Translations under genes and position numbers: made by a program
Part shown: in pieces, positions 1-64,000 of the stretch
Position numbering within the stretch: the stretch's first letter is position 1
How the letters are laid out: every line of letters begins with the position of its first letter
DNA from: Pseudomonadota bacterium
GTDB lineage: Bacteria; Pseudomonadota; Gammaproteobacteria; RBG-16-57-12
Direction of reading: 5' to 3'
DNA: 64,000 bases
Assembly (NCBI GenBank): GCA_040752855.1
Contig: JBFMHP010000001.1
Coordinates: 45,037-109,036 of the forward strand
The notes under the pieces: generated by a model
The model's input: only the letters and a program-made list of their open reading frames with translations
What the model was told of the DNA's origin: nothing
Databases searched by the model: none

Positions 1-1
1 A

Positions 2-589
2 ATTTCGATCCGCGCCGTGCGCCTCGACAGCGGGGATCTGCATGCGCACGCCGTGCGGGTGCGGAAGATCCTCGATGATGGCGGCTGCGGTGAGATCAAG
101 ATCTTCGCCAGCGGCAACCTCGATGAATACGTCCTGGCCGAATTACTGGCGAAGGGCGCGCCGATCGACGGCTTCGGCGTCGGCACCCGGCTGGATACCT
201 CCGCCGATGTGCCCTACCTCGATTGCGCCTACAAACTCCAGGAATACGCCGGCATCGCCCGGCGCAAGCTCTCCGAAGGCAAGGCCACCTGGCCGGGGCG
301 TAAGCAGGTCTACCGGCGCTACGATGAGGCGGGTCGCCTGTGCGGCGATGTGCTGACTACGGCGGATGATGTGCAGGACGGCACGGCGCTGCTGCAAGCG
401 GTGATGCAAAGCGGCCGTCGCACAGGACCGCCCCTTACCCTGGACGAAAGCCGCGCCCACTGCGCCCGGCAATTGAACGCCCTGCCGCCCGCGCTGCGCC
501 GGCTCGATCCGCACCCGCCGTTTCCGGTCACTGTCTCCCCTGCCCTGCACGCGCTCGCTAGCGCGGTCGACCAGCGGCTGCGGTATTAA
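2..589 (+). CDS. pncB: Nicotinate phosphoribosyltransferase, C-terminal part (5' end lies outside the window)
   Basis: The ORF runs in frame from the window edge. It has PncB-like C-terminal motifs (GTRL region, IKIFASGNLDE). It is cut off at the 5' end. Confidence 0.65.
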   Translation: MSIRAVRLDSGDLHAHAVRVRKILDDGGCGEIKIFASGNLDEYVLAELLAKGAPIDGFGVGTRLDTSADVPYLDCAYKLQEYAGIARRKLSEGKATWPGRKQVYRRYDEAGRLCGDVLTTADDVQDGTALLQAVMQSGRRTGPPLTLDESRAHCARQLNALPPALRRLDPHPPFPVTVSPALHALASAVDQRLRY

Positions 590-732
590 CCTTCAACAGC
601 CAAGTCTTTGTATCAGCGATAATTCATTACTCAATTACTTAATTCAAAGAAGGTTATTTAAAGCCCCTTCTCCGCCCTGCCGATACCCTGAATAAGACGG
701 TCAACGCCGCGCCACTCGCGCGGTTCGAGGGC

Positions 733-1647
733 TTGGCAATGAGATACTGCATCGCACTGATCATGAGTTTCTGCTTTTGCATTCCATCGGGCATCGCCGC
801 CAGCGATGGCCAGGCCGGCTGGACAGCGTACAACACCGGCGACTACGCCACCGCGCTGAAGGAGTGGCAGCCACTGGCCGAGGCCGGCAATTCCGAATCC
901 CAATACATGCTGGGCTATATGTACATGGTGGGCCAGGGCGTGCTGTATGATTCGGCCAAATCGCTGCACTGGTTCACCCGCGCCGCCGAGACCGGCTATC
1001 CGCCCGCCCAGTTCGCCCTCGCCTCGCTCTATGAACATGGCACGGGCGTGCAACAGAGCAATGAACGGGCCATGCACTGGTATGAACAAGCCGCGCTCGC
1101 CGGTTTTTCCCAGGCCCAGTTCTATCTTGGATATCTATATACCGAAGGCCAAATGGTCCCACAGAATTACGAGATCGCGCTCAAGTGGTATCGCACCGCG
1201 GCGGACAACGGCGATCCGGCGGCGCAAAACAATCTGGGCTTGATGTATTTGAGCGGTGAGGGTGTCGATCAGGATGCCGAGCAGGCGCTGCATTGGCTGC
1301 GGGAGGCCGCCGAGCAGGATCTGCCCCAGGCCCAGCGCATGCTCGGCGAGCTGTACGCCGAGGGCAAGATCGTCAAACAGGACTACTATATCGCGGTCGA
1401 ATGGTTCTTCCGGGCCGCCCGCCAGGGCGATGTGACCGCCAAATACCATCTGGGCAAGATGTATGCGCGCGGCATCGGCGTCATGCGCAATATCGACAAC
1501 GCCAAGCGCTGGCTGAAATCGGCTGCCGATGAGGGTCTTGCGATGGCCGAGGATGAGCTGGCCGATCTCAATCGCGCCCAGGCGATCAATCGCGCCAAAT
1601 ACCCGCTGCCCAAGACCATCAGCAGCCGGTATAACGACTTCAGCTAG
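733..1647 (+). CDS. Sel1/TPR-like repeat protein with N-terminal signal peptide
   Basis: Has repeated about-36-aa Sel1 motifs (AQYxLGxMYxxGxGVxxD...A..W). Has a hydrophobic N-terminus. Confidence 0.8.
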   Translation: MAMRYCIALIMSFCFCIPSGIAASDGQAGWTAYNTGDYATALKEWQPLAEAGNSESQYMLGYMYMVGQGVLYDSAKSLHWFTRAAETGYPPAQFALASLYEHGTGVQQSNERAMHWYEQAALAGFSQAQFYLGYLYTEGQMVPQNYEIALKWYRTAADNGDPAAQNNLGLMYLSGEGVDQDAEQALHWLREAAEQDLPQAQRMLGELYAEGKIVKQDYYIAVEWFFRAARQGDVTAKYHLGKMYARGIGVMRNIDNAKRWLKSAADEGLAMAEDELADLNRAQAINRAKYPLPKTISSRYNDFS

Positions 1648-2992
1648 CCAGACGCTTCGCCAGCAACCCCATCTTCACCTCGGACGTCGGCACTGCGATG
1701 CGCACGACGTGGCCGCCGCCCGGCACTTCCTGCACCGGATTGCCCGCCTTGTCCTCGATGTGCGAGAGCACGAAGCGCTGGTTGCCGCCCGGCAGCACGA
1801 GTTCGATCTCATCGCCCACGGCGAATTTGTTCTTGGCCAGGATCTCCGCCAGTTGCTTCTCTTGATTATATCCGGTGACCTCGCCGACGAATTGCGCCTG
1901 CTCACTGCGCGAGATGCCTTCGAGATAGTTCTGATGTTCGGCGGTGTGGTGGCGCTGGTAGAAGCCATCGGTGTAGCCACGGCTGGAGAGCTGTTCCAGG
2001 GCGCCGAGCAGGGTGGGGTCGAACGGGCGGCCGGCCACGGCATCATCGATGGCGCGGCGATAGACCTGCGCAGTGCGCGCCACATAATAATGCGACTTGG
2101 TCCGCCCCTCGATCTTCAGTGAATCCACGCCGATGCGCGCCAGCCGATGCACATGTTCCACTGCGCGAAGATCCTTCGAATTCATGATGTAGGTACCGTT
2201 TTCGTCCTCCATGATCGGCATGTATTCGCCGGGGCGGTTTGGTTCCTCGATCAGGTAGACGTAATCGGCAAGCGGGTGGCGCGGCAGATCACCGCAAGAG
2301 GAGAGGACCGGTTGGTTCATCGCCTCGAAGGCCTTGAAGTCGATCTTCTGGATGTCGCCGCTCACATCGGTCTGGCCCGAGCCCAGCTTATATTCCCAGC
2401 GGCAGGCGTTGGTGCAGGTGCCTTGGTTGGGATCGCGGTGATTGAAATAGCCGGAGAGCAGACAACGGCCGGAGTAGGCGATGCACAGCGCACCGTGGAC
2501 GAAGACCTCCAGCTCCATGTCGGGGCAGCGCTGGCGGATGTCCTCGATCTCATCGAGCGAGAGTTCGCGCGAGAGGATCACCCGCGAGATGCCGACCGAC
2601 TGCCAGAACTTCACCGCCGCGTAATTCACCGCATTGGCCTGCACCGAGAGATGGATCGGCACCTCAGGCCAGCGCTCGCGCACCAGCATGATCAGACCGG
2701 GATCGGCCATGATCAGCGCATCCGGCTTGAGCGCAATCACCGGAGCGATGTCCGCCAGATAGGTATCCACCTTGCGGTTATGCGGGATGACATTGCTCGC
2801 CAAAAAGAAGTGCTTGCCCTGGGCGTGGGCCTCGTTGATGCCGATCGCGAGATTGGCCAGATCGAAATCGTTATTGCGCACGCGCAGGCTGTAGCGCGGC
2901 TGGCCGGCATACACCGCATCCGCGCCGAAGGCGAAGGCGTACCGCATATTGTTGAGGGTGCCGGCGGGGCAGAGTAATTCGGGTGCTTTCAT
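1640..2992 (-). CDS. yegQ: U32-family peptidase YegQ/TrhP (tRNA 5-hydroxyuridine formation)
   Basis: 450 aa and near-collinear with E. coli YegQ (MKAPELLCPAGTLNNMRYAFAFGADAVYAGQPRYSLR...; CRWEY; IEGRTKS motifs). Confidence 0.9.
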   Translation of the reverse strand: MKAPELLCPAGTLNNMRYAFAFGADAVYAGQPRYSLRVRNNDFDLANLAIGINEAHAQGKHFFLASNVIPHNRKVDTYLADIAPVIALKPDALIMADPGLIMLVRERWPEVPIHLSVQANAVNYAAVKFWQSVGISRVILSRELSLDEIEDIRQRCPDMELEVFVHGALCIAYSGRCLLSGYFNHRDPNQGTCTNACRWEYKLGSGQTDVSGDIQKIDFKAFEAMNQPVLSSCGDLPRHPLADYVYLIEEPNRPGEYMPIMEDENGTYIMNSKDLRAVEHVHRLARIGVDSLKIEGRTKSHYYVARTAQVYRRAIDDAVAGRPFDPTLLGALEQLSSRGYTDGFYQRHHTAEHQNYLEGISRSEQAQFVGEVTGYNQEKQLAEILAKNKFAVGDEIELVLPGGNQRFVLSHIEDKAGNPVQEVPGGGHVVRIAVPTSEVKMGLLAKRLAS

Positions 2993-3185
2993 CGGTGAGT
3001 ACTGCTTGGGTTACAGAAATGAGGCGCCATTATAACCGAGCAGGCAAGTGGGGTGTTAGCGCCCTCCTTGACGAACAGAGTTTAGTCCCTTCTACGCCAA
3101 GGACTTATGCCCCTTTAGGGCAAAGGTGAGTTAGGCAATCAAAAAATTCGGCACACACGAGGCAAGGTTCACTATGCCCCCCAGT

Positions 3186-3866
3186 TTACTTCGGCATGCC
3201 GATGGAGAGGGTTTTTAACAGTTCTAAAGCAAGGATAAAATCAGGTGTGGAGTCAAATGTTTTCGGCAACCTTGAGTCATGCACCATGATGAGTTTATTG
3301 ACCTGCTCTTTTGCAGCGCCAGTTTTCGATCTGATCACGGGGTATGTTTCGTCCCACTTGTCCTCAACTGTTATCGTTACCTTTCCCGATAGCCCACCTA
3401 GAAAATCGCGCTTTGCGGACATATCGATTCGCAGATTTCCGATGTAATACCTCTGGCCTTTCTCAGGGACACTGAAGCCGACCTGTGGCACAATGAAATA
3501 ACTTCCACTCCACTGATCACGATATTCGATTTTATTTATGACATATGTCCCGGGATCGAGCATCCATACAAAATGTCCGGTCTCAGTTATTGAGTAGTTG
3601 ATCCTTGCCCTGTCTTCAATCCGAACTAATTGTGGCGTCATATCCGATCCAAAAATTCCTTTACTAAAGGTCTTTTCTTTCCCGCCAAAAATCCACTCTA
3701 TGCGCCCCATTACGACAGATTTATTTCCCGAAGCCAGTTCTTGATGTAATTGTGTTGAGTCTTCAATCGTTTTTTCAAATGAAGCACACGACACAATGAG
3801 ACAGAAAAGCGCTATAAGAACAACTAACCGACACTGGCATGCTGCACTTACATTTCTCATCGTCAT
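3186..3866 (-). CDS. Hypothetical lipoprotein (low-GC island)
   Basis: 226-aa ORF with signal peptide and lipobox-like Cys (LIVSCASF). Low GC relative to flanks. Confidence 0.5.
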   Translation of the reverse strand: MTMRNVSAACQCRLVVLIALFCLIVSCASFEKTIEDSTQLHQELASGNKSVVMGRIEWIFGGKEKTFSKGIFGSDMTPQLVRIEDRARINYSITETGHFVWMLDPGTYVINKIEYRDQWSGSYFIVPQVGFSVPEKGQRYYIGNLRIDMSAKRDFLGGLSGKVTITVEDKWDETYPVIRSKTGAAKEQVNKLIMVHDSRLPKTFDSTPDFILALELLKTLSIGMPK

Positions 3867-3927
3867 CCTCGTTTGGTATCGCCCTGCAGTTGCGAGGCAC
3901 TGTATTCTTTAGGCCTCAATCAGAAAC

Positions 3928-4695
3928 TTAGTTTCTATGGACAGGAAGTAGCGTAACAACGCACCCGGAAAGGTCGCTTTTGCTTGGCGCCTTTGTCATT
4001 TTGGGCCATGTGGCGAGCACTGCCTCCACATTGGGTCTAACCGTTATCTTCCCAGGCTCAATCATGCCAACAAATATAAAACTAGAGTTCGTAAAATCAC
4101 TAAAAACAAGCTTAGACTCAACGACGACACCTGGCGTTTTCACATCCCGCGATATATCTTCACGCTCGACGCGCTGGACGATCTGAACTTCAAAACCATC
4201 CTGCACTATACTGAGGCCAGTCAAAAAACCCCAGCGTACCCCGCTCGCCCAAGCAGATTGAATGCGCTCACATGACGGGGTTGCCTCGGCATGATACATT
4301 CCACCTACGTTCCGAAAACCACGGCGGTTGATGGCCTCACTATATGTTTTCAACTGGATCTCTTGTGCCGCGATGAATTGTGTGGCGTTCGATTGATTAA
4401 TGGTTACAGGGCGACCATCGATTATTGTTTGAAGAGTAATATTAGGTTGTTTCTCCACCGCCCGTGACGCAAGCAGATTGAGACTGACCGCCATATAGCC
4501 AAGCGCTAGCCGCTCAGGCGAGGCATGCAGTGCCTGGTCTGGCCCGTCCACAACAGGACGTTGAGTGTGATCGGCGGCACAACTCGCCATTGTGAGGCAG
4601 ATGCACAACAGAAACAGGGCCATCATTATGGAACTTATTCCGTTGTCATTTTTCGCTGTCATCTGGTCGGCACAAGGTGGCAAAGGATCAGGCAC
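3928..4695 (-). CDS. Hypothetical secreted protein (low-GC island)
   Basis: 255-aa ORF with hydrophobic N-terminal segment. No recognisable family. Confidence 0.45.
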   Translation of the reverse strand: MPDPLPPCADQMTAKNDNGISSIMMALFLLCICLTMASCAADHTQRPVVDGPDQALHASPERLALGYMAVSLNLLASRAVEKQPNITLQTIIDGRPVTINQSNATQFIAAQEIQLKTYSEAINRRGFRNVGGMYHAEATPSCERIQSAWASGVRWGFLTGLSIVQDGFEVQIVQRVEREDISRDVKTPGVVVESKLVFSDFTNSSFIFVGMIEPGKITVRPNVEAVLATWPKMTKAPSKSDLSGCVVTLLPVHRN

Positions 4696-4820
4696 TGACT
4701 AAGCAAAGGCAGCGCAACCACTGTTATCCCCATAATTTTTAGAATAGACCGAACCATTGAGATTGCAACCACGCAAAAGAGTACACTTCTCGGAAGTGAC
4801 AGACAGAAAAAATCCAGCAC

Positions 4821-5187
4821 GGTAGGTTGGGCTGAGGAACGATGCCCAACATCACAACGGTCGCGTAAGGAAACATAAGCAATTGGGCGCAATAAGCCGT
4901 ATATTGTTTGCTTCCTGCGTCAGCTCACCTACTTGCTATTCGTGGATGGCACGGCACGGTTAACACCTGCCACTCAAGGTAGGTTGGGTTGAGCGGTCTT
5001 GCGAAGCCCGACCATTACCCTGAAGACCATATATGGGCTTCCTTCGTCAGCCCAACCTACCGTTCTACCTGGCTCAACAATCGCCGCACCATGCGCACCA
5101 CAATTCATTTGTCGTCCCGACCCCTGCAATGGTGCATGGAATGCACCCTACCTGCTGCAATGGTGCATGGAATGCACCCTACCTCCT
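4821..5187. repeat. Cluster of REP/MITE-like inverted-repeat elements (GGTAGGTTGGGCTGAGG... / ...GGTGCATGGAATGCACCCTACC), including two tandem 31-nt units at 5124-5185
   Basis: 4821-4890 is about 85% identical to 6308-6380. The ends GGTAGG and CCTACC are inverted. Contains the internal palindrome GGTGCAT-gga-ATGCACC. A nested inverted copy lies at 4978-5061. Confidence 0.7.
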
Positions 5188-5189
5188 GC

Positions 5190-5894
5190 CTAAGGCAATG
5201 TGCAGGTGCCGGTACCGCCGTCGCGAACATAATAGTCCGTGGATAGCGAGGCGTTGGCCGCCGAAATGACATTCAACCCTGCGCTGAGAAAAATGGGTGT
5301 GTGTCGGCGAGTGGCACTCAGCTGAGTCAACGGCACGTTGTTCACGGAAACGTTGAGCAAGTAAGTGCCATTATCAAACAGGTTGATGAATGGTTGAGCC
5401 AGTCCGGTCTTTGCATTGAATGCGCAACCGGGTGTCACTGTGGCGTACGATTTTAGACTTGCCGCATATTCCAGGTCGCCGCTTATGCTGTTTGCGCTGG
5501 TATCCGGGATACACATATTGGGCTGGTTGGGATATGACAACGGCGCATCAAACGTATAGCTATCGGCCGTGCGTTTGTTGAGCGCCACGTTGACCGTGTT
5601 GATACCGTTGTCGAGCCAGACATTGGTGTCTGGATTAAAAAATGTAACCGTTGCGACGGCGTTGCCATTGAGCGATACGGTGGCAGTAGCGTTTGATTTC
5701 GGGTTGTACAACCCGGCTTGAACGACCGGCGCCATGCCTGTGACCGGATTAAGCCCACATTGCACTCCGCTTGAAGCATATGTCTTGCCACTCGCCCCGA
5801 TTTGTATGCCTGTCGCCGCCAAAACCGGTGCGCTCTGTAACATCACGATCGTGAATCCCGCAGCGCTCAACAACAATGTCTGTTTGCTTTTCAT
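5190..5894 (-). CDS. Hypothetical secreted protein
   Basis: 234-aa ORF with signal peptide (MKSKQTLLLSAAGFTIVMLQSAPVLA). Ala/Asn/Thr-rich. No recognisable family. Confidence 0.5.
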   Translation of the reverse strand: MKSKQTLLLSAAGFTIVMLQSAPVLAATGIQIGASGKTYASSGVQCGLNPVTGMAPVVQAGLYNPKSNATATVSLNGNAVATVTFFNPDTNVWLDNGINTVNVALNKRTADSYTFDAPLSYPNQPNMCIPDTSANSISGDLEYAASLKSYATVTPGCAFNAKTGLAQPFINLFDNGTYLLNVSVNNVPLTQLSATRRHTPIFLSAGLNVISAANASLSTDYYVRDGGTGTCTLP

Positions 5895-6307
5895 ACAAGC
5901 GACCTGCCCTATGGTTAAGTTGATAATTGTAGTAAGTTACTTACCTGTGCTTTCGCTCCCTTTAGAGCGGTATTTGTATCACAGCAATATTTAAGTGAAG
6001 CTTAACAGCTCATCTATTTGGCAACAGAATTTATTTATTTTGAAACCAGAAAAATGGTCGAAAATGTTTGATCGATCATGGTTAAAAAATTGGGAAATTC
6101 TTGATGGTACTTGTTCCTCAGAATGGGCTTTATCCTCGAAAAAGGATTTGCACCTGTGCGGCGAAAAGTGTCCGTTAAGCTGGTGGAGGTTCAGCCTGTA
6201 GAATTAGGCACGAAACGCATCGGTAGAGAAAATTTTCGGAACATGACTGGTGCGGTTCGTTCCTCACCACACCCTACATTTGAAAGGCCCTTTTGGCCTT
6301 TCAGCGG

Positions 6308-6423
6308 GGTAGGTTGGGCTGAGGAACGAAGGCCAACATTACAACGGTTGCGGACGGAAACATAAACAATTGAGGCACGAAAATCCGTAAGCTGCAATGG
6401 TGCATGGAATGCGCCCTACCTGC
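6308..6423. repeat. Second copy of the REP/MITE-like element (GGTAGGTTGGGCTGAGG ... GGTGCATGGAATGCGCCCTACCTGC)
   Basis: About 115-bp unit with terminal inverted repeats. Homologous to the 4821-5187 cluster. Overlaps the last codons of the downstream gene. Confidence 0.7.
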
Positions 6424-7654
6424 TTCCGGGGCTCGGGAACTTCGCCACGGCCAAGGCACCGATCTTTTTGCCCATGGCCACGCCGATTTCCGTGGACGTG
6501 CGGTAGTGCACGCCGTCATAGATGCGGGCCTCCGACACCTCCCTGACGAAGTCGTCGATCTTCGTCCAACTTCGCGCCTTTCCATTGGCGGTGTCACTGG
6601 TCGTAGTTAAGACTGGCATGGGCCCGGCGCCTATCTCCTCTTGCAGTACCATGCCGACGGCGGCGGCGACGATGCAGTGTGCGCACGGGTACTCGGGATG
6701 CATCGGGGTGTCGATAAACGGCGTCCATGCTGGTTCCCGTTCGGTCGCATCGTTGCCATCGATATCGCCGTTGCGAATCGCGGTGATGGGCCGCCAGAAT
6801 TGGTAGTGGTATTTGGCGTCAAAGACGGCGATCAATGCGTCATCAATGGCCTGCCCGACCGCCGCAAACAAGCGGGCGTTCTGCGTGATCTCCCGTCCGG
6901 GCATGGTGGCGACCGAGCGCACGACGCCATAATAGATCGGGGGCAGCGTGGCTTCCCAAAAGCGCGCAATCTCGGTCTGCTCGGCCGTGCGGCGCGTACT
7001 GATTTTGCCGCCGACCGCCTTGATCTCGTTGTAGTCGCGCGCCCACACCTCACTCGTGAGCTGAGGCGGTAGAGCAGGACGGAACTGCGCAGGGTTTGAC
7101 ATCAGCCAGGGCTTGCGCTGTGGCCATTGAGTGGCCACTGGGATGGCTGTCGGTACGTAGACACCTGCGCTGGTCAGTGGTCGATATGTTTCTCCCGCAG
7201 CGGCGCCGTCATCGGCGTGCATTACCAAGATCACTTCGGCCGCCTTTTCCCCAACCGCGAGCCCTGCGGTCTTTGCCGGACCCTCGGCGATCTTCGTCAA
7301 AGCAGTGTGGAAGGCAGTGTCAACGGCCGCCTGTTGGGGCGGCACCAGTTTCACGAGCGCGGCATGGTTGGCCGCTGCGATTGCGGCCTCCACGGAAGCT
7401 CCGGGCGCCGCCTCCAGTTGCAGGTTACTGGCGGGATAGCGTTTGGTAATGGCGTTTGCAGCTTCATACACCGCCGTCTGCACGATCGCCAGTACGCGGT
7501 TGGCAGGGGGTGTTCCCAACTTCGCATCGACAATGATCTTGCCGGCCGTGATGTTCCAGTCGGTAACTACATCGGCCTGCGCGACGGAAGCGGCGACCAA
7601 TGGTGTGAGGATAACCAGCAATGCCTTCTGCAAATGCCTGTGAGCGCGCCTCAT
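6416..7654 (-). CDS. Secreted PAP2-superfamily / vanadium-haloperoxidase-like protein
   Basis: Has PAP2 signature blocks KYHYQFWRPITAIR, HPEYPCAH (PSGH-like) and ARIYDGVHYRTS. Has a signal peptide after the internal Met (MRRAHRHLQKALLVILTPLVAASVAQA). The ORF extends to 7693 but the true start is probably 7654. Confidence 0.7.
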   Translation of the reverse strand: MRRAHRHLQKALLVILTPLVAASVAQADVVTDWNITAGKIIVDAKLGTPPANRVLAIVQTAVYEAANAITKRYPASNLQLEAAPGASVEAAIAAANHAALVKLVPPQQAAVDTAFHTALTKIAEGPAKTAGLAVGEKAAEVILVMHADDGAAAGETYRPLTSAGVYVPTAIPVATQWPQRKPWLMSNPAQFRPALPPQLTSEVWARDYNEIKAVGGKISTRRTAEQTEIARFWEATLPPIYYGVVRSVATMPGREITQNARLFAAVGQAIDDALIAVFDAKYHYQFWRPITAIRNGDIDGNDATEREPAWTPFIDTPMHPEYPCAHCIVAAAVGMVLQEEIGAGPMPVLTTTSDTANGKARSWTKIDDFVREVSEARIYDGVHYRTSTEIGVAMGKKIGALAVAKFPSPGSR

Positions 7655-7748
7655 GATCGCACCTACTTTTCTCCCGCACATGGCTAAAAACAATGCGTTT
7701 GCGTAGCGGCGGCTTGGTTATTGTGCAATGACACGCAACGCAAAGGCG

Positions 7749-8183
7749 TCATTCGCGCCTGCCGCCACCCATACCGCCGCCCATGCCACCACCCGGACCC
7801 ATGCCCTTACCCATGCCTTGCGGGGGCGGTTCGTCCGGCAGCGTCACGCCTTTTTCCTGGGCGCGTTTTTTCATCTCTTCGTGGTGTTCCTTGCGGATGC
7901 GCTCGCGTTCTTCCGCGGTCTTCGCGGCGCGCATGCGTTCGCGGTGGGCCTCGCGCTCCTCCTTGGTCATCAGTTGCCAGCCGTAGATGTCCTGATCACG
8001 TAGGCGATCGCGGTCCTGATCCATCATCCGGTCACGGTCCTGATCCATCATGCGATCGCGATCCTGGTCACGGTCCATCATATGCTCCCGGTCGCGATCC
8101 CGATCCTGATCAGCGGCATAGACTGCGCCCAGCGGGGCGGTGAGGGCGAGTATTCCTGCCAGAACGAGTGTTTTCTTGAACAT
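7749..8183 (-). CDS. Periplasmic low-complexity protein with DQDRDRMMD repeats, LTxEE-type helix and Met/Gly-rich tail
   Basis: Has a signal peptide. Carries three degenerate 27-nt tandem repeats coding DRDQDRDRMMDQ. The C-terminus is GMGKGMGPGGGMGGGMGGG. Confidence 0.6.
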   Translation of the reverse strand: MFKKTLVLAGILALTAPLGAVYAADQDRDRDREHMMDRDQDRDRMMDQDRDRMMDQDRDRLRDQDIYGWQLMTKEEREAHRERMRAAKTAEERERIRKEHHEEMKKRAQEKGVTLPDEPPPQGMGKGMGPGGGMGGGMGGGRRE

Positions 8184-8350
8184 GGGCTATTTCTCCGGTG
8201 AGTGAGTAGAGAGTACCTATAACTCTGGTTGATCCCGGCGGATTTGCAACCTCAGGAAAATCAGATGTAGGCGGGTGTGCGGTAGTGGCAGGCGGGCCGA
8301 TCCGTTACAATCAGCGGATTGTTTCACTACATCTTCGAGCAACACCCCTG

Positions 8351-9121
8351 ATGAAAATCGCTTCCTGGAACGTCAATTCCCTCAAGGTCCGGCTGCCGCA
8401 GGTGCTGGATTGGCTGGCAGAGCAGCGCCCCGATATCCTCGCCATGCAGGAGACCAAGCTCACCGATGAGAATTTTCCGGCCGATGAGATCCGCGCCGCC
8501 GGCTACGAGGTGGTCTATGCTGGACAGAAGACCTACAACGGTGTGGCCATCCTGAGCCGTGTGCCGGGGAACGACACTGTGCGCGATCTGCCCGGTCTGG
8601 ATGATGATCCGCAGCGCCGCCTGCTGGGCGCGACCTACGGCGATCTGCGCGTGCTGGATGTGTACATCCCCAACGGCCAGGAGGTCGGTTCGGAAAAGTA
8701 CGACTACAAGCTCGATTGGCTGGAGAAACTGCGTGCCTATGTTGCTGCACAGTTACAGCAGTATCCGCGGCTGATCTTGCTGGGTGACTACAATATTGCC
8801 CCGGATGACCGCGACGTGCATGATCCGGAGGCCTGGCGCGAACAAATCCTGTGCAGCACGCCGGAGCGCGCGGCCTTCAAGGCCTTGATCGAGACCGGGC
8901 TGCACGACAGCTTTCGCCTGTTCCCGCAGGAAGAAAAGGTCTTCAGCTGGTGGGACTACCGCGCCGCGGGCTTTCGCCGCAACGCGGGGCTGCGCATCGA
9001 CCATGTGCTGGTGAGCGACGCGCTGAAAGACCGCTGCCGCGCTTCGTACATCGACACCGCGCCGCGCCGGCTCGAGCGGCCCTCCGACCATGCCCCGGCA
9101 GTGGCGGAGTTCGATCTGTGA
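8351..9121 (+). CDS. xthA: Exodeoxyribonuclease III
   Basis: MKIASWNVNSLKVRLPQVLDWLAEQRPDILAMQETK aligns with the E. coli XthA N-terminus. The ORF begins at 8285, but the conserved start is the internal Met at 8351. Confidence 0.9.
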   Translation: MKIASWNVNSLKVRLPQVLDWLAEQRPDILAMQETKLTDENFPADEIRAAGYEVVYAGQKTYNGVAILSRVPGNDTVRDLPGLDDDPQRRLLGATYGDLRVLDVYIPNGQEVGSEKYDYKLDWLEKLRAYVAAQLQQYPRLILLGDYNIAPDDRDVHDPEAWREQILCSTPERAAFKALIETGLHDSFRLFPQEEKVFSWWDYRAAGFRRNAGLRIDHVLVSDALKDRCRASYIDTAPRRLERPSDHAPAVAEFDL

Positions 9122-9132
9122 GTGGAGGCGGT

Positions 9133-9348
9133 ATGGTAAAGAGTATGATCGGATTAATCGGTGCGATGCTGCTGGTATCGCTGTGCGCCTGTCAGCAATC
9201 CGCGCAGCAAGAGGGCGTGGGGACGACCGGCACGGCAGGAGCAGGCGGCGTCGGGGACACATCAACCTCCACCCCGCCACCGACGCGGCCGCCAAGCGAG
9301 CAGGGCAGTCACGGCACGGCCAGCGGGAGTACGCCGGCCGGGAATTGA
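9133..9348 (+). CDS. Small putative lipoprotein (Gly/Thr/Pro-rich)
   Basis: 71 aa. MVKSMIGLIGAMLLVSLCAC looks like a signal peptide with Cys. It sits inside a longer spurious ORF. Confidence 0.35.
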   Translation: MVKSMIGLIGAMLLVSLCACQQSAQQEGVGTTGTAGAGGVGDTSTSTPPPTRPPSEQGSHGTASGSTPAGN

Positions 9349-9486
9349 GATTGATGCCGGGAACGGCTGCGCCTTATCCCGGCCTACCATGTGCTGACAG
9401 TCATACCGCGTAGGCCGGCATAAGCGCAGCGTTGCCGGCAAAAGATGTATCCAGAACGCTGCGACCATTCGGTGGTCTTATAGAGC

Positions 9487-12400
9487 ATGTCCTTGAATTC
9501 CTTCCATCCCGCCGTCAGCACCTGGTTCACGCAGACCTTCGGCGCGCCGACCGAGGTGCAGCGCCAGGCCTGGCCGGCGATCCAGCGCGGCGAGTCTACG
9601 CTGATCACCGCGCCGACCGGTTCGGGTAAGACGCTCGCGGCGTTTCTCGCCACCATCGATGCCTTAGTGCGCGAGGGGCTGGCGCGCGGTCTCAGTGATG
9701 CGACCTATGTGCTCTATGTCTCGCCACTCAAGGCACTGTCCAACGACATCCAGAAGAATCTCGAAGCGCCGCTCGCCGGCATTCGCGATGAGCTGTTCGC
9801 ACAGCAACTGCCGGATGTGGAGATCCGCGCCTGGGTGCGCACCGGCGATACCCCGCAAAGCGAGCGCACGCGCATGCGCAAGCAGCCGCCGCACATCCTA
9901 GTGACCACGCCCGAATCGCTCTTCATCCTGCTCACCTCCGCCTCGGGCCGCGAGATGCTGCAATCGGTGCGCACCGTGATCGTCGATGAAACCCACGCCC
10001 TGGCCGGCAACAAACGCGGCGCGCATCTGATGCTGTCGCTGGCGCGGCTCGATGCCTTGTGCGAAGCGGAGCAGGGTAGGGCGCCGGTGCGCGTGGGGCT
10101 CTCAGCCACGCAAAAACCGATCGAGGACATGGCGCGCTTTCTCACCGGCAAGCAAGCCGGCTGCACCATCGTCGACACGGGACACGTGCGCAAGCGCGAT
10201 CTGGCCATCGAGGTGCCGCGCTCGCCGCTCGAGGCGATCATGGCCGCCGAGGTGTGGGCCGAGGTCTATGATCGGCTGGCAGAACTCATCGCGCAGCATC
10301 GCACCACGCTGATCTTCGTCAACACGCGGCGCCTGGCCGAACGCGCGGCGCGCTTTCTCGCCGAACGGTTAGGGGAGGCCAACGTTACCGCCCATCACGG
10401 CAGTCTCGCGCGCGAACACCGGCTGGATGCCGAGCAGCGGCTCAAGGGCGGCAAGCTGCGCGCGTTGGTCGCCACCGCTTCGCTGGAGCTGGGGATCGAC
10501 ATCGGCGATGTCGATCTGGTCTGCCAGCTCGGCTCGCCGCGCAACATCGCCACGCTCTTGCAGCGTGTTGGGCGCTCAGGCCATGCCGTGGGCGCGCTGC
10601 CCAAGGGCCGGCTGTTTCCGCTCTCGCGCGATGATCTGCTCGAATGCACCGCGCTGCTCGATGCGATCCAGCGCGATGAACTCGACCGCATCCTGATGCC
10701 GCACCAACCGCTCGATGTGCTCGCCCAGCAGATCGTCGCCGAGGTGGCCGCGCGCGAATGGGAGGAGGCCGCGCTCTATCAACATGTCATCCAGGCCTGG
10801 CCGTATCGTGCCTTGAGCCGCGAGACCTACACCGAAGTAGTGCGCATGCTCGCCGAGGGCTTTTCCACCCGGCGCGGGCGGCGCAGCGCCTTTCTCTATC
10901 GCGACGCCATCCATGGCCGACTGCGCGCGCGGCCCGGGGCGCGGCTCACCGCCATCACCAACGGCGGGGCGATCCCCGATCTGTTCGACTACGACGTGGT
11001 GCTCGCCCCGGAGGGCTATTCCATCGGCAGCGTCAACGAGGACTTCGCCTTCGAGAGCCTGCCGGGCGATGTCTTTCAGCTCGGCAACACCTCCTACCGC
11101 ATCCTCAAGATCGAGCAGGGCAGGGTGCATGTGGAAGACGCTCACGGCCAGCCGCCCAACATCCCGTTCTGGATCGGCGAGGCGCCGGGACGCAGCGATG
11201 AGCTCTCGCAGGCCGTCTCGCGCCTGCGCGCGCACGTCGCCGCGCAACTGGAGCACGGCCTCGAGGCCACGCAGGCCTGGCTGCAACAGCACTATCCGCT
11301 ACCGCCGGCCGCCGCGCAGCAGCTCGCCGAATATCTCGCCGCCGCCAAGGCCGCGCTCGGCGTGGTGCCGAGCTTGGAGACCATCGTCTTCGAACGCTTC
11401 TTCGATGATGTCGGCGACATGCACTTCGTGATCCACGCCCCGTTCGGCTCGCGCATCAACCGCGCCTGGGGTCTGAGCCTGCGCAAGCGCTTCTGCCGCA
11501 AGTTCAACTTTGAATTGCAGGCCGCCGCCAGTGAAGACAACATCATCCTCTCGCTCGGGCCGACCCACAGCTTCCCGCTGGCCGAGGTCGCCGATTACCT
11601 CAAGCCCGCCACGGTGCGCGAGATCCTGATCCAGGCCCTGCTCGCCGCGCCGCTGTTCGGCACGCGCTGGCGCTGGGTGGCCAACATCGCGCTCGCGGTG
11701 CCGCGCACGCGCAACGGCAAGCGCGTGCCCGCGCAGTTCCAGCGCTCCGATGCCGAGGATCTGGTCGCCGTGGTCTTCCCCGACCAGCTCGCCTGCTTCG
11801 AGAATATCAGCGGCGACCGCGAGGTGCCGGATCACCCGCTGGTCAATCAAACCCTGCGCGATTGTCTCTACGAGGCGATGGATGTGGAGGGCTTGGAGCG
11901 GGTGCTCACGCACCTGGCAAGCGGCGAACTCAAGGTGGTGTGCTGCGACCTCACCCACCCTTCACCGCTCGCGCTGGAGATCATCAACGCCCGGCCCTAC
12001 GCCTATCTCGACGACGCCCCGGTGGAGGAGCGGCGCACGCTGTCGATCCAGCAGCGCCGTTATCTCGATCCCGAGACTGCCGCCGATCTCGGCCGCCTCG
12101 ATCCGCACGCCATCGCCCGCGTGCGTGCCGAGGCCTGGCCCGATGCGCGCACCGCCGACGAGCTGCACGACGGCCTCATCGTGCTCGGTTTCATGACCGA
12201 GGCCGAGGGACGGCGTGGACCGCTGGAGGCGGGCGAGGGCTTGGGCTTCGATTGGCAACATCTGTTTGCCACCTTGACCGATCAGTCGCGCGCCACCCTG
12301 CTCACCACACCGGCCGGCGAACGGCTGTGGGTCGCGGCCGAACGCCTGGCGCAGTTGCAGCTGCTTTTTCCCGATGCGCCGCTCGTCCCGCCAATCGAGC

Positions 12401-13917
12401 CCTTTGTCGAAGGCAATGAGGCCCCGCTACAGAAGGAAGCGGCCCTGCGCGAACTGATCCGCAGTCGCCTGGAAGGGTTGGGGCCGGTCACGGTCGCGCA
12501 ACTCGCCGCGCCGCTGGGATTGAGCACCCAGCAAATCGATTTCGCCCTGCTCGAACTGGAGCAGGAGGGCTTCGTCATCCAGGGCCAGTTCACCTTGACC
12601 ACACCGCAGACCGAATGGTGCGAGCGTCGTCTGTTGGCGCGCATCCATCGGTACACATTGAAGCAATTGCGCAGCGAGATCGAAGCGGTGCCCGCCGCCG
12701 ATTACATGCGTTTCCTGTTCCACTGGCAGCGCCTGGCCGGCGAACGTGGCGAGGGCCAGGCCGCCCTGGCGGGCGTGCTGGAACAACTCGAAGGCTACTC
12801 GATCCCCGCCGCGCTGTGGGAAGAGGAAATCCTGCCCGCACGCATTGCCGATTACAGCGCCGATCTCTTGGAGAATCTGTGTCTCTCCGGCCGCATCACG
12901 TGGCTGCGGCTCACACTGCCAAAGACGGCCGCAGGCCACAAATATTCCTATCTCCCGCAGGGCCGGGAGAGGGAAGAGGAAGTTTCAAGCGCTCCCGAAC
13001 GCAAACGCGAAGCCGCCCCCGTGCGCATCACCCCCATCGCACTGCTCGCCCGCGCCCACGCCCCGGACTGGCGCGCGCTCAATCCCGTCCCCGCGCGCGA
13101 GCAACTGCCGTTATCCTCCGCCGCGCACAAGATCCTCACCGCACTGGAGCAACGCGGCGCGCTGTTCTTCATCGATCTGGTGCAGCTCACCGGTCTGTTG
13201 CGCACCCAGGTGGAAGAGGCCCTGGCCGAACTTGTCGCCTGGGGCCTGGTCACCGCCGACAGCTACGCCGGCCTGCGGGCGCTCATCGCTCCGCAAAACC
13301 GCCGACCCGGTTTCGGCCAGTCCCGGCATCGGCGGCGCGCCACGGCGGTGAACGTCGATGACGCCGGCCGCTGGTCGCTCTTACTGCGCCACCCCGCGAC
13401 GGTCGACTATGATGCCGCCCCAATTGATGCACGCAGCGAACACCTCGCCCACATTGCGCTGACTCTGCTGCGCCGCTACGGAGTCGTGATGCGCAAGGTG
13501 CTGGAGCGCGAGGCCAACCTGCCGCCGTGGCGCGAACTGCTGTATGTGTACCGGCGTATGGAAGCGCGCGGCGAGATCCGCGGCGGGCGTTTCGTGCAAG
13601 GCCTGAGCGGCGAACAATTCGCCCTGCCCGAGGCGGTGGCCACCCTGCGCGAACAGCGCAAACGCGCAAGCAACGGCGAGATGCTGGTCATCACCGCCGT
13701 CGATCCGCTCAACCTCGCCGGCATTATCACCCCCGGCCAAAAGATCCCTGCCCAGGGCCACAACCGCATCTTGTATCGCGACGGCGTCCCCATCGCCGCC
13801 GCCATCGCCGGCGAGATCCACTACCTCGCCAAACTCCCCCCGCATCAGCAACAAGAAGCCCGCCAGATGCTCATCCGCAAGGCGCCGGGGCAGGTGCTGC
13901 GGTTTCAGGCATCGTGA
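9487..13917 (+). CDS. lhr: Large ATP-dependent helicase Lhr (DEAD/DEAH box + Lhr C-terminal domains)
   Basis: 1476 aa. N-terminus F..PT.VQ..W..I..G...[15 protein letters not shown], DExH motif VIVDETHAL, and an Lhr-like long C-terminal extension. Confidence 0.9.
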
Positions 13918-13950
13918 GCGCCCATCCGGGCTAGTCTGCCGTCTGTCTCC

Positions 13951-13977
13951 CTCACCCTATCCCTCTCCCGCCTGCGG
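13951..13977 (+). terminator. Stem-loop (CCCTCTCCC-gcctgc-GGGAGAGGG) downstream of lhr
   Basis: Perfect 9-bp stem 34 nt after the lhr stop. No clear T-tract. Confidence 0.35.
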
Positions 13978-14085
13978 GAGAGGGAACGTACTCAGCAGCC
14001 TTTTCGCATCTCGTAAAGCGTAAAGCCTTTTTGTGTAGTTTTTGGTAATTCCGTAAAATGACCGGCTTTTCCGGTCACTCCGCCA

Positions 14086-14838
14086 ATGAACAGCCTGTTG
14101 CTCGACTTCAATGCCCACCAACTCGTCCTGACGGGATTGCTTTTCGTCTGGACCGGCTTCGTGCGCAGCGGACTGGGTTTCGGTGGTGCCGCACTCGGCT
14201 TGCCGTTCATGCTATTCATCTACGATCAGCCGTTGTTCTGGCTGCCAGTGATCGGCGCGCATCTGCTGTTTTTTTCCGCACTCACCTTGCGCACGCGGCT
14301 CAACAATGTCGATTGGGAATACCTGCGCCGCGCGGCCGTGTTCATCGTGCCCGCTGCGGTGGTGGGCGTGTTTGGTCTGATCAATCTGCCGAACCACATC
14401 TTGGTGATCTTCATCTATGCCGTGACGTTGATCTACGCGGTGCTGTGGATGCTCGACCTCTCCATCAACAGCCGCAGCGGCTGGACGGATAAGTTGTTGC
14501 TGACCTTGGGCGGTTACGTCGCCGGAACCTCCCTCACCGGCGCGCCGTTGATGGTCGCGGTATTCATGCGCAACGTCGCCATCGAGCAATTGCGAAACAC
14601 GCTGTTCGTGCTCTGGTTCGTCTTGGTCAGCATCAAGATGACCACCTTTGTGACGCTGGGCGTACCGCTGCACTGGCAATCGGCGCTGCTGCTTTTGCCC
14701 GCCGCCGCCATCGGTCACGTTCTCGGCCTCAAGGCCCACGACGCCATTCTGAAGAATGACCGGCTGTTCAAACGCGTGATCGGCGGGTTGTTGGTGGTGG
14801 TCAGCGGCTTGGGGTTATGGGATGTCCTTGGGGGATAG
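14086..14838 (+). CDS. TauE/SafE (TSUP) family anion exporter
   Basis: 250-aa polytopic membrane protein. The two-repeat architecture with Gly-rich helices is typical of DUF81/TauE. Confidence 0.8.
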   Translation: MNSLLLDFNAHQLVLTGLLFVWTGFVRSGLGFGGAALGLPFMLFIYDQPLFWLPVIGAHLLFFSALTLRTRLNNVDWEYLRRAAVFIVPAAVVGVFGLINLPNHILVIFIYAVTLIYAVLWMLDLSINSRSGWTDKLLLTLGGYVAGTSLTGAPLMVAVFMRNVAIEQLRNTLFVLWFVLVSIKMTTFVTLGVPLHWQSALLLLPAAAIGHVLGLKAHDAILKNDRLFKRVIGGLLVVVSGLGLWDVLGG

Positions 14839-15002
14839 ATGTGGACCCAATGGAGAAAAAAGCGGCTGGATGCATTGGTGGCCCGTTCGTTCAAACGCCT
14901 TGGTGGTGTGCTGCCGCAGCGAAAACCTACCTGTTACATTTGATTTTTACTTATTTATGATATATAGGTAAAGTGTACTTTACTTAATTTGCACAAATAA
15001 GC

Positions 15003-16454
15003 ATGGACATCCCAAAATCTGAATTATTTTCCGTCTTGCAAGAGTTCAATCCATGGTGGGGTGGACAAGCCATTTCCGATCTCCCGAGCTGGGAGCGTTC
15101 GGTGGTCGCTCAGGTATTCAGCTGGACACAAAACGAGGAAACCCGTCGCGCCCTGCTGCTCTCAGGCGCCCGGCAAGTGGGTAAGACCACTGTATTCCGC
15201 CAGACCATCCGGCGCCTGCTCAGCGCTGGAGTGGGCCCGACACAAATCCTTTATGCAACCTTCGACCACCCCCTGCTCAAACTCGCCGGGCTGGAGCGAA
15301 CGCTCCGCGCCTGGGAAGAGTTGTATCCGCCTGCGGGTGTTGGCACACGTTTCCTGTTTCTTGATGAGATACAGTATGTGCCGGACTGGCAGACCTGGGT
15401 GAAGCATCAAGTCGATTTTCAGAAAGGAACCCGTGTTGCGATGACGGGCTCCGCCGACCCACTGCATCAAGGCTCAAAGGAATCAGGTGTCGGTCGCTGG
15501 GAAACGCTTCCGCTGCCCACGCTATCCTTTGCCGAGTATCTTCGGCTGCGCGGTATCGAGTCCCCTGAACTTCCGCCACTGCGCTCACTGCGCCAGCTGT
15601 TCGACTGGCGAGAAGCCGACTTTGCACGCACCGCCACACTCGCCCGCCCGCTGACCGGCCATTTCCATGAATACCTGCTGCGAGGCGGATTTCCCGAACC
15701 AGCGCTATCCAACGACATTACGCGCTGTCAGCGTCTGTTGCGTGAAGACATCGTCGACAAGGTCCTCAAGCGCGACATGACCGCGCTCTACAATGTGCGC
15801 CGTGTGCTCGAAGTGGAAAAGATATTTCTTTATCTTTGCTACCACGATGGCGGCATCCTCGACATAACCACGCTCAGTCGGCAGCTGGAAGGCGTGAACC
15901 GGCAAACAGCGCTTAATTTTCTTGATCTGTTTGAATCGACCCACCTGATTTATCGCCTCAAACCCCATGGCTACGGCAAGGAAGTACTGCGCGGACGCGA
16001 CAAGGTTTATTTGGCGGATGCGGCGCTGCCGGGCGCGGTTTTACTGCTTGGGCGCAAATTGCTGGAGCAGCCGGAACGATTGGGAGCAGCGGTAGAGACC
16101 GCCTTTTTCAAGCATGTTTTCACGCGCTATTATGCGCAGACCCCGCGCTTTTCGTATTGGCAAGACAAAAAGAATCGCGATCTCGAGGTCGATCTCATTG
16201 CACAGATGGGCGACCGCGTTGTGCCTTTCGAAGTGAAATACCATGACGCGGAAGTCAACGCCAAGCGTCTCAAAGGTCTGCGACTATTCATGGAAGAGCA
16301 CGGCGTACAGGAAGGTTATGTCATCACGCAGCGCTGGGATGATTTCAGAACGCTGGAAGTCGCCTCGGCCCGCCGGGGTGGGACTGCCTCAGATTCCATT
16401 GGTCGAATCGCTGCCATCCCCGCACCACTGGCGTGTTTTTGGTTATCCGCATAA
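15003..16454 (+). CDS. AAA+ ATPase of the AAA_14/DUF4143 family
   Basis: Has Walker A (LLSGARQVGKTT) and the DUF4143-like C-terminal region. Preceded by an AT-rich promoter region. Confidence 0.75.
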   Translation: MDIPKSELFSVLQEFNPWWGGQAISDLPSWERSVVAQVFSWTQNEETRRALLLSGARQVGKTTVFRQTIRRLLSAGVGPTQILYATFDHPLLKLAGLERTLRAWEELYPPAGVGTRFLFLDEIQYVPDWQTWVKHQVDFQKGTRVAMTGSADPLHQGSKESGVGRWETLPLPTLSFAEYLRLRGIESPELPPLRSLRQLFDWREADFARTATLARPLTGHFHEYLLRGGFPEPALSNDITRCQRLLREDIVDKVLKRDMTALYNVRRVLEVEKIFLYLCYHDGGILDITTLSRQLEGVNRQTALNFLDLFESTHLIYRLKPHGYGKEVLRGRDKVYLADAALPGAVLLLGRKLLEQPERLGAAVETAFFKHVFTRYYAQTPRFSYWQDKKNRDLEVDLIAQMGDRVVPFEVKYHDAEVNAKRLKGLRLFMEEHGVQEGYVITQRWDDFRTLEVASARRGGTASDSIGRIAAIPAPLACFWLSA

Positions 16455-16475
16455 CGTTCATCGGAACATACATCT

Positions 16476-17054
16476 ATGCAACGGCTGCTCATTGTTCTCT
16501 GCGTGTTGTTAACCGCCTGTTCCGCGCACCGCGCCGGCATCCTTGAGGTCACCTCTTATCAACAGACCACGGACTATACGTGTGGTCCGTCATCTGTACG
16601 CTCACTGCTGGGCTATTGGGGCAAGAATGAAACGGAGGAACACCTCGCGCAGCAGGTGCAGGCCAGCGAGGAGTGGGGCACCGCGCCGGAGCCGATCGTC
16701 GAGTACCTCAAGCAGCAGGGATTCGATGTGACTTGGGGCACGGACGGCACCCTGGCGTTGCTACGCAAGAACATCGCGGAGAAAGTACCGGTGCTGGTCG
16801 AGTGGATCGACTGGGGCGGACACTGGGTGTTGGTGATCGGTTATGACGACCGCGGCACGCCCGCCGAAGACGATGATGAACTCGTGTTCGCCGATCCCTA
16901 CGATGCCATTGATGGCAAACAAGACGGTTACACGCGCTTCAATGCGCAGCGCTTCGATTCGATGTGGTTTGATGCGCTGTATTTCAAACGTGGCGAAGGC
17001 CTCACCAATCGGGTATGGATACGCGCGGTGCCACGCAGCGCGTTGGCGCAATAA
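16476..17054 (+). CDS. Lipoprotein with C39-like (papain-fold) peptidase domain
   Basis: Has a lipobox (LLTACS). The YQQTTDYTCGPSS motif resembles the catalytic Cys region of C39-like peptidases. Confidence 0.55.
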   Translation: MQRLLIVLCVLLTACSAHRAGILEVTSYQQTTDYTCGPSSVRSLLGYWGKNETEEHLAQQVQASEEWGTAPEPIVEYLKQQGFDVTWGTDGTLALLRKNIAEKVPVLVEWIDWGGHWVLVIGYDDRGTPAEDDDELVFADPYDAIDGKQDGYTRFNAQRFDSMWFDALYFKRGEGLTNRVWIRAVPRSALAQ

Positions 17055-17060
17055 CCCTTC

Positions 17061-17693
17061 ATGGAAACGTCTTCTTCTCGCGAACCACTCTTTCTGCTGT
17101 TATTCACGGCACTGGCGCTCAGCGTTTCCGCCGCACATCCGGCCGACACGCTGACCTGGGCTCTGGAAACCTTTCCGGTGATGATCGGCGCGCCGATTCT
17201 GATTGCCACCTATCGGCGCTTTCCATTGACCCCGCTGGTGTATCGGCTGCTCACGCTGCACGCGCTGATTCTCATCGTCGGCGGTCACTACACTTACGCA
17301 CAGGTTCCGCTCGGATTCTGGCTGCAGGAGGTGTTCGACTTCAGTCGCAATCATTACGATCGCATCGGTCATTTTGCGCAGGGATTCGTCCCGGCCATGC
17401 TGGCGCGCGAGATCCTGTTGCGCCGCTCACCGCTCAAACCAGGAAAATGGCTGTTCTTCATCGTCACCTGTATTTGCCTGGCGATCAGCGCGTTTTACGA
17501 GTTCATCGAATGGTGGACCGCGCTGCTCGAAGGTTCGGCCGCCGATGCTTTCCTCGGTACGCAGGGCGATGTGTGGGACACTCAGTGGGACATGTTTCTG
17601 GCCTTCGTCGGCGCGATGAGCAGCCAGTTGATGTTCGCCGGCGCGCATGACCGTGCCATGGCGAAACAGGTCTTCTTGAAAAGATCTGATTAA
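17061..17693 (+). CDS. DUF2238 (YjdF-like) inner-membrane protein
   Basis: Polytopic 210-aa protein with an EWWTALLEGSAADAFLGTQGDVWDTQWDM block typical of YjdF. Confidence 0.65.
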   Translation: METSSSREPLFLLLFTALALSVSAAHPADTLTWALETFPVMIGAPILIATYRRFPLTPLVYRLLTLHALILIVGGHYTYAQVPLGFWLQEVFDFSRNHYDRIGHFAQGFVPAMLAREILLRRSPLKPGKWLFFIVTCICLAISAFYEFIEWWTALLEGSAADAFLGTQGDVWDTQWDMFLAFVGAMSSQLMFAGAHDRAMAKQVFLKRSD

Positions 17694-17837
17694 TCGCTTT
17701 CTGAAAAACTTTTTCGTTACTTCTCCCTTCGCGACAACTCCGTGGAGTTGTTAGATCTCATGCTCTGTTGCGCCAGCTCCTGCTTGCTCATGGAAGAGTG
17801 GGGGCGGGAGCCGGACATGCACCCACGGAATGATCGC

Positions 17838-18257
17838 TCAAGGAACCATGCACGCTGCAGACAGAATTCCCGCGGCCAGCGATGCGAGCCCTAAAATGCT
17901 CCCGTGTGCCAGGTCGCCGCGCTCGATGCCGGTGACGAGTTCCGGGATCACCCAGCGAACCAGGAAAAACGCGGCAAGTTGCACGATCAATGCTACGCCA
18001 CCCCAAATTGCAAGATCGACCAGGCTCACACTATGAATGATGACGCCCGCGAGGGAAATGACAAAACCAAGCATGGCGCCGCCAAGACTCAGCGCCGCCG
18101 AAAGATTGCCGCTGCGGATGAGATGAACTTCGCGATAAGGGGTCAGCCGGATATAAATGGCCACAAACAACCAAGTCACCAGGAAACTCGCGATAAGATA
18201 CGCGAAGTAACTGGGAATCAATGACAGTGAATCAAGAAATGCGGCTTGCATGGTCAC
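17838..18257 (-). CDS. DUF350 (YjfL-like) membrane protein
   Basis: 139 aa with four TM helices. Overlaps the upstream GspS-like gene by 4 nt. Confidence 0.7.
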   Translation of the reverse strand: MTMQAAFLDSLSLIPSYFAYLIASFLVTWLFVAIYIRLTPYREVHLIRSGNLSAALSLGGAMLGFVISLAGVIIHSVSLVDLAIWGGVALIVQLAAFFLVRWVIPELVTGIERGDLAHGSILGLASLAAGILSAACMVP

Positions 18258-19393
18258 TCCAGTGGCATAAAGTAATGTGGAATAAATCGACTCGTATTTT
18301 GCGTAACGGGGGTTTTATCTTCGCGTATGCCGATGCCTGCCGGCTCATCACCGATCACCCATGCTCCGATGACTGGATAAAACTGAGCGTCAAACACAGG
18401 CAGCGGCGCGTAGCCTTGATAGATCCAGCCTTCCGCGCCATATTCTCCCTTGCTGACAAACTCGGCACCGGGAACGGTGATCTCGATATTGGCGCCCTCG
18501 CGTGAATAAATCGGTTTTTTGACGTAGCCAGCAGTGAATTTTTCCGGCGTGAAATAGGCGGGAAGTAGATTGGGATGCTGGGGGTAGAGCTCCCACAATA
18601 TGGGCAACAGACCTTTATTGCTAAGCAGCATCTTCCAACTGGGCTCGATCACCGCCATGGAACCGGTCAACATCTGCGGCGCGAATTCTTCGCGCACCAT
18701 CCACTCCCACGGATACAATTTGAATAATCGTTTGATGGGCCGGTTTTCCTGATCCACGAAGATGCGTTTTTCCTCCCACCAGCCGATCTTGTCGATTTCG
18801 ATAAAGGCCGTCGACCAGCCGGCTTGAACCGCGGTATCGCGCAAGTATTCGACCGTGGTGATATCCTCGTCGCTCGTTCCCACCGTCGCAAAGTACAGCG
18901 TTTCAGTGGCGGATGAACTACCAACACGCTTCCATTGTGCGATTAGTTTTTCATGGATCGAATTGAACTGATCCGCGCCGAGTTTGACATCCTGCAGCCA
19001 GAACCACTGCGCCACGCTCGCCTCAAGCAAGGCGGTCGGCGTGTCCGCATTGTATTCGAGCAACTTAGGCGGATGGATGCCGTTGTAACTGAAATCGAAT
19101 CGGCCATAGACTGACGGCTCCCGCGCCCGCCACGATTCGCGCACACGCGCCCACCACGCCTCGGGAATGGCAAGCTGCTCAAAGCGATTGTGTGTTATGA
19201 CATGCTCGACCGCGCACAGACACATCTCATGGAGTTCGGCGGTGACTGATTCCAGCAGATCGATCTCATCCGCGTCAAATTGATAACAGACGGATTCATC
19301 CCAATAAACGCCGCCGACGCTGTGAAAAACAAATCCAATTTCTTCCATTCGCCGCGCCCATGATGCACGCGGCTCGATTCTTTCGCGACGCAT
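18254..19393 (-). CDS. Glutathionylspermidine synthase-like ATP-grasp protein (YjfC/YgiC family)
   Basis: 379 aa. Has the conserved GspS-synthetase blocks (YGRFDF, EYNADTP, WMVREEF). Linked to DUF350 as in the E. coli yjf operon. Confidence 0.85.
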   Translation of the reverse strand: MRRERIEPRASWARRMEEIGFVFHSVGGVYWDESVCYQFDADEIDLLESVTAELHEMCLCAVEHVITHNRFEQLAIPEAWWARVRESWRAREPSVYGRFDFSYNGIHPPKLLEYNADTPTALLEASVAQWFWLQDVKLGADQFNSIHEKLIAQWKRVGSSSATETLYFATVGTSDEDITTVEYLRDTAVQAGWSTAFIEIDKIGWWEEKRIFVDQENRPIKRLFKLYPWEWMVREEFAPQMLTGSMAVIEPSWKMLLSNKGLLPILWELYPQHPNLLPAYFTPEKFTAGYVKKPIYSREGANIEITVPGAEFVSKGEYGAEGWIYQGYAPLPVFDAQFYPVIGAWVIGDEPAGIGIREDKTPVTQNTSRFIPHYFMPLE

Positions 19394-19394
19394 C

Positions 19395-19727
19395 CTAGCT
19401 GCCCCCTGCTACACGACCGCCGGTGCCGCCAAAACCGCCGCGCCGCACGCCTGTCGAATGCTCGCCCGGATTTTTCTTATCACCGTCGCCGTACCCGCCG
19501 CCACTACTGCTACCACGGCCACTGCTGTTGTCGGAGATGCATGGACTGTAATAATAGCCTTCATATAGCTGGCAACTGTTTACCGGCCAATCTTGGATGC
19601 AATCGTCCAGCGTACGATATTGGTATCGGTCACAGTCATCGGAATCGTCGCTCATGGAAGCAAAAAGCGCAACCGCCGAGACACCCAAGATTGCCAGCGT
19701 GATTTCTTTACTGCGTTTTTGTGACAT
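19395..19727 (-). CDS. Small secreted Cys/Gly-rich protein (yjf-like operon member)
   Basis: 110 aa with signal peptide and Gly-rich C-terminus. Translationally coupled to the GspS-like gene. Confidence 0.5.
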   Translation of the reverse strand: MSQKRSKEITLAILGVSAVALFASMSDDSDDCDRYQYRTLDDCIQDWPVNSCQLYEGYYYSPCISDNSSGRGSSSGGGYGDGDKKNPGEHSTGVRRGGFGGTGGRVAGGS

Positions 19728-19853
19728 GCCTGTCCCTAACGTTACAACTCAAGCGCTGTTTTTTGATAATCCCAACCTAACATCAAGATGTGCCGTTGCC
19801 ATTTGGCGCTCAGCGCTTGCGCCACCTACCACATCCTGTTTGTCGTATGACGT

Positions 19854-20246
19854 TCACTTATTGGGACATATCTCTTCTGTCTGAATGGAAGAACCGATCG
19901 CCGCAACACCTTTAGTCTTGTTCAGCACGGTTGTGAGCGCTCGACCATCCCTCGCAAAGCGCATGCTGACCGACAAGTTGACCTCAACCACATCCGCATC
20001 ACCCCTGCTTGCCGAGACATCGCGCGATAAAATTTCAAATTGCCGCAAATCCAGCTCTTTTGCGACTTTAATCAACTCGCCGACATGTTGTTCGACCAGG
20101 CGATTGATGTCATCGCCGATTTTTGCCGTGTCCTGATAAGTAACAAACAGGGACTCGAGTTCCTGTTGCCGACAGGTGCCTTCTGCGTGCGACGCTGAGG
20201 CCGCGAAGGTCAAGATGACTGCGGTGAGTAGTGTTTTCAGTTCCAT
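19854..20246 (-). CDS. Hypothetical secreted protein
   Basis: 130 aa with signal peptide (MELKTLLTAVILTFAASASHA). Confidence 0.5.
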   Translation of the reverse strand: MELKTLLTAVILTFAASASHAEGTCRQQELESLFVTYQDTAKIGDDINRLVEQHVGELIKVAKELDLRQFEILSRDVSASRGDADVVEVNLSVSMRFARDGRALTTVLNKTKGVAAIGSSIQTEEICPNK

Positions 20247-20361
20247 AGTGTTTTTCCGTTTGAGTTTCCGTTATTCAAGGAATTGAGATGGTACACGATC
20301 GATTGCGACTTTTGCAGGTTTCTGAATAACCACCCCGATTCAGCGTGCACACCGGTTGCGC

Positions 20362-20598
20362 TTATTCTTCCCTTTGTGTTTGCGGCGCCAACTCCCGCCG
20401 GCTCATGATGGTGCAAGTCTCATGCAATTCGCTGTAGACGATGAACGCCTCGCCGCGCGCAAGTTGCGCGATGACTTGCTCGACCTTGCGTTCGAGCGGG
20501 ATCTCGGATTCTCCGTAGTCCGTACCGTCACGGGTGACGAATTCCTCAACTAGGGCACGCAGGGTGTCGGGATTGAGCGCGGTGTGGGGGATGATCAT
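20362..20598 (-). CDS. yheU: YheU-family (UPF0270) protein
   Basis: 78 aa. MIIPHTALNPDTLRALVEEFVTRDGTDYGE...VYSELHETCTIM matches the YheU pattern. Confidence 0.7.
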   Translation of the reverse strand: MIIPHTALNPDTLRALVEEFVTRDGTDYGESEIPLERKVEQVIAQLARGEAFIVYSELHETCTIMSRRELAPQTQREE

Positions 20599-20604
20599 CG
20601 TCGC

Positions 20605-21009
20605 TTACTTGCGTCCTGGTGCCGGGATGATCGCCCGCAGGGTGATCAGCAGTTGCACATAGCCGTGGCGGTTGATGCCCGCAGGCAAGGGCAGGGCGCG
20701 CAGCAATTGCCACTCGTGCTCCTGGATCTTCAGCGCGCGCGCAAGACTGTCATCGGCCATCAGCTCGCGCAGGCCGGGGGCGAGGTAATATTCGGGCGGG
20801 GTTTCGCGAATCTCATCGCCGATCAGATGCGAGACGGAGACCCCCAGCACGCGCGCCAGGGCCTGGAGTTTTTCGGTCGAGGCGCCCTTGCCGTCGTTTT
20901 CCAGGCGCGAGATGTGTCCCTGGTCCATCCCAGCCTGCTCGGCGAGCTCACGTTGCGTAAGCCCGAGCGCCTTGCGGCAGGCCTTGAGTCGTTCTGCGAG
21001 GATATCCAT
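20605..21009 (-). CDS. XRE-family HTH transcriptional regulator
   Basis: N-terminal HTH_XRE (LGLTQRELAEQAGMDQGHISRLENDGK). Confidence 0.75.
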   Translation of the reverse strand: MDILAERLKACRKALGLTQRELAEQAGMDQGHISRLENDGKGASTEKLQALARVLGVSVSHLIGDEIRETPPEYYLAPGLRELMADDSLARALKIQEHEWQLLRALPLPAGINRHGYVQLLITLRAIIPAPGRK

Positions 21010-21110
21010 GCGGCTATCTTAGCTGTGCGCGCGCGGCCTGAAAATATGTCTTCACGTCATCATTGACTTTTTGATGTCCATATTGCATCGTTATATGTCT
21101 GATTAGCATT

Positions 21111-21443
21111 GTGTCGCAGGAGGATGACATGAGCCTTTACCAAGGCGACCGCCGCCCGGATGGCAATCGTGTGATGGCGAATGGCGCGCCGCTGAAGCCG
21201 CGGCCCGATCTGCTCGGCGGGGCATTTCAGGGCTATGACTGGGGCCGGGACTGCCTCGGCGCGCGGCACGTGGCGATCGCTATCCTGGCCGACCGCTGCG
21301 GCGATGATGCGGCGCGCCAGCACCATCTCGCCTTCCTGGAAATGGTGGTCCAGCATTTTTCCGACCACTGGAGTTTGAGCGGGGCGCAAGTCGACGCCAT
21401 CCTCAGCTACATCAAGGCGCTGGAGGCGCAAAAGCAGCGCTAG
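21111..21443 (+). CDS. Hypothetical protein, divergent from the XRE regulator
   Basis: 110-aa ORF. The start may be the internal Met at 21129. Confidence 0.4.
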   Translation: MSQEDDMSLYQGDRRPDGNRVMANGAPLKPRPDLLGGAFQGYDWGRDCLGARHVAIAILADRCGDDAARQHHLAFLEMVVQHFSDHWSLSGAQVDAILSYIKALEAQKQR

Positions 21444-21553
21444 GTGTCGATTGTCAGCGGCTTTTAATAGCCATATATATGACTATTAAGTCCATTATTT
21501 GCCATTAAAGGCTTTATTATCGGCTTTTATTTGTCTTCCTTGTCGTTTCTTTC

Positions 21554-21621
21554 ATAATAGACTAATTTATATCTATTAACCCCGTATGAACAGGTATCAC
21601 AGCCTTTTATTAGTCTATTAT
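21554..21621. promoter_or_regulatory. 13-bp inverted repeat ATAATAGACTAAT / ATTAGTCTATTAT in the AT-rich hipB upstream region
   Basis: Arms at 21554-21566 and 21609-21621. The right arm overlaps the hipB start codon. Candidate HipB auto-operator. Confidence 0.4.
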
Positions 21622-21955
21622 GAGAATGCTTTCCCTGTCGGACAAGGCCATCGCGGAGCTGCTCGGCGAGCGGATCAAGGCCCTGCGCCTGCGCCGCAAT
21701 ATCACCCAGGAAGCCCTGGCGCAGGCCACGGCCTTGTCGCTCAACACCATCAAGGCGCTGGAATCGGGCAAGGGCAAGCTCGCCACGGTGATTGCCGTCT
21801 TGCGTGAGCTGGATGCGCTGGACCAGTTGGACAACTTCATCCCGCCGCCCACCATCAGCCCGCTGCAGCTGGCCAAGAGGCAGGGCAAGCAGCGCGCGCG
21901 GGCCAGCGGTTCGCGCGCGCTGCCCGCCTCGGATGAGGATGAAGCGCCGTGGTAA
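21620..21955 (+). CDS. hipB: HipB-like XRE antitoxin
   Basis: HTH_XRE domain (IKALRLRRNITQEALAQATALSLNTIKALESGKG). Overlaps hipA by 7 nt. Confidence 0.8.
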   Translation: MRMLSLSDKAIAELLGERIKALRLRRNITQEALAQATALSLNTIKALESGKGKLATVIAVLRELDALDQLDNFIPPPTISPLQLAKRQGKQRARASGSRALPASDEDEAPW

Positions 21956-23277
21956 AGAAGGTCGATACCGCGCTCGTTTCACTGTGGGGGCACGTCGTCG
22001 GGGCGGTGTCGTGGCTGGAGGAGCGCGGCTACGCCGTGTTCGAATACGACAAGGCCTTCTTACAGAAGGGGCTGGATCTCGCGCCGCTGCACATGAGCCT
22101 GGAGCAGGCCCGTCAGGGCGATGGCATCTTCGCCTTTCCGGCGCTCAACAAAATTACCTTCCACGGACTGCCCGGGCTGCTCGCCGATGCCCTGCCGGAT
22201 AAATTCGGCAACAGCATCATCGACGCCTGGCTCGCGCGCCAGGGACGGGATGCGGCGGACTTCAGCCCCGTGGAGCGGCTCTGCTACACCGGCAAGCGCG
22301 CCATGGGCGCCCTGGAATTCGCCCCCGCGACGCTGGACCGCTACGACAGCGCCGTGCCGGTCGAGATCAGCGAACTGGTCGGGCTGGCGCAGCACGTGAT
22401 GCGCGAGCGCAAGGGCCTGGCCACCCACTTGGGCGCTTCCGAGCCGGCCAACGCCGAGGCGATCCTCGACATCCTGCGCGTGGGCACCTCGGCCGGCGGG
22501 GCGCGGCCCAAGGCGGTGATTGCGCTCGATGCAGAGGGCCACGTCCTCTCCGGTCAGACCGAGGCGCCGCCCGGCTACGACTACTGGATACTGAAATTCG
22601 ACGGCGTCACCGATCTGGAGCTGGGTGAGCCGCGCGGCTATGGGCGCATCGAATACGCCTATCATCGCATGGCCCAGGCCGCCGGCATCGAGATGAGCGA
22701 GTGCCGCCTGCTGGAGGAAAACGGCCGCGCGCATTTCATGACCAAACGGTTCGATCGCGTCGCCGGCCGCAAGCTCCACCTGCAATCGCTGTGCGGCATC
22801 GCTCACTACGACTTCAATCAGGCCGGCGCCTACGGTTACGAGCAGGTCTTCACCGTGATGCGCCGCCTGCGCTTAAGCAAGGCCGAGGCGATCCAGCAAT
22901 ACCGGCGCATGCTGTTCAACGTCATCGCGCGCAATCAGGATGATCACACCAAGAACGTCGCCTTCCTGATGGGTCCGGACGGCCGGTGGCGCCTGTCGCC
23001 CGCCTTCGATGTGATCTACTCGCACAACCCCCATGGCAAGTGGACCAACCAGCATCAGATGAGCCTCAACGGCAAACGCGATCACTTCACCCTGGACGAT
23101 CTCATCACGGTGGGCGAATCCATCAGTATCCCCAAACCGCAGGCCCTCATCGATGAAGTGATGAACGCCGTCGCACACTGGCCGGAGTTTGCCGCGCAGG
23201 CGGGTGTTGATAAAGCGCATATCGAGGAGATCGCACGCCATCACCGGCTGGGGATTAAAAAGGCCGCCGCGCATTGA
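21949..23277 (+). CDS. hipA: HipA-family serine/threonine kinase toxin
   Basis: 442 aa. Blocks GTSAGGARPK, KRFDR and DDHTKNVAFLM match the E. coli HipA nucleotide-binding and catalytic regions. Confidence 0.9.
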   Translation: MVKKVDTALVSLWGHVVGAVSWLEERGYAVFEYDKAFLQKGLDLAPLHMSLEQARQGDGIFAFPALNKITFHGLPGLLADALPDKFGNSIIDAWLARQGRDAADFSPVERLCYTGKRAMGALEFAPATLDRYDSAVPVEISELVGLAQHVMRERKGLATHLGASEPANAEAILDILRVGTSAGGARPKAVIALDAEGHVLSGQTEAPPGYDYWILKFDGVTDLELGEPRGYGRIEYAYHRMAQAAGIEMSECRLLEENGRAHFMTKRFDRVAGRKLHLQSLCGIAHYDFNQAGAYGYEQVFTVMRRLRLSKAEAIQQYRRMLFNVIARNQDDHTKNVAFLMGPDGRWRLSPAFDVIYSHNPHGKWTNQHQMSLNGKRDHFTLDDLITVGESISIPKPQALIDEVMNAVAHWPEFAAQAGVDKAHIEEIARHHRLGIKKAAAH

Positions 23278-23429
23278 TAGCGCCTGCTCGCTACAGTGCA
23301 TTGCGGGGCAAAAAATTTGTGAGTACTTCACAAAAACTTCTGCGATCTGCGCTCAATACGCTCGTCTTCAATGAAACTTTCCATGTGCTATAGTTAGCTG
23401 CCTCCGACGCGGAGTCTACACAGCGGAAG

Positions 23430-25319
23430 TTGGACATGCCCCGAAATACATCTCGCGACAATACCGATGAAATCCTGCGGCTCACCATGGAAGGCACCTC
23501 GGCCGTGGTGGGCGAGGCCTTCTTTCGGTCACTGGTGCGCCATCTGGCCGAGGCGCTGCAGGTGCGCTACGCCTTCATCTCGGAGTTCACCCAATTAAAA
23601 TCTCGAGTGCGCATACTCGCCTTCTGGCCGGATGACAAGGCACCCGACGGTTTCGAATATGACCTCGAGCACACCCCCTGCGAGCAGGTGCTGGGCGGTG
23701 AGATGCGCTTTTACCCTAGCGGCGTGCAGCAGCTCTTTCCCGAAGAAGTAGGACTGGTCGAGCTGGGCGTGGAATCCTATCTCGCCATTCCCTTGACCAA
23801 TGCCGCAGGCGAGGTCTTGGGACATCTCGCCATGATGAACGACCGCGCGATGGAGAACCATCCGCGCGACATGTCGGTGTTCAAGATCTTCGGCGCGCGC
23901 GCGGCCGCTGAATTGGAACGAAAGTGGACCGACGACGCCCTGCAGGCGAGTGAGCAGCGCCTCGCCGCCATCCTCGACTCGGCCATGGATGCCATCATCA
24001 CCATGGACGAAACCCGGCGCATCACCCTGTTCAACAACGCCGCCGAGCGGGTATTCGGTTGTGCCGCCGCCTGGGCGCTGGGTCAGCCGTTCGATCGCTT
24101 CCTATCCAAACCTTTCCGCCGCATGCTCGATGAGTATTTCACCTCGCCCAAGGATCAGGTGTGGGCGCCGGAGGGACTCACCGCGCTGCGCGCCAACGGC
24201 GAGGAATTCCAGATCGAGGCAACGCTCTCGCCCGTGCAGGTGCGCGGGGAGAGGCTCTACACCGTGATCCTGCGCGACATCAATGATCGCCGCCGCGCCG
24301 AAGAGGAACTCAACCGCCTCAAGCTGGAAAGACACTATCTGCGCGAGCAGGCCTTTGGCCGCGACGACTTCCAGAACATCCTGGGCCGGTGTCCAGCGAT
24401 GCAGAAGGTGTTCGCTGACATCCGCGAGGTGGCGCCCACCAACGCCACCGTGTTGCTCAACGGGGAAACCGGCACGGGCAAGGAGTTGATCGCCCGCGCC
24501 ATCCACGACTTGAGCCCGCGCCACGACAAGATCCTAGTCAAGATGAACTGCGCGGCCTTACCCAGCGAGCTGATTGAAAGCGAACTGCTCGGCCACGAAA
24601 AGGGCGCGTTTACCGGCGCGACCGCCCAGCGCAAAGGACGCTTCGAACTGGCCGACGGCGGCACCTTGTTTCTCGATGAGGTGGGCGAACTCTCGCTCCC
24701 CGCCCAAGCCAAGTTGCTGCGTGTATTGGAGGAGCACGAATTCGAACGTGTCGGCGGCGCCCGCACCATCCGCGTCGACGTGCGCGTGATCGCCGCGACC
24801 AATCGCAACCTGGAAGACATGGTGCGCGAAGGCAGCTTCCGCGCCGATCTCTACTACCGTCTGCATATCTTTCCCGTGCGCGTGCCGCCGCTGCGCGAGC
24901 GCAAGGCGGATATCCCCCTCCTGACCGAGCACTTCCTCGCCGGATTCGGCCGGCAACTGGCCAAGCCGCTCGGTGAGATGTCGCGCCGCTCCATGGAGCG
25001 GTTGATGATGTACGACTGGCCGGGCAACGTGCGCGAACTGCGCAATGTGCTCGAACGCGCCGCCATCCTCGCCAAGGGTCCGATCATCGACGTGGATGAT
25101 CTGATCGTCGCAAATCACCTGCCCCAGCCGCACGAATTCACTGCCACGACACTCGCGGAGGTGGAGCGCGCGCATATCAAACAGGTGTTAGAGCGCGCGC
25201 ACTGGGTCATCGAGGGTAACCAAGGCGCCGCGGTGATGTTAGGAATGAATCCCAGCACCTTGCGTTTTCGCATTCAAAAACTCGGCATCAAACGCCCGCA
25301 ATCCGAACCCGCCGCTTGA
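23430..25319 (+). CDS. Sigma-54-dependent transcriptional activator (GAF + PAS + AAA+ sigma-54 interaction + Fis-type HTH)
   Basis: Has GETGTGKE Walker A, the GAFTGA motif (EKGAFTGATAQRKG) and a C-terminal HTH. The N-terminus has GAF/PAS-like sensory regions. Confidence 0.9.
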   Translation: MDMPRNTSRDNTDEILRLTMEGTSAVVGEAFFRSLVRHLAEALQVRYAFISEFTQLKSRVRILAFWPDDKAPDGFEYDLEHTPCEQVLGGEMRFYPSGVQQLFPEEVGLVELGVESYLAIPLTNAAGEVLGHLAMMNDRAMENHPRDMSVFKIFGARAAAELERKWTDDALQASEQRLAAILDSAMDAIITMDETRRITLFNNAAERVFGCAAAWALGQPFDRFLSKPFRRMLDEYFTSPKDQVWAPEGLTALRANGEEFQIEATLSPVQVRGERLYTVILRDINDRRRAEEELNRLKLERHYLREQAFGRDDFQNILGRCPAMQKVFADIREVAPTNATVLLNGETGTGKELIARAIHDLSPRHDKILVKMNCAALPSELIESELLGHEKGAFTGATAQRKGRFELADGGTLFLDEVGELSLPAQAKLLRVLEEHEFERVGGARTIRVDVRVIAATNRNLEDMVREGSFRADLYYRLHIFPVRVPPLRERKADIPLLTEHFLAGFGRQLAKPLGEMSRRSMERLMMYDWPGNVRELRNVLERAAILAKGPIIDVDDLIVANHLPQPHEFTATTLAEVERAHIKQVLERAHWVIEGNQGAAVMLGMNPSTLRFRIQKLGIKRPQSEPAA

Positions 25320-25650
25320 GCACAGATCCTTCGTGGGATGCGGTTTAGGCTACATGCGTTGCACGGAACACAGGCGCGACTAGCGCGCAGATTAACTTGT
25401 GGTAGACGCGATTTCATCTTACTGACAGTGTCATATGGTCCCGCACTTCGGTGGACCGCTATCGACCTTAACCGCCATCTGTAAGGGTGGTTTTGAGGAG
25501 TGGTATGATCCAAAAAGCAGTCATTCCTCTAAATTTCTCAGATGCCAGCTAGAGGCGTTGTCCTACGGGATCGGTTTCCAAAAGGTAGGTGTGTCCGCAC
25601 GCTAAGAAAAAGTACGTTTTTAATATTGACTTAACTTAACTCAAGCAAGG

Positions 25651-26478
25651 CTAGGTTAGTTCTAAACTTTTTTGCCACAGCATATCAGCTAATTCTGCGT
25701 CATAAGACATTGGCGATGATTTTTCCACACGCATTTGATTGAAATATCTCCCAGATACGCCTTGAACATCTTGGGAAGTACTCAGGTATATTTGAGCTTT
25801 CGCACCGTTCTCAGGGCTTATTCGGCCCATTGGGAAAGTCCCATTTGAACTTCTATCCTCAATGCTAAATTTAGTTTTGATCACGCCTGGGTGTAGTGCA
25901 TTGATGGTTGTATCGTAGCCTTTTAAATCGCTTGCTAATTTGTATGTAAACAGAATATTGGCAAGTTTAGAGTCACAATAAGCTTTGAAACCATGATAGT
26001 TCTGTTCGTGCATGAGGTTATTTGGATCAATATTGCCGTGTGCATGAAGATCAGATGCAACCACAATGGTGCGAGATGCGGGCGTATCTTTTAACATGTC
26101 TATCAACAGGGTTGTGGTTAGAAAATACCCCAAATGATTCACCGCAAATGTCAGCTCAATGCCTGCGGCTGTTTCTACTCTTTTTTTGCTCATTAGCCCG
26201 GCATTGTTCACCAGAACATCTAGACGGTCATGTTTTCTCCTAAATTTTTCCGAAAACTCGATAATAGAAGCTTGTGAAGAAAAATCGCACATCAGCAAGT
26301 CGACATTATCATTTTTTGAATACTCTATAACTTCTCCAAGTGCTGCTTTTCCTCGCTCTTCGTCCCTTGCGACCACAACAGTGGTTCCGCCCATTTTTGC
26401 TAGCTCTTTTGCTGTTACTAATCCAATTCCGGATGTGCTTCCTGTAACTACACAAACTTTTCCTTTGACGTTATTCAT
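25651..26478 (-). CDS. SDR-family oxidoreductase (retinol-dehydrogenase-like), low-GC island
   Basis: TGSTSGIG Rossmann motif, NNAG motif and YxxxK motif (YCDSK). Confidence 0.85.
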   Translation of the reverse strand: MNNVKGKVCVVTGSTSGIGLVTAKELAKMGGTTVVVARDEERGKAALGEVIEYSKNDNVDLLMCDFSSQASIIEFSEKFRRKHDRLDVLVNNAGLMSKKRVETAAGIELTFAVNHLGYFLTTTLLIDMLKDTPASRTIVVASDLHAHGNIDPNNLMHEQNYHGFKAYCDSKLANILFTYKLASDLKGYDTTINALHPGVIKTKFSIEDRSSNGTFPMGRISPENGAKAQIYLSTSQDVQGVSGRYFNQMRVEKSSPMSYDAELADMLWQKSLELT

Positions 26479-26717
26479 GCGCGTATCCTTTAGTGCGTAT
26501 TAATTAACCTCAGCCATAGCGTCCCTGGTGACTCATATTATTTAGGTTGCTACCGGGAGTTCTGACTTTTATCGTTTGGTTAATTTAATAATTAACAGTG
26601 TTAGAAATCTGGTTTTAACCCAGTTTTTGAAGGAGGTAGAGCTGCGAGCAAGTACGAGTGAACAAAACTCTGCTGTATTTACTTTACTCGCGCTCATAAA
26701 ACTAAGGCCTTGACCCT

Positions 26718-27692
26718 TTAGTTGCAGCCGTGAGACTTGGGGAGGAATTCATTTTGAGGATCAATCAACGCCGTTCCTGATGTTGGCCAGGCCATTTGAT
26801 TGCCGCCATAAACGCCGGTCGGAGCCTTCGCCCAGGTTGCTGCCGCTGAACCGCCATATGCACCATTATCCCAGTTATAGAAAGCGGAAACATAGCTTGA
26901 GCAAGAGCTGGCACCAGCTTTACAAGCGCGAGTTAAGTCATACTTAAGCTTAATGCGTGCAAAGCCACAACCATGCTCATCGGTAACGATAATGTTAGGA
27001 AGGCCGCCAAGAGGGACAGCATACCCAGTTTCGTCGCTGGTCAATGGATTGAGCGTGCCAATGTCCCACATGGTGTAAACAGCATTCGGAAAGGCGTCTC
27101 GAATAGTGACTAGTACGTCAAACAAGCCGTTTTTGTCTTCCTTAACGCTTAGCTTACCGGAGATTTTCTCCCAGTCCCCCACCGTTGGGTTGATTGCGAA
27201 GCCTTGTTTACGATAAATAGACGGCTCTGCACCGGATTCATTAAAGGACACTGGCGTCAGTCGTTTATCTAGGCCGGTAAATCCTGGACCGAGGAAGTTG
27301 CTGCCTACTTCACCTAGAGGGATATTTACTGTGTCTAGGTCAATATAGCCACCAGGATTAAAGTAATCAAAAAAGGCGCGAGTAGTAGCAACTGGAAGGT
27401 TGCGATCTGTATAGGAAAAAATAGTACCTGAGTAATAAGAACCTTCCTGGTATACACCAATTTCATTAACCGGTGGGTAAGCATTTAGATACGGAACGGC
27501 CGGCGAAACGCCTGAGTAGTCCACTACGGCTTTTCCGTTATAATTATTGATGCCATGGACGACATAGCCTGAAATATCAACACTCTTTTGAGCGCCTGAT
27601 GAGCGCTTATCACTTGCCAAAGCATAGCTGCCAACGCCAGATGACAAAGCCAGAAAAAGTGAAGCTTTAGCGATATTTTTAATTATAGTCAT
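26718..27692 (-). CDS. Hypothetical secreted protein, low-GC island
   Basis: 324 aa with signal peptide. No recognisable family. Confidence 0.5.
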   Translation of the reverse strand: MTIIKNIAKASLFLALSSGVGSYALASDKRSSGAQKSVDISGYVVHGINNYNGKAVVDYSGVSPAVPYLNAYPPVNEIGVYQEGSYYSGTIFSYTDRNLPVATTRAFFDYFNPGGYIDLDTVNIPLGEVGSNFLGPGFTGLDKRLTPVSFNESGAEPSIYRKQGFAINPTVGDWEKISGKLSVKEDKNGLFDVLVTIRDAFPNAVYTMWDIGTLNPLTSDETGYAVPLGGLPNIIVTDEHGCGFARIKLKYDLTRACKAGASSCSSYVSAFYNWDNGAYGGSAAATWAKAPTGVYGGNQMAWPTSGTALIDPQNEFLPKSHGCN

Positions 27693-27759
27693 TGATATGT
27701 CCTTATTTAAAAATGATTCATGTGAAAAATTTGTACATTGTCTTCAAGTCCAACGACCG

Positions 27760-29634
27760 CTAGGCGATAGTTAACTCAGTATCCATTTGATTTGTAATGG
27801 TCGATGTTCTAGGTAGGAGCTCGAGTCTCGCTGAATGTTTGATACTTTTAATTCTGTCGATTGTCTGTTGAAGACTTTGCTCACTTCCATAATATTCAAA
27901 GAATTGTTGCCTAGCGCCATGCTCATAAATGAAAGGTCGGGTTTTTTGGCCATAACCAAATTCGACAATTGCATCAGTACTAGCTGGAATTAATTCATCG
28001 ATGGACTGGAATGATTGTGCCGAATACATAGGAATATTGGCCATATCCAGAATTAAATTTCGCACCTCATCTTTTGATGAGGCGATACCAGTACCATTAT
28101 TTGCCACAATCGGGATATCTGGCTCTAAAAATAAGATGTTTTCATCGACTATAAAGTTACTAATGTCGATTCTTGCTGCTGCAAGCTTTGGCGAGTGTAC
28201 GATTTCAATCGTTGGGCGCTTAAACTCTTTAACATTAATCGTATTTTTAAATGATTTGTTAATAAAAGCCATAACTTCATTGAAAATGCTATGATGTATA
28301 TATACATGGACTTCTTGCTTTTCCAAAGTAAGCGTTTGCCAACGGAAAACATCAATCCGTTCAGGGAACATACGCTGAATGTCTTTCAAATCGTGAATAA
28401 TCGAGCGTCCATCCAGGCTGACTATATGCCAAGTTCCAACGCTATTTGCATGTGCATATTTGTAAATACTACCCAAGGTGTAATTGGCAACTTTGATCCC
28501 GTCTTCCAGAGATAATGCATTGCTAGCAATAGCAGCTGCTATCATGCCATAACTTTCTCCACCGACACTATTAATTAAGAAATCACTGGATGAAGTTTTT
28601 AAGTGCTCAAACAGGGCAAGATTATACACTGTCATGGATGAGCCAATGTTATTCCATTTTTTGGCGACATCGTCATTCGATAACTCTTCTTCGAAGAAGA
28701 ATCGCGATACGTAATCGGTTCCTTGTTCCTGATTATGCTGACTTAATATTTCAGCTGAATCTTCGAATACTGAGCGTACTTTATTATTTCCTTTTTCGTA
28801 TAGATCTCTGGAAATATTGGTGTAAGAACGACGGCTGTTCATTCCAGGAAAATAGGCATGTAATGCAATTTTTTTTGTTTCTGGTATCCAGATAGGGTGA
28901 GTATTTAAATCAAGGCGATTTTTTTGAATGGCTATGTTTCTATCAATCACTGATGGGCTAATATTTTTACCTCGTTGACTCAAAGACAAATCAATCAATG
29001 CATGATATAATGTGGTAAAGCTTTCATCTGATTTATCCCAGTTTTCAACATGGTTTTCTATTAATCGCTTAACTAATGACTTGTCGTTGTTACTATCATG
29101 CTCTAACAGACGCTCAACCATTCCCATTTGGCTCAATGCTGTCAAGGTATAAGCAATTCTCATAAAACCAGACCGGTAAAACAAATTGGTCGGTTTATGT
29201 CCATTTTCGAAATCGTAAGTTGTTGATATATTTTCAATAAGCTTGTCAGCGAGCGAATCAGGTAAGGCATTCACAAGATTTAGTTTATGAGAAATATCCA
29301 CGCAGTACGTGTATGCCATATAATCTAATTCACTTTCATCAGCGCTAATTAACTTGTCAATGATGCTGAGCAGATACTCCTGGGTATTTTGGGTGAATCT
29401 ATGGGTTAGCCCTAAATTATCCAGAGTAGATAAACAATAGTGACTAAAAATTGCTTTCAAATTGATCGGTAACGTGTCGATAAGCTCGCCAGAGACTTTA
29501 ACCCAGTCTCGTTTGTATTCGAGGTACTTAAGCTCATCAAGAACGCCAATGCAGTTAACCATTAATAATATCGAGAAAACATATTCGTTGGGACGCTGCT
29601 CAACTCTTGCTCGATCTTCCAAGCTTGCATCCAT
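27760..29634 (-). CDS. Large protein with C-terminal FabD-like (malonyl-CoA:ACP transacylase-type) GxSxG acyltransferase domain. Likely the 3' part of a gene interrupted by an in-frame TGA.
   Basis: The SVGGESYGMIAAAIASNALSLEDGIKV block parallels the FabD GHSLGEYSALVAAGALSFEDALKLV block. It is in the same reading frame as the upstream 29755-30327 ORF. Confidence 0.55.
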   Translation of the reverse strand: MDASLEDRARVEQRPNEYVFSILLMVNCIGVLDELKYLEYKRDWVKVSGELIDTLPINLKAIFSHYCLSTLDNLGLTHRFTQNTQEYLLSIIDKLISADESELDYMAYTYCVDISHKLNLVNALPDSLADKLIENISTTYDFENGHKPTNLFYRSGFMRIAYTLTALSQMGMVERLLEHDSNNDKSLVKRLIENHVENWDKSDESFTTLYHALIDLSLSQRGKNISPSVIDRNIAIQKNRLDLNTHPIWIPETKKIALHAYFPGMNSRRSYTNISRDLYEKGNNKVRSVFEDSAEILSQHNQEQGTDYVSRFFFEEELSNDDVAKKWNNIGSSMTVYNLALFEHLKTSSSDFLINSVGGESYGMIAAAIASNALSLEDGIKVANYTLGSIYKYAHANSVGTWHIVSLDGRSIIHDLKDIQRMFPERIDVFRWQTLTLEKQEVHVYIHHSIFNEVMAFINKSFKNTINVKEFKRPTIEIVHSPKLAAARIDISNFIVDENILFLEPDIPIVANNGTGIASSKDEVRNLILDMANIPMYSAQSFQSIDELIPASTDAIVEFGYGQKTRPFIYEHGARQQFFEYYGSEQSLQQTIDRIKSIKHSARLELLPRTSTITNQMDTELTIA

Positions 29635-29754
29635 ATAAGATACAAGAGCGTTTAGCCGATGGTTTTCTGGTTTGGTGGCGTAATCTGATAAGCCAATTAT
29701 GCCCAGAACGGTTAAGAAGGCTGCGATTCCTCTTCCTTTGTGCCAAACGTCTTC

Positions 29755-30327
29755 TCAGCCTGTAGCTACGTTGAAGGCCTGATCAACGTAGTCGATATTG
29801 CCTTTGGTTAGTTTGTCTACCAAACCAATATGAGCAATGCCTAAGAATAGATTTCCGTAGGCCTGAAGCGCGATGTAGCATTCCTTTTCGTTTGAGGTAG
29901 GCAAGCACCCAAGCTGATTTAGCGCATCGTCAACTAGATCAATTTCCTTATTCATCCACAAGTGAGGGTCTAAGCCTAGCTTTCCGAAAGATTCAAATAA
30001 AACTGAACTTGCTGAAACGTACAAATTCGGATTATCTATTTTCTTTAATGATTCAATGATCGTTTCGATTCTTGGGTGTAATTCTTTTCGCTGGAAAAAT
30101 AGTATTTCTGGGTTATTGAAATCCAATATAAAATCACATAATTCCTTAAAGAACTGATTGTATGGATTTGATGTTACGATTGATTCGTCTAATACCCCGA
30201 ATATTTCCTTTATATAGTTGGATTCGATGGGGTCAAAGTTTTTTGTGTTTGCGCCAAGTCCCCGCCCTTTAACTAAAGTAGTCCATGGACCCTGCAAAGC
30301 TCTAGATTCATTTGTAATATTCAACAT
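29755..30327 (-). CDS. N-terminal segment (190 aa) in frame with the downstream acyltransferase-domain ORF. Separated from it by a single TGA at 29755-29757.
   Basis: Same frame as 27760-29634. The 40 codons after the stop read as protein-like (EDVWHKGRGIAAFLTVLGIIGLSDYATKPENHRLNALVSY-M...). Confidence 0.45.
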   Translation of the reverse strand: MLNITNESRALQGPWTTLVKGRGLGANTKNFDPIESNYIKEIFGVLDESIVTSNPYNQFFKELCDFILDFNNPEILFFQRKELHPRIETIIESLKKIDNPNLYVSASSVLFESFGKLGLDPHLWMNKEIDLVDDALNQLGCLPTSNEKECYIALQAYGNLFLGIAHIGLVDKLTKGNIDYVDQAFNVATG

Positions 30328-30331
30328 GATT

Positions 30332-31747
30332 TTAAGCCGCCTGCCTAGAGTCTGAAAACGGAACTGAAACGCCGTAGAATGTTAATGTTTTCCCTTCTAA
30401 CATTCTCAGTGCTAGGTTTAACCACTTTATTCCTTCTGCATAAATTGCCACTGGTCGGCGTTGATGCGTGTAACTGTCAACCATTATTCCGTCTTCATTT
30501 TTGTGAAAGTGAAATGGCGGCATTGCTGTAAAGTGTGTTCCCATTACAAATGCAAATCGAATTATCCAATTCGGATCATTCTTATTCATATCTGATTTGG
30601 GATTATCTAAGTCCCAGGCGTCATACATCACTGATTTGAAATGGCTTTCAATTCCCTCATATGATAATGAGTAGGAGTGATTGTCATGAGGGATAACTTC
30701 AATACTCATTCCGTCATGATTTTTATTTATCTTTAGGTCAAATAGTTCACTATGAATAACGTCATACTGGCCTAAAGAGTTATGCCATGGTTTATTGTCA
30801 TACATAGGATCATCAGACCCTGAATCTTCTCCATTTTCATGGAACCCAATTGCCCTTGGATCTAAAAATTTGATTCCAATGTCTTCAGCAGTAAAGCTAT
30901 AGTCTTTGGCTTTGATGAATCCAAGTAATGCATCCGGATTGGAAATTTTAATGTTTTCAGTATTGGTATCACCCATTACTAGGGTGTGGCGCAGTGGCTC
31001 CAGAATTTGCAAGTAATTCGGGTTACTTCTAAATTTCCTTAGTAGCGCCTTGATATTAAGTAGCTTAATGCCATCAATATAGATATTCTCCGTATTCAAT
31101 AGAGAATCTGAAAATACGCTTGATGAGGTTTCTCTAGATAACTCTAAACGCTTTTCTATTTTACGGAAATATGACTGCTCTAATGTTGGTCCAGAAGGTT
31201 TTCGGACTCGATTGCTGTGAATAATGCCATTTAGTGTGCGGTATATGACGACGTATATCCGAGCAACCGCTTCAACAGGAGGCTTGTGCTTGCGAATAAA
31301 CTCGCTGACCTCATCACCACCAATAAATGACATCTCGTAAATTAGCTCGTTTACTAATTCAGGTGTTCCGTCATTTGTTGCGGAAGCTCCGTTAGTTGAT
31401 TTTGGTACTTTTCTCTCAATTATACTGTCGACATATGGGAAGTACGGTTTTACAGTTTCAGGTAGGTTTTTAAGGTAGTGCGCCTGCTGTTTTGCCTTTT
31501 TGTAAGGAGCTAGCATTACATCTGTGCCGTCCCTATCCCATTTTGCGGTGATCAAATTTTCACTTAATATTTTCCGAACGATAGCAGCTGAATTGCCCGG
31601 TTTCTTTAAGAAAATTGTTAAGGACTCACTTCCGCCAATACCAAACCCTACGATTTTCTCTCCTGGGTTCATGTATTGACTGATAACGTCATCGTTCATT
31701 GGGATGTCTTTCTTGACGCCCGTATCGCTTGGTATTTCATTTTCCAT
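30332..31747 (-). CDS. Protein-kinase-like fold phosphotransferase (APH/ChoK-like), low-GC island
   Basis: Has a Gly-rich loop (GFGIGGSES), a Lys block (AAIVRKIL), a catalytic-loop-like LVMGDTNTENIKI and FLDPRA (D-x-G-like). 471 aa. Confidence 0.5.
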   Translation of the reverse strand: MENEIPSDTGVKKDIPMNDDVISQYMNPGEKIVGFGIGGSESLTIFLKKPGNSAAIVRKILSENLITAKWDRDGTDVMLAPYKKAKQQAHYLKNLPETVKPYFPYVDSIIERKVPKSTNGASATNDGTPELVNELIYEMSFIGGDEVSEFIRKHKPPVEAVARIYVVIYRTLNGIIHSNRVRKPSGPTLEQSYFRKIEKRLELSRETSSSVFSDSLLNTENIYIDGIKLLNIKALLRKFRSNPNYLQILEPLRHTLVMGDTNTENIKISNPDALLGFIKAKDYSFTAEDIGIKFLDPRAIGFHENGEDSGSDDPMYDNKPWHNSLGQYDVIHSELFDLKINKNHDGMSIEVIPHDNHSYSLSYEGIESHFKSVMYDAWDLDNPKSDMNKNDPNWIIRFAFVMGTHFTAMPPFHFHKNEDGIMVDSYTHQRRPVAIYAEGIKWLNLALRMLEGKTLTFYGVSVPFSDSRQAA

Positions 31748-31953
31748 GCTGCACCTCCTTGTGGTTTATCGAGTATTTTTATGCCTTTAAAGACTTATTG
31801 TTTATGCTGTTGAGTTAATTGTTTTTTTATTGCTTTTTTGCTAGCGAAGAGGCTTACTCCTCGGCTATATTCTTTGGGTTTGCTCGCCGCTATAAAGATT
31901 AACCCGACGATGCTGTGCGCGGGCTAACCCTGAAGCGTCGATTGTTATTCTTC

Positions 31954-32913
31954 TTAAATTTCAATAACAATCTTTCCTCGGGTGTGGCCTGACTCGCTCT
32001 TCTCGTGGGCTTTGGCGATATCGTCTAGGCGGAAAACGCTGTCAACTTCAACGGTAATATCTCCAGAGTCAATTAGCTCAGAAATTTCCGATAATTGGTC
32101 TGAGTTGGCTTGAACAAAGCAAAAGTTAGCGCTTACTTCATGCTTGGCTGCAAGCTCTTTGTTTGGAATTTCTGCGATTGAAATCAGGCAACCACCTCTC
32201 TTTAAAGTTGCCCAGGATTTTTCTAAGACTTCGCCACCCATGGTGTCGAATACGATGTCGAAATCTGCCAATTTAGAGAAATCTTGCTGGGTGTAGTCGA
32301 CTACTTCATCGGCACCTAGACCCTTCAAAAACTCAATATTTCGACTAGATGCGGTGGTGTAAACGGTAGCGCCTGCTTGTTTGGCAAGCTGGATTGCTGC
32401 AATGCCTACGCCACCAGCTCCAGCATGAATCAGGACACGATCGCCTTGTTTCATATGGCCGATATCGTTCAAGGCTTGCCATGCTGTTAGTGTGACTAGC
32501 GGTACAGCTGCTGATTTTTGCCAGCTTAGTGTTTTAGGTTTGGCCGCGATTTTATCTGCCGATACAGTGATGTACTCAGCATACGCGCCATTTTTTGAAA
32601 GGTCCGAGTGAGCGTACACGGCATCGCCAACACGCCATTTTTCGACATTCTTACCAACAGCGGCAACTTCGCCCGCAAAATCCCAGCCTAAAGTTAGAGG
32701 AAGTGCATGAGGAATAATTTCAACCAAGTAACCTTCGCGAATTTTCCAATCGACAGGATTTACTCCCGCAGCATGAACTTTGATCAAAACCTCACTTTCA
32801 GCTGGTTTTGGTATCGCAACGCTTTCCAATTTCATTTGTTCTGCGCCTCCGTAGTTGTGAATTCGTACGGCTCTCATTTGGCCTTCATTCATAGTGTTCA
32901 TTGCATTCTCCAT
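31954..32913 (-). CDS. Zn-dependent/MDR-family NADPH:quinone oxidoreductase
   Basis: MRAVRIHNYGG...LIKVHAAGVNPVDWKIREG plus a GAGGVG NAD(P)-binding motif. The true start is probably the internal Met (MRAV, about 32877). Confidence 0.85.
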   Translation of the reverse strand: MENAMNTMNEGQMRAVRIHNYGGAEQMKLESVAIPKPAESEVLIKVHAAGVNPVDWKIREGYLVEIIPHALPLTLGWDFAGEVAAVGKNVEKWRVGDAVYAHSDLSKNGAYAEYITVSADKIAAKPKTLSWQKSAAVPLVTLTAWQALNDIGHMKQGDRVLIHAGAGGVGIAAIQLAKQAGATVYTTASSRNIEFLKGLGADEVVDYTQQDFSKLADFDIVFDTMGGEVLEKSWATLKRGGCLISIAEIPNKELAAKHEVSANFCFVQANSDQLSEISELIDSGDITVEVDSVFRLDDIAKAHEKSESGHTRGKIVIEI

Positions 32914-33009
32914 TTACGCCGTAACTGGCGACTTGATTAATTTATCCAACTAAAAGCGCGTGCTTTATTTACATCGTGGGAGAAGTTTAAACAGGAAAAT
33001 GCCGCTTGA

Positions 33010-33023
33010 TTAGACATCTCTAA
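33010..33023. promoter_or_regulatory. Candidate LysR box (TTAGA-N4-TCTAA dyad) in the divergent QOR/LysR intergenic region
   Basis: An imperfect T-N11-A-type dyad about 85 bp upstream of the LysR start. Confidence 0.3.
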
Positions 33024-33105
33024 CGCACTAGACTGTTTCCATATACTCAACAATGGACGTTTGTGTGCCTCTCTATTTCGTTACACAGTAGGTGTTTGGT
33101 TATCA

Positions 33106-34023
33106 ATGAACAGCAAACGATTAGATAGTTTGCCGACTTTGGTTCTGTTTGCGCGCATTGTTCAATATGGCAGTTTGAGTGCGGCAGCACATCACTCTGG
33201 CTTGAGTCGTTCTGCTGTGAGTAAGCAATTGTGTGCACTAGAAGAAAAACTCGGCATTCGCTTGCTGCAGCGCAGTACTCGCAGTGTTAAGTTGACTGAG
33301 GCTGGAAAGCAGGTTTTGGGCGAGGCTATGCTGGTACAGGAAGCTTTTAATAGGGTTGAAACCTTATCGGAAGAGCTGCAAGGCCAAGTACGTGGCCACC
33401 TAAAAGTTTCTTGTTCAGCAGGTATTGGTCGTGTTCACTTAGTGCCTTTGGTCAAACAATTCCGTGCACTCTATCCGAAAGTACATGTGCAATTATTACT
33501 GGAGGATAGATTTGTTGATTTAATCGATGAGCAAATCGATGTGGCAATTCGTGTCGGCCATCTTCCTGACTCCTCGTTAATAGCATTGCGACTTGGAGAA
33601 ATGACCTGGGTGGTTTGCGCAAGTCCAGAGTACTTAAGTAAAAACGGTACCCCAAAAACCCCAACAGACCTACTTCAACATGATTGTCTTCACTATCGAA
33701 ATAGTCAAAGTGCTTTTGACAATTGGTTGTTTATGGGGCCAAATGGCGAGGAGAGAATTTCAATTAATGGCTCCCTCTCAATTAATGATTCAACAGCTTT
33801 AGTTCAGGCAGCTGAAGATGGTCAAGGAATTGTTTGGATTGATAAAAATTCAGTCGGTGATGCGTTTGAAACCGGTCGCCTTGTTCAGGTTTTGCAAGAC
33901 TACTCCCTGGGGATTGGCTACCCTATTTATGCGTTATATCCAGCGCGACACCATCTTCCTGCAAAGACGCGAAAATTTGTTGATTTTTTAACCGAACATT
34001 TCTCACCAAGTATACAGCGTTAA
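33106..34023 (+). CDS. LysR-family transcriptional regulator
   Basis: N-terminal HTH (LPTLVLFARIVQYGSLSAAAHHSGLSRSAVSKQL) and LysR substrate-binding domain. Divergent from the quinone oxidoreductase. The ORF begins at 33061 but the conserved start is MNSKRLDSL. Confidence 0.85.
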   Translation: MNSKRLDSLPTLVLFARIVQYGSLSAAAHHSGLSRSAVSKQLCALEEKLGIRLLQRSTRSVKLTEAGKQVLGEAMLVQEAFNRVETLSEELQGQVRGHLKVSCSAGIGRVHLVPLVKQFRALYPKVHVQLLLEDRFVDLIDEQIDVAIRVGHLPDSSLIALRLGEMTWVVCASPEYLSKNGTPKTPTDLLQHDCLHYRNSQSAFDNWLFMGPNGEERISINGSLSINDSTALVQAAEDGQGIVWIDKNSVGDAFETGRLVQVLQDYSLGIGYPIYALYPARHHLPAKTRKFVDFLTEHFSPSIQR

Positions 34024-34309
34024 ATAGGAAATATATTTTCTTTAATATCAATTGGCTGCAATGGAATAGTTGAACATAATAAGAAAATCGACGCAAGAAA
34101 GTGGGATGGCAGGTGAAATGGTTACCCCATGAGATCCTCGTTTGTATTACTAATCAATGGCGGCTCTGTCTATTTGGGAGACCTTCCTGGAGTTACATTC
34201 TGATGTCCGCTTTTGAGGAGGTTCAAGAGTACTTGGTTTTTTCGATAACGGCGGCTATCAGGATAAACCTGCCATCTTAATGGGATGGCCAACTGACTGT
34301 TTATTAGTC

Positions 34310-35010
34310 GAGAACAGCCTTCCGCAGCTTGATTAATATGGGCACTGTTTGTTAGATGAAGTCACGACAGCCATCGTCTTAACTCCTTAAGCATTCACCC
34401 AATCCGTAATCCTTTGCGACATCCGCAACATGTCGCGGCGTTGAGCGTTGCCTCAACGCCCCCTCACGCATCGAGCAGCCTGCCAATCCTTTGAAACAAA
34501 TAACGATATTCGCATTTCTCCATAATTGGCACGGAGAATGCGAAGGCTCAGATACGCCGTGAATGTTCGAGTTTTAACAGCGGGCACAACAAATCGCCCC
34601 GATTTGTTGTTCGACACGAAGAGTATCGCCATGAGACACGCGTTGACCATGACCACCCTATTACAGGAAAACCAAATCTTCTGTGGTACCGGAGGAGTAA
34701 GCACCGCCAATCGCGCATACCGCTTTGTGCCGGCATTCCAGGATACCGCCACTGGCCGAAACTACGTTTCACGATTCGCCGACGGACGCGCCGCACCCTG
34801 TCATCTGCTGGAGGGGTTGCCGGATGAGTTGGTGGTTGAGCGTTCCGAACGGGGCGCTGTTACTAGAATCAAGGATTCAGTCGTCTCGGGCTTTCTTCGT
34901 GGAGGGCGTTTCTATACACGCGCGGAGGCGGCCCAGATCGTGGCCATCTAGCCTGGATTTCTTTGCGTCCTGCAATCGGTTCTATCGCTCAAAGCAAAAT
35001 TCAGAATTTT
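34310..35010 (+). repeat. Copy 1 of the segmental duplication. Contains the full small gene X and its downstream region.
   Basis: 34310-34380 matches 39132-39200, and 34826-35010 matches 39205-39395 (about 85% identity). Copy 2 lacks about 440 bp in between. Confidence 0.75.
34631..34951 (+). CDS. Hypothetical small protein 'gene X' (106 aa; an alternative start at 34526 gives 141 aa)
   Basis: ORF with an RBS-like GAAGAG upstream. Its 3' 40 codons are duplicated at 39205-39324 with mostly conservative substitutions. Confidence 0.4.
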   Translation: MRHALTMTTLLQENQIFCGTGGVSTANRAYRFVPAFQDTATGRNYVSRFADGRAAPCHLLEGLPDELVVERSERGAVTRIKDSVVSGFLRGGRFYTRAEAAQIVAI

Positions 35011-35169
35011 TGTTCCTATTGAATACTATCGCCGCTTCATAACACCGCTTCGACCCAACCTTCTTTCGCACAATACGCTCGGTAAGATCAACGGATGCTG
35101 AACTTCAATGGCTCTTCTGCAAATACCTCGCTTGCATTGGAGTATACCAGCCGCAACCCGCTGTGGTCT

Positions 35170-35187
35170 GCCACAAATACTTGTGGC
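35170..35187. promoter_or_regulatory. Perfect palindrome GCCACAA-atac-TTGTGGC (candidate enhancer/UAS site)
   Basis: Conserved as GGCCACAA-atgc-TTGTGGCC at 40845-40864. About 105 bp upstream of the -24 element in both copies. Confidence 0.5.
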
Positions 35188-35275
35188 CTGACCGACCGCA
35201 GTCGTCACTCCAAGATCTGCTCACGAGACACATATCCTGCTGATCTGAAATCCATTTATTGCGCAGAACGCATGT

Positions 35276-35290
35276 TGGCGCAGCGCTTGC
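35276..35290 (+). promoter_or_regulatory. Sigma-54 (RpoN) -24/-12 promoter TGGCGC-N5-TTGC
   Basis: GG and GC are 12 nt apart. The consensus is TGGCAC-N5-TTGCW. About 80 nt upstream of the CCP-like start. Confidence 0.6.
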
Positions 35291-35383
35291 CATGCGGTAC
35301 ACGTGCACAAACTCTTCGACTGAAGACAGCGGCACGAAGTTAAGTCTCAACTCACTACTTCAATTCAACTAAGGAGATTGATC

Positions 35384-37591
35384 ATGCGCACAGTCACCAA
35401 CATGAGAAACAATCCGAAGTTTCGATCTGCAAGGTTAATTGAACGACAAGGACGTTCAGGGGTACCTCGGCATCGGTCTTTGGCCAAGACTGTCGGCGCG
35501 CTGGCCGTTGCCCTGTTGTGTGGTACTGCTACGGCCGCTGTCGATGATCGCGATTCTGGTCTCGGCGCCCCGCAGTTGCGTCAATTCGTCGATCAGCAAG
35601 TCGGCGGAATCCAGAAGTTGATGGTTCCAGCAAAGAATGAAGACCTGCCACAGCCACTGGGCACGGACGGAAAGCCGGACCCGCGTTTCAAGACCACCGA
35701 GGCGAAGCGTTATCTCGGCAAACAGCTTTTCCATGACCCGGACCGGATGGTCAGGATCGATCCCGCGTTCGGCGGCCTCCCGGAAACGGCACGGACCGCC
35801 TCTTGCGGTACTTGTCACCTGGGCGAGGCGGCCTCCAAAGCCGGCACCCTGTTCAACTTCGCCGTGGGTGGCGAGGGACGCGGCTACACCGACGCGAAGG
35901 GGAACTTCATTGCACGCAGGCGCCCCGACCTTGCCATTCTCCCGATGCTGCGACAGACGCCCTTGTTTCCCGGTGACGCGCTGGTGGATGAGCTACCCAC
36001 CCTCCAGGACGTCTACCGCGACAAGAACACGGGAGAAATCGTTGCCGGCAGCCCCGCCTTGCAGCGCAAGCTCGATCGTAGTGTTTTTGATCTGATCGCA
36101 ACCGGCCGGCTCGACGCCTTAGACAGCGTCGGGCGCAACGCGCCGAGCGTGCTCGGCGCCGCCTTCAACAACCGTCTGTTGCAGGGCGGCTTCGCAGGCG
36201 AGCCCGACTCCGCACCCGGGGGCTTGAACCCGTTCGGGTTTGTGGCGCAAGAAAGCGTGGCACTCTTGCTGCTCGACGCTCACCGGCTGCTCGAAAAACA
36301 GGCCAGCGAACTCGAGAAATTCGCTACATTCCGGCTATTGTTCCGCCAGGCGTTCCCCGAGGAAGCCGCCCAGGCGCCCGGCTGCGTGCCCGAGTCTCCG
36401 CCTGCTCAAGGTGCTTGTGACGCCCTGATCAACGACATGACCGCCTTGCGGGCGACGGCGACGTTCATGCGAACCGTGGTCACTCGCAACACGCCGTGGG
36501 ACAAGTTCTTGGCTGGAGACAACAGCGCGCTCACAGATAAACAGCGGCGCGGGGCCAAGCTCTTTTTCACCAAGGCGGAGGATGGCGGCGCGGGTTGCTT
36601 TACTTGCCACAGCGGACCGATGCTCAACAAGCAGCCTAACGACCCCGATGTGGCGGGTATGGGTCAGTTCGTGGAAGAAAACTTCTTCAACCTCGGGCTC
36701 GCCGATCATCCGTTGCAGGCGCTGAATCGCACGGTGAGAGGGCCAGGTTTCCGCGACGATGGAAGAAGGGAAATCACCGGCAAAGACAGCGATGCCTTCA
36801 AGTTCCGCGTGTTGACCTTGCGGCAGTTGAAGGATGGCCGTTTCTTCTTCCACAACGGCTCGTTCACGAGCGTCAGGGACGTGGTGCAGTACTTCAACGC
36901 CGGTGTCCCACAGGACGCAGTGGCCGCCGCCGCGGGTACGCTGACACCGCGCTTCACCAATCCCCGCGGAGCCGGCTCGCTCCCCGGGCTAGGCTTGAGC
37001 GAGCGTCAAGTGGATGATCTCACCGACTTCCTCGAGAACGCGCTCTACGATCCAGCGTTCGTGAAGTTCGATCCGAACTCGACCACGGACACGTTCGAGC
37101 TCAACGCGCGCGACACGACCTACTCGAAGTACCGTCCGGATCTGGTGGCGGCCGGCAACACTGACGGCCACCCGATGATTGACGGCCGATCTGTGAGCGG
37201 AAAGCCGCAGAATAACGACGACCCGCTGTCTCGACGCGACATGGGAATGGAGTTCCTGGACGTGACCGCCCAGGCGGTCATCGCACTGGCCGAGTCGAAC
37301 ACCCGACGCGGAGGTCTTCAGCAGGAAGATGTCTACAAGATCACCAACAACAGTACCTCGATCATAGACACCCACCTGCTCGTGATCGCCCGCGGTCTGT
37401 CGCCGAACGTCCGGCTGGAAAACCGCAGTGGAGTCAGCAAAGCCGGCGATCCGTATCTGCGTGTGTTCTTGCCCGATGGCGTCCTGATGCCTGGCCAGAG
37501 CATCGACGTGACGTTGGTCTTCCAGAAGCCGCTCAAGGCGCCGCCGGCGCAATACTCGCTCACGCTGCTGTCGGGACAGGGCAACCCGTGA
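35384..37591 (+). CDS. Di-haem cytochrome c peroxidase / MauG-family protein with long C-terminal beta-rich extension (737 aa)
   Basis: Two CxxCH haem motifs (SCGTCHLGE and GCFTCHSGP) in CCP-like context. Start set at 35384 (AAGGAG-N7-ATG). The ORF begins at 35378. Confidence 0.75.
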   Translation: MRTVTNMRNNPKFRSARLIERQGRSGVPRHRSLAKTVGALAVALLCGTATAAVDDRDSGLGAPQLRQFVDQQVGGIQKLMVPAKNEDLPQPLGTDGKPDPRFKTTEAKRYLGKQLFHDPDRMVRIDPAFGGLPETARTASCGTCHLGEAASKAGTLFNFAVGGEGRGYTDAKGNFIARRRPDLAILPMLRQTPLFPGDALVDELPTLQDVYRDKNTGEIVAGSPALQRKLDRSVFDLIATGRLDALDSVGRNAPSVLGAAFNNRLLQGGFAGEPDSAPGGLNPFGFVAQESVALLLLDAHRLLEKQASELEKFATFRLLFRQAFPEEAAQAPGCVPESPPAQGACDALINDMTALRATATFMRTVVTRNTPWDKFLAGDNSALTDKQRRGAKLFFTKAEDGGAGCFTCHSGPMLNKQPNDPDVAGMGQFVEENFFNLGLADHPLQALNRTVRGPGFRDDGRREITGKDSDAFKFRVLTLRQLKDGRFFFHNGSFTSVRDVVQYFNAGVPQDAVAAAAGTLTPRFTNPRGAGSLPGLGLSERQVDDLTDFLENALYDPAFVKFDPNSTTDTFELNARDTTYSKYRPDLVAAGNTDGHPMIDGRSVSGKPQNNDDPLSRRDMGMEFLDVTAQAVIALAESNTRRGGLQQEDVYKITNNSTSIIDTHLLVIARGLSPNVRLENRSGVSKAGDPYLRVFLPDGVLMPGQSIDVTLVFQKPLKAPPAQYSLTLLSGQGNP

Positions 37592-37611
37592 CAGGTGCTT
37601 GAGAGTAACGC

Positions 37612-37642
37612 CCGCCAACCCGGAGCCCGCCTTCGCGCGGGC
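37612..37642 (+). terminator. GC-rich hairpin (CCGGAGCCCGC-cttc-GCGGGCTCCGG) after the CCP-like gene
   Basis: 11-bp perfect stem 20 nt after the stop. Weak T-tract. Confidence 0.4.
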
Positions 37643-38166
37643 TCCGGGGATTAAAGAAAGCCTTTATCTACTGAAACGTTCATTCTGAATTTCTGCAAAC
37701 AGGAAGATGAAGCAACAGAACAATCTCGCTGGTGACGAAGATTTGATCAACTGCGCCAGCGGCGAAACTAATTAAAGGGCTTTGGCCCCTAAAGTCAGGA
37801 TGGCGCTCACTTGGGCGCGAACTTTGGATTGCCGAAAACAACGGGTTATCGATCGCACTAAGACGTTGTCGGCGATCTTGACGGTGGATATTTGTGCTTT
37901 CGCGGTGACCAATTGCCAGACAAATTGAGGATACCCACCAGTCTATTTATTGTGTCTCCTTAGTTTATTGCGTCGTTCTCAGGTTGTTTATTGCGATTTT
38001 TTTGGTAGTTGGCTTGTTAATGATTGCAGAACGCTCGAGCGGCATGGGCCGACTATACTAAGTTCTCTACACACAGCGCGCTATCGGACGATTTCTTCGC
38101 CGCACCGCGGCACATTACCAGGCAGGCAGTTGTCGGAGTCCCTCAATCATGAAGGAGACATATATC

Positions 38167-39006
38167 ATGCACACGATAAGCGGAAGGTTCGGCTTCAGGC
38201 CAATCACTATTGTGTCGTCTATTTTGTGTTTGTTGGTCGTCTTTCTGATCCCTTTGGGTGGCCCTGGCTTAGCGGCCGCTGCCCCGGAAAGTTGGACAGG
38301 ACACCGAGGTAAAATTCCTTTCAGCAAAGCCAAGATGATCATCGAGTTCAATTCCACCGCTAACGAGGGCGTGGGTGATGTGGGTGTCCAGGTGTTACTC
38401 GACGGAGAACCCTGGCAGTCGCTTAAGATCGAAGACCCTGACGAGCGTACGATTCTGAATATCAGGGCCAACAGTAGCTTGAGGAAGCAAGGGCTTACCG
38501 AACTGTTTTTCGAGAGTTCCGAGCCGTCATTGGATGAGACTCCGCTCGCGGATTTTCTGGCCCGTTTTCCAGAGGGAAATTACGAGTTCGAGGGAAGAAC
38601 GATCGACGGACAGCAGATTGAAGGAGTGGCGACATTCACACATATCATTCCAGCTGGGCCGGTTATTGTCTCGCCAGAGGAGGGTGATACAGTGGACGTT
38701 ACTGAGCCCCTGAGTATCCGTTGGGAGACGGTGACTAGTAAGGTCGAAGGTTCTGGCGAAGGCGACCTTGAAATTGTCGGCTACGAGGTGATCGTCGAAC
38801 GAACGGATAATGACGAACTCGGCGCTGCCCCGCGCACATTTGACATCAAGCTCGCGGCCACTTCGGCGCCAGTCCAAAGCGCAACGGTTCCGCCGGAATT
38901 TCTCGAACCAGGCCGCGAGTACAAGTTTGAGGTATTGGCGATCGAGAAAGGTGGCAATCAGACTATCTCGGAGGGTGGACCCTTCATGACCAACGCGACG
39001 CCCTAA
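38167..39006 (+). CDS. Secreted hypothetical protein with two beta-sandwich-like halves, downstream of the CCP-like gene
   Basis: GAAGGAG RBS 7 nt before ATG 38167. Has a signal peptide (ITIVSSILCLLVVFLIPLGGPGLAAAAP). The mature part has no Cys. Confidence 0.55.
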   Translation: MHTISGRFGFRPITIVSSILCLLVVFLIPLGGPGLAAAAPESWTGHRGKIPFSKAKMIIEFNSTANEGVGDVGVQVLLDGEPWQSLKIEDPDERTILNIRANSSLRKQGLTELFFESSEPSLDETPLADFLARFPEGNYEFEGRTIDGQQIEGVATFTHIIPAGPVIVSPEEGDTVDVTEPLSIRWETVTSKVEGSGEGDLEIVGYEVIVERTDNDELGAAPRTFDIKLAATSAPVQSATVPPEFLEPGREYKFEVLAIEKGGNQTISEGGPFMTNATP

Positions 39007-39131
39007 AATGCCGTAATACTTGCTCCGCCCGATCGTGCCCCTTTTAGCCTTGGCGGGCAACGACAACCGGGGGTACGAAGCGCATCAAGCGAGAAAAATT
39101 TTGTGAACGCAATACATTTGAATCCGCAGCT

Positions 39132-39395
39132 GAGAACAGCCTTCCGCAGCTTAATTAATTTGTCAGCTGAAATTACGACAGCCAATGTCTTAAATTCTTT
39201 CGGTGGTTGAGCGTTCCGAACGGGGTGCTGTTACCAGAATCAGGGATTCAGTCATCTCGGAATTTCTTCGTGGAGGGCGTTTTTATACACGCACGGAGGC
39301 GGCCCGGATCGTGGCCGTCTAGCCCGCATTTCTTTATGTCCTGCAATCAGCTTTACCGCTCAAAGCAAGATTCAGAATTTTGGTTCCAATTAAAC
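39132..39395 (+). repeat. Copy 2 of the segmental duplication (deletion derivative of 34310-35010)
   Basis: Collinear with copy 1 except for an internal about-440-bp deletion that removes the gene X promoter and 5' two-thirds. Confidence 0.75.
39205..39324 (+). pseudogene. 3' remnant of gene X (encodes VVERSERGAVTRIRDSVISEFLRGGRFYTRTEAARIVAV*)
   Basis: In-frame homolog of the last 40 codons of 34631-34951. The N-terminal part is absent. Confidence 0.6.
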
Positions 39396-39459
39396 AGCAA
39401 AAGTAATAATGGGCCATGCGACATCAGTGCAAACCACTACGCGGTACCCCGCTCTAAAA

Positions 39460-40689
39460 TTACCGCCACAGCGCGCTCACCGGCAGCGCAACATACTGGT
39501 CGCCAAACGGTATCACCTGATCACCGCCATAGAGCACCACGCCTCGGATAAATTTATCGCCCGCAGCCTGCGCCAGGGTTTCGAGGCCGGTGAGGTCTTT
39601 GCGGGTAAGCGATGCGGTGGCCTTGACCTCGACGCCGACTACGCGGCCGCGGGCGTCTTCGATGACCACATCGACTTCCCGGCCGGTGGTGGAACGGAAA
39701 TGGTAGAGCGATACGCGCTCTTGGGCCCAGCTCGCTTGTTTGCGCAGCTCGGCGACGACAAAGGATTCCAGCAGATGTCCCAGCAGTGTTGCGTCCTCGG
39801 CTAGGCGCTGAGAGGTCTGGCCTGTGAGATAGGCGGCCAGCCCGCTGTCGATGAGGTGGATCTTGGGTGATTTAACGAGCCGCTTGCCCAGGTTGGTAGA
39901 CCATGCCGGCAGCGGTTGGAACAGGAAGGTCATCTCTAGCAGGCTCAAGTAGCGCTTGAGAGTGGTGTGGGCGATGGCGGAGGCGCGCGACAGCTCGGAC
40001 ATGTTGAGCAACCCACCGGAACGCGCAGCGAGCAGGGCCAGGAGGCGTGGCATGTCGGTGAGTCCTTCGATGTGCGCCAGATCGCGGACGTCGCGTTGGA
40101 GGATGGCGGTGATGTAGGCGCCGAACCAAGCCTGGCGTCGGCCTGTATCTTCACGGGCGACGGCTTCCGGGTAGCCGCCGCCAATGATTTGGCTGAGGAT
40201 ATCAATACCGGTCTTTTCCGTATTCGAAAAATCGGGCAACCGCGGAGCAAAAACCGTATCGATGAACCGCTCAACGCGATCAGCAAGCTCTCCCTGGGAC
40301 AGGGGCCACAAGGGTATAGCCTCCATGCGGCCCGCCAGCGACTCGGACAATTGCGGCAGTAGCAGCACATTGGCCGAGCCAGTGAGCAGGAATCGCCCCG
40401 GGCGCCGGTCGGCATCCACTAGTATCTTGATGGCTGGAAACAGCCCCGGCGCCTTCTGCACTTCATCCACCACCACCATGCCCGGCAGGTTACGCAGGAA
40501 GCCATGCGGATCACCCACCGCGGCCGCCAGAGTCGTAGCGTCATCAAGTGTCACGTAGCGCCCCGCTCTCTGAGCGGCGATTTCTTGGGCCAGGGTGCTT
40601 TTGCCGGTCTGGCGGGCACCGTTGAGCAACACCACGGGGGTATCGCGGAGCACGGATTGGAGGTAAGGTTCGATATTTCGCCTGAACAT
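39460..40689 (-). CDS. AAA+ ATPase of the AAA_14/DUF4143 family (paralog of 15003-16454)
   Basis: Walker A LLNGARQTGKST. Same family architecture. Located as a 1.4-kb insertion inside duplication copy 2. Confidence 0.75.
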   Translation of the reverse strand: MFRRNIEPYLQSVLRDTPVVLLNGARQTGKSTLAQEIAAQRAGRYVTLDDATTLAAAVGDPHGFLRNLPGMVVVDEVQKAPGLFPAIKILVDADRRPGRFLLTGSANVLLLPQLSESLAGRMEAIPLWPLSQGELADRVERFIDTVFAPRLPDFSNTEKTGIDILSQIIGGGYPEAVAREDTGRRQAWFGAYITAILQRDVRDLAHIEGLTDMPRLLALLAARSGGLLNMSELSRASAIAHTTLKRYLSLLEMTFLFQPLPAWSTNLGKRLVKSPKIHLIDSGLAAYLTGQTSQRLAEDATLLGHLLESFVVAELRKQASWAQERVSLYHFRSTTGREVDVVIEDARGRVVGVEVKATASLTRKDLTGLETLAQAAGDKFIRGVVLYGGDQVIPFGDQYVALPVSALWR

Positions 40690-40820
40690 GGTGAAATATT
40701 AGCCATCACGTGGTGAATTTTCAACCACGCGACGTTGCCAAACCAGAAAAACCTGGTGCCCACTGAAAATATATCCACCCGCCTGCGGTAGTTCTAGGGA
40801 CAGAACTAATTCGAATTTAT

Positions 40821-41071
40821 CGCCAACCGCAACCCGTTGTGGCCGGCCACAAATGCTTGTGGCCTGACCGTCCGCAATCGCCATTCAAGGTCTCCTCGCA
40901 AGACTAATATCCTGTTGATATTAAATCAATTTATTACTCAGGACGCATGTTGGCACAGCGCTTGCCATTAGGTACACGTGCACAACGTTTTCGTCTGAAG
41001 ACAGCGGCACGAAATCAAGTCTCAAGTCACTACTGCAATTCAACTTAAGGAGATAAAACATGCGTACCAAA
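40821..41071 (+). promoter_or_regulatory. Leader copy 2 upstream of bufA (UAS palindrome 40845-40864 plus sigma-54 promoter)
   Basis: Homologous to 35147-35395. Confidence 0.75.
40951..40965 (+). promoter_or_regulatory. Sigma-54 -24/-12 promoter TGGCAC-agcgc-TTGC (exact consensus)
   Basis: TGGCAC-N5-TTGC with GG-to-GC spacing of 12 nt. About 95 nt upstream of the bufA ATG. Confidence 0.65.
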
Positions 41072-41329
41072 ACAGTCGTCACCTCAGCATTGGCCACCGT
41101 CGTAGTTCTGGGCATCGTGGCCACGGCCTCGGCGCAACCGGCCGCGAAACCGAAGTATGACTTCGAAAAGTGCTATGGCGTGGTAAAGGCTGGCAAGAAC
41201 GATTGCCAGACGGCCAACAGCTCCTGCGCCGGGACCTCGAAGATGGACGCCAACCCGACCGCCTGGATCTATGTGCCCAAGGGGACGTGCGATCGCATCG
41301 TCGGTGCCAGCACCCAACCCAAGGCATGA
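41060..41329 (+). CDS. bufA: DUF2282-type secreted Cys-containing precursor peptide (bufferin BufA-like)
   Basis: 89 aa. Has a Sec signal peptide (MRTKTVVTSALATVVVLGIVATASA). The mature region carries 4 Cys (EKCYG, NDCQT, SSCAG, GTCDR). Immediately precedes the DUF692 gene. Confidence 0.75.
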   Translation: MRTKTVVTSALATVVVLGIVATASAQPAAKPKYDFEKCYGVVKAGKNDCQTANSSCAGTSKMDANPTAWIYVPKGTCDRIVGASTQPKA

Positions 41330-42213
41330 GGATGCAGAGCATGATTCCTTCCGCGAACAATCATTTCGCAGTGGGACCGATTCCGGCGCAAGCCGGAATC
41401 GGATTGCGGGCCGAGCACTATCATGAGGTGGTGGAGACCAAGCCCGCGATCGCCTGGTTCGAGGCGCACAGCGAGAACTACTTCGGTGCCGGCGGCCGTC
41501 CACTGTATTTTCTGGAGCGCGTCCGCGCCGATTATCCGGTGAGTCTGCACGGTGTGGGACTCTCATTGGGCTCCGCCGATGCACTGAACCTGCGCCATCT
41601 CGAGAAGCTGCGGGACTTGATTCAGCGCATCGAGCCCGGGCTGGTTTCCGAGCATCTCTCGTGGGGCTCGGTGGGCGGGCGCTATCTCAACGATCTGCTG
41701 CCGCTGCCCTATACCGATGAGACCTTGCGCCATCTGATCGAGCGCGTGCAACAGGTGCAGGAGTTTCTCGGGCGGCAGATCCTCATCGAGAACATTTCCT
41801 GCTATCTGGAATATGAAGACACCACGCTCGCCGAGCCGCAATTTCTCGCGGAGCTGGCGCGGCGCAGCGGCTGCGCGCTGCTGCTTGATGTCAACAACGT
41901 GTATGTCAACGCCGTCAATCACCGCTTCGATCCCTTTGGCTATGTGGCGGCGATCCCCGCGGATCTGGTGCAGGAGATCCATCTCGCTGGCCACACCCGC
42001 CGGCAGCTTGAAGACGGCGCGATCCTCATCGACACGCACGATCAGCTCGTCACCCCTGCGGTGTGGGAACTCTATCGCGCCGCGGTCGCGCGCCTGGGCC
42101 GCATCCCGACCTTGATCGAATGGGACAGCGATCTACCCGCGCTGGAGGTATTGCTCGCCGAGGCGGCGCACGCCGAGCAGGTGATGGAGGTGGGCTATGC
42201 CGACGTTGCATGA
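41326..42213 (+). CDS. bufB: DUF692 / MNIO (multinuclear non-haem iron-dependent oxidative) enzyme, BufB/MbnB/TglH-like
   Basis: TIM-barrel xylose-isomerase-like pattern (GIGLRAEHY, FEAHSENYF, LHGVGLSLGS, HLSWGS, IENIS, IHLAGH). ATGA start/stop overlap with bufA. Confidence 0.85.
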   Translation: MRMQSMIPSANNHFAVGPIPAQAGIGLRAEHYHEVVETKPAIAWFEAHSENYFGAGGRPLYFLERVRADYPVSLHGVGLSLGSADALNLRHLEKLRDLIQRIEPGLVSEHLSWGSVGGRYLNDLLPLPYTDETLRHLIERVQQVQEFLGRQILIENISCYLEYEDTTLAEPQFLAELARRSGCALLLDVNNVYVNAVNHRFDPFGYVAAIPADLVQEIHLAGHTRRQLEDGAILIDTHDQLVTPAVWELYRAAVARLGRIPTLIEWDSDLPALEVLLAEAAHAEQVMEVGYADVA

Positions 42214-42982
42214 GTTGCAGCAGGGTTTCACTGCCGCGGTGTTCGATGCAAACCGCATCGATGTCTGTCGCCACATCCGTGACAACGGCTTGTCCGCCGC
42301 GCGGCGCCTGCAGATCTATCGTCATGATGTCTTCACCAAGTTCACCGAGGCCCTGGCCGCGGTCTATCCGGTGGTGCAGCGCCTGGTCGGCGCAGCGTTT
42401 TTCGAACAAACCGCCCGGGAGTACATCGTGCACCATCCCGCGCGGTGTGGCGACGTGCAGGCCTTCGGCGACCAATTCGCCGATTTTCTCGCCGCGCTGC
42501 CGCAGGTCTCGGGGTTGCCCTATCTGCCTGATGTGGCGCGCCTGGAATGGGCCTACCACGAGGTCTTTCATGCGGCCGACGCGCCGCCGCTCGACCCGAA
42601 CGCGCTCGCCGCGCTGCCGACTGAAGTGCACGGGGCGCTGCGTTTCATGCTGCATCCCGCCGCGCGGCTGCTGCGCTCGAACTATCCCGTATTGCGCATC
42701 TGGCAGGTGAATCAATCCGAGGCTGACCCCGCCGAGGTGGTGCGCCTCGATGAAGGAGGCGTGCGACTGCTGGTGATTCGGCGCGGGCTGGACATCGAGT
42801 TCGAGACGCTGAGCGAGGGCGCCTTCGCCCTGCTCGATGCCCTCGCGCACGGAGGCACCTTGGCGTTCGCGTGCGAGTGGGCGATCGCTGCGCAGCCGGA
42901 TCTCTCGCTCGTGCATTGCCTGAGCGGACACATTCAACGGGCGACCCTGGTGGGATTTCGCCTCGACTCAACTGCTAACTAG
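42197..42982 (+). CDS. bufC: DUF2063 partner protein (BufC/MbnC/TglI-like)
   Basis: 261 aa. Overlaps bufB by 17 nt. The N-terminus LQQGFTAAV...RLQIYRHDVF is typical of DUF2063. Confidence 0.8.
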   Translation: MPTLHELQQGFTAAVFDANRIDVCRHIRDNGLSAARRLQIYRHDVFTKFTEALAAVYPVVQRLVGAAFFEQTAREYIVHHPARCGDVQAFGDQFADFLAALPQVSGLPYLPDVARLEWAYHEVFHAADAPPLDPNALAALPTEVHGALRFMLHPAARLLRSNYPVLRIWQVNQSEADPAEVVRLDEGGVRLLVIRRGLDIEFETLSEGAFALLDALAHGGTLAFACEWAIAAQPDLSLVHCLSGHIQRATLVGFRLDSTAN

Positions 42983-42992
42983 GAGGTGCCTC

Positions 42993-43475
42993 ATGGCCAC
43001 CATCGCACACGTTCCAAGCAAACCCGTCCAATTCTCGCTGCTGCGCTCGGCCAAGGCATTCATCCGCGGTCTGGACTTCTTGAGCCCGGTGGGCGATCTC
43101 ATCGTGCGCCTGTATCTGGCGCAGGTGTTCTTTCAGGCGGGTCTCACCAAGATCCAGAGCTGGGACAGCACCGTCGCCCTGTTTACCTACGAATACCAGG
43201 TGCCCTTCCTGCCGCCGGAAATCGCGGCCTATATGGGCACCTTTACCGAGCTATTTTTCCCGGTGTTGCTCGCCGTGGGGCTGGCGGGACGCTTCAGCGC
43301 GGCGGTGTTGTTCATCTTCAACATCATCGCGGTCGTCTCCTACCCCGGTCTGATGGAGGCGGGCGTCGAGCAACACAAGGTGTGGGGCATCCTGCTGCTC
43401 ATGCCCTTGTTACACGGCCCCGGCCGGCTGTCGCTGGATTACTTCATCGCCAAGCGATTCTTTGGCGGTGTCTGA
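42993..43475 (+). CDS. bufD: DoxX-family membrane protein (BufD-like)
   Basis: 160 aa with 4 TM helices. Has the DoxX pattern (RLYLAQVFFQAGLTKI...GRLSLD). Confidence 0.8.
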   Translation: MATIAHVPSKPVQFSLLRSAKAFIRGLDFLSPVGDLIVRLYLAQVFFQAGLTKIQSWDSTVALFTYEYQVPFLPPEIAAYMGTFTELFFPVLLAVGLAGRFSAAVLFIFNIIAVVSYPGLMEAGVEQHKVWGILLLMPLLHGPGRLSLDYFIAKRFFGGV

Positions 43476-43508
43476 GTCTGTCAGCAAACACTTTTGAGGA
43501 GATCAACC

Positions 43509-44330
43509 ATGAGTATGTCGCGGCAAATGAATTCGGTATTGGAGGGACAACGCGCCCTGATCACCGGCGCCAACTCCGGCATCGGTGCCGGCATCGCAGT
43601 GGCGCTGGCGGCGGCCGGCGCGCGGGTGGCGGTGAACTTCGTGCGCAGCGCGGAGGACGCCGAACGGGTGGTGGAACACATCCGCGCCCAAGGCGGCGAG
43701 GCCATCGCCGTGAAGACCGATGTGAGTCAAGAGGATCAGGTCGAGGCCATGTTCGACCAGGTGGTGGAGGCCTTCGGCGGGTTGGACATCCTGATCAACA
43801 ACGCGGGGCTGCAAAAGGATGCGCCGTTGGTCGACATGAGCCTCTCCGACTGGGAGGTAGTGATGCGCGTGAATCTCACCGGGCAGTTCCTGTGCGCGCG
43901 GCGCGCGGCACGCGAGTTCATCCGTCAGGGCGTCGATGCGAAGCGTTCGCCGGCCGCGGGCAAGATCATCTGCATCTCCTCGGTGCATGACGTCATCCCC
44001 TGGGCGGGTCATGCCAACTACGCGGCCTCCAAGGGCGGGGTGATGATGCTGATGAAGACCCTGGCGCAGGAGCTCGCCGCGCACAAGATCCGCGTCAACA
44101 GCATCTCGCCCGGGGCGATCAAGACCCCCATCAACCACACCGCCTGGGCCACGCCCGAGAAGGAGGCCGAGCTGCTGGAGCTTATCCCCTACGGGCGGGT
44201 GGGCGAGACCGCCGACATCGGGCGCGCCGCGGTGTGGCTCGCCTCGGACGAATCCGACTACGTGAGCGGTGCGACCCTGTATGTCGACGGCGGGATGACG
44301 CTCTACCCCTCGTTCCGCTATGGAGGCTGA
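43509..44330 (+). CDS. SDR-family oxidoreductase (glucose-1-dehydrogenase / 3-oxoacyl-ACP-reductase-like)
   Basis: TGANSGIG, NNAG, S...Y..SK motifs. GAGGAG RBS before ATG 43509. Confidence 0.85.
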   Translation: MSMSRQMNSVLEGQRALITGANSGIGAGIAVALAAAGARVAVNFVRSAEDAERVVEHIRAQGGEAIAVKTDVSQEDQVEAMFDQVVEAFGGLDILINNAGLQKDAPLVDMSLSDWEVVMRVNLTGQFLCARRAAREFIRQGVDAKRSPAAGKIICISSVHDVIPWAGHANYAASKGGVMMLMKTLAQELAAHKIRVNSISPGAIKTPINHTAWATPEKEAELLELIPYGRVGETADIGRAAVWLASDESDYVSGATLYVDGGMTLYPSFRYGG

Positions 44331-45366
44331 GATGCGCGCGCGACTGCACCACGTCCTTGGTCTTGCCACCGGACTGGCACTGCTCCTCGCAGGCGCGGCG
44401 GCGGCCGAGGCGCCAACCGGCAGCGCCAGCGACTCACGGGGGGATCGCACCGGACTGCCCGAGGGCGAGCAACCGTGGTGGCCGAGCCGCTATGGGGCCG
44501 ACGACCAGCTCGGCACGCTGAACGAGATCACGCCCGCGGTGGTGCGCGCCGCCGCAGCCCTGGTCAAACAGGGCCGGGTGGTGGACCTCGGCCGCGTCCT
44601 GGACGCGGACACGCCCAAGTTTCCCGGCCGTTATTGGCACCAGAGCATCGAGGTCTCGCCCCACTTCACCAACCTGCGCCGCCCCGACCGTCATGGCAAG
44701 GGCTGGGGCAGGAACGAGATCAACTGGATCACCGAGATCCAAGCCGGGACCTTCCAGGTCGGCACCCAGCTCGATTCCATCGGGCATATCCAGATCGGCG
44801 ACCGTTTCTATAACGGCTGGACCGCCCGCGACGTGGTCGAGCCCTGGGGCCTGAACCGTTTCGGCATGGAGGGCGTGCCGCCGATCGTCACGCGCGGCGT
44901 GCTGATCGACATCGCCGCCTACAAGGGCGTGGCGCGACTGCCCAAGGGCTATGTCATCACCGTGGCGGACATGGAGGGTGCCCTCAAGCGCCAGGGCATC
45001 GACATTCGCGCCGGGGATGCGGTGCTGATCCACACCGGCTGGGGCGGTCTGTGGGGCAAGGACAACGCAGCGTTTCTCGATGGCGAGCCGGGGCCGGGCC
45101 TGGCGGTGGTCCAGTGGCTCTACGACCGGCACATCGCCCTCACCGGGGCCGATACCTGGAGCTACGGGCCGGTACCCGGCGAGGACCCCGAGCGGCCGTT
45201 TCTGGTGCCCCAGACCATGTACGTCAAGCTGGGCCTGTTCGGCCTGGAGAATCTCGCCACCGAAGAACTCGCCGCGCGCGGCATCCATGAGTTTCTGTTC
45301 ACGGTCACCCACGCCAAGACGCGCGGTTCCACCGCCGCGGTCATCGCCCCGGCGGCGCTTTATTGA
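44320..45366 (+). CDS. Cyclase-family protein (kynurenine-formamidase-like) with signal peptide
   Basis: PF04199-like metal-binding region (VGTQLDSIGHIQIGDRFYNGW). N-terminal LGLATGLALLLAGAAAA. Confidence 0.7.
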   Translation: MEAEMRARLHHVLGLATGLALLLAGAAAAEAPTGSASDSRGDRTGLPEGEQPWWPSRYGADDQLGTLNEITPAVVRAAAALVKQGRVVDLGRVLDADTPKFPGRYWHQSIEVSPHFTNLRRPDRHGKGWGRNEINWITEIQAGTFQVGTQLDSIGHIQIGDRFYNGWTARDVVEPWGLNRFGMEGVPPIVTRGVLIDIAAYKGVARLPKGYVITVADMEGALKRQGIDIRAGDAVLIHTGWGGLWGKDNAAFLDGEPGPGLAVVQWLYDRHIALTGADTWSYGPVPGEDPERPFLVPQTMYVKLGLFGLENLATEELAARGIHEFLFTVTHAKTRGSTAAVIAPAALY

Positions 45367-45378
45367 GGAGGACGCGAT

Positions 45379-46815
45379 ATGGACCGCCCATATGACTATC
45401 TCATCGTCGGTTCCGGCGCCGGGGGCTCGGCGGCGGCCTACCGGCTGGCCCTGAGCGGCAAGCGCGTGCTGCTGCTGGAGAAGGGCGAACGACTGCCGCG
45501 CGATGGCAGCACGCTCGATCCCGACACCGTGCTGCGCCAGGGCACGTTCAAGAATCACGAGGCCTGGGAGGACGGCGGCGGCAAGACGGTCTTCCCGCAG
45601 GAATACTACAACGTCGGCGGCAAGACCAAATGGTATGGCGCAGCCCTGCTGCGCTTCGCGCCGCACGAATTCGGCGCCGAGGCAGATTACGGCTGCCTGC
45701 CCTGGCCCATCGAATATCAGGATCTCGAACCCTATTACACCGAGGCCGAGCAGTTGTTGGGCACGCGCCACTTCCCGATCGAACCCCAGTTCGGGCGCAT
45801 TGTCGCGCGGCTCACCAATGGTCCCGGCTGGCAATCCCAGCCGATGCCGCTCGGCCTGATGCTGGATATCGCGGCGGATGCAGGCGAGGCCAGTCACTTC
45901 GACGGCTTCGCCTCGGTCAAGGGACTCAAGTTCGATGCCGAGCAGGCCTTTCTCGGGCGCATCACCGCGCCTAACTTCACCCTGGTCACCGGCAAGGCGG
46001 TCAGCGAATTGCTGGCGCACCCGGACGGGCGGCGCATCCAGGGCGTGGCCTGCGCCGACGGCAGCCGCTACCAGGCCGAGGTGGTGCTGCTCGCCGCCGG
46101 CGCGCTGCATTCACCGCGTCTGTTGCAGCACTACGTGGAGCGCGCGGGCCTCACCGCGGCCCTGCCCGGCGCGGGCCTGATCGGGCGGTACTACAAGTGC
46201 CACCTCAACACCGCCTTGCTCGCTTTCTCACGCCACCGCAAGACCGATCTGCTGTGCAAGACGGCGTTGCTGCGTCATGCGGACTTCCCGCACAGCAGCG
46301 TGCAACCGCTGGGCGGCGCGCTGGAGGGGGACATCCTGTCGGGCGAGCTCTCCCCCTGGGTGCCGCACCGCCTGTGCGCCGGCCTGGGCCATCATGCCTA
46401 CGGCTTTTTCCTCACCACCGAGGACGCCAGCGCCGCGGATAACCGTGTGGTGAGCGAAGGCAACGGCACCCTGCACCCGCGCCTCGACTATCAGCGCCGC
46501 CGCATCCCCAAAGCCGCGGCGGAACATCGCGCCTTCGTGGGCCGCTTCCGTCGCGCCCTGTTGCGCAGCGGCTTCGTGAGCTTCGCCCGCGCCATGCCGC
46601 TCGAGGCTACGGCGCATGCCTGCGGCACCCTGGTGACCGGCGCCGATCCCGCCCGCTCCGTGGTGGATCGTAACGGCCGGGTGCACGGCCTGGAGAATCT
46701 GTACGTGGTGGACGGCAGCGTGCTGGCGCGCTCCAGTCGCGTCAATCCCTCACTCACCATCTATGCCTGGGCGCTGCGCACCGCCGCAGGCCTCGAACCG
46801 GGAGGACACGCATGA
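45379..46815 (+). CDS. GMC-family FAD-dependent oxidoreductase
   Basis: N-terminal YDYLIVGSGAGGSAAAYRL FAD-binding motif. C-terminal GMC signature region (DGSVL...NPSLTIYA). Confidence 0.85.
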   Translation: MDRPYDYLIVGSGAGGSAAAYRLALSGKRVLLLEKGERLPRDGSTLDPDTVLRQGTFKNHEAWEDGGGKTVFPQEYYNVGGKTKWYGAALLRFAPHEFGAEADYGCLPWPIEYQDLEPYYTEAEQLLGTRHFPIEPQFGRIVARLTNGPGWQSQPMPLGLMLDIAADAGEASHFDGFASVKGLKFDAEQAFLGRITAPNFTLVTGKAVSELLAHPDGRRIQGVACADGSRYQAEVVLLAAGALHSPRLLQHYVERAGLTAALPGAGLIGRYYKCHLNTALLAFSRHRKTDLLCKTALLRHADFPHSSVQPLGGALEGDILSGELSPWVPHRLCAGLGHHAYGFFLTTEDASAADNRVVSEGNGTLHPRLDYQRRRIPKAAAEHRAFVGRFRRALLRSGFVSFARAMPLEATAHACGTLVTGADPARSVVDRNGRVHGLENLYVVDGSVLARSSRVNPSLTIYAWALRTAAGLEPGGHA

Positions 46816-48887
46816 ACGCCTCACTGCCCGACTTCATCCGTTTTGGCCGCGAGATCTGCGGCGACCTCGCCCAGGCTGAACGGCGCGAGTGGTGGCTCGC
46901 CAACGGGCTGGGGGCGTATGCCGCCGGCACCGTGGCGGGCACCCTCACGCGCCGCTACCACGGTCTGCTGATCGCGCCGCTCGCGCCCCCGCTCGGACGC
47001 TTCCTGGTGCTGGCCAAGGCCGATGCCACGCTGCACAATGGCGCGCGGCGCTTGCCTCTCTACACCAACCGCTGGGGCGGGGAGGTGGTCGATCCCGCCG
47101 GGCATGTGCACATCGAATCCTTCCGGCTCGAGGGCCGCATGCCGGTGTGGCGCTATGCCGTGGACGGACTCACGCTGGAGCAGCGCATCTGGCTGGAACC
47201 GGGATCGCACACCAGTTACGTCGCCTGGCGCGTGGAAGCCGCGCCAAACGCGCCGGAGCGCGCGCTGCGGCTCAGTGTGAAGCTCCTGGTCAACGCCCGC
47301 GATCACCACGGCAGCAGCCAGCCCTGGGGCTTCAATCCGGTCATCGAAAACGATACCAACACGCTGCGCGTGATCCACCCCAACTGGTTCACCCTGCATC
47401 TCCACGCTCGGGGCGGGGTCCTCGCGAGCGATCACAGCTGGTACGAGAACTTCGATTTACCCGTGGAACGCGAGCGCGGCCTACCCGAGCGCGACACTCA
47501 TCTCTGCGTCGGCACGGCCCAACTCGACCTCACGCCGGGCGAGTGGGTGGGGGTGGTGGCGAGTCTCCAGCCCCAGCCTTCCCTGTATCTCGACGAGGCG
47601 ATGCGCCGCTTCGCCGCGCATGACCGGGGACAGCTGCGCCGCATGCAGGTCACCGTCCCCGAGTTCCACGCGGCCCCGGACTGGATCCAACAGCTGGCGC
47701 TTGCCGCCGACAGCTTTTTATTCGCGCGTCCGCTGCCCGACCTCCCCGAGGGGGAATCGGTGATCGCCGGTTACCCCTGGTTCGGCGACTGGGGGCGCGA
47801 CACCATGATCGCCCTGCCGGGCCTGACCTTGGCCACCGGCCGCCACGACAGCGCGCGGCGCATCCTGGAGACCTTCGCCCGCTTCGTCGACCGGGGCATG
47901 CTGCCGAACGTCTTCCCCGGCGCGGGTGAGCACGCCGACTACAACACCGTCGACGCGGCCTTGTGGTATGTCGAGGCATGGCGCGCCTATGTCGAGGCGA
48001 GCGGGGATCTGGCCAGCCTGCGCCGGGTGTTTCCGGTACTCGCCGACATCATCCGCTGGCATGTCGCGGGCACCCGCTACGGCATCGGCATGGACACCGC
48101 CGACGGGCTGCTGCGCGCCGGCGAGCCCGGGGTGCAGCTCACCTGGATGGACGCCAAGGTCGGCGACTGGGTGGTCACGCCGCGCATCGGCAAGCCGGTG
48201 GAGATCAGCGCGCTGTGGTTCAACGCCTTGCAGATCATGGCGGGTTTCGCCCGCCAGCTCGGCGAGGCCACCGAGGACTATCAGGCGCTCGCCGAGCAGG
48301 TCCGCCAAGGCATGCAGCGCTTCATCACCCCCGGGCGCCACGGTCTGTTCGACGTGCTCGACGGCCCTGCTGGCAATGACGCCAGCGTGCGCCCGAACCA
48401 GATCTTCGCGGTGAGTCTGCCGCACAGCGCGCTCGAACCTGCGATGCAGCGGGCGGTGGTCACGCAATGCGCCGAACAGCTGCTCACCTCCTACGGCCTG
48501 CGGTCTCTCGCCCCGGATCACCCGGACTTCCGCCCCCATTACCAGGGAGGGGTGGGAGAGCGCGATGGGGGCTATCACCAAGGCCCGGTCTGGGGCTGGC
48601 TGCTGGGGCATTTCGCCTTGGCGGAGTATCGGGTCTCGGGCGATGCACATGCGGCGCAACGGCGGCTTGAACCGATCCGCAATCATCTGCTCGACGCCGG
48701 CCTGGGCACCGTGAGCGAGATCTTCGACGGCGCCCCGCCGCATACCCCGCGCGGTGCCCCGGCCCAGGCCTGGTCGGTGGCAGCGGTGTTGGAGGCCTGG
48801 TGGCGCCTGGAGCGCGCCCGGCGCGCCGCGGCGGACCGGCCGCAGCTTGCGCGGGTGCGGCGGGATGCAGTGGTCGCAGAAACTTAG
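46812..48887 (+). CDS. Glycogen-debranching-enzyme-like amylo-alpha-1,6-glucosidase (GDE_N + GDE_C)
   Basis: N-terminal EWWLANGLGAYAAGTVAGTLTRRYHGLL matches the GDE N-domain. The C-terminal half is (alpha/alpha)6-like. Confidence 0.8.
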   Translation: MNASLPDFIRFGREICGDLAQAERREWWLANGLGAYAAGTVAGTLTRRYHGLLIAPLAPPLGRFLVLAKADATLHNGARRLPLYTNRWGGEVVDPAGHVHIESFRLEGRMPVWRYAVDGLTLEQRIWLEPGSHTSYVAWRVEAAPNAPERALRLSVKLLVNARDHHGSSQPWGFNPVIENDTNTLRVIHPNWFTLHLHARGGVLASDHSWYENFDLPVERERGLPERDTHLCVGTAQLDLTPGEWVGVVASLQPQPSLYLDEAMRRFAAHDRGQLRRMQVTVPEFHAAPDWIQQLALAADSFLFARPLPDLPEGESVIAGYPWFGDWGRDTMIALPGLTLATGRHDSARRILETFARFVDRGMLPNVFPGAGEHADYNTVDAALWYVEAWRAYVEASGDLASLRRVFPVLADIIRWHVAGTRYGIGMDTADGLLRAGEPGVQLTWMDAKVGDWVVTPRIGKPVEISALWFNALQIMAGFARQLGEATEDYQALAEQVRQGMQRFITPGRHGLFDVLDGPAGNDASVRPNQIFAVSLPHSALEPAMQRAVVTQCAEQLLTSYGLRSLAPDHPDFRPHYQGGVGERDGGYHQGPVWGWLLGHFALAEYRVSGDAHAAQRRLEPIRNHLLDAGLGTVSEIFDGAPPHTPRGAPAQAWSVAAVLEAWWRLERARRAAADRPQLARVRRDAVVAET

Positions 48888-48941
48888 GGTGGGTTCAGCC
48901 CCACACACTCATCACTCACTTCGGTTGAGGAGGACTCAACA

Positions 48942-51665
48942 ATGGACATCAAACTCAATGCAGAACGCCAGCGCCTGGAGCAACAGCGCGCCGGGCGCGA
49001 AAACTGGCGCCTCTGGGGCCCGTATCTTTCGGAGCGCGCCTGGGGCACGGTGCGTGAGGACTACAGTCCCCACGGCACCGCCTGGGAAGACTTCGATCAC
49101 GACCAGGCGCGTTCGCGCGCCTACCGCTGGAACGAGGACGGCCTGGGCGGCATCTGCGACGAGCAGCAGCGGCTCTGCCTGGCGCTGGCGCTGTGGAACG
49201 GGCGCGACCCGATCCTGAAAGAACGCGCCTTCGGTCTCACTGGCAACCAAGGCAACCACGGCGAAGACGTGAAGGAGTATTACTTCTATGTCGACGCCAC
49301 CCCCTCCCACAGCTACCTGCGCTACCGCTACCTCTACCCACAGGCCGAGTATCCCTATGCCTGGCTGGTCCGCGAAAATGCCCGGCGCGGCCGGCACGAG
49401 CCCCCGTTCAACTTGCTCGACACCGGCGTGTTTCAACACGACCGCTACTGGGATGTCGAGGTCGCCTACGCCAAGGCTGGACCCGACGAGATCCACGTCC
49501 GTATCCAGACCGTCAACCGCGCCCCCGAGGCGGCGACGCTCCACCTGCTGCCGACACTGTGGTTTCGCAACACCTGGTCCTGGGAGGAGGAGCGCGAGCC
49601 GCGTCCGCTGCTCCAGGCCACGCCCGCGCCGGACGGCGCCGCCTGGGCACTGGAGGCCCGGCACCCGACGCTGGGCAACTACTACCTCTACGGGCGCAAC
49701 CAGGCGCAGCCGCTCTACACCGAAAACGAATCCAACACCGAGCGGCTGTGGGGCCAGCCCAATCACACGCCCTATGTGAAGGATGCCTTTCACCGCCTGG
49801 TCGTCGCCGGTGAGACCGGGGCCATCAATCCTGCCGCAGAAGGCACCAAGTTCGCCGCCTGGCACCGTCTCAACGTCGCCAGCGGGGAGTCGGCCCGCAT
49901 CGAGCTGGTACTCAGCGCCGCGCCGCTCAAGCAGCCCTTTGTCCGCAGCGAGGCGGTGTTCAGCGCACGCGCCTCCGAGGCCGATGGTTTCTATCGTGAC
50001 TTGTTGCCCGAGGCCGGCACCGAAGACCACCGCATCATGCGCCAGGCGCTTGCCGGCATGATCTGGAGCAAGCAGTTTTTCCACTACGACGTGGAGCGCT
50101 GGCTGAATGGCGACCAGTTCCCCCCGCCCGACGGCCACCGCCGCGGGCGCAACCGGCAATGGCGCCATCTCAAGGCCGCCGACATCATCTCCATGCCCGA
50201 CGCCTGGGAGTACCCGTGGTTCGCCGCCTGGGACCTCGCCTACCACTGCGCGGCGCTCTCTCTGGTGGATGTGGACTTCGCCAAGGACCAGCTCGAGCTG
50301 CTGCTCAAGGAGTATTACCTGCATCCCAACGGACAGATACCGGCCTATGAGTGGGCGTTCGGCGACGTCAATCCGCCGGTGCACGCCATGGCCACTCTCA
50401 AGGCGTTTCGCGCCGAGCGCGTGCAGCGCGGGGTGGGCGATATGGATTTTCTGCACCGGGTCTTCAACAAACTGCTGCTCAACTACGCCTGGTGGATCAA
50501 CCGCAAGGACATCGACGGGCACAACGTCTTCGAAGGCGGCTTCCTGGGGCTGGACAACATCTCGGTGATCGACCGCTCTCAGCCCCTGCCGCCGGGATTT
50601 GCCCTCAAACAGGCGGACGCCACCGGCTGGATGGCGATGTTCGCCCTCAACATGACCATAATGGCGCTGGAGCTCGCCGCCACCGATCCGGATTTCGAGG
50701 ACATCGCGATCCAGACCTACCAACAGTTCCTGTCCATCGCCAACAGCATCGGCGGGCACACCGACAGCGGCATCTCGCTGTGGGATGCCGAGGCCGGCTT
50801 CTTCAAGGACGTGCTGATCACCCCCGACGGACAACGGCATCACATCGACGTCTACTCCTGGGTCGGGCTGATCCCGCTGTTTGCCTGCGAGATCGTCGAT
50901 CAACGCCTGCTGCGCGCCGCCCCGCGCTTTCGCGCGATGCTGCGCACGCACGCGGAAGGGGTCTTTCAGGGCAACTATGTCTGCGCTTGTCCGGAGTTCG
51001 AGAACGAGCGCGGCGAACACCTGCTGGCGCTCGCCGACCACACCAAGCTCCCAGCCATCCTGGAGCACCTGCTCAATGAGGACGAGTTCCTGTCGCGTTT
51101 TGGGGTGCGCAGCGTGAGCCGCCGCCACAGCACGCACCAGGAACTCGGCGTGCTGCCGGGCCTCGGCCGCGCCATGATTGAGTACCTGCCGGGCGAATCC
51201 AACAGCGGGCTGTTCGGCGGCAACTCCAACTGGCGCGGCCCGATCTGGATGCCATGCAACTACACCCTGATCCAGGCACTGGAGAAATACCACCGCTACC
51301 TCGGCGATGCCTTCACCGTGCCGGTGCCGTTCCTCGGCGGGCGCGCGCTCACACTCAAGGAGATCGCGGCGCTGCTCTCCGAGCGTCTGGTGGACATCTT
51401 CCGGCGCAACGAGCAGGGCCTGATCCCGGCCTTCCCGCCGGACAGCCCGTTCCAGCGCAATCCCTACTGGCAGGATCTGCTGCTCTTCAACGAGTACTTC
51501 CACGGCGAGACCGGCCAGGGGCTGGGCGCCGCGCATCAGACCGGCTGGACCGGCCTGGTCGCCAATCTGGTGTTCCGCCGCTATCGTCAGGACATCCCGG
51601 AATTCTGGCGCGAGCACCGCGAGGAGAGGCGGGAGGCGCGGCGCGCCGTCCCGGTGCCGGCATGA
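48942..51665 (+). CDS. GH63-like glycoside hydrolase (mannosyl-oligosaccharide-glucosidase / MGH-like)
   Basis: 907 aa. Conserved blocks PDAWEYPWFAAWDLAYH and NSNWRGPIWMPCNY are typical of bacterial GH63 (alpha/alpha)6 glucosidases. Confidence 0.65.
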   Translation: MDIKLNAERQRLEQQRAGRENWRLWGPYLSERAWGTVREDYSPHGTAWEDFDHDQARSRAYRWNEDGLGGICDEQQRLCLALALWNGRDPILKERAFGLTGNQGNHGEDVKEYYFYVDATPSHSYLRYRYLYPQAEYPYAWLVRENARRGRHEPPFNLLDTGVFQHDRYWDVEVAYAKAGPDEIHVRIQTVNRAPEAATLHLLPTLWFRNTWSWEEEREPRPLLQATPAPDGAAWALEARHPTLGNYYLYGRNQAQPLYTENESNTERLWGQPNHTPYVKDAFHRLVVAGETGAINPAAEGTKFAAWHRLNVASGESARIELVLSAAPLKQPFVRSEAVFSARASEADGFYRDLLPEAGTEDHRIMRQALAGMIWSKQFFHYDVERWLNGDQFPPPDGHRRGRNRQWRHLKAADIISMPDAWEYPWFAAWDLAYHCAALSLVDVDFAKDQLELLLKEYYLHPNGQIPAYEWAFGDVNPPVHAMATLKAFRAERVQRGVGDMDFLHRVFNKLLLNYAWWINRKDIDGHNVFEGGFLGLDNISVIDRSQPLPPGFALKQADATGWMAMFALNMTIMALELAATDPDFEDIAIQTYQQFLSIANSIGGHTDSGISLWDAEAGFFKDVLITPDGQRHHIDVYSWVGLIPLFACEIVDQRLLRAAPRFRAMLRTHAEGVFQGNYVCACPEFENERGEHLLALADHTKLPAILEHLLNEDEFLSRFGVRSVSRRHSTHQELGVLPGLGRAMIEYLPGESNSGLFGGNSNWRGPIWMPCNYTLIQALEKYHRYLGDAFTVPVPFLGGRALTLKEIAALLSERLVDIFRRNEQGLIPAFPPDSPFQRNPYWQDLLLFNEYFHGETGQGLGAAHQTGWTGLVANLVFRRYRQDIPEFWREHREERREARRAVPVPA

Positions 51666-53884
51666 ACGGGCGGGGTGATTCAGCGCTGCAAGCGGTGTTG
51701 GCGCGCCCGGCCCTGGAGCGCCGGCTGGTCCCGGCCCTGCGCCTCGTGCTGGACCTGCTGCGCACGGTAGAGCGCAGCGCCGGTCCGATCCTCGACCTGG
51801 TGATCCGCTTTGCCCTCGCCCAGACCTTCTTCATCTCCGGCCTGCTTAAGCTGGGCAACTGGGAGGTGGCGCTGCAGCTCGCCCGCGAGGAGTATCCGGT
51901 CACCTGGCTCGACCCGGTGACGGCGGCGTATACCGGGGTGGGCATCGAACTCCTGTGCCCGATCCTGCTGCTCTTCGGGCTGGCCACACGGGTTGCGGCG
52001 CTGCCCATGTTGATCCTCGCCTTGGTGATCCAGTTCAACTACCGGGCGCTGGATACCCACCTCCTCTGGGCCGCGTTGCTCGGTTGGTATGTAGTGCGCG
52101 GGGCGGGAGCCCTGTCGCTCGATGCCTTACTCAGTCGCGGTCTGCGCCGATCCGCGCTGCCGCTGGCGGGCGCCGTGCTCAAAGTCACCGAGGCAATGAC
52201 GCGCTGGCTCAGCGACCCTTATCTCCTGTTGCTGCGCCTGTGGCTCGCGGCGGGGCTGGCGCTCCCGCTGCTCGCGTCCTCTGGAGCAGGGAACTGGCTG
52301 CCGTTCGCAAGCTTCGCCACGCTGCCCGTCGGCGCGGCTGTGCCGTTGGCGGTGCTGCTCACCCTGGGGCTGGCCAGTCGCGCGGCAGCGGTGGTGTTGA
52401 TGGTCTTGGTCGCTGGAAGTGCAATGATGGGCGGGGTCACGTTGCCCGCGCCGGGTTGGCTGACCTTGCTGCTCGCGCTGCTGGCGATCGTCGGTCCTGG
52501 TGCGCTCTCGCTCGATGCCGCGCTGGTGCGTCTGCTGCAAGGCAGCTTCCCGGAACTCGCCGGCCGGCCCGCCTTTGATCTCGCCGGGCTGCCGCGGGTA
52601 GTGATCGTAGGCGCAGGCTTTGGCGGCCTCGCCTGCGCCGCCGCCCTGCGCCGGGTGCGCGCCTCCGTGACCCTCATCGACCGCCACAACTACCACCTGT
52701 TCCAGCCCTTGCTCTATCAGGTCGCCACCACCGCGCTTTCGCCCATCGACATCGCCCTGCCGATCCGCGGCCTGTTCCGCGAACACTTCAACACCCGGGT
52801 GCTGCTCGGCGAGGTGAGCGGGGTGGACACCGCGCGGCGCGAGGTGATCCTCGGCGAGCAGCGCATCCCCTACGACTACCTGGTGCTCGCTACCGGCGCC
52901 TCGCACAGCTACTTCGGCCGCGACGAGTGGGCCGCCCACGCCCCCGGACTGAAGCAGGTGGAGGACGCCACCGAGGTACGCCGGCGTCTGCTGCTTGCCT
53001 TCGAGCGCGCCGAGGCCGCCGAGGACGAGGAGGAACGACGGGCCCTGCTCACCTTTCTCATCGTCGGCGGCGGCCCGACCGGCGTGGAACTGGCCGGGGC
53101 CATCGCCGAGCTGGCGCGCTTCGGCATGGAGCGTGACTTCCGCCGCATCGATCCCACGGCGGCGCGGATCATCCTGGTCCAGGCCGGCCCACGCCTGCTG
53201 CCCGCCCTGCCCGAGGCGCTTTCGCACAAGGCCACGGTGGCCCTGCAACGGCTCGGGGTCGAGGTGCTCACCGACAGCCGCGTCGAGTCCATAGATGGGC
53301 AAGGGGTACGCGTGAACGGCCAAGCCATCCCCGCGCGCACCGTGTTGTGGGCGGCGGGGGTGGTCGCCTCCCCGGCCGCGCGCTGGCTGGGGGCCGAGGC
53401 CGACAAGGCCGGCCGACTCAAGGTGACGCCCAACCTCTCGGTGCCGGGCCGGCCCGATGTCTTCGCCATCGGCGACACCGCCTACGCCGAGGCCTGGCAG
53501 GGCCAAGCCGTGCCCGGTCTGGCACCGGCGGCCAAGCAGGGTGGGGTCTATGTGGCGCGCGTCATCCGGGCCCGCATCGAGGGCTGCGATGCGCCGCCGC
53601 CGTTCACCTACCGCCACCTCGGCAGTCTCGCTACCATCGGGCGCAAGGCTGCGGTCGCCGACTTCGGCTGGGTGCGCCTGAGCGGGGCGCCGGCCTGGTG
53701 GTTGTGGGGGGTGGTGCACATCGCCTTTCTCGCCGGGCTGCGCAACCGCGTCTCCATCCTGTTCGACTGGATTTGGTCCTACCTCACCTTCCGCAGCGGC
53801 GCGCGCCTGATCACCGGCGAATCCGCCACCTCGAACACCCCCACCGCCGAGACGCTATCCGAGAGGAGGCAATACCATGGCTGA
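51662..53884 (+). CDS. Fusion protein: tandem DoxX-like membrane domains + type-II NADH dehydrogenase (NDH-2) FAD/NAD oxidoreductase
   Basis: Two DoxX-like 4-TM modules (residues about 1-300). Then RVVIVGAGFGGL, HLFQPLLYQVAT, LIVGGGPTGVELAG and FAIGDTA NDH-2 motifs. Start set at ATG 51662, which overlaps the upstream stop. Confidence 0.7.
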   Translation: MNGRGDSALQAVLARPALERRLVPALRLVLDLLRTVERSAGPILDLVIRFALAQTFFISGLLKLGNWEVALQLAREEYPVTWLDPVTAAYTGVGIELLCPILLLFGLATRVAALPMLILALVIQFNYRALDTHLLWAALLGWYVVRGAGALSLDALLSRGLRRSALPLAGAVLKVTEAMTRWLSDPYLLLLRLWLAAGLALPLLASSGAGNWLPFASFATLPVGAAVPLAVLLTLGLASRAAAVVLMVLVAGSAMMGGVTLPAPGWLTLLLALLAIVGPGALSLDAALVRLLQGSFPELAGRPAFDLAGLPRVVIVGAGFGGLACAAALRRVRASVTLIDRHNYHLFQPLLYQVATTALSPIDIALPIRGLFREHFNTRVLLGEVSGVDTARREVILGEQRIPYDYLVLATGASHSYFGRDEWAAHAPGLKQVEDATEVRRRLLLAFERAEAAEDEEERRALLTFLIVGGGPTGVELAGAIAELARFGMERDFRRIDPTAARIILVQAGPRLLPALPEALSHKATVALQRLGVEVLTDSRVESIDGQGVRVNGQAIPARTVLWAAGVVASPAARWLGAEADKAGRLKVTPNLSVPGRPDVFAIGDTAYAEAWQGQAVPGLAPAAKQGGVYVARVIRARIEGCDAPPPFTYRHLGSLATIGRKAAVADFGWVRLSGAPAWWLWGVVHIAFLAGLRNRVSILFDWIWSYLTFRSGARLITGESATSNTPTAETLSERRQYHG

Positions 53885-55085
53885 CACCTCTACCCTCGAT
53901 CACACGGCCCGCCGCATTGCCGTGGCCCTCGTCTACCTCAGCGGTTTTCTGCAGGGCCTGACCCTGGTGAGCTTTCCGGCGAGCGGGGCGCTGCTCAAAC
54001 AAACCCTCGGCCTCAGTGACGCGCAATACGGCGCGATCTTCCTGCCGCAGGTGGGCCTGGCCATCCTCGGGGCCTTGCTCGGGGCGAGCCTCGCCCGGGG
54101 CATCGGCCTCAAGGCCCTGCTGGTGCTCGCCCTGCTCGCCAACGGCCTCTCCCAGCTGGCGCTCGCCGCGAGTCTCACGGTGATGGCGGGGCTCGGGTTT
54201 ACGCTCATCCTCGCCGCCACCGGGGCATTGGGGTTCGGGTTCGGACTGGCCGGCGCGCCGATCAACACCTATCCACCGCTGCTGTTCCCGCGCCAGCCGC
54301 ACGCGGCCGTGGTGGCCCTGCACACGCTGCTCGGCATGGGGCTGGCCACCGGCCCGCTCGCGGCCGGCGCCTTCATGGACGCCGGCGTATTCACCGCCTA
54401 TCCGCTGCTGAGCGCCGCGCTGTGTGGCGTATTGGCCGTGTTAACCTTGCTGGCGCGCCTGCCCATCGAGGCCGAGACGGGCGCCGCATCGAGGCCGGGG
54501 CCTTTACCGCTCGCCGCGCCGGGATTTTGGGGCTTCGCCCTGGTCGCCGTGCTCTACGCCTTCGCCGAGGGCACCTTCTCCAATTGGGTGGTCATCTACC
54601 TCAACGAGACCAAGGGCCTCCCGCAGGCCGTCGCCACCTTGGCGCTCTCGGCCTTCTGGGCCGCGCTGGTGGTCGGCCGGCTGACGGTCTCCGCCCTGGT
54701 CGTGCGCGTGGCACCGGAGCGCATCTGGCTGATCTTGCCGCTGCTCATGATCGCGGCCTTTCTCCTGCTGCCGTATGCCGACAGCCCCGCGCTTGGCATC
54801 ATGCTGTTTGCCCTCGCAGGACTGGGATGCTCGGCCTTCTTTCCGCTCACCATCACGCTCGCCGCGCATCGCTTCCCGCATCACGTAGCAGCGGTGTCGT
54901 CCATGATGATCGCTGCGCTGATGATCGGGGTGGGCGCGGGATCGTTTGCCATCGGCGCACTGCGCGCCCAGTTGCCACTGGAGTCCTTGTATCAACTTTC
55001 GGCTATTTATCCGGCCCTGGTGCTGGCGATCGCCGCGGCCCTGGTGCTGGCCCGCTCCTATGCCTGGAGGACTCATGCCGGATGA
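53877..55085 (+). CDS. MFS transporter
   Basis: 402 aa and 12 predicted TM helices. Overlaps the upstream gene by 8 nt. Confidence 0.85.
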   Translation: MADTSTLDHTARRIAVALVYLSGFLQGLTLVSFPASGALLKQTLGLSDAQYGAIFLPQVGLAILGALLGASLARGIGLKALLVLALLANGLSQLALAASLTVMAGLGFTLILAATGALGFGFGLAGAPINTYPPLLFPRQPHAAVVALHTLLGMGLATGPLAAGAFMDAGVFTAYPLLSAALCGVLAVLTLLARLPIEAETGAASRPGPLPLAAPGFWGFALVAVLYAFAEGTFSNWVVIYLNETKGLPQAVATLALSAFWAALVVGRLTVSALVVRVAPERIWLILPLLMIAAFLLLPYADSPALGIMLFALAGLGCSAFFPLTITLAAHRFPHHVAAVSSMMIAALMIGVGAGSFAIGALRAQLPLESLYQLSAIYPALVLAIAAALVLARSYAWRTHAG

Positions 55086-55480
55086 AGTCTCACACCATGC
55101 CGGGATCGGCGATCCAGCCTTCGTGCACGCGCGGTTCGACAGGCGTGAATGCGCCGCCGTAATGCTGCCACCCCACGCGCCTTGGACGGCGCACAACATC
55201 GCATCGAGTAGATCGACTAGATCATCGTCGATCAGCGCGGCATTGAATTCTGTTCTCTTGAAATCTCGCGGTAATACTGACCAGCGCAGTGGCTCATCAG
55301 TGCGCAGAGGGGTTCTGTTCGTCGCCTACTCCGATCTTCCGCTTTGTGACGTCTGCTTGAGGCTTTTTCTTTGGATGGAGTAGCAATCCAGACGCTCTAC
55401 TCACAATGTTAGAGGACGATATTGATTTATCGCACCTGACGTCGCGCTCATTTACGTGAGTCGGTCTTGCGCCAAACCAT

Positions 55481-55927
55481 CTATTCAGAAAGATATGCCC
55501 GAACCAACTTGCAGGAATTCCCACGGTATTCGAATACCAGTTCACCGACTCTGAACTCATTGTTGTCCTTGTCAACTCCAGCAGCTATTTCCTTCGTTTT
55601 GTCCACCAAGTCACGCATCGTATATGTAATGAGCGCATCTCCTTCGTAGCTGGCCATCGGTTGATCGAGAATCTTGGTCAATGTTGCATCAAACTGATCA
55701 CGACTGATCTTTTGAACTGGGACGCCATCTACCGCGCCATGCACTGCCAGCGGGAATTGTGTCATATCGCGCAGTTTTTGCTGATCGCCCGACAGAACGG
55801 CTTGGCGAAAATTGGTCCAACAAAGTTGTGGCGACAAGTCGGCTTCCCGAGCCGAGCACGCACCTGTAAGACCCAGTACTACTATTACAGCAAGATATCT
55901 TTGAATCATTCCCACGATTGGCACCAC
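55481..55927 (-). CDS. Hypothetical lipoprotein (low-GC patch)
   Basis: 148 aa. Signal peptide with Cys (VLGLTGACSA). Confidence 0.45.
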   Translation of the reverse strand: MVPIVGMIQRYLAVIVVLGLTGACSAREADLSPQLCWTNFRQAVLSGDQQKLRDMTQFPLAVHGAVDGVPVQKISRDQFDATLTKILDQPMASYEGDALITYTMRDLVDKTKEIAAGVDKDNNEFRVGELVFEYRGNSCKLVRAYLSE

Positions 55928-55942
55928 CTGCGGTTACAATAT

Positions 55943-56680
55943 TTATTCTTTTGGCCAGCGATAGCCCCGCAACATCCAGGAACTCTTGGGAAAGAATGAA
56001 ACCTTTACTTTGTCCGACTGGTTCCCTCCCAATAATACATAGTGAGTCGCTGTCTCTTGGACTAAAAAGCCTACGTGATTTCCAGAAGATGACAAGGCTG
56101 AATTTGCTGCCTTGGCATTGTATATGACGGTAATCGCACCACCGATCGGACCGCAGGACTTGCCCCACTGCATCCAGCTGATCGCCCTCGCCGCGCTGGT
56201 CCCTGCTACGTTGGCTTGGAGCAGCACCCAATTGACAAAAGAGGAACACCACGGCGTCTCGTCGTCGCTCGCCTTTAAAGTGGTTGTGGCATGATAGGCA
56301 AGGATTTTGGGATTGTGCTTCTTCCCAGGGATTTCTGTTTGATCAATCTCCCTTTTAGCATACTCCATCCAAGGCGCTGAATCGGTCGCCACAACTTGAG
56401 GAGAGGGTTTCGGCGCAGTGGCGACGCTAGTGAGCGCCTCCCAGGTCTTCGGACCAACTACACCATCGACACCGAGATTTTTCGCGATCTGAAATTGCTT
56501 AACCGCAGCATCGGTGCGTTTTCCAAAGTCACCATCTTCACTGAGCTTAGGAGTGATCTTCAACTTCTCGTTCAACAACTTCTGCAGTTGTTTTACCTCA
56601 TCGCCCTTGCTGCCAAGCTTTAGCACGCTTCCCATAACCCCTCCATAAAATTGACGTTTGTATCCCTTGCTTCGGATCAA
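55943..56680 (-). CDS. Peptidoglycan-binding-domain protein with C-terminal TIGR02594-type (CHAP/NlpC-like) hydrolase domain
   Basis: PG_binding_1 motif (LKLGSKGDEVKQLQKLLN...DGDFGKRTDAAVKQFQ). C-terminal conserved Cys/His region. Often phage-associated. Confidence 0.55.
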   Translation of the reverse strand: MIRSKGYKRQFYGGVMGSVLKLGSKGDEVKQLQKLLNEKLKITPKLSEDGDFGKRTDAAVKQFQIAKNLGVDGVVGPKTWEALTSVATAPKPSPQVVATDSAPWMEYAKREIDQTEIPGKKHNPKILAYHATTTLKASDDETPWCSSFVNWVLLQANVAGTSAARAISWMQWGKSCGPIGGAITVIYNAKAANSALSSSGNHVGFLVQETATHYVLLGGNQSDKVKVSFFPKSSWMLRGYRWPKE

Positions 56681-57754
56681 TACCTAATATCTCTGCCATA
56701 TACCATTGTCACAGGCATACCGAAAGCAGCGCATGCCTTGCAAAAGCACGGTTGGCGCTCCGCTATATCAGTGCTATCACTCAACGGATCAGCGATTGAT
56801 GCAATATTCTTCAAAATGTCACCGAAAACGGGCCAGCGTTCAATGTGTTGTGCTCAAAGTATAAGCCGAACGATCACTCGTTTCCAGATGTGATCCATCG
56901 GGCGTATGAAGTAGACCTTATGGATATTCAACTCGCCGCTCGATGCCAGCCAATACAACCTTCATCTACGCAAATTTTTGACGGCCGGAATATCCCGGAC
57001 TGCCATGGATAGGCGATGTGTTTGATGTCACCGATTTAGCAATCATAGTGAATGCAAGGATGTGCTTAGCAGGTCAAGGCACGAATCAGCTTTTCGTAGC
57101 ACAGTGATTTAGCTGGGACCTCAGTCTGTTCCCATGCTCCGCTAGGATCTGGTTTATGTCACGCTCCGGAATTGCTCTATCGGCTTCACAAGGATGCAAC
57201 CTAAAGGTTGGGAAATTGATGACCCCCGCCATTTCCGATTGCAACAATTGTGCTTAGTTAATCTCCGAATCGTTTCATCCTGGAATTTTCAGAGCAATCC
57301 GCGTTCCGCACAGAACCTCTAATAAATCAGGGGTTCATTATTTCTACTCCCCAATACGGATTACTCGAGCGCTGGGTGAGCCACATCGGATGGGGCTGTT
57401 CGAGACCTCCCCTGTCAACAAGCGGGTGCCCGTCGTCTAGCATCTAAAGCAGATTTTTTCTGCTTTGCTAATATTTGTTTGCCATGATGGAGTTGATCGC
57501 AACTTCGGAAGTTTCTTTTATACGAGAAATGGTATGCACGGTGGCACGCCGCAGTGTGTCGAGTACCGACAGCCTGAACTGCTGAACTTACTCTGAAAAA
57601 TGGCGCTGTACGCTGCCCCCTCCGTGGGGTCTAGATTCTCGAATCCCTATTCAATATCTATTTTGTCTTACGGTCACGAGCCGACATCGCGCATCGATGT
57701 TCCAACCCGACAATAAGGCCGCATCTTATTTGCTTAACAAGCAACCCACGACGG

Positions 57755-58594
57755 GTGCTTTATAACCAAGCAGGACTCCTTAGAATGCTCGATCAATTAC
57801 ATGCTTTCTTGCGCCACGGCGCAAAGACTGTTGTGCAAAGGAGGACACGCATGTTCACAGAGAAATGTATGGTTGTCCCTGCCAATCCAACTACGGGCCG
57901 GCGCAGTGGGATGTGGCAGAGTCCCAGCACCGAGGATGGTTGCGAGCGAAAAATTTGCGTGCTGGTCGTCAACAAGCGGCCGCTGGTCTGCAATGCGTTA
58001 GCGGCCTTGATTGGTTTGCAGGAAGATTTTGACCCGGTGGAGACTGCCATCAACTGTGCTGAGTGCTGCCGTAAGGCCTTAATATGCAGTCCAAACGTGT
58101 TAGTTTGTGACCTCGAAACGGGTGACAATAGGAGTGCAGAATCGCTGGGACTGTTCAGGGAGAGATTTCCGACGATACCTGCGATTGTGCTGCATGAACA
58201 ACTGGAGAATTGGCGGGTCATGGGGGCCGTGCGTCTGGGCGCGCAAGGCTATCTGACTCCGGAGGCGAAGCCTATGGAATTATTTAAGGCGATTCGTCTG
58301 GTCGTAGACGGCGGTACATACTTTGAGCCAAGGGTCCAGGCGCTAATCACAGCGTCCGCGGCGGGGGGACTGAGGCATCACCGGGCAACCAGTCCGTATG
58401 CCTTGTCAGATCGGGAACTGAACGTGCTGAAACGTGTGGCCGAGGGTGACAGCAATCAGCGGATCGCCGAGGTCTTGTGTGTCAGCAGGAGCACCGTGAA
58501 GCACTACGTAAGCACGCTTCTGGTAAAGCTCGAAGCTGCTAATCGCACCGTTGCGGTGAGAAAGGCCATTGATCTTGGACTGCTCGAGACGTAG
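57755..58594 (+). CDS. LuxR/NarL-family response regulator (receiver-like domain + LuxR HTH)
   Basis: C-terminal LSDRELNVLKRVAEGDSNQRIAEVLCVSRSTVKHYVSTLLVKL is a LuxR HTH. The true start is probably an internal Met (about 57851-57905). Confidence 0.7.
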   Translation: MLYNQAGLLRMLDQLHAFLRHGAKTVVQRRTRMFTEKCMVVPANPTTGRRSGMWQSPSTEDGCERKICVLVVNKRPLVCNALAALIGLQEDFDPVETAINCAECCRKALICSPNVLVCDLETGDNRSAESLGLFRERFPTIPAIVLHEQLENWRVMGAVRLGAQGYLTPEAKPMELFKAIRLVVDGGTYFEPRVQALITASAAGGLRHHRATSPYALSDRELNVLKRVAEGDSNQRIAEVLCVSRSTVKHYVSTLLVKLEAANRTVAVRKAIDLGLLET

Positions 58595-58633
58595 CTGATT
58601 TCGTCCGGCGCACAGGCAAAATGCCACACACCG

Positions 58634-61600
58634 TTACGACGCCGTCTCGGCAACACACGCCTCCAACCCCTTGCGTAACACCGCAGCGATCTGGGGCGCG
58701 GGCAGGGGCTGGCTAACATAGAAGCCCTGCACTTCGTCACAGCGCTGCGATTGCAGGAATTGCAGCTGTTCCGGTGTCTCCACGCCTTCGGCGATGACAC
58801 GACGGCCGATGCCGTGCGCCATGGCGATCACGGCGCTGGCAATGGCGGCATCGTCACGATCGGCCGGAATGCCGCGCACGAAGGACTGGTCAATTTTGAG
58901 TTGATCAATGGGAAAACGCTTGAGATAGCTCAGCGACGAATAGCCGGTGCCGAAGTCGTCGATAGCCAGTTCGATACCGAGCGCCTTTAACTTGGTCATG
59001 GTCGAGATCGCGCCTTCGACATCGCGCATGATCATGCCTTCGGTAAGTTCGAGGCAAAGCATGTCACCGGCGACTCCCGACCGGCGCAACGCATCCGATA
59101 CTCCGCCGACGATATCCCCGGTGATGAACTGACGCGGCGAAAGATTGATGGCGATACGCACATCGCTCGCCGCGTCCAGCCCCCACTGCTTGATATCCTG
59201 ACAGGCCGCCTGCAGCGTCCACTCGCCGATCTGAGCAATCAAGCCGGTTTCTTCGGCAAGCGTGATGAACTGCTGCGGCGGCACCACGCCCAGTTTGGGA
59301 TGACGCCAGCGCAACAACGCCTCCAGCCCGATCACGCGGCTGTCGCGCAAACGCACCTGGGGCTGATAATGTAACTCGAACTCATCGCGTTCCAGCGCGT
59401 GGCGCAGATTGCGCTCCAGCGCCAAGCGCTGCAACGTGCGCACGTTCATTTCCTGCGCATAGAATTTGAAATTGTTGCCGCCCTCCTCTTTGGCGCGATA
59501 CATAGCGCGGTCGGCGTTCTTCAATAGCGTCTCGCCGTTGCTGCCGTCGCGGGGATAAAGACTGATGCCGATGCTGCCGCCGAGCCAGAACTCGTGTTTG
59601 TCGATGACAAACGGCTCCGCCAGCGCCCGCAGTACTCTTTGCGCCACGGCGATGGCGCGCTCTTCCTTGCGCAGATCCTCGAGCACGATAACAAACTCGT
59701 CACCGCCCAAACGCACGATGGTGTCGCTCTGACGCTCGATCGCGGTGAGACGCTCGCCGACCGCCTTGAGCAGGGCGTCACCGGTGCTGTGCCCCAACGC
59801 GTCATTGACGTGCTTGAAACGATCAAGATCGATGAACAGCACCGCCACCAGCGCGCCGGTGCGGTTGGCCTCGGTGATGGCCTGCTTGAGGCGGTCCTGC
59901 AGCAAGACGCGGTTGGGCAACCCGGTCAGCGCGTCGTGACTCGCCTGATATTCCATGGCGCGCGCCAGGCGCCGCACGTTGGAGATGTCGCTGACCACCA
60001 GCACTACCCCTAGCAGCTTGTCGTCCTGCGTGCGAATCGGCGCAACGGAGGCGCGGATGGCGCATTTGTCGCCGTCGCGGCGCACTAGCAAGCTGTCCAC
60101 GCTAAAACACGCCGGGCGTCCCGTAGCCATGCACTCTTGAATGGGAAACTGCAAAGGCGCGCCGGTGGCCTCGTCGATGACCGTAACCACCTCTTCGAGC
60201 GGGCGGTCTTGCGCCTCCTCCTGTGAATAACCGGTGAGCGTCTGCGCCGCGGGGTTGAGATACTCGATAACGCCCGCCGGGTTCGTTGCGATGACCGCCT
60301 CATCCACGGAGCGCAATGTTATCAATGCGCGCTCTTTTTCTTCTTGGACGCTCTGTTCCGCCGCGCGATGAGCGGCTTCACGCACCAAGGTCACGTCGGC
60401 GAGACTGATCACCAGCCCCGCCTCGGTGTCGGCACCGCTGTAGGGGGCGACTTGCACCCACAAGTCACGGTCGTTGGCGCACAGTGAAAACTGATGCGTC
60501 TCTTGGCGCAACAACGCCGCCTGGACCGCCTGCTCCCAACGCTCACCCGGTGGCGCCGCTAAACCGTCGAATACCCGGCTGAGGGGCTCGCCTTGCATCG
60601 TACAATCGGCAGCGAGGCCCAGATACAGCCGGGCGCGCGCATTGGCAAACTGTATCTGCCCCAGCGCATCGGCGATCACCACCCCGCCTGCCATGTGAGC
60701 CAGGCTTTCGCTGATAAAACCTTGCATGGCGCGCAAGCGCGCCGCCTCGTCCTCCACTTGTTTGATGCGATCTTGGACCAGCGCCACCGTGGTCACCGGC
60801 GCCGCGGCCGGCACGGGCGCATTGGCGCAGCGGCGTAAGAATTCAGTGAGCAGGCGCTGCTGTGCTGCGTCGGGAGGAACCGCGCCATCCCAGCTCAAAC
60901 CCAGTTGCCACACCGCACCGCCCAAACGCAGCGCGGTCCAGGCGGTGCCACGTTCCACCAACCAGTTCTCGGCATTCGGGACATGCGCTGGCTTGACGGG
61001 GTCGCGGCCCCAGCGAACGATTGGCGTGCCGGCAGCGTTCAGTACCGTGCACCCGCTCAACGGTAGGATACGCGCCAGAAATGCCGGCCCTTCATCTCTT
61101 GGTGATGATGTACTAGCCAGCACGCCCGGGTTGGCACGCAGGCGCTGCAACTCGCGGCGCAGATAGCCCTGCGCGTGCTCCATCTGGCGCCAACTCCACA
61201 GCGGATAACTCAGCGCCAGCGTCATCAGCGCCGCGGCCGGCGCGAACCACAGCAGACCGAAGCGAAACAGCAACGCGCTTACGCCCGCAGTCAGCAACAT
61301 GAGCGCGCATGCCACCATCGGCGACCAGCGGGGCACAGTCCGCGGAAAAATCAGCACCGGCAATAGCACCAACATAAGCGTCACCACGGCGGTCCACGTT
61401 TTTGTCAAAGGCGTCACCAGCGCGCCGCGTTGCAGACGATCAAGCAGATTGGCGTTGAACTCAACGCCCGCCATGGTTTGTGGATGCGCGCCACCCGGCG
61501 TGTGCAAGACATCGGATAGCCCGCTTACCGTCGTGCCCACCAACACATAACGCCCGTGCAGACGCCCTAGCGGCACATCGCGCTGCAGCACGTCGAGATA

Positions 61601-62350
61601 GGAAACGCGTGGAAAATGCCCGGGCGGGCCAGCGAAAGGTATCCAGATCCGATGATCGCGGACCCAGGCGTAAGGTGAGGCATCGCTCAAGTTGGGATGG
61701 CGCTCGCCCGCAGGCAGTGACCGCACCGGCCCGGCGGTTTGCAGAATCGCCGCGGCAAATGCGGGCCAATGCGGCGTGCCCAGCCCGGCCTTGAGGTAAA
61801 CGCCACGCACGACGCCGTCGGCGTCGGGCTCCACATCGACGTGACCCAAGCCGGCCGCGCTTTCCGCCAGCGGAGGAAACGGCAAGGTTTCCACCAGTTG
61901 CCCGTTGGCCGACAAGCGCTCCTGGACCACCGGCAACACCACGCGACCGCTATCGCGCACCGCGCGCGCCAACAGCGCATCGCCCTCCGGGTCCTGCACG
62001 TCTGGCTCGGCAAACAGGATATCCAGCGCGATCACCTTGGCACCGGCCTCGGTGAGACGTTCGATCAACTCCGCGTGTACGCGTCGGGACCAAGGCCAAC
62101 GCCCCAAGGACTCCAGGCTCTCCTCATCGATCGCCACAATGACCACCTCGTCGCCCGAGGGCGGCGACCACAGCGAGACATTCCAATCGTAGAGCCAGCG
62201 ATCCCAGCGCCACAGCACATCGGAAAAAATCAGTAACAGCGCAATGCCCGCCAACACCGCAGCAAACAGCGCTCGTTCGGACAACGTCAATCGCGCAAGC
62301 TTCACAGCGCCACCACCAAACCGATCACAATCAGCAACACCGTCGGCCAA
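58634..62350 (-). CDS. CHASE2 sensor - PAS - GGDEF - EAL c-di-GMP turnover protein
   Basis: N-terminal CHASE2 (IVAIDEESL..RWPWSRRVHAELIERL). GGDEF motif (RLGGDEF). EAL motif (EALLRW). The start is possibly the GTG at 62305. Confidence 0.85.
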   Translation of the reverse strand: MADGVADCDRFGGGAVKLARLTLSERALFAAVLAGIALLLIFSDVLWRWDRWLYDWNVSLWSPPSGDEVVIVAIDEESLESLGRWPWSRRVHAELIERLTEAGAKVIALDILFAEPDVQDPEGDALLARAVRDSGRVVLPVVQERLSANGQLVETLPFPPLAESAAGLGHVDVEPDADGVVRGVYLKAGLGTPHWPAFAAAILQTAGPVRSLPAGERHPNLSDASPYAWVRDHRIWIPFAGPPGHFPRVSYLDVLQRDVPLGRLHGRYVLVGTTVSGLSDVLHTPGGAHPQTMAGVEFNANLLDRLQRGALVTPLTKTWTAVVTLMLVLLPVLIFPRTVPRWSPMVACALMLLTAGVSALLFRFGLLWFAPAAALMTLALSYPLWSWRQMEHAQGYLRRELQRLRANPGVLASTSSPRDEGPAFLARILPLSGCTVLNAAGTPIVRWGRDPVKPAHVPNAENWLVERGTAWTALRLGGAVWQLGLSWDGAVPPDAAQQRLLTEFLRRCANAPVPAAAPVTTVALVQDRIKQVEDEAARLRAMQGFISESLAHMAGGVVIADALGQIQFANARARLYLGLAADCTMQGEPLSRVFDGLAAPPGERWEQAVQAALLRQETHQFSLCANDRDLWVQVAPYSGADTEAGLVISLADVTLVREAAHRAAEQSVQEEKERALITLRSVDEAVIATNPAGVIEYLNPAAQTLTGYSQEEAQDRPLEEVVTVIDEATGAPLQFPIQECMATGRPACFSVDSLLVRRDGDKCAIRASVAPIRTQDDKLLGVVLVVSDISNVRRLARAMEYQASHDALTGLPNRVLLQDRLKQAITEANRTGALVAVLFIDLDRFKHVNDALGHSTGDALLKAVGERLTAIERQSDTIVRLGGDEFVIVLEDLRKEERAIAVAQRVLRALAEPFVIDKHEFWLGGSIGISLYPRDGSNGETLLKNADRAMYRAKEEGGNNFKFYAQEMNVRTLQRLALERNLRHALERDEFELHYQPQVRLRDSRVIGLEALLRWRHPKLGVVPPQQFITLAEETGLIAQIGEWTLQAACQDIKQWGLDAASDVRIAINLSPRQFITGDIVGGVSDALRRSGVAGDMLCLELTEGMIMRDVEGAISTMTKLKALGIELAIDDFGTGYSSLSYLKRFPIDQLKIDQSFVRGIPADRDDAAIASAVIAMAHGIGRRVIAEGVETPEQLQFLQSQRCDEVQGFYVSQPLPAPQIAAVLRKGLEACVAETAS

Positions 62351-63408
62351 TTTGCCAAGGATTTCTTGACCTTGAAGTCGTGCTCCGCATCATGCCCTTC
62401 CAACCCATCGGCGGCGATGCCGCGCACCTTCAGGCGATACTTGCCGCTCGGTAGTTCCGGGCTCGTCAACTCAGGCGCCGCCAGCACCTGATCATAGACG
62501 ACGATCGCGGGCTGCGCGGCGGGACTGATTTGCATGCGATAGGCGCTCGCCTGCGCCAGACGAGGAATCGTGAACTTGAACGGCGTCTCTTTGATGCGAT
62601 CGGGCAACGCCGACACATCCGGCGCGGGCAGCAGCGGGCGCGGCGGCTGCGGCGCCGCACCGACCGCGGTCATGTTTCCCACCCCGGCGCGCAATAGTGC
62701 CTGCGCGCCGTCGGCCGTCAGCCCGACTTTGCCCTCGACGACCTCGGCACGCGTCACCTTGGTCTGCTGGTCGACCGCGATACGGAATTGCGTTCCGCGC
62801 ACCGCCGACACCGCGGCCGGCGTCCAGATTTCGAACCGGCCCGCCGGTTCCCTGATCGGTTTGACGTCGCTCTCCGCACGCCCGCGCAGCAGGCGCGCGC
62901 GGGTATCCACCATGCCTGTCTTGCCGTAGGCGCGTAAGGTATCGAACTCCAGGCGGCTGTTGGCGCGCAACACCATGTGCGAACCGTCGGCGAACAACAG
63001 GGTAACCGTGGCGTTCGGCCCGGTCTGCACCGCGTCGCCTGCCCGCAGCTCCATGCCTTGAGTCAGCGACGCAAGGCGCGCCTCATTGTCGAGTTGCGCC
63101 TCGCCCTCCACATGCAACACGCGCACCGGCGCGGGCTGCACCCTGAGCCAGTGCACCGGGACACGCAGCCGCGTGCCGGGCTGCAGGCGCTTGGGATCCT
63201 CGACGCCGTTGAGTGACTGCAGTGCCTCGACCAGATCGAAATCCTGCAAATACTCGCCGCTTACGTCCCACAGGGTGTCACCGGGACGCACGGTGTAAAT
63301 CCAATCGCTCGCAGACGCAGGCTTATCGAAGATAAACGGCGCGAGCACACACGTCAGCGCAACGGTCAGCCACGCGCGGATGATATCTATTCTCTGTTGA
63401 AAACCCAT
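62302..63408 (-). CDS. FecR-domain protein with N-terminal LysM domain (CHASE2 partner)
   Basis: LysM (YTVRPGDTLWDVSGEYL). FecR-like beta region. C-terminal TM anchor. The ORF extends to 63480 but the likely start is MGFQQRIDII. Confidence 0.7.
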   Translation of the reverse strand: MGFQQRIDIIRAWLTVALTCVLAPFIFDKPASASDWIYTVRPGDTLWDVSGEYLQDFDLVEALQSLNGVEDPKRLQPGTRLRVPVHWLRVQPAPVRVLHVEGEAQLDNEARLASLTQGMELRAGDAVQTGPNATVTLLFADGSHMVLRANSRLEFDTLRAYGKTGMVDTRARLLRGRAESDVKPIREPAGRFEIWTPAAVSAVRGTQFRIAVDQQTKVTRAEVVEGKVGLTADGAQALLRAGVGNMTAVGAAPQPPRPLLPAPDVSALPDRIKETPFKFTIPRLAQASAYRMQISPAAQPAIVVYDQVLAAPELTSPELPSGKYRLKVRGIAADGLEGHDAEHDFKVKKSLANWPTVLLIVIGLVVAL

Positions 63409-64000
63409 CGTCCGTGGTTCCTGATTGTAAGGCTCTTCCGCTAACAACGGCGCACCAGCGCGCCCCTCCCCGGCGGCCAACTATCGCCGCTTTGTTGAAG
63501 ACCCGGGCCCTGGAAAATTGATGACATCGCGCGACCAAAATTCCACGGCGCCGAGCAGTGATTATTCTTGAACACAGAGACGGCCGAGTATGCCGTCGAT
63601 GCTACTGGCGAAAATTAAATTTGACGTGAATCGGTTCGCAAAAACGGATCTTGTCGCGCTATCCGCGGCGAGATTGGGCGCATGACGGCTGAGACGGCCG
63701 TTGAGCTGCGCGACCGACTGGTATTCGTGTTCCTCCGTCCATTCGACACTTGAGCCAGCTTTCGTGCGGAGGGCATATGACCTTTAGTCTCTGTACCGTA
63801 CGTCATTGCGCCCAGCATGGCACAATGCTGGGCGCATACTCTTTCAAGTTATTGACCCGTACTAAGGTCATCTCCTAGGAGTCTGCCATATCGATGGGTT
63901 CGCAGCGAACTAAGGCGGGTAAAGTCGGATTAGGTGAGATCGTCCGCTACCCTTGAGGGTTGCGCACTTTCATTGTTTACATGCAAGCGCATGTACAACA

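Follow-up and report, generated by a model that had tools for sequence, protein, structure and literature searches.

A putative LysR-controlled operon pairing an APH-fold kinase with a toroid-acyltransferase protein in a low-GC block of a Pseudomonadota bacterium

APH/choline-kinase phosphotransferases share their fold with the central protein of the locus described here, a kinase of an unnamed family that we call 'kin'. This protein differs from the APH/ChoK family in having about 170 additional residues, among them an invariant DDPMYDNKPWHNS block, and a toroid protein as its nearly constant companion, either encoded alongside or fused to it. For the acyltransferase module found beside it, the closest systems are FabD/MCAT and the acyltransferase and acyl-hydrolase domains of PKSs (2h1y, 6smd and PksD, 8avz); however, the His of the GHSxG elbow is replaced by Glu (GESxG), the malonyl Arg is not conserved, and the module is fused to the toroid or the kinase, with no ACP, ketosynthase, FAS or PKS genes seen nearby. 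Kinase-plus-partner dehydratases are found in class III-V lanthipeptide systems (LanKC/LanL; LxmK-LxmY, 9dk1) and thioamitide systems (TvaC-E). In contrast to these, the present locus showed no precursor-peptide ORF, recognisable lyase domain or LANC_like match, its partner protein lacks zinc ligands, and its neighbourhoods are redox and catabolic, unlike RiPP loci. APH-fold sugar-kinase fusions, namely maltokinase-trehalose synthase (5jy7) and kinase-nucleotidyltransferase proteins, offer a distant comparison. LysR-regulated quinone/electrophile-reductase operons of the YafC and AaeR types share with our locus a divergent LysR gene, a conserved dyad and a PIG3-type quinone oxidoreductase (QOR) as the first gene, although the regulator described here scores under the equivalog cut-offs; we know of no such operon that contains kinase and toroid-acyltransferase genes.

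All positions below refer to the window, a 64,000-nt stretch of a Pseudomonadota bacterium (GCA_040752855.1, contig JBFMHP010000001.1, forward strand 45,037-109,036). Its GC content is 35-50% at 25.3-34.4 kb and 55-69% in the flanks; in 500-nt steps it falls from 0.57-0.64 before 25.3 kb to 0.35-0.50 at 25.5-34.3 kb and is back at 0.63-0.66 by 35.5 kb. Seven island genes have a GC3 of 0.36-0.43, whereas the flanking genes for a sigma-54 activator, a HipA-like protein and a haem peroxidase have values of 0.75-0.84. The low-GC island recognized in an earlier, sequence-only reading is thereby confirmed, and so are its higher-GC surroundings, although the background of 'about 65%' given there was slightly high for a window that is patchy at 0.50-0.70. 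Within the island, a six-gene block (25639-34175) has the order LysR (divergent), then QOR, kinase, toroid-acyltransferase gene, secreted-protein gene and SDR. The four minus-strand ORFs from the kinase through the SDR had been delimited correctly and are co-directional, with gaps of 4, 67 and 239 nt. The LysR and QOR genes had been set apart as a divergent pair; instead, the QOR gene runs with the other four, only the LysR gene is divergent, and both belong to the conserved mobile unit. Judging from spacing, we regard the genes from QOR to SDR as a putative operon; promoter and terminator scans gave output at or below chance level. Neither tRNA att sites nor mobile-element scars, which had been proposed as a check, were found at the borders: we detected no tRNA, integrase or transposase gene, the border ORFs had no Pfam match, an Rfam search returned nothing, and flanking direct or inverted repeats were short and at chance level. 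A HipA-like kinase gene adjoins the block, and the 1.2 kb beside it (34.2-35.4 kb) contain no recognisable gene.

Two unrelated contexts contain the entire six-gene block again, with a nucleotide identity of 87-94%. Locus L090 is 91-94% identical to the window across 25639-34175 and L088 is 87% identical across 25647-34024, each with unrelated flanks; L090 is the same kind of island, likewise within a higher-GC genome. One copy lies beside Tn7-like genes (TnsB/TniB/TniQ), with possible defence genes also near (an S8 peptidase with an AAA ATPase, SocA_Panacea and SNase), and the other beside AlpA and Peptidase_S24 genes. A five-gene version, from QOR to SDR, occurs in a third context with a kinase identity of 74%. 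The four-gene cassette whose recurrence had been proposed as a test is thus present elsewhere, in L088, L090 and an ERR4592246 contig. Because GC and GC3 break sharply at the borders and the same block sits between unrelated flanks, we conclude on these sequence grounds that it is horizontally acquired accessory or mobile cargo.

The LysR-type regulator gene (33106-34023, plus strand; Pfam HTH_1 2.2e-18, LysR_substrate 6.9e-46) diverges from the putative operon. Its ORF opens at a TTG at 33061, but the probable start is the ATG at 33106, giving 305 aa and matching the L090 homologue (305 aa); an alignment of the upstream regions likewise puts the start at MNSKRLDSL. The best NCBIfam match is YafC-like (8.5e-64), under the model cut-off (215 vs 470 bits). 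Between the LysR and QOR genes lies a dyad, TCCAT-N10-ATGGA (33038-33057), which occurs once in the window against a chance expectation of 0.04. When the window, L090, L088 and a 75%-identical Psychromonas locus were aligned, the stretch containing it consisted mostly of invariant columns. The two LysR domains, the divergent orientation and a dyad of the T-N11-A type are those of a LysR-regulated operon, with the dyad as candidate operator. The first operon gene (31954-32913, minus strand) encodes the QOR, a quinone-oxidoreductase-type MDR (ADH_zinc_N_2 4.3e-31, ADH_N 3.1e-21; NCBIfam quinone_pig3 3.1e-67, under cut-off); in L001, L088, L090 and the ERR4592246 contig the kinase gene follows it directly.

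The kinase gene (30332-31747, minus strand) encodes 471 aa, which we assign to the APH/choline-kinase fold from its fold and motifs. At E values up to 0.1 the protein matched no family in Pfam (including PF01636, APH) or NCBIfam, and a PDB profile search returned nothing relevant. Structural comparison revealed a bilobal protein-kinase-like fold matching 3csv, Rv3168 (3att), LicA (4r77), APH(2''), amicoumacin kinase and NahK, with LxmK and 25-hydroxysteroid kinase also among the neighbours; identities were 9-13% in the ten best matches and 7-17% over the whole list. All 62 homologues share G36, G38, G39, S40, K59, G259-D260, N265, P297 and R298, and at least 90% have D296. By motif and strand order, K59 corresponds to the beta3 Lys, D260 and N265 to the catalytic-loop Asp and Asn, and D296 to the metal Asp. 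The kinase motifs that had been picked out from the sequence are therefore real. The view that none of the four genes matches a characterised pathway is also supported. In the nearest out-groups by sequence, an APH domain is joined to a sugar-1-phosphate nucleotidyltransferase-like or RmlD-like domain, a distant relation (E 1e-29 to 1e-9, partial coverage); a sugar as the kinase substrate is a lead only.

The toroid-acyltransferase fusion gene (27760-30327, minus strand; 855 codons) starts 4 nt past the kinase stop and contains one internal stop. This in-frame TGA at codon 191 (29755-29757, minus strand) is a nonsense change where L090, L088 and L089 have TTA (Leu), and it divides the gene into 190 and 624 aa in the same frame. 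The codons around the site are identical in L090, and Psychromonas has a Leu at the aligned position. Of the 21 close homologues, most are uninterrupted at 827-861 aa; four shorter ones (519-694 aa) come from short contigs. Since the TTA-to-TGA difference sets the window apart from all relatives, the system is probably defective in this genome, either non-functional or only recently inactivated, although an error in sequencing or assembly could also account for the TGA.

The N-terminal module (aa 1 to about 470; 28918-30327, minus strand) is a closed alpha/alpha toroid and the most constant partner of the kinase; the sequence-only reading had left this part of the protein uncharacterised. Residues P14, W15, G25, Y151, R199, Y341 and Y393 are invariant. 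Conservation analysis of the toroid showed no Cys/His metal site, no glycoside-hydrolase or lyase catalytic signature was identified in it, and the Pfam LANC_like model matched none of the block proteins. The C-terminal domain (aa about 485-835; 27823-28875, minus strand) is FabD-like, as the sequence-only reading had anticipated. It has the FabD/MCAT fold of an acyltransferase or hydrolase, with an alpha/beta core, a ferredoxin-like small subdomain and a GESYG...SLEDG nucleophile elbow. G590-E-S592-x-G594 and H711, which supply a Ser-His dyad, show 100% conservation across 61 sequences drawn from several phyla. The position equivalent to FabD Arg117, which binds the malonyl carboxylate, was counted by hand from the sequence as Ser+25; the Arg is not conserved there, the window having Thr and the family consensus Phe/Thr. 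The module falls under Pfam and NCBIfam thresholds, the best match being mdcH (0.0099). Neither a carrier protein nor an acyl donor turned up among the cassette genes, so the FabD-fold reaction may be a transfer or a hydrolysis.

Downstream, a 324-aa protein (26718-27692, minus strand) carries what we judge, by eye only, to be a Sec-type signal peptide at its N-terminus (MTIIKNIAKASLFLALSSGVGSYALA/SD). It matched nothing in Pfam or NCBIfam; among its 57 relatives, those with a named source come from marine gammaproteobacteria. Its gene is present in the L088, L090 and ERR4592246 cassettes. The final gene encodes an SDR (25651-26478, minus strand; adh_short 2.8e-33, KR 1.2e-07) that is full length by comparison with L090 and L088. 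Both genes were found only with window-type (metagenome) cassettes and are missing from the Psychromonas locus. The four genes together do not make up the conserved core. The secreted protein is accessory to the kinase-toroid core, and the chemistry of the QOR, SDR and secreted protein may be unrelated to that core, since these genes are not universal partners.

To define that core we compared 84 loci, in about 80 of which, from five or more phyla, the kinase adjoins a toroid module. The kinase, toroid and acyltransferase modules occur in four different fusion orders. Among the 84 loci an acyltransferase-kinase fusion plus toroid is the most frequent arrangement (44 loci), 21 loci have only kinase and toroid, 11 encode the three modules as separate genes, three combine all modules in a single ORF of about 3,200 aa, and one, from Psychromonas, has the window-type arrangement; two of the remainder stop at a contig edge and two have the kinase alone. 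The conserved core is the kinase with the alpha/alpha-toroid module, to which the acyltransferase module may or may not be added. In giant fusion relatives the additional parts are a HAD or an ARMT1-like phosphatase, a further APH domain or a domain resembling KDPG aldolase (a match under the Pfam cut-off). The kinase family is rare, with 56 representatives at E<1e-30 among 1.84 billion proteins, and patchily distributed (127 confirmed matches in 185,579 species genomes). It has no model in Pfam, NCBIfam or PADLOC, and all source names of its members are 'hypothetical' or automatic. Neighbouring genes are mostly regulators, redox enzymes and transporters, including LysR, QOR/ADH, FMN reductase, SDR/NmrA, luciferase-like monooxygenase, PNPOx, Mo-cofactor oxidoreductase, Amidohydro_2, lactonase, and MFS or YdcZ transporters.

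Based on these results we lean, tentatively and short of even confidence, towards a horizontally transferred, LysR-controlled operon that modifies a small molecule and is neither a PKS-like line nor a defence system. A biosynthetic or tailoring cassette whose exported product is an acylated metabolite or signal, similar to a lipid or sugar-lipid, seems rather unlikely. In such a cassette the acyltransferase would load a chain, the SDR and QOR would act like a ketoreductase and an enoyl-reductase, phosphorylation and elimination by kinase and toroid would replace a dehydratase, and the signal-peptide protein would handle the product outside the cytoplasm. Consistent with these roles are the KR match of the SDR and the resemblance of the QOR to PKS enoyl-reductase (3e-34) and crotonyl-CoA reductase (4.5e-33) models, both under cut-offs; LxmK and 25-hydroxysteroid kinase, among the structural neighbours of the kinase, both make a hydroxyl ready for elimination. 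Other relatives of the secreted protein (Arenicella, Sessilibacter) have an AMP-dependent ligase, a FabA-like dehydratase and an 85-aa ORF nearby, but this ORF has no PP-binding match. A LuxR-type regulator adjoins the Sulfuriflexus pair, and an ORF of the butyrolactone-synthase family AfsA lies within 7 kb in 17 actinomycete loci (Pfam-confirmed in L063, where a TetR gene and an MFS transporter are also present); however, the AfsA linkage is limited to actinomycetes, mostly Streptomyces, and is on the opposite strand. Furthermore, most core loci lack the SDR, QOR and secreted protein. No ketosynthase, condensation or terpene enzyme, NRPS, PP-binding or recognised carrier protein was present in 12 contexts with precomputed Pfam annotation, and no ketosynthase, condensation or terpene enzyme or carrier protein among the tested ORFs of L063, which was scanned separately. 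With ketosynthase, carrier protein and malonyl-binding Arg all missing, a PKS-like biosynthetic interpretation is unsupported. Moreover, divergent LysR control and neighbours of a catabolic type (Amidohydro_2, Mo-cofactor oxidoreductase, lactonase) are commoner in degradation or detoxification than in biosynthesis.

The kinase-plus-partner fusion logic is akin to LanKC/LanL, and a RiPP-like route would have the kinase phosphorylate precursor Ser/Thr and the toroid serve as a cyclase or lyase of the LanC type but free of zinc, along the lines of class III-V lanthipeptide synthetases. We consider this very improbable: the best structural neighbours of the kinase act on small molecules, not peptides; the QOR-kinase spacer of four loci (104-206 nt) has stops in all frames and no conserved small ORF, nor was one called in the annotated contexts; no lyase domain was recognised, and protease, ABC exporter and LANC_like match are absent; and the surrounding genes encode redox and catabolic enzymes. 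An anti-phage defence or toxin module, an option also raised in the sequence-only reading, in which the kinase or serine hydrolase hits a cellular or phage target, would suit the rare, patchy, HGT-driven spread, the domain shuffling and very large fusion proteins, the copy carried as cargo beside Tn7-like genes near SocA_Panacea, SNase and the S8-peptidase/AAA pair, the L052 copy on a Streptomyces plasmid, and the HipA-like gene next to the block. It nevertheless appears improbable, since PADLOC, searched at E up to 0.1, matched none of five block proteins; nuclease, NTPase sensor, TIR, Sir2 and pore-type effector are absent; LysR regulators, oxidoreductases and transporters are the consistent partners and dominate the contexts; fusion partners are metabolite phosphatases and an aldolase-like domain; and the pair mostly occupies ordinary chromosomal metabolic neighbourhoods. 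Slightly less doubtful, but still unlikely, is that the block is an assembly chimera or, in this host, functionless, decaying cargo (a pseudogene cluster). The TGA, the extremely foreign composition and the gene-free 1.2 kb beside the block would fit decay, yet this is a single disabling change in 8.5 kb, the six reading frames are otherwise intact, and the kinase, large and secreted proteins are 84-93% identical to their closest relatives. A chimera would require two false joins, because high-GC DNA flanks the block on both sides, and the comparable island of L090 also argues against one; loss of function in the window genome would leave the nature of the system unchanged.

If the locus is indeed a small-molecule-modifying operon, its LysR protein would probably turn it on through the conserved dyad in response to the substrate molecule. 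From its fold and conserved catalytic residues, the APH-fold kinase is predicted to phosphorylate a substrate hydroxyl with ATP. The toroid, on the evidence of linkage and gene fusions, may bind either the kinase or the substrate and would probably work on the intermediate once phosphorylated, and the invariant Ser592-His711 dyad of the FabD-fold domain, together with the absent malonyl-binding Arg, suggests the addition or removal of a non-carboxylated acyl group. The NAD(P)H-dependent QOR and SDR would reduce a carbonyl, enone or quinone of the substrate or product. Such a three-part enzyme of kinase, toroid and acyl-transferring domain is rare and unnamed, and it recurs in distant bacterial phyla.

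Between about 25.3 and 34.4 kb of the window, GC content calculated in 500-nt windows falls from 0.57-0.64 to 0.35-0.50, and it returns to 0.63-0.66 by 35.5 kb; the remainder of the window is patchy (0.50-0.70). The seven reading frames of this block have a GC3 of 0.36-0.43, against 0.75-0.84 for the flanking host genes. The break in composition noticed in an earlier, sequence-only reading of this DNA is thus real, and the ORFs were found where that reading had placed them. The border scars it had suggested looking for did not materialize: the island borders show neither a tRNA nor an Rfam element, and no flanking repeat of note. Likewise, no recognisable ORF was found between the end of the block and the host gene that follows it (34.0-35.4 kb), and scans for promoter- and terminator-like sites returned no more than the chance level. 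A stretch of about 1.2 kb (34176-35377; GC 0.44-0.54), which separates the end of homology to a contig of GCA_964425285.1 (L090) from the next host gene and holds only short ORFs with no Pfam match, may be what is left of the vehicle by which the block arrived. Two genes before the island lies a HipA-type toxin kinase gene (21949-23277, +; HipA_C 3.7e-52, Couple_hipA 8.4e-18), followed by a gene for a sigma-54 activator with GAF and PAS domains (23430-25319). Two AAA_14/DUF4143 ATPase genes lie in patches of lower GC to both sides of the region (15003-16454, +, with an additional weak match to an Mrr-like nuclease, and 39460-40689, -), and these genes may mark further accessory insertions in a mosaic stretch.

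Comparison with other genomes redefined the unit. In DNA sequence, the window matches L090 at 91-94% identity over 25639-34175 and a metagenome scaffold (L088) at 87% over 25647-34024. Both loci share the window's six genes, encoding LysR (33106-34023, +), a quinone oxidoreductase (QOR; 31954-32913, -), the kinase (30332-31747, -), an 852-855-aa protein (27760-30327, -), a 324-aa secreted protein (26718-27692, -) and an SDR (25651-26478, -), while the flanks of the three copies are mutually unrelated. The L088 copy adjoins TnsB/TniB/TniQ-type transposition genes in low-GC DNA, and the L090 copy sits between AlpA and Peptidase_S24 genes with a flank GC of 0.56-0.63. A third contig (kinase identity 74%) has the order QOR, kinase, 834 aa, 326 aa and SDR with an AhpC gene in front, and a Psychromonas MAG has only LysR, QOR, kinase and an 850-aa gene (kinase identity 79%, large protein about 71%). 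The four minus-strand genes from kinase to SDR, proposed initially as a cassette, therefore do recur together (L088, L090 and the third contig). Since the same block is found with unrelated flanks elsewhere, the LysR/QOR pair, first taken for an adjacent gene pair, belongs inside the module. The LysR start is most likely the ATG at 33106, and a dyad, TCCAT-N10-ATGGA (33038-33057), lies in the LysR-QOR spacer; it occurs once in the window, within a stretch that is largely conserved as far as Psychromonas. The 239-nt spacer between the secreted-protein and SDR genes (26479-26717) is also well conserved in the window, L090 and L088, contains the invariant AT-rich stretch ACACTGTTAATTATTAAATTA and is a possible internal promoter or operator.

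Neither the 471-aa kinase nor the large protein has a significant match in Pfam, NCBIfam, PADLOC or PDB sequence searches, apart from weak acyltransferase hints for the latter (0.0099-0.05). The kinase has more than 195 homologues, all without an assigned name, and identity is still about 50% in Actinoplanes, Anabaena, Polyangia and Sulfuriflexus. The family is rare: an exhaustive profile search of 1.84 billion proteins gave just 56 cluster representatives at E<1e-30, and among 185,579 species genomes scanned there were 127 confirmed matches. The large protein joins an N-terminal alpha/alpha toroid to a C-terminal FabD-fold acyltransferase module. Across 61 sequences from several phyla, the acyltransferase module retains FPG..S498, G590-E-S592-x-G594, D609, K703, T706, H711 and N743; the invariance of S592 and H711 indicates that the Ser-His dyad is retained. 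The position of FabD Arg117 (counted by hand) is occupied by Thr or Phe, which makes malonyl an unlikely acyl group for this module. With this malonyl-binding Arg missing and no ACP found, the automatic annotation of some family members as "ACP S-malonyltransferase" is probably misleading. Invariant toroid residues in the same set are P14, W15, G25, Y151, R199, Y341 and Y393, with no Cys/His cluster among the conserved positions.

The arrangement of these modules identifies the core. Stand-alone proteins of 471-502 aa homologous to the toroid module are encoded directly after the kinase gene in Anabaena, an ENA contig (L007), Sulfuriflexus, Actinacidiphila and Polyangia, and in Actinacidiphila a 1042-aa protein encoded upstream of the kinase includes the FabD-fold module. 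Of 84 non-redundant loci scanned by script, 44 encode a fused acyltransferase-kinase plus a toroid, 11 have three separate genes and 21, mostly cyanobacterial, have kinase and toroid only. In three Omnitrophota loci a single ORF of about 3,100-3,200 aa encodes every module, the toroid being present as two or three tandem copies; the window-type kinase plus toroid-acyltransferase fusion was counted once (Psychromonas), two loci have the acyltransferase-kinase fusion with the toroid not seen (contig ends), and two have the kinase only. Thus, it is the kinase-toroid linkage, not the four-gene set, that marks the core. The modules are fused in four different orders across phyla, and these alternative fusions are strong evidence that kinase, toroid and acyltransferase form a single functional system. 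An additional module in the actinomycete and Omnitrophota versions, between acyltransferase and kinase, resembles a degenerate acyltransferase; its identity with the 324-aa secreted protein was considered and rejected for lack of similarity. Giant proteins of 3,100-4,800 aa from Omnitrophota and metagenomes (L009 4976-14662; L019 5243-14632; P0208, P0219, P0223) comprise an N-terminal signal-like segment, about 900 residues of no known family, acyltransferase, degenerate acyltransferase-like module, kinase and 2-3 toroids, some with phosphatase or aldolase-like domains as well. The enterobacterial Dryocola sp. BD626 (L087) has the actinomycete-type acyltransferase-kinase fusion plus toroid (kinase identity 46%) and Streptomyces sp. 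NBC_00388 (L052) carries its copy on a plasmid, both of which point to transfer between phyla.

For clues to function we examined neighbouring genes, using only Pfam-confirmed families, since stop-to-stop ORF clustering gave spurious antisense families in high-GC actinomycete loci. Annotated neighbours of the core include regulators (LysR, TetR, response regulators, LuxR), oxidoreductases (QOR/Zn-ADH, FMN reductase, SDR/NmrA, luciferase-like monooxygenase, PNPOx, Fer2 with Mo-cofactor oxidoreductase), Amidohydro_2, lactonase, GST/AhpC and MFS or YdcZ transporters. In the closest out-groups, the kinase is joined to a sugar-1-phosphate nucleotidyltransferase-like or RmlD-like domain; very large relatives carry a HAD phosphatase and a second APH domain, an ARMT1-like damage-control phosphatase or, in a match below Pfam's cut-off, a KDPG-aldolase-like domain. 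Together, these neighbours and fusion partners point to a small hydroxylated metabolite, perhaps resembling a sugar or a hydroxy-acid, as the molecule that is phosphorylated, and not to a protein or peptide. They likewise speak against the defence role raised in the sequence-only reading, which we consider very improbable; that reading's fold assignments and its idea of a modification cassette stand, although its unit boundaries and core do not. About 7 kb from the island, an ORF (41170-42213, +) strongly matches the MbnB/TglH/ChrH family of RiPP precursor-modifying enzymes (4.9e-107) and may mark a peptide natural-product cluster; that the block is itself RiPP-like is scarcely plausible, as no conserved small ORF lies between the QOR and kinase genes. 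In cyanobacteria, Sulfuriflexus and Polyangia (L004 11211-17485, L007 137-6289, L003 1-8012, L093 3164-8609), the kinase-toroid pair adjoins a recurring set of Fer2 with Mo-cofactor oxidoreductase, Zn-ADH, YdcZ, Polyketide_cyc2, Amidohydro_2 and XdhC genes, sometimes with a lactonase or NAD_binding_2 gene, that looks like a conserved catabolic pathway. The window also codes for a PAP2/VCPO_2nd (vanadium-haloperoxidase-like) protein (6416-7693, -), and a gene for a protein with this domain pair neighbours the LysR-kinase-toroid genes in Anabaena (L004 3238-5325, -), which may be coincidence. A salinipostin-type butyrolactone cluster, raised by an AfsA gene near Streptomyces loci, was rejected; the spt genes fall into other Pfam families (PEP-utilising enzyme, AMP-ligase, ACP, NDP kinase, UbiA, LLM; PMC8209734).

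The block is best explained as a mobile operon under LysR control that modifies a small molecule and has an uncharacterised kinase-toroid-acyltransferase enzyme at its centre, an explanation to which we give slightly less than even chances. The secreted protein bears on a rival, a cassette making an exported acylated metabolite. It has no significant match in Pfam, NCBIfam, PADLOC or PDB sequence searches and 57 relatives, those with a named source being marine gammaproteobacteria. Relatives, among them three paralogues in Sessilibacter corallicola, lie in a different LysR-headed cluster (L091 6076-11290; L092 9-8951), which also comprises an 85-aa ORF and genes for a DUF1330 protein, an AMP-dependent ligase, a FabA-like protein and two uncharacterised proteins. 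Because of this connection with acyl chemistry, a biosynthetic or tailoring interpretation stays in play. No ketosynthase, NRPS, terpene enzyme or carrier protein was seen among the annotated neighbours of the core, and we regard the exported-metabolite reading as unlikely. The state of the window's copy raises another rival, decaying cargo or artefact. Its large gene is one 855-codon frame with a single in-frame TGA (29755-29757). The codon is TTA (Leu) in L090, L088 and a further locus, L089, with adjacent codons identical in L090; Psychromonas has an aligned Leu, and 21 close homologues are mostly uninterrupted (827-861 aa), the four shorter ones coming from short contigs. Judged from these alignments, the TGA reflects either one T-to-G substitution that creates a stop or an error in base calling. 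The rest of the block is intact, so any inactivation would be recent; decay or artefact as an explanation of the block is improbable, and the window's copy deserves a "disrupted" flag in annotation.

Beyond the operon itself, kinase, toroid and FabD-fold module might constitute an undescribed multi-component enzyme with its own chemistry, acting on an unknown metabolite class and spread horizontally across phyla, a possibility we rate as somewhat doubtful. The fold of each module is known; their obligate combination is undescribed, and a full-text literature search for it returned nothing relevant. The step-by-step chemistry we can only infer: one candidate is ATP-driven activation of a hydroxyl, after which the toroid would catalyse elimination, substitution or ring chemistry, in a process coupled to acyl transfer, with acylated sugars, hydroxy-acids and signalling lactones as candidate substrates. 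Horizontal spread would span Gammaproteobacteria, Cyanobacteria, Actinomycetes, Myxococcota and Omnitrophota. The system is about 50% identical between Gammaproteobacteria and Actinomycetes, and such strong conservation, together with rarity and mobility, indicates a specific, selectable chemistry. We found neither family model, name nor literature for this enzyme system, and its description makes a "hypothetical" pair recognisable as a kinase and its toroid partner. Identification of the substrate could uncover a new metabolite class or a new role of phosphorylation in small-molecule transformation.

Follow-up and report, generated by a model that had tools for sequence, protein, structure and literature searches.

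A duplicated, putatively sigma-54-dependent control region ahead of a di-haem peroxidase gene and a bufferin operon, with decay of one copy

Introduction

In promoter capture, the junction of a duplication sets a copied regulatory region ahead of a gene formerly controlled otherwise. In the textbook case, Blount et al. (2012) reportedly traced the Cit+ phenotype of the long-term evolution experiment with E. coli to a tandem duplication of rnk-citT. For the genes concerned here two further systems are close. Di-haem enzymes of the MbnH/MauG kind pair with partner proteins in copper-related operons, as for MbnH-MbnP. Bufferin clusters of the Buf1 type (bufABCD) encode a DUF2282 precursor, an MNIO enzyme, a DUF2063 protein and a DoxX protein (Leprevost et al. 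2024, PMC11626156; PMC12452194), and published clusters are described under the control of ECF sigma factor/NrsF pairs (PMC11626156, PMC12452194).

Here we describe a locus within a 64-kb stretch of bacterial DNA (the window, to which all coordinates refer unless a contig is named), in which a region of approximately 1.1 kb, made up of a small gene and a sigma-54-type promoter module, is present twice, once ahead of a di-haem peroxidase gene and once ahead of a bufferin operon. Probably, the region reaching from the small gene (gene X) to the promoter module (block C) was duplicated from buf, the promoter cassette was joined to the peroxidase gene, the buf-side copy subsequently decayed, and an ATPase gene was acquired.

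Results

Relatives used for comparison

The window was compared with two long contigs of relatives and three short ones. L001 and L093 are contigs of the Chromatiales MAG GCA_964557295.1, with a 55-nt overlap and with collinearity to the window on either side. L087 (1.4 kb) and L095 (1.25 kb), both short contigs from Logan, end or start near the boundaries of the repeat; contigs such as these, resembling collapsed or alternative arrangements, co-occur in related samples. The Logan runs for L087, L094 and L095 are SRR22387807, SRR22387948 and SRR22388166. In the genome of the window and in the Chromatiales MAG alike, direct repeats with X sequence flank the peroxidase gene and a variable segment, and in the Chromatiales MAG a second repeat pair flanks an S8/PatG-like island.

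Three collinear blocks make up the repeat

Alignment of 34000-35400 with 38900-41100 by BLASTN, together with a repeat search, recovered three blocks, in the same order and orientation in both copies and all on the plus strand. Block A (34310-34388; also L095 523-600) is non-coding and lies 5' of the enhancer-like dyad of gene X, while its second copy, A' (39132-39199), carries an 11-nt internal deletion and aligns in two parts, 34310-34337 with 39132-39159 (96%, E 2e-8) and 34348-34382 with 39159-39193 (83%). Block B (34831-35023) comprises the last 39 codons of gene X and the stop, followed by approximately 72 nt of 3' flank, and matches B' (39202-39394) without gaps (34831-35020 with 39202-39391, about 89%, or 88.9%, E 4e-65). 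Block C, the sigma-54 cassette, stands ahead of the peroxidase gene in copy 1 (C1, 35147-35391) and ahead of bufA in copy 2 (C2, 40823-41067), with 35147-35388 matching 40823-41064 at 84.4% (about 85%; E 1e-65). A previous sequence-only reading had reported that 34310-34380 plus 34826-35010 recur at 39132-39395, which BLASTN confirms as the collinear blocks A and B; in the alignment of 34000-35400 with 38900-41100 these are found beyond the leader, and the duplication claimed at that time is refined in that the leader, being block C, is also part of the repeat.

The intervals between the blocks differ. A and B are separated by 442 bp in copy 1 (34389-34830) versus 2 bp in copy 2, and B and C by a 123-bp spacer (35024-35146, plus strand) that is found in copy 1, L001 and L087 and is missing from copy 2, where the interval measures 1428 bp and contains an ATPase gene. 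These values agree with the 1.4-kb segment carrying a DUF4143 ATPase, as opposed to some 120 bp in copy 1, that had been noted earlier. On the left side, alignment of L095 (300-640) with the corresponding window regions showed that A' reaches to about 39091. This extension of copy 2 (39091-39131, plus strand) represents what is left, after truncation, of a 70-nt element located 5' of block A in L095 (452-522), of which a full copy is found at 6231-6298 of the window. In copy 1 the left edge of block A abuts a low-GC island, which removed the sequence 5' of this copy, and the left boundary of the repeat is therefore uncertain.

With the 70-nt repeated element adjoining block A (window 6231-6298, L095 452-522), and with REP-like sequences nearby in L001, A and B might be taken for a mobile or repetitive element of the MITE or REP kind, or else for an assembly artefact. 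We regard this as extremely improbable, however, as each of A, B and C occurs just twice, a third copy being absent within the 64-kb window, and as B belongs to a conserved protein-coding gene, of which it forms the 3' end. Moreover, the blocks are collinear, the copies are 85-89% identical and hence not identical, the arrangement is common to an independent MAG, and neither terminal inverted repeats nor clear target duplications were found. An Rfam scan of 33900-41400 gave no match at E <= 1, and the blocks are thus not known RNA families; a scan for sigma-70 promoters and terminators had a yield no higher than that of shuffled sequence.

Gene X is intact in copy 1 and reduced to a remnant in copy 2

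Gene X (34631-34951, plus strand) is intact in copy 1, as had been read earlier, and encodes a 106-aa member of an uncharacterised but conserved family of small proteins. Database searches returned 19 clusters of homologues, and the family is represented in 115 genome loci and by 637 cluster representatives. Neither Pfam nor NCBIfam assigned a family, and an AF2 model (pLDDT 75.7) had no matching PDB fold. The gene is preceded on the plus strand by a dyad, TTGCGA-CAT-CCGCAA (34414-34428), with half-sites as in block C, and by a sigma-54-type promoter, TGGCAC-GGAGA-ATGC (34527-34541). The dyad, a putative activator-binding site, is kept in L001 (twice), L087 and L095, the promoter is likewise kept in relatives, and sigma-54-type elements are enriched 5' of X homologues (18/82 versus 43/1740 controls). 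At the sequence level, gene X is a genuine conserved gene under purifying selection, with dN/dS values of 0.08-0.19 among intact X copies.

In copy 2, only a remnant of gene X is found (39203-39322, plus strand). It is in frame, as claimed previously, although the 40 codons reported are refined to 39 codons and the stop, aligning to X residues 68-106, and the 5' 66 codons, the promoter and the RBS are missing. The 442-bp deletion, previously estimated at about 440 bp, removed the dyad, the promoter and these 66 codons; none of the four X copies of the relatives (two in L001, one in L087 and one in L095), all of full length, lacks these 442 bp, and copy 2 thus lost them by deletion. Six amino-acid changes separate the remnant from X, and their description as mostly conservative holds in part, but not for G87E, where a glycine that is invariant in the family is replaced. 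The dN/dS between copy 1 and copy 2 is 0.70, and private changes on the remnant branch amount to five non-synonymous, G87E among them, and three synonymous, versus six and 17 on the other branches, these being few sites (Fisher p 0.09). The remnant appears to evolve without constraint.

One may ask whether A' and B' were instead retained for a function, with the remnant yielding a 39-aa peptide from the GTG at 39203, or with the sequence being a cis-acting element, or a 3' UTR, of genes nearby. Indeed, the remnant is in frame, has a possible GTG start and an intact stop codon, and block B remains 88-89% identical to copy 1, with a non-coding tail that is recognisable in five sequences. Nevertheless, we hold such retention to be very unlikely, considering that a Shine-Dalgarno sequence and a promoter-like element are both absent 5' of 39203, that dN/dS is about 0.7, and that Glu has replaced Gly at an invariant position. 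In addition, the related MAG keeps only some 30 nt of the fragment, a reduction that marks the pattern as decay rather than retention.

A putative sigma-54 cassette precedes both the peroxidase gene and the bufferin operon

Block C contains four CCRCAA/TTGYGG half-sites, a -24/-12 element, a 5'UTR, an RBS and the start ATG-CGY-AC. The half-sites (35151-35186 in C1 and 40827-40862 in C2, plus strand) form the dyads CCGCAA-N4-YTGTGG and CCACAA-N4-TTGTGG, 20 bp apart in both copies, which begin at 35151 and 35171 in C1 and at 40827 and 40847 in C2, and sit 90-125 bp 5' of the -24/-12 promoter. The promoter element reads TGGCGCAGCGCTTGCC at 35276 in C1 (35276-35290, plus strand) and TGGCACAGCGCTTGCC at 40951 in C2 (40951-40965, plus strand); these are the only zero-mismatch sites for TGGCRC-N5-TTGCH in the window, and the GG and TTGC are invariant among relatives. 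In C1 there follow a 5'UTR of approximately 83 nt, an RBS and ATG-CGC-AC, and in C2 the 5'UTR, RBS and ATG-CGT-AC of bufA. As both copies have enhancer-like dyads as well as a perfect -24/-12 element, block C is plausible as the shared regulatory module that had been proposed.

The operon behind C2 (41060-43475, plus strand) holds the four signature genes of the Buf1 type, namely bufA for the DUF2282 precursor (41060-41329, Pfam E 2e-24), bufB for the MNIO enzyme (41326-42213, E 3e-107), bufC for a DUF2063 protein (42197-42982, E 3e-25) and doxX for a DoxX protein (42993-43475, E 4e-18), all on the plus strand. Among the genes scanned, no ECF sigma factor/NrsF pair was found beside it. A gene for a GAF-PAS-Sigma54_activat-HTH_8 enhancer-binding protein is present 5' of gene X (23430-25319, plus strand), and lies directly 5' of X in L001 and L095. 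This protein probably co-activates gene X, the peroxidase gene and the buf operon; from sequence features we infer the sigma-54 dependence, the identity of the activator and the co-regulation of X and both cassettes.

Across 83 loci (79 genome loci with X homologues plus L001-L004), the C-type dyad was seen in L001/L005 only, and the block C cassette is thus lineage-specific. A metagenome scan for GCCACAA-N4-TTGTGGC-N75-100-TGG..C-N5-TTGC gave three matches, all unrelated and ascribed to chance. The helices of the block C 5'UTR are invariant with zero covariation, rendering a comparison of its structure uninformative.

The cassette is joined close to the native start of the peroxidase gene

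The gene behind C1 (35384-37591, plus strand) encodes a MauG/MbnH-like di-haem peroxidase of 735 aa (Pfam CCP_MauG, 43.6 bits), for which the best NCBIfam match, TIGR04039 (MbnH family), scores 90.6 bits, below the cut-off of 362.85. Homology between C1 and C2 continues through ATG-CGY-AC, and BufA homologues typically begin with MKT or MRT. Peroxidase homologues, on the other hand, begin near Met7 of the window protein with the motif M-x-N-x-P-K-W/F, and the N-terminus here has six extra codons (MRTVTN) before this native-type start (MRNNPKF). The cassette is joined 18 nt 5' of the native start, and the MRTVTN prefix occurs only in the two cassette-bearing peroxidase genes. The start codons of block C appear to be those of bufA, transferred by grafting to the peroxidase gene.

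Past the peroxidase stop, a 12-bp G+C-rich hairpin (37619-37648, plus strand; z -2.9), a likely terminator, coincides with the point where homology with L001 ends. The next gene, for an fn3-like secreted protein (38167-39006, plus strand; weak fn3 match; NCBI product of 279 aa), starts 575 bp past the stop, on the far side of the hairpin and within a lineage-specific variable segment, and it has zero homologues in 96 related loci, including loci with peroxidase orthologues. Considering the gap, the hairpin and the missing homologues, the operon of a CCP-like protein and its partner suggested by the sequence-only reading is doubtful.

An ATPase segment stands in place of the spacer in copy 2

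The ATPase gene (39460-40689, minus strand) is intact, with AAA_14 and DUF4143 domains (Pfam E 2e-47 and 9e-26), and matches the PADLOC PDC-S01 profile PDLC04790 along 2-409 of 409 aa (E 1.4e-170); a role in defence is a candidate function. The segment of 1428 bp (39395-40822) stands where the 123-bp spacer would be, and judged from this layout it is a replacement of the spacer, not a clean insertion. No convincing terminal repeats of the kind expected for a transposable element were found at its ends, and a split alignment hinting at survival of the first 12 nt of the spacer before C2 was no better than shuffles. L087 shows X-B-spacer-C-bufA without the ATPase and without the peroxidase gene, and the ATPase gene is thus secondary, so that the earlier notion of an insertion holds for its lateness, but not for its manner. 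Remnants of the same gene are found at the equivalent place in L093 and L094, the former being internally deleted and corresponding to 39474-39547 plus 40644-40732 of the window.

The duplication is shared with a related MAG

In GCA_964557295.1 the junction of cassette and peroxidase gene is identical in position to that of the window. Furthermore, L093 displays 5' of buf a B' trace of approximately 30 nt (score 34, whereas 500 shuffles reached 22 at most), followed by the remnant of the ATPase gene and then a diverged C with the promoter kept. The junction, the B' trace and the ATPase remnant thus place the duplication and the acquisition of the ATPase before the divergence of the two genomes; on this comparison, the duplication is old, older than the split of this MAG from GCA_964557295.1. 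L096 starts inside bufB and shows nothing 5' of buf, and clustering at 90% leaves the ATPase, fn3 and peroxidase proteins each as a singleton.

At the informative sites of block B, the two window copies share five, versus one to two for the other groupings, and the B' trace of L093 resembles the B of its own L093/L001 genome. This likeness within genomes suggests gene conversion, or else a duplication that was later or independent. As the copies in each genome share substitutions, suggestive of gene conversion, copy similarity cannot date the duplication. Block C is star-like, with C2 on a long branch of 18 private changes, and hence gives no topology. Two further analyses were set aside: dating by four-taxon site patterns, with too few informative sites (5/2/1 in B and 2/2/1 in C) and likely confounded by gene conversion, and the reading of block C of L087 as a C1 x C2 recombinant, whose pattern consists mostly of C2 private changes and is not diagnostic.

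The same relatives bear on a different origin, recombination-mediated acquisition, where a fragment of a related genome, circularised or transferred and with X-B-spacer-C-peroxidase, would have entered a resident X-B-(spacer/ATPase)-C-buf by a single crossover, leaving direct repeats on either side of the incoming DNA (H-Y-H). Congruent with this, among the relatives L087 shows X-C-buf, L001 shows X-C-peroxidase, and in L095 an intact X runs into the ATPase-side junction; furthermore, L001 has a second, independent H-Y-H (2999-3856 matching 9385-10308 at 95%, around the S8/PatG-like island), and identity of the window to L001/L093 varies from 81% (X, peroxidase) to 89% (buf onwards), fitting inter-lineage recombination. 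However, the order peroxidase...B'-ATPase-C-buf in two genomes is simpler as one ancestral event, integrase, plasmid and transfer genes are absent from the segment, and the fusion of cassette and peroxidase gene would still require an illegitimate join somewhere; we therefore consider acquisition fairly unlikely. L087 and L095 could represent pre-duplication states, products of recombination collapse or partial views of two-copy genomes. An ATPase gene at this place without any duplication was not encountered, the nearest approach being L095, where 14 nt of the ATPase-side junction come after intact X.

Discussion

Under the favoured duplication from buf, the source of the duplicated unit would be the region 5' of the bufferin operon, and the unit would comprise the 70-nt element, A, gene X with its promoter, B, the 123-bp spacer and C, ending 2-3 codons into bufA. 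One copy was fused to the peroxidase gene, providing it with buf-type enhancer sites, a -24/-12 promoter, a 5'UTR, an RBS and the M-R-T start, and by way of the duplication one control region would drive both the bufferin operon and the di-haem peroxidase gene. X now being redundant, the buf-side copy decayed, with loss of 442 bp plus 11 nt in A', and the DUF4143 ATPase gene took the place of the spacer in this copy. The surviving 39-codon fragment would represent an untranscribed, neutrally drifting piece of a pseudogene, without a function of its own. As to the physical mechanism, either a tandem duplication that created a new join point or an insertion mediated by recombination could apply; of the tandem duplication put forward earlier, the duplication stands, whereas an in-situ tandem event is not proven and is one of several fitting mechanisms.

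The locus would thereby offer a natural example of regulon growth, a cassette having been copied, start codon included, from the operon of a copper-binding peptide to a peroxidase gene. The bufferin operon is predicted to be under the control of sigma-54 and an enhancer-binding protein, unlike the ECF sigma factor of published clusters, the peroxidase gene and the bufferin operon are predicted to be co-induced, and gene X, of an uncharacterised small-protein family, is predicted to belong to the same regulon as the buf operon. It is also conceivable, yet in our estimation unlikely, that the X-to-C segment serves as a platform for recurrent recombination by which cargo is captured; if so, the sigma-54 cassette and its passenger gene would act as a homology handle, recruiting genes repeatedly into a metal-stress regulon. 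Returning to the duplication from buf, the event is of an ordinary kind in genome evolution, and its outcome for regulation is a neat one.

Compared to published bufferin clusters, the same four signature genes are found at 41060-43475, whereas the promoter here has the look of a sigma-54-dependent one, and an enhancer-binding protein is encoded nearby. The peroxidase resembles MbnH in its CCP_MauG domain, its best NCBIfam match to the MbnH family and its copper-peptide context, but at 735 aa it is about twice the length of the TIGR04039 model (a 336-position profile), with a score far under the cut-off, and contrary to the MbnH-MbnP pair, the 3' gene is not MbnP-like, lies past a hairpin and 575 bp, and is missing from relatives. 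The remnant of gene X shares with ordinary pseudogene decay a truncated 3' paralogue fragment, lacking promoter and start, and a dN/dS that has risen towards 1; nothing essential differs, the one unusual feature being that two related genomes display different stages of the decay. As for rnk-citT, a novel junction has put a copied regulatory region before another gene, with repeated flanks as the footprint. Here, however, a whole sigma-54 cassette of enhancer, promoter, 5'UTR, RBS and start codon would have been captured, in a natural and old event (85-89% between copies) common to two divergent MAGs, and followed by decay of the passenger gene and acquisition of an unrelated ATPase gene.

Repeat blocks at the peroxidase gene and the bufferin operon

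Self-BLAST and a repeat search recovered three collinear repeat blocks within the window, bearing out the duplicated segment proposed by the sequence-only reading and revealing a larger repeat than it had described. Block A (34310-34388 versus 39132-39199) comprises a 28-nt stretch of 96% and a 35-nt stretch of 83% identity, with an 11-nt deletion in copy 2, while block B (34831-35023 versus 39202-39394) aligns ungapped at 89% (E 4e-65) and block C (35147-35391 versus 40823-41067) at 84-85% (E 1e-65). No further copies of the blocks were detected elsewhere in the window by self-BLAST. Copy 1 reads A, the small gene X, B, a spacer, C1, a MauG/MbnH-like di-haem peroxidase gene (35384-37591), a hairpin and an fn3-like gene; copy 2 reads A', B', an ATPase gene, C2 and the bufferin (copper-peptide) operon bufA-bufB-bufC-doxX (buf, 41060-43475, plus strand). 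The A-to-B distance is 442 bp in copy 1 and 2 bp in copy 2, and the B-to-C distance 123 bp and 1428 bp, respectively.

Between a sigma-54 activator gene and block A lies a low-GC island (25466-34309; 37-45% G+C versus 55-70% in the flanks) with an SDR gene, four ORFs without a Pfam family, a zinc-ADH gene and a LysR regulator gene. At this position the short Logan contig L095 carries only a 70-nt element. The left edge of copy 1 (34310) is set by later insertion of the island, which displaced the 70-nt element, part of which persists left of A' at 39091-39131. This repeated element (AATTTTGTGAACGC...CTACATTTGAAAG; window 6231-6298 and 39091-39131, L095 452-522) lies at the left-hand limit of the duplicated unit, and is also part of an inverted repeat at 6231-6340. 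A REP-like sequence (CCCTCTCCCGCAGGCGGGAGAGGGCTGGGGTGAGGG) is common to the window (13948-13984) and to contig L001 of the Chromatiales MAG GCA_964557295.1 (3117-3153 and 9502-9538), at differing positions.

The small gene X and its truncated copy

X (34631-34951, plus strand, 106 aa; MEW5754730.1) is a real gene, with homologues in 19 90% clusters, relatives at no fewer than 115 genome loci in Gamma- and Betaproteobacteria, and 637 cluster-50 representatives, mostly of 105-160 aa, in a profile search. No family matched in Pfam, NCBIfam or PADLOC, nor did its AF2 model (pLDDT 75.7) yield a significant fold match in the PDB; X defines an unannotated protein family. Among the homologues (P0270-P0419), some adjoin buf operons, in genomes that include Marinobacterium (L037, L044, L067, L070), and the rare long ones have GAF, ART-PolyVal, integrase SAM-like or phasin domains.

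What survives in copy 2 (39203-39322) matches residues 68-106 of X plus the stop, and lacks the sigma-54-type promoter (34527-34541), the upstream dyad (34414-34428), the RBS and 66 codons. As the missing 442 bp are present in all four X copies of relatives (two in L001, one each in L095 and the short Logan contig L087), copy 2 suffered a deletion rather than copy 1 an insertion, congruent with the internal loss of about 440 bp suggested earlier. Private changes on the copy-2 branch amount to five non-synonymous and three synonymous, including G87E at a glycine otherwise invariant across the family. The dN/dS is 0.08-0.19 among intact copies (window, L087, L095, L001) and 0.70 for copy 1 versus copy 2, a contrast that, with few sites (Fisher p 0.09), is only suggestive.

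A putative sigma-54 cassette

Judged from its motifs, block C appears to be a complete sigma-54 control cassette. The element TGGCRC-N5-TTGCH occurs with zero mismatches only at 35276 and 40951 in the 64 kb, and in both copies the dyads CCGCAA-N4-YTGTGG and CCACAA-N4-TTGTGG lie 20 bp apart, 90-125 bp upstream of -24/-12, forming four alternating half-sites (CCRCAA/TTGYGG) with a 10-bp period (sites and promoter at 35151-35290 and 40827-40965). An approximately 83-nt 5'UTR, an AAGGAG RBS and ATG-CGY-AC follow. The shared 5'UTR (35302-35345, 40977-41020) may form a hairpin, whose CGUGC/GCACG and UCUUCG/(C)GAAGA stems are invariant in six sequences, with no covariation.

The activator gene (23430-25319; GAF-PAS-Sigma54_activat-HTH_8) probably regulates X together with the peroxidase gene and buf, since it is found directly upstream of X in L001 and L095, and X's own dyad TTGCGA-CAT-CCGCAA (34414-34428) has the same half-sites as block C. 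Upstream of X homologues elsewhere, sigma-54-like elements are about nine-fold enriched (18/82 versus 43/1740 controls), and activator-like genes occur within 10 kb in roughly 15 of 80 loci.

The homology of C1 and C2 runs through the start codon and five further bases. BufA homologues typically begin with MKT or MRT (MKT in 27/120). The N-terminal M-x-N-x-P-K-W/F motif of peroxidase homologues aligns with Met7 of the window protein (MRNNPKF), and the six-codon prefix MRTVTN (35384-35401) is restricted to the two block-C-bearing peroxidase genes, of the window and L001. Thus, the cassette, along with the first codons of bufA, was copied from buf to the peroxidase gene rather than in the opposite direction. 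The NCBI annotation instead places the peroxidase start 32 codons downstream of the grafted ATG at 35384 (703 aa). Orthologues of the peroxidase at other loci (82% and 75% aa) come without X, C or the fn3-like gene.

Flanking gene and ATPase segment

The fn3-like gene, previously considered a partner in the peroxidase operon, starts (NCBI 38167) 575 bp past the peroxidase stop, past a 12-bp G+C hairpin that marks the limit of homology to L001, and is doubtful as such a partner. No homologue of the gene was found in 96 fetched loci; it is specific to this lineage and sits in a segment that varies. In the Chromatiales MAG the matching segment, of about 6.4 kb, is occupied by unknown ORFs.

The AAA_14/DUF4143 ATPase gene is intact on the minus strand within the 1428-bp segment of copy 2, as previously noted; however, rather than being inserted into the spacer, the segment replaced it, and no recognisable element ends were found on it. 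The gene matches the PADLOC candidate PDC-S01 over its full length, and DUF4143 has been grouped with PD-(D/E)XK nucleases (PMC3424549). On an unrelated metagenome contig, a distant DUF4143 ATPase (L092 3040-4170, 24% identity) also sits in divergent orientation upstream of a peroxidase orthologue; the pairing may be recurrent or coincidental.

Relatives and origin of the layout

The closest long relative is the Chromatiales MAG, of which L001 is contig 5 and L093 contig 24; the end of L001 and the start of L093 share 55 identical nucleotides. L001 reads HipA, activator gene, X', island, X, B, spacer, C and peroxidase gene, with the same C-peroxidase junction as the window; next, in L093, come buf and at least 7 kb in the same order as the window. 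Upstream of its bufA, L093 retains a 30-nt B' trace (score 34, where 500 shuffles reached at most 22), what is left of the same ATPase gene after an internal deletion (matching window 39474-39547 and 40644-40732) and a diverged C with the -24/-12 element and dyad symmetry. These remnants and the common junction argue that duplication and ATPase acquisition took place before the two genomes diverged, the MAG representing a later stage of copy-2 decay. In the L093 cassette (3196-3335) the half-sites have changed to CCACAG-N4-CTGCGG and CCGCGG-N4-TTGCGG, with symmetry and spacing kept. L001 also harbors a second, independent duplication of the activator 3' end and X (2999-3856 versus 9385-10308, 95% identity), flanking an island that encodes S8 peptidase and PatG-like proteins. 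A 185-nt inverted-repeat insert lies at L001 9653-9837.

Three short Logan contigs display other arrangements. L087 holds the A tail, X (93% aa), B, spacer, C, BufA (96%) and BufB, without ATPase or peroxidase gene; L095 holds the activator 3' end, the 70-nt element, A, intact X and B, followed by 14 nt of copy 2's ATPase-side junction and not the spacer; L094 resembles L093. They could be pre-duplication states, products of inter-repeat recombination, or partial views of two-copy genomes.

B1 and B2 share 88-89% identity and C1 and C2 85%, compared with 89.5-89.8% for C1 and L001 and 88.6% for C1 and L087. Five informative sites in block B unite the window copies versus one or two for other groupings, the B' trace of L093 resembles that genome's own B, and block C gives a star-like tree in which C2 has a long branch. 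Given the structural evidence for a duplication before the split, the similarity of copies inside one genome most plausibly reflects gene conversion, and copy identity therefore cannot date the duplication. A single ancestral segmental duplication would have spread the cassette from the bufferin operon to the peroxidase gene, in a tandem variant through a novel join between bufA codon 3 and the 5' region of the peroxidase gene, with the redundant copy undergoing ordinary decay. We consider this account likely, and favor it over a recombinational acquisition, in which Campbell-type integration of a related fragment made the layout and which we regard as rather unlikely. Aggregated, the original observation stands with three blocks confirmed, and its interpretation holds in part, as an old segmental duplication with the partner and the spacer insertion corrected.

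Published bufferin clusters are described as regulated by ECF sigma factor/NrsF (PMC11626156, PMC12452194), compared with which sigma-54 control of this buf operon would be a regulatory variant. The locus is a good natural example of promoter capture rather than a new kind of system.

Follow-up and report, generated by a model that had tools for sequence, protein, structure and literature searches.

Probable sigma-54-dependent enhancer-type promoters in front of a bufferin operon and a di-haem CCP/MbnH-like gene

An element at 34423-34541 and two duplicated leaders downstream of it are probably sigma-54-dependent, enhancer-type promoters whose tandem dyads would be bound by the activator encoded at 23436-25319 (positions refer to the window, i.e. 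the whole stretch of 64,000 nucleotides that was analysed). At the sequence level, this reading draws on the anatomy of the elements, their non-random occurrence, their conservation across diverged loci and their co-occurrence with a family of activators. The earlier note on this DNA had proposed that the CCP-like and the bufferin operons form one sigma-54 regulon under a single bEBP, and this is supported by the comparative evidence (conserved architecture and bEBP synteny) with changes: the UAS is a pair of tandem dyads, and a third promoter exists.

The genes downstream of the two leaders were identified with Pfam, and the identities given before (CCP_MauG, DUF2282 BufA1, MNIO, DUF2063, DoxX and a bEBP at 23430-25319) were confirmed:

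35384-37591, + strand: di-haem CCP/MauG-like gene (CCP_MauG), 735 aa from the ATG, conserved RBS at 35371-35376
38149-39006, + strand: fn3-like ORF (weak fn3 match) downstream of the CCP-like gene
41060-41329, 41341-42213, 42197-42982 and 42993-43475, + strand: bufA, bufB, bufC and DoxX genes (Pfam)
43494-48887, + strand: SDR, cyclase, GMC oxidoreductase and GDE-type glycosidase genes (Pfam), tightly packed and co-directional

The CCP-like protein matches PF03150 with 43.6 bits (cut-off 25.6), contains two CxxCH motifs (CGTCH and CFTCH) and is matched by CCPs in the PDB with E = 1e-11 to 1e-6. Its best NCBIfam match is the MbnH family TIGR04039 with 90.6 bits, which is under the cut-off of 362.85. 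The database copy P0001 is 100% identical but has 703 aa, with a TTG start at 35480. Whether the fn3-like ORF, which had zero matches in the homologous locus L001 described below, belongs to the P2 transcript is uncertain, as a gap of 558 bp follows the CCP-like gene. BufA matches DUF2282 (PF10048, 85.7 bits) and has a Sec signal peptide and four Cys, and BufB scores 394.4 against NF050167 MNIO_BufB (cut-off 310). DUF2282 precursor, MNIO BufB, DUF2063 BufC and DoxX BufD stand together in an operon, which makes this a Buf1-type cluster. Pfam revealed neither an ECF sigma nor an NrsF gene beside buf in the window. The genes at 43494-48887 probably continue the buf operon, and the gene order after bufABCD is the same in L010, L092 and L093.

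A duplicated leader of about 250 bp had been described upstream of the CCP-like gene and of bufA, and it was recovered at 35147-35395 (leader A) and 40823-41071 (leader B) with ~85% identity. In the MAFFT alignment of 35080-35420 with 40760-41100 the similarity is unbroken from ~35147/40823 into the eighth coding base, and in the repeat search the pair appeared as D5 (64 nt, 86%) and D2 (160 nt, 85%). The duplication is larger than had been stated, as 34831-35023 is repeated at 39202-39394 (89%), upstream of each leader. The features of this region are:

34831-35023, + strand: repeat D1, small-ORF 3' end plus 70 bp, duplicated at 39202-39394
35151-35186, + strand: UAS of promoter P2 (leader A), distal dyad CCGCAA-CCCG-CTGTGG at 35151-35166 and perfect proximal dyad CCACAA-ATAC-TTGTGG at 35171-35186
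35249-35261, + strand: IHF-like box of leader A, AATCCATTTATTG, one mismatch to WATCAANNNNTTR
35276-35290, + strand: P2 -24/-12 element, TGGCGC-AGCGC-TTGC, 108 nt before the ATG
39202-39394, + strand: repeat D1', remnant copy of the small-ORF 3' end
39460-40689, - strand: AAA_14/DUF4143 ATPase gene (Pfam), between D1' and leader B, outside the regulon
40827-40862, + strand: UAS of promoter P3 (leader B), distal dyad CCGCAA-CCCG-TTGTGG at 40827-40842 and proximal dyad CCACAA-ATGC-TTGTGG at 40847-40862
40924-40936, + strand: IHF-like box of leader B, AATCAATTTATTA, perfect match to WATCAANNNNTTR
40951-40965, + strand: P3 -24/-12 element, exact consensus TGGCAC-AGCGC-TTGC, 109 nt before the bufA ATG

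The motifs named in the earlier note are all present, namely the palindromes GCCACAA-ATAC-TTGTGGC (35170-35187) and GCCACAA-ATGC-TTGTGGC (40846-40863), the two -24/-12 elements listed above and, in both leaders, AAGGAG-N7-ATG followed by the conserved start ATGCG(C/T)AC (M R T). The distance of about 105 bp given for palindrome and promoter had to be revised, since 98-99 bp separate the palindrome centre from the -24 GG. A distal second dyad had been missed (35151-35166 in leader A and 40827-40842 in leader B), and each leader contains tandem dyads CCRCAA-N4-YTGYGG whose centres precede the -24 GG by 98-99 and 118-119 bp, followed by the IHF-like box between dyads and -24 element. The box of P1, like that of leader A, has one mismatch to the consensus. 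No sigma-70-like hexamers were found in leaders A and B.

The palindrome was counted three times in the 64-kb window versus 0.32 expected, and three were reached in zero shuffles. P3 is the sole exact TGGCAC-N5-TTGC match in the window, while P2 (35276) and P1 (34527) agree with the consensus at 9/10 positions with GG and GC intact. The -24/-12 string by itself was without enrichment in the window (7 one-mismatch matches versus 7.1 expected); the combination of dyad and promoter occurred 3 times versus 0.07 expected (200 Markov-1 simulations), and all three combinations lie on the + strand, in intergenic regions and co-directional with the downstream genes.

The source organism is an uncultured MAG. 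The closest genome is a further MAG, assigned to the Chromatiales, in which the homologous loci are L001 (CCP leader) and L092 (bufA leader). The comparison with L001 also concerns the third promoter and the region in front of it:

25320-34398, no strand: AT-rich island (composition profile, GC 37-49% vs ~58-70% in the flanks), outside the regulon
34423-34438, + strand: UAS dyad of P1, CCGCAA-CATG-TCGCGG, 98 bp upstream of the -24 GG
34527-34541, + strand: P1 -24/-12 element, sigma-54-type TGGCAC-GGAGA-ATGC
34631-34951, + strand: small ORF of 106 aa, first gene of the co-directional array

L001 has an identical P1 element at 9154, which lies in a block of high conservation. The P1 dyad is kept as CCGCAA-TATG-TCGCGG in both L001 copies; there it is located 200-300 bp from the promoter and not 98 bp, which counts against the model. 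The small ORF had zero Pfam or NCBIfam matches, is 87% identical to a called 106-aa gene of L001 and has a second copy there (107-aa ORF, 2796-3119). The AT-rich island contains SDR, ADH and LysR genes as well as four ORFs without Pfam matches. In L001 the 3' end of the bEBP gene runs straight into the homologue of window position 34399 onward, and because the island is absent from this ancestral junction it is regarded as an insertion between the bEBP gene and P1, which are now ~9 kb apart. Judging by the sister MAG, the original place of the bEBP gene was next to P1, the first of the three promoters.

Between the two genomes, the CCP leader of L001 and leader A are 87-100% identical per segment (100% in the segment of the IHF-like box), compared with 66% at four-fold degenerate sites of the adjacent CDS. 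The 5' UTR is conserved to 87%, which the sigma-54 model does not account for. The bufA leader of L092 is only 55% identical to the window leaders in UAS and spacer; both dyads, a perfect TGGCAC-N5-TTGCC and an AT-rich box are nevertheless retained in register. In every copy the GG, the GC and the dyads persist while other positions vary; deviations from the -24 consensus are TGGCGC in copy A and TGGTAC in the L001 copy. Window copy B resembles the CCP leaders more than its own positional orthologue in L092, and of the AAA_14/DUF4143 gene (39460-40689) only the two ends are left at the same place in L092. The likeness of leaders A and B is in part a matter of duplication or gene conversion and not by itself evidence of constraint; their closeness reflects paralogy, perhaps with gene conversion, on top of functional constraint.

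According to the earlier note, it would speak against the proposal if related genomes did not share the palindrome/-24/-12 arrangement. The arrangement was found in L092, L010/L011, L093/L094, L096, L008 and 21 clusters of metagenomic bufA upstream regions, the relatives keeping the architecture although flanking sequence is poorly conserved or unalignable. In L010/L011 and L093/L094 a bEBP gene directly precedes bufABCD-DoxX-SDR-cyclase-GMC-GDE, with dyads 97/115 bp and 99/118 bp, respectively, from the -24 element. In Methylocaldum gracile (L008), an SDR gene and MsrPQ-like genes are preceded by the same dyads and TGGCGC-N5-TTGCT, beside a bEBP homologue, and in Methylococcus sp. EFPC2 the gene of a bEBP homologue abuts a buf-SDR-GMC-MsrPQ operon. 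CCP-like homologues (65-68% identity) stand beside buf in L048, L059, L063 and L090, each preceded at 96-100 nt by a perfect sigma-54 site of its own, with a dyad at 93 bp; due to these independent sites the joint regulon is not merely an artefact of local duplication. The leader left no trace at CCP homologues of 82% identity (L002-L005), where the upstream region is unrelated, so that the CCP-like gene is not always part of the sigma-54 regulon. A genome-wide scan for the exact palindrome plus a sigma-54 site, which was over-strict, returned only the sister MAG and a chance match within a coding region (L007).

The candidate activator is the only bEBP in the 64-kb window:

23436-25319, + strand: candidate bEBP, GAF-PAS-Sigma54_activat-HTH_8 (Pfam), Fis-type HTH

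It matches Sigma54_activat (PF00158) with 241.6 bits, carries the Walker A motif GETGTGKE and the GAFTGA loop, and has the C-terminal HTH_8 and the N-terminal GAF and PAS domains of a bEBP. It is under every NCBIfam equivalog cut-off (NifA, FhlA, NorR, AtoC, PrdR and others), with 416.5 vs 528.85 for NifA and 357.3 vs 830 for FhlA. The syntenic bEBP of L001 is 87% identical, and homologues of 60-64% identity are encoded directly upstream of bufA in L010/L011 and L093/L094, at a distance of 250-430 bp and with the same dyads. The GAF-PAS bEBP is likely the regulator of the three promoters, an assignment made from synteny alone; a comparison of the HTH regions did not discriminate the buf-linked bEBPs from an unrelated L008 bEBP with a similar motif. 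The GAF sensor domains share an invariant TPCE motif and a GH pair, and sensing appears to proceed via these cytoplasmic domains and not via a periplasmic domain. The presence of rpoN is only implied by the bEBP, because rpoN was not found in the 64-kb window. A 483-aa ORF at 15003-16454 was considered as rpoN and rejected as an AAA_14/DUF4143 protein.

For a wider sample, the closest metagenomic loci were used, comprising 80 buf loci with 73 bufA upstream regions. Exact TGGCAC-N5-TTGC sites were found 44 times in the 80 loci versus 1.95 expected. A near-perfect site (>=9/10 consensus positions, 35-135 nt before the bufA start) is present in at least 33 of the 73 upstream regions (~45%) from 21 sequence clusters; these counts are lower bounds, as GC was required at -12 and TGGCAC-N5-TTGAT variants (L093, L096) were missed. 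Dyads lie upstream of nearly all these sites, and an IHF-like box (WATCAANNNNTTR with <=1 mismatch) was detected in 16/37 promoters compared to 2/37 control segments. The sigma-54 site co-occurs with a bEBP or a GAF-sensor kinase homologue in the same locus (14/2/0/23, Fisher p = 8e-9, which is optimistic because metagenomic loci are not phylogenetically independent). L040 and L044 are sigma-54-positive but have no bEBP within the flanks examined, and in the L090-type variant a histidine kinase and a REC-AAA+-HTH response regulator are encoded next to the target.

With regard to binding, sigma-54 dependence, start site, operon extent and signal, we infer the following course. The activator (23436-25319) would bind the tandem dyads CCRCAA-N4-YTGYGG ~98 and ~118 bp above the -24 GG, the IHF-like AT-rich box would bend the DNA between dyads and promoter, and ATP hydrolysis by the activator would remodel the sigma-54 holoenzyme on TGGCRC-N5-TTGC. 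Transcription would start ~12 nt past the GC dinucleotide and give rise to a leader of 80-85 nt with a strong RBS. In the window the regulon would comprise the 106-aa ORF, the di-haem CCP/MbnH-like gene and bufABCD-DoxX-SDR-cyclase-GMC-GDE, and the signal may be a periplasmic copper or oxidative stress cue that is read by the GAF domain.

Several other explanations were weighed against this model. The promoters might be sigma-54-dependent with dyads bound by another bEBP encoded elsewhere, 23436-25319 controlling something else. Just 64 kb of the MAG are visible, bEBP families are large (8000 matches), the HTH recognition helix resembles that of the unrelated L008 bEBP, and the bEBP gene is now ~9 kb from P1; yet this gap is the AT-rich insertion missing from the L001 junction, homologues stand 250-430 bp before bufA with the same dyads (L010/L011, L093/L094), the Methylocaldum homologue is also accompanied by dyads, and the metagenomic promoter co-occurs with a bEBP or a kinase sharing the sensor GAF domain, so that this variant is judged unlikely. 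It is very unlikely that the dyad is the operator of a LysR-type, BufC/DUF2063 or OmpR-type regulator, with an ECF/sigma-70 start and an incidental TGGCAC-N5-TTGC. Known buf operons do use ECF sigma-F/NrsF, BvgAS or RpoS influence, a LysR gene is located at 33061-34023 and DUF2063 is annotated as a putative DNA-binding domain, but the leaders are without sigma-70-like hexamers, no ECF sigma/NrsF gene is next to buf in the window, and the LysR gene belongs to the AT-rich island and is missing in L001, L010 and L093. Moreover, 21 clusters show a 20-fold enrichment of exact sites at a constant distance from the start of bufA, and bEBPs co-occur with these sites.

The whole pattern could also result from recent segmental duplication or gene conversion only, with hitch-hiking and possibly decayed motifs (copy A TGGCGC) and one or both copies non-regulatory. 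The identity does extend over all 250 bp, UTR and first 8 bases of the coding sequence included, the repeat D1 lies upstream, and the closeness of copy B to the CCP leaders rather than to the L092 orthologue suggests conversion. Against this, conservation between genomes is higher in the leader than at synonymous sites, GG, GC and dyads persist while other positions vary, and the same elements occur independently at CCP-like and bufA genes of unrelated loci, which leaves duplication as the sole cause highly improbable. For the palindrome acting as RNA, i.e. as a terminator/attenuator hairpin of the upstream gene or with the leader as a cis-regulatory RNA, the chance is close to negligible: the perfect 7-8-bp arms with a 4-nt loop, the 87% conserved 5' UTR and a possible GUCUC-RBS pairing in the consensus fold are set against a hairpin without a subsequent U-tract, half-sites that are conserved in sequence across loci and not covarying, and tandem dyads at fixed distances from the -24 element. 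The region 34000-42000 gave no Rfam match at E <= 1, and the UTR fold had a z-score of -0.04 vs shuffles with zero compensatory pairs. The riboswitch/leader-RNA reading was dropped, given no Rfam match, a fold no better than shuffles and no covariation.

Bufferins are copper-binding RiPPs whose very large family was defined only recently. For a sizeable clade of bufferin clusters, the sigma-54 model predicts that expression is turned on from a defined enhancer by a sigma-54 activator that depends on ATP. It specifies the regulator family, the DNA site and three promoters in one locus, and offers a cultured organism (Methylococcus sp. EFPC2). Through the regulon, bufferin would be linked to MsrPQ, SDR and GMC genes and to a conserved MbnH-like di-haem enzyme of 700 aa, and these ties are leads on the physiological context of bufferin and on possible further modification chemistry. 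The GAF domain is pointed to as the candidate sensor. More speculatively, and with considerable doubt, the GAF family with TPCE motif and GH pair may be a widespread unrecognised stress sensor, possibly for copper or oxidants, that switches on an envelope-defence regulon via CCRCAA-N4-YTGYGG. If so, the sensor would either form one protein with a sigma-54 activator or stand in tandem within a hybrid kinase that feeds a sigma-54 response regulator, the regulon would include bufferin, the MbnH-like di-haem enzyme, MsrPQ-like, SDR, GMC, EF-hand and porin-like proteins, and the MbnH-like enzyme may act on or with bufferin.

In Caulobacter vibrioides, buf1 and buf2 are controlled by ECF sigma-F/NrsF, Buf1 gene clusters contain ECF sigma/NrsF genes, and in the survey paper the only conserved neighbours of bufferins listed are sigma-70-family and NrsF genes (PMC11626156, PMC12452194). 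The product there is likewise a DUF2282 bufferin with MNIO, DUF2063 and DoxX, and the regulator is encoded near the cluster; the difference is release from an anti-sigma factor there versus a predicted ATP-dependent activator acting at a distance here. In the papers found, bufferin regulation comprised ECF sigma-F/NrsF, BvgAS control and RpoS influence, and nothing relevant was found on sigma-54/RpoN control of bufferins (DUF2282, DUF692). By sequence, sigma-54 control apparently recurs in many environmental bacteria while being absent from these papers; the view that it would be unusual for a RiPP/metallophore system holds insofar as it is unreported, yet it is apparently common in this bufferin clade. 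MbnH/MbnP of methanobactin and copper-homeostasis operons offer a parallel in that a di-haem CCP/MauG-fold enzyme is genetically tied to a copper-binding peptide system. Unlike MbnH, the window protein is ~300 residues longer, has an unassigned C-terminal part and scores far under the cut-off, and here no MbnP partner was identified and the bufferin link is genomic only.

ZraSR-ZraP of enterobacteria is a sigma-54-dependent two-component envelope metal-stress system, in which a sigma-54 activator likewise drives a periplasmic metal-stress protein; the kinase and REC-AAA+-HTH regulator next to the target in the L090-type variant resemble it. The window version differs in being one-component (GAF-PAS replaces REC), in its targets and in its sensing, which apparently takes place by a cytoplasmic GAF and not by a periplasmic domain. 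Among the classic enhancer promoters for sigma-54 and a bEBP, those of NorR-norVW, NifA-nifH, XylR-Pu and FhlA-hyc combine tandem upstream sites with IHF. To our knowledge, CCRCAA-N4-YTGYGG matches none of the bEBP sites described, and the window activator is under the NCBIfam cut-offs of the named bEBPs (NifA, FhlA, NorR). The classic systems are alike in having -24 GG and -12 GC 11 bp apart, a dyad UAS ~100-120 bp upstream with an IHF-like box between, and a regulator with a GAF/PAS sensor, an AAA+ domain with GAFTGA and a Fis-type HTH whose gene adjoins its targets; they are unlike in their targets, which in the window would be the gene cluster of a RiPP metallophore and a di-haem enzyme.

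By reading and alignment, the leader of the CCP-like gene (leader A, 35147-35395) and that of bufA (leader B, 40823-41071) are similar from about 35147 and 40823, respectively, up to the eighth base of both coding sequences, which confirms the duplication described in the earlier note; in a repeat search the similarity consisted of two ungapped blocks with 86% and 85% identity. The perfect palindrome of that description was found at 35170-35187 and 40846-40863, and the −24/−12 elements as TGGCGC-N5-TTGC at 35276-35290 and TGGCAC-N5-TTGC at 40951-40965, together with AAGGAG-N7-ATG and the MRT codons in both leaders. The proposed gene identities were backed by Pfam, namely CCP_MauG for 35384-37591, DUF2282, MNIO, DUF2063 and DoxX for the buf genes from 41060, and GAF-PAS-Sigma54_activat-HTH_8 for the activator (bEBP) gene at 23430-25319. 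BufB also scored above its NCBIfam equivalog cut-off. The number of palindromes had to be revised: the one claimed per leader is the proximal dyad, and each leader carries two dyads. Another dyad belongs to a third, similarly built promoter (P1), located a short way upstream of leader A. The elements are as follows:

Leaders A and B, distal dyad: CCGCAA-CCCG-YTGTGG, centre 118-119 bp from the GG of the −24 element
Leaders A and B, proximal dyad: CCACAA-ATRC-TTGTGG, centre 98-99 bp from the GG of the −24 element
34423: dyad of P1, CCGCAA-CATG-TCGCGG
34527: −24/−12 element of P1, TGGCAC-GGAGA-ATGC
34631-34951: 106-aa ORF after P1, without family assignment

In both leaders the segment separating dyads and promoter contains an IHF-like box, which is perfect in leader B and has one mismatch in leader A. 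The units of P1, P2 (leader A) and P3 (leader B) are all intergenic and co-directional. The arrangement is non-random: the palindrome is enriched in the window (3 observed, 0.32 expected), and combinations of a sigma-54-like site with a dyad 60-150 bp before it number three, against 0.07 expected in 200 Markov-1 simulations. The −24/−12 string by itself shows no enrichment (7 matches with one mismatch allowed, 7.1 expected). Further downstream, the conserved 5′ UTR contains the palindrome GGTACACGTGCAC as well as a GUCUC with the potential to base-pair with the RBS.

The best-supported reading of the leaders is an enhancer-dependent sigma-54 promoter of the textbook type. The GAF-PAS bEBP would bind the tandem dyads, IHF would bend the DNA and the activator, using ATP, would open the complex of the sigma-54 holoenzyme at −24/−12. 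The first transcription unit would be the small ORF, the second the CCP-like gene, perhaps with an fn3-like ORF, and the third bufABCD together with the oxidoreductase and glycosidase genes that follow. The binding, the dependence on sigma-54, the start sites, the extent of the operons and the signal are all predictions, and the bEBP at 23436-25319 is assigned as the putative regulator by synteny. No rpoN gene was found in the window.

The leader similarity might instead be read as a non-functional duplication. The duplicated unit is larger than the leader, since a second repeat (34831-35023 and 39202-39394, 89% identity) corresponds to the 3′ end of the small ORF, and copy B of this unit is now broken by an AAA_14/DUF4143 gene on the opposite strand. 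Close homologues of the bEBP (identity 87%) and of the CCP-like protein (77%) occur in the Chromatiales MAG GCA_964557295.1, which like the window comes from an uncultured organism and on whose contig L001 the HipA and bEBP genes are followed by the small ORF, the leader and the CCP-like gene. The L001 CCP leader is 87-100% identical per segment to leader A, whereas four-fold degenerate sites of the adjoining CDS are only 66% identical to the window, which argues that this leader is constrained or homogenised. A second contig, L092, overlaps L001 by 55 identical bases and carries bufABCD-DoxX-SDR-cyclase-GMC-GDE; its bufA leader is the informative case, being only 55% identical to the window leaders in UAS and spacer and holding in register CCACAG-CACG-CTGCGG, CCGCGG-TATG-TTGCGG, an AT-rich box and a perfect TGGCAC-GGCCC-TTGCC. 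Leader B resembles the CCP leaders more closely than it does its positional orthologue in L092, so the leader paralogy appears to be old, and gene conversion may contribute to the high similarity of leaders A and B. We regard a non-functional duplication as highly improbable.

The 5′ UTR is conserved at 84-87% among three leader copies (window A 35296-35383, window B 40971-41059 and L001). An element working at the RNA level would be scarcely credible: the folding of the UTR was no better than that of shuffled sequence, neither compensatory changes nor covariation were found in it, and no Rfam match was found for the leader region. The action of a non-sigma-54 regulator and promoter is considered very unlikely, no sigma-70-like promoter having been found in leader A or B. 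It is also unlikely that the dyads are bound by another bEBP. The bEBP at 23436-25319 scored under all NCBIfam equivalog cut-offs, contains GAFTGA and is the sole bEBP in the window.

The pairing of such a bEBP with putative enhancer-dependent sigma-54 promoters was found in further loci. In L010/L011 and L093/L094, a bEBP homologue (60-64% identity) precedes bufA by 250-430 bp and is followed by bufA-bufB-bufC-DoxX-SDR-cyclase-GMC-GDE, as in the window. Dyads and promoter are the only parts of these intergenic regions that align with the window; the dyads are 97/115 bp (L010/L011) and 99/118 bp (L093/L094) from −24. In Methylocaldum gracile a 61% bEBP homologue is found near the same dyads and TGGCGC-N5-TTGCT, a promoter preceding an SDR gene (70% identical to that of the window) and MsrPQ-like genes. 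The homologue of Methylococcus sp. EFPC2 (CP070491.1, at about 2.61 Mb; locus L097, 10001-11902) directly adjoins a buf-DoxX-SDR-GMC-MsrPQ operon, at the operon's 3′ end. The −12 element of Competibacteraceae-type loci is a non-canonical TTGAT rather than TTGC (TGGCAC-N5-TTGAT; L093 7625-7639, L096 5413-5427), with dyads and IHF-like box still present; the sigma-54 scan required GC at −12 and missed these sites in L093 and L096.

A metagenome search with BufB yielded 80 loci (56-64% identity), in which the exact TGGCAC-N5-TTGC occurred 44 times against 1.95 expected. A sigma-54 site matching at least 9 of 10 positions was present 35-135 nt before the start in 33 of 73 bufA upstream regions, these 33 forming 21 clusters at 80% identity. 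Upstream of nearly all such sites CCRCAA-N4-YTGYGG dyads are located at preferred distances of about 85, 94, 103, 116 and 131 bp, and IHF-like boxes are enriched in the metagenomic buf promoters. Among loci with enough flank, a site upstream of bufA co-occurred with a bEBP/GAF-sensor homologue in 14 and stood without one in 2, while such a homologue was present in 0 of 23 site-less loci (Fisher p = 8e-9, the loci not being independent). Many soil loci carry a two-component variant, consisting of a GAF-GAF-HisKA-HATPase-REC kinase and a REC-AAA+-HTH response regulator. The GAF domain of the window bEBP (23445-23954) is homologous, with 38-41% identity, to both tandem GAFs of these hybrid kinases (L048 8185-8667 and 8767 onward; similar loci), and a TPCE motif and a GH pair, invariant across the bEBP and kinase GAF domains, are a candidate ligand, metal or redox site. 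EF-hand proteins, protoglobin and MsrA/MsrPQ-type genes recur beside sigma-54-type buf loci (L037 4870-5343, minus strand; L095/L096 about 9000-10050), and these neighbours fit a theme of oxidative or metal stress at the envelope.

L048, L059, L063 and L090 each carry a CCP-like homologue (65-68% identity) behind a second DUF2282 gene. A perfect sigma-54 site of its own precedes each homologue by 96-100 nt, accompanied by a dyad at 93 bp, so that the putative co-regulation of bufferin and CCP-like genes recurs independently of the duplication in the window. In these loci the genes for a porin-like 373-aa protein, the second DUF2282 protein and the CCP-like protein form a divergent unit beside bufABCD, in which the first (porin-like) and last (CCP-like) genes each have their own sigma-54 site:

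L090 611-4482, minus strand: example of the divergent porin-like/DUF2282/CCP unit

The arrangement suggests that the di-haem enzyme is functionally linked to a bufferin paralogue. No such leader was found in L002-L005, which hold the closest CCP homologues (82% identity). The di-haem protein of the window is in the CCP/MauG superfamily and by score not a member of MbnH. In its database copy P0001 (703 aa) translation begins at TTG 35480, and the conserved RBS instead precedes ATG 35384; as 5 of 9 codon differences to L001 in the 96-nt extension are also synonymous, the longer form of 735 aa may be the real one.

According to a BLAST comparison of L001 with the window, the P1 enhancer originally came right behind the bEBP gene. 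An inserted AT-rich island now separates the two in the window:

25320-34398: island, GC 37-49%, with genes for an SDR, a zinc ADH and a LysR regulator
26718-27692, 27760-29634, 29755-30327 and 30332-31747, minus strand: co-directional island ORFs without Pfam match

The island was probably gained by horizontal transfer at an insertion hot spot, since a different cassette occupies the same junction in L001, with S8 peptidase and PatG_D/PatG_C-like genes flanked by two copies of a segment that comprises the bEBP 3′ end, P1 with its enhancer, and the small ORF (L001 2250-3120 and 8636-9568). These S8 peptidase/PatG-like genes resemble another RiPP-type protease pair. A HipA-like kinase gene (Couple_hipA, HipA_C; 21949-23277) lies immediately before the bEBP gene, an adjacency kept in L001. 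The window holds two AAA_14/DUF4143 ATPase genes (15003-16454, plus strand; 39460-40689, minus strand); the one upstream of bufA is served by a minus-strand sigma-70-like promoter (40724-40696) and is deleted in the sister MAG, where only its two ends are left (L092 2927-3109). A direct repeat of 71 nt with 87% identity is located at 4815-4885 and 6302-6372, about 1.5 kb apart.

The duplicated leaders noticed in the earlier note are confirmed, and anatomy, non-randomness, conservation and co-occurrence support their interpretation as part of a sigma-54 regulon. Bufferin regulation in this clade is thereby made directly testable, which is relevant to bufferins, copper stress and sigma-54. In the literature searched, no relevant combination of DUF2282 or DUF692 with sigma-54 or RpoN was found. 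The bufferin clusters described there are metal-induced and controlled by ECF sigma-F/NrsF and BvgAS, with an influence of RpoS in Legionella, and in a broad MNIO survey only sigma-70-family and NrsF genes were conserved neighbours, other genes occurring in extremely low proportions. The mechanism itself is not new; the predicted sigma-54 regulon, activator subfamily and enhancer motif are. The predicted control mode, called unusual in the earlier note, is unreported for bufferins in the papers searched and, rather than being the oddity of one genome, seems to be common in this bufferin clade.
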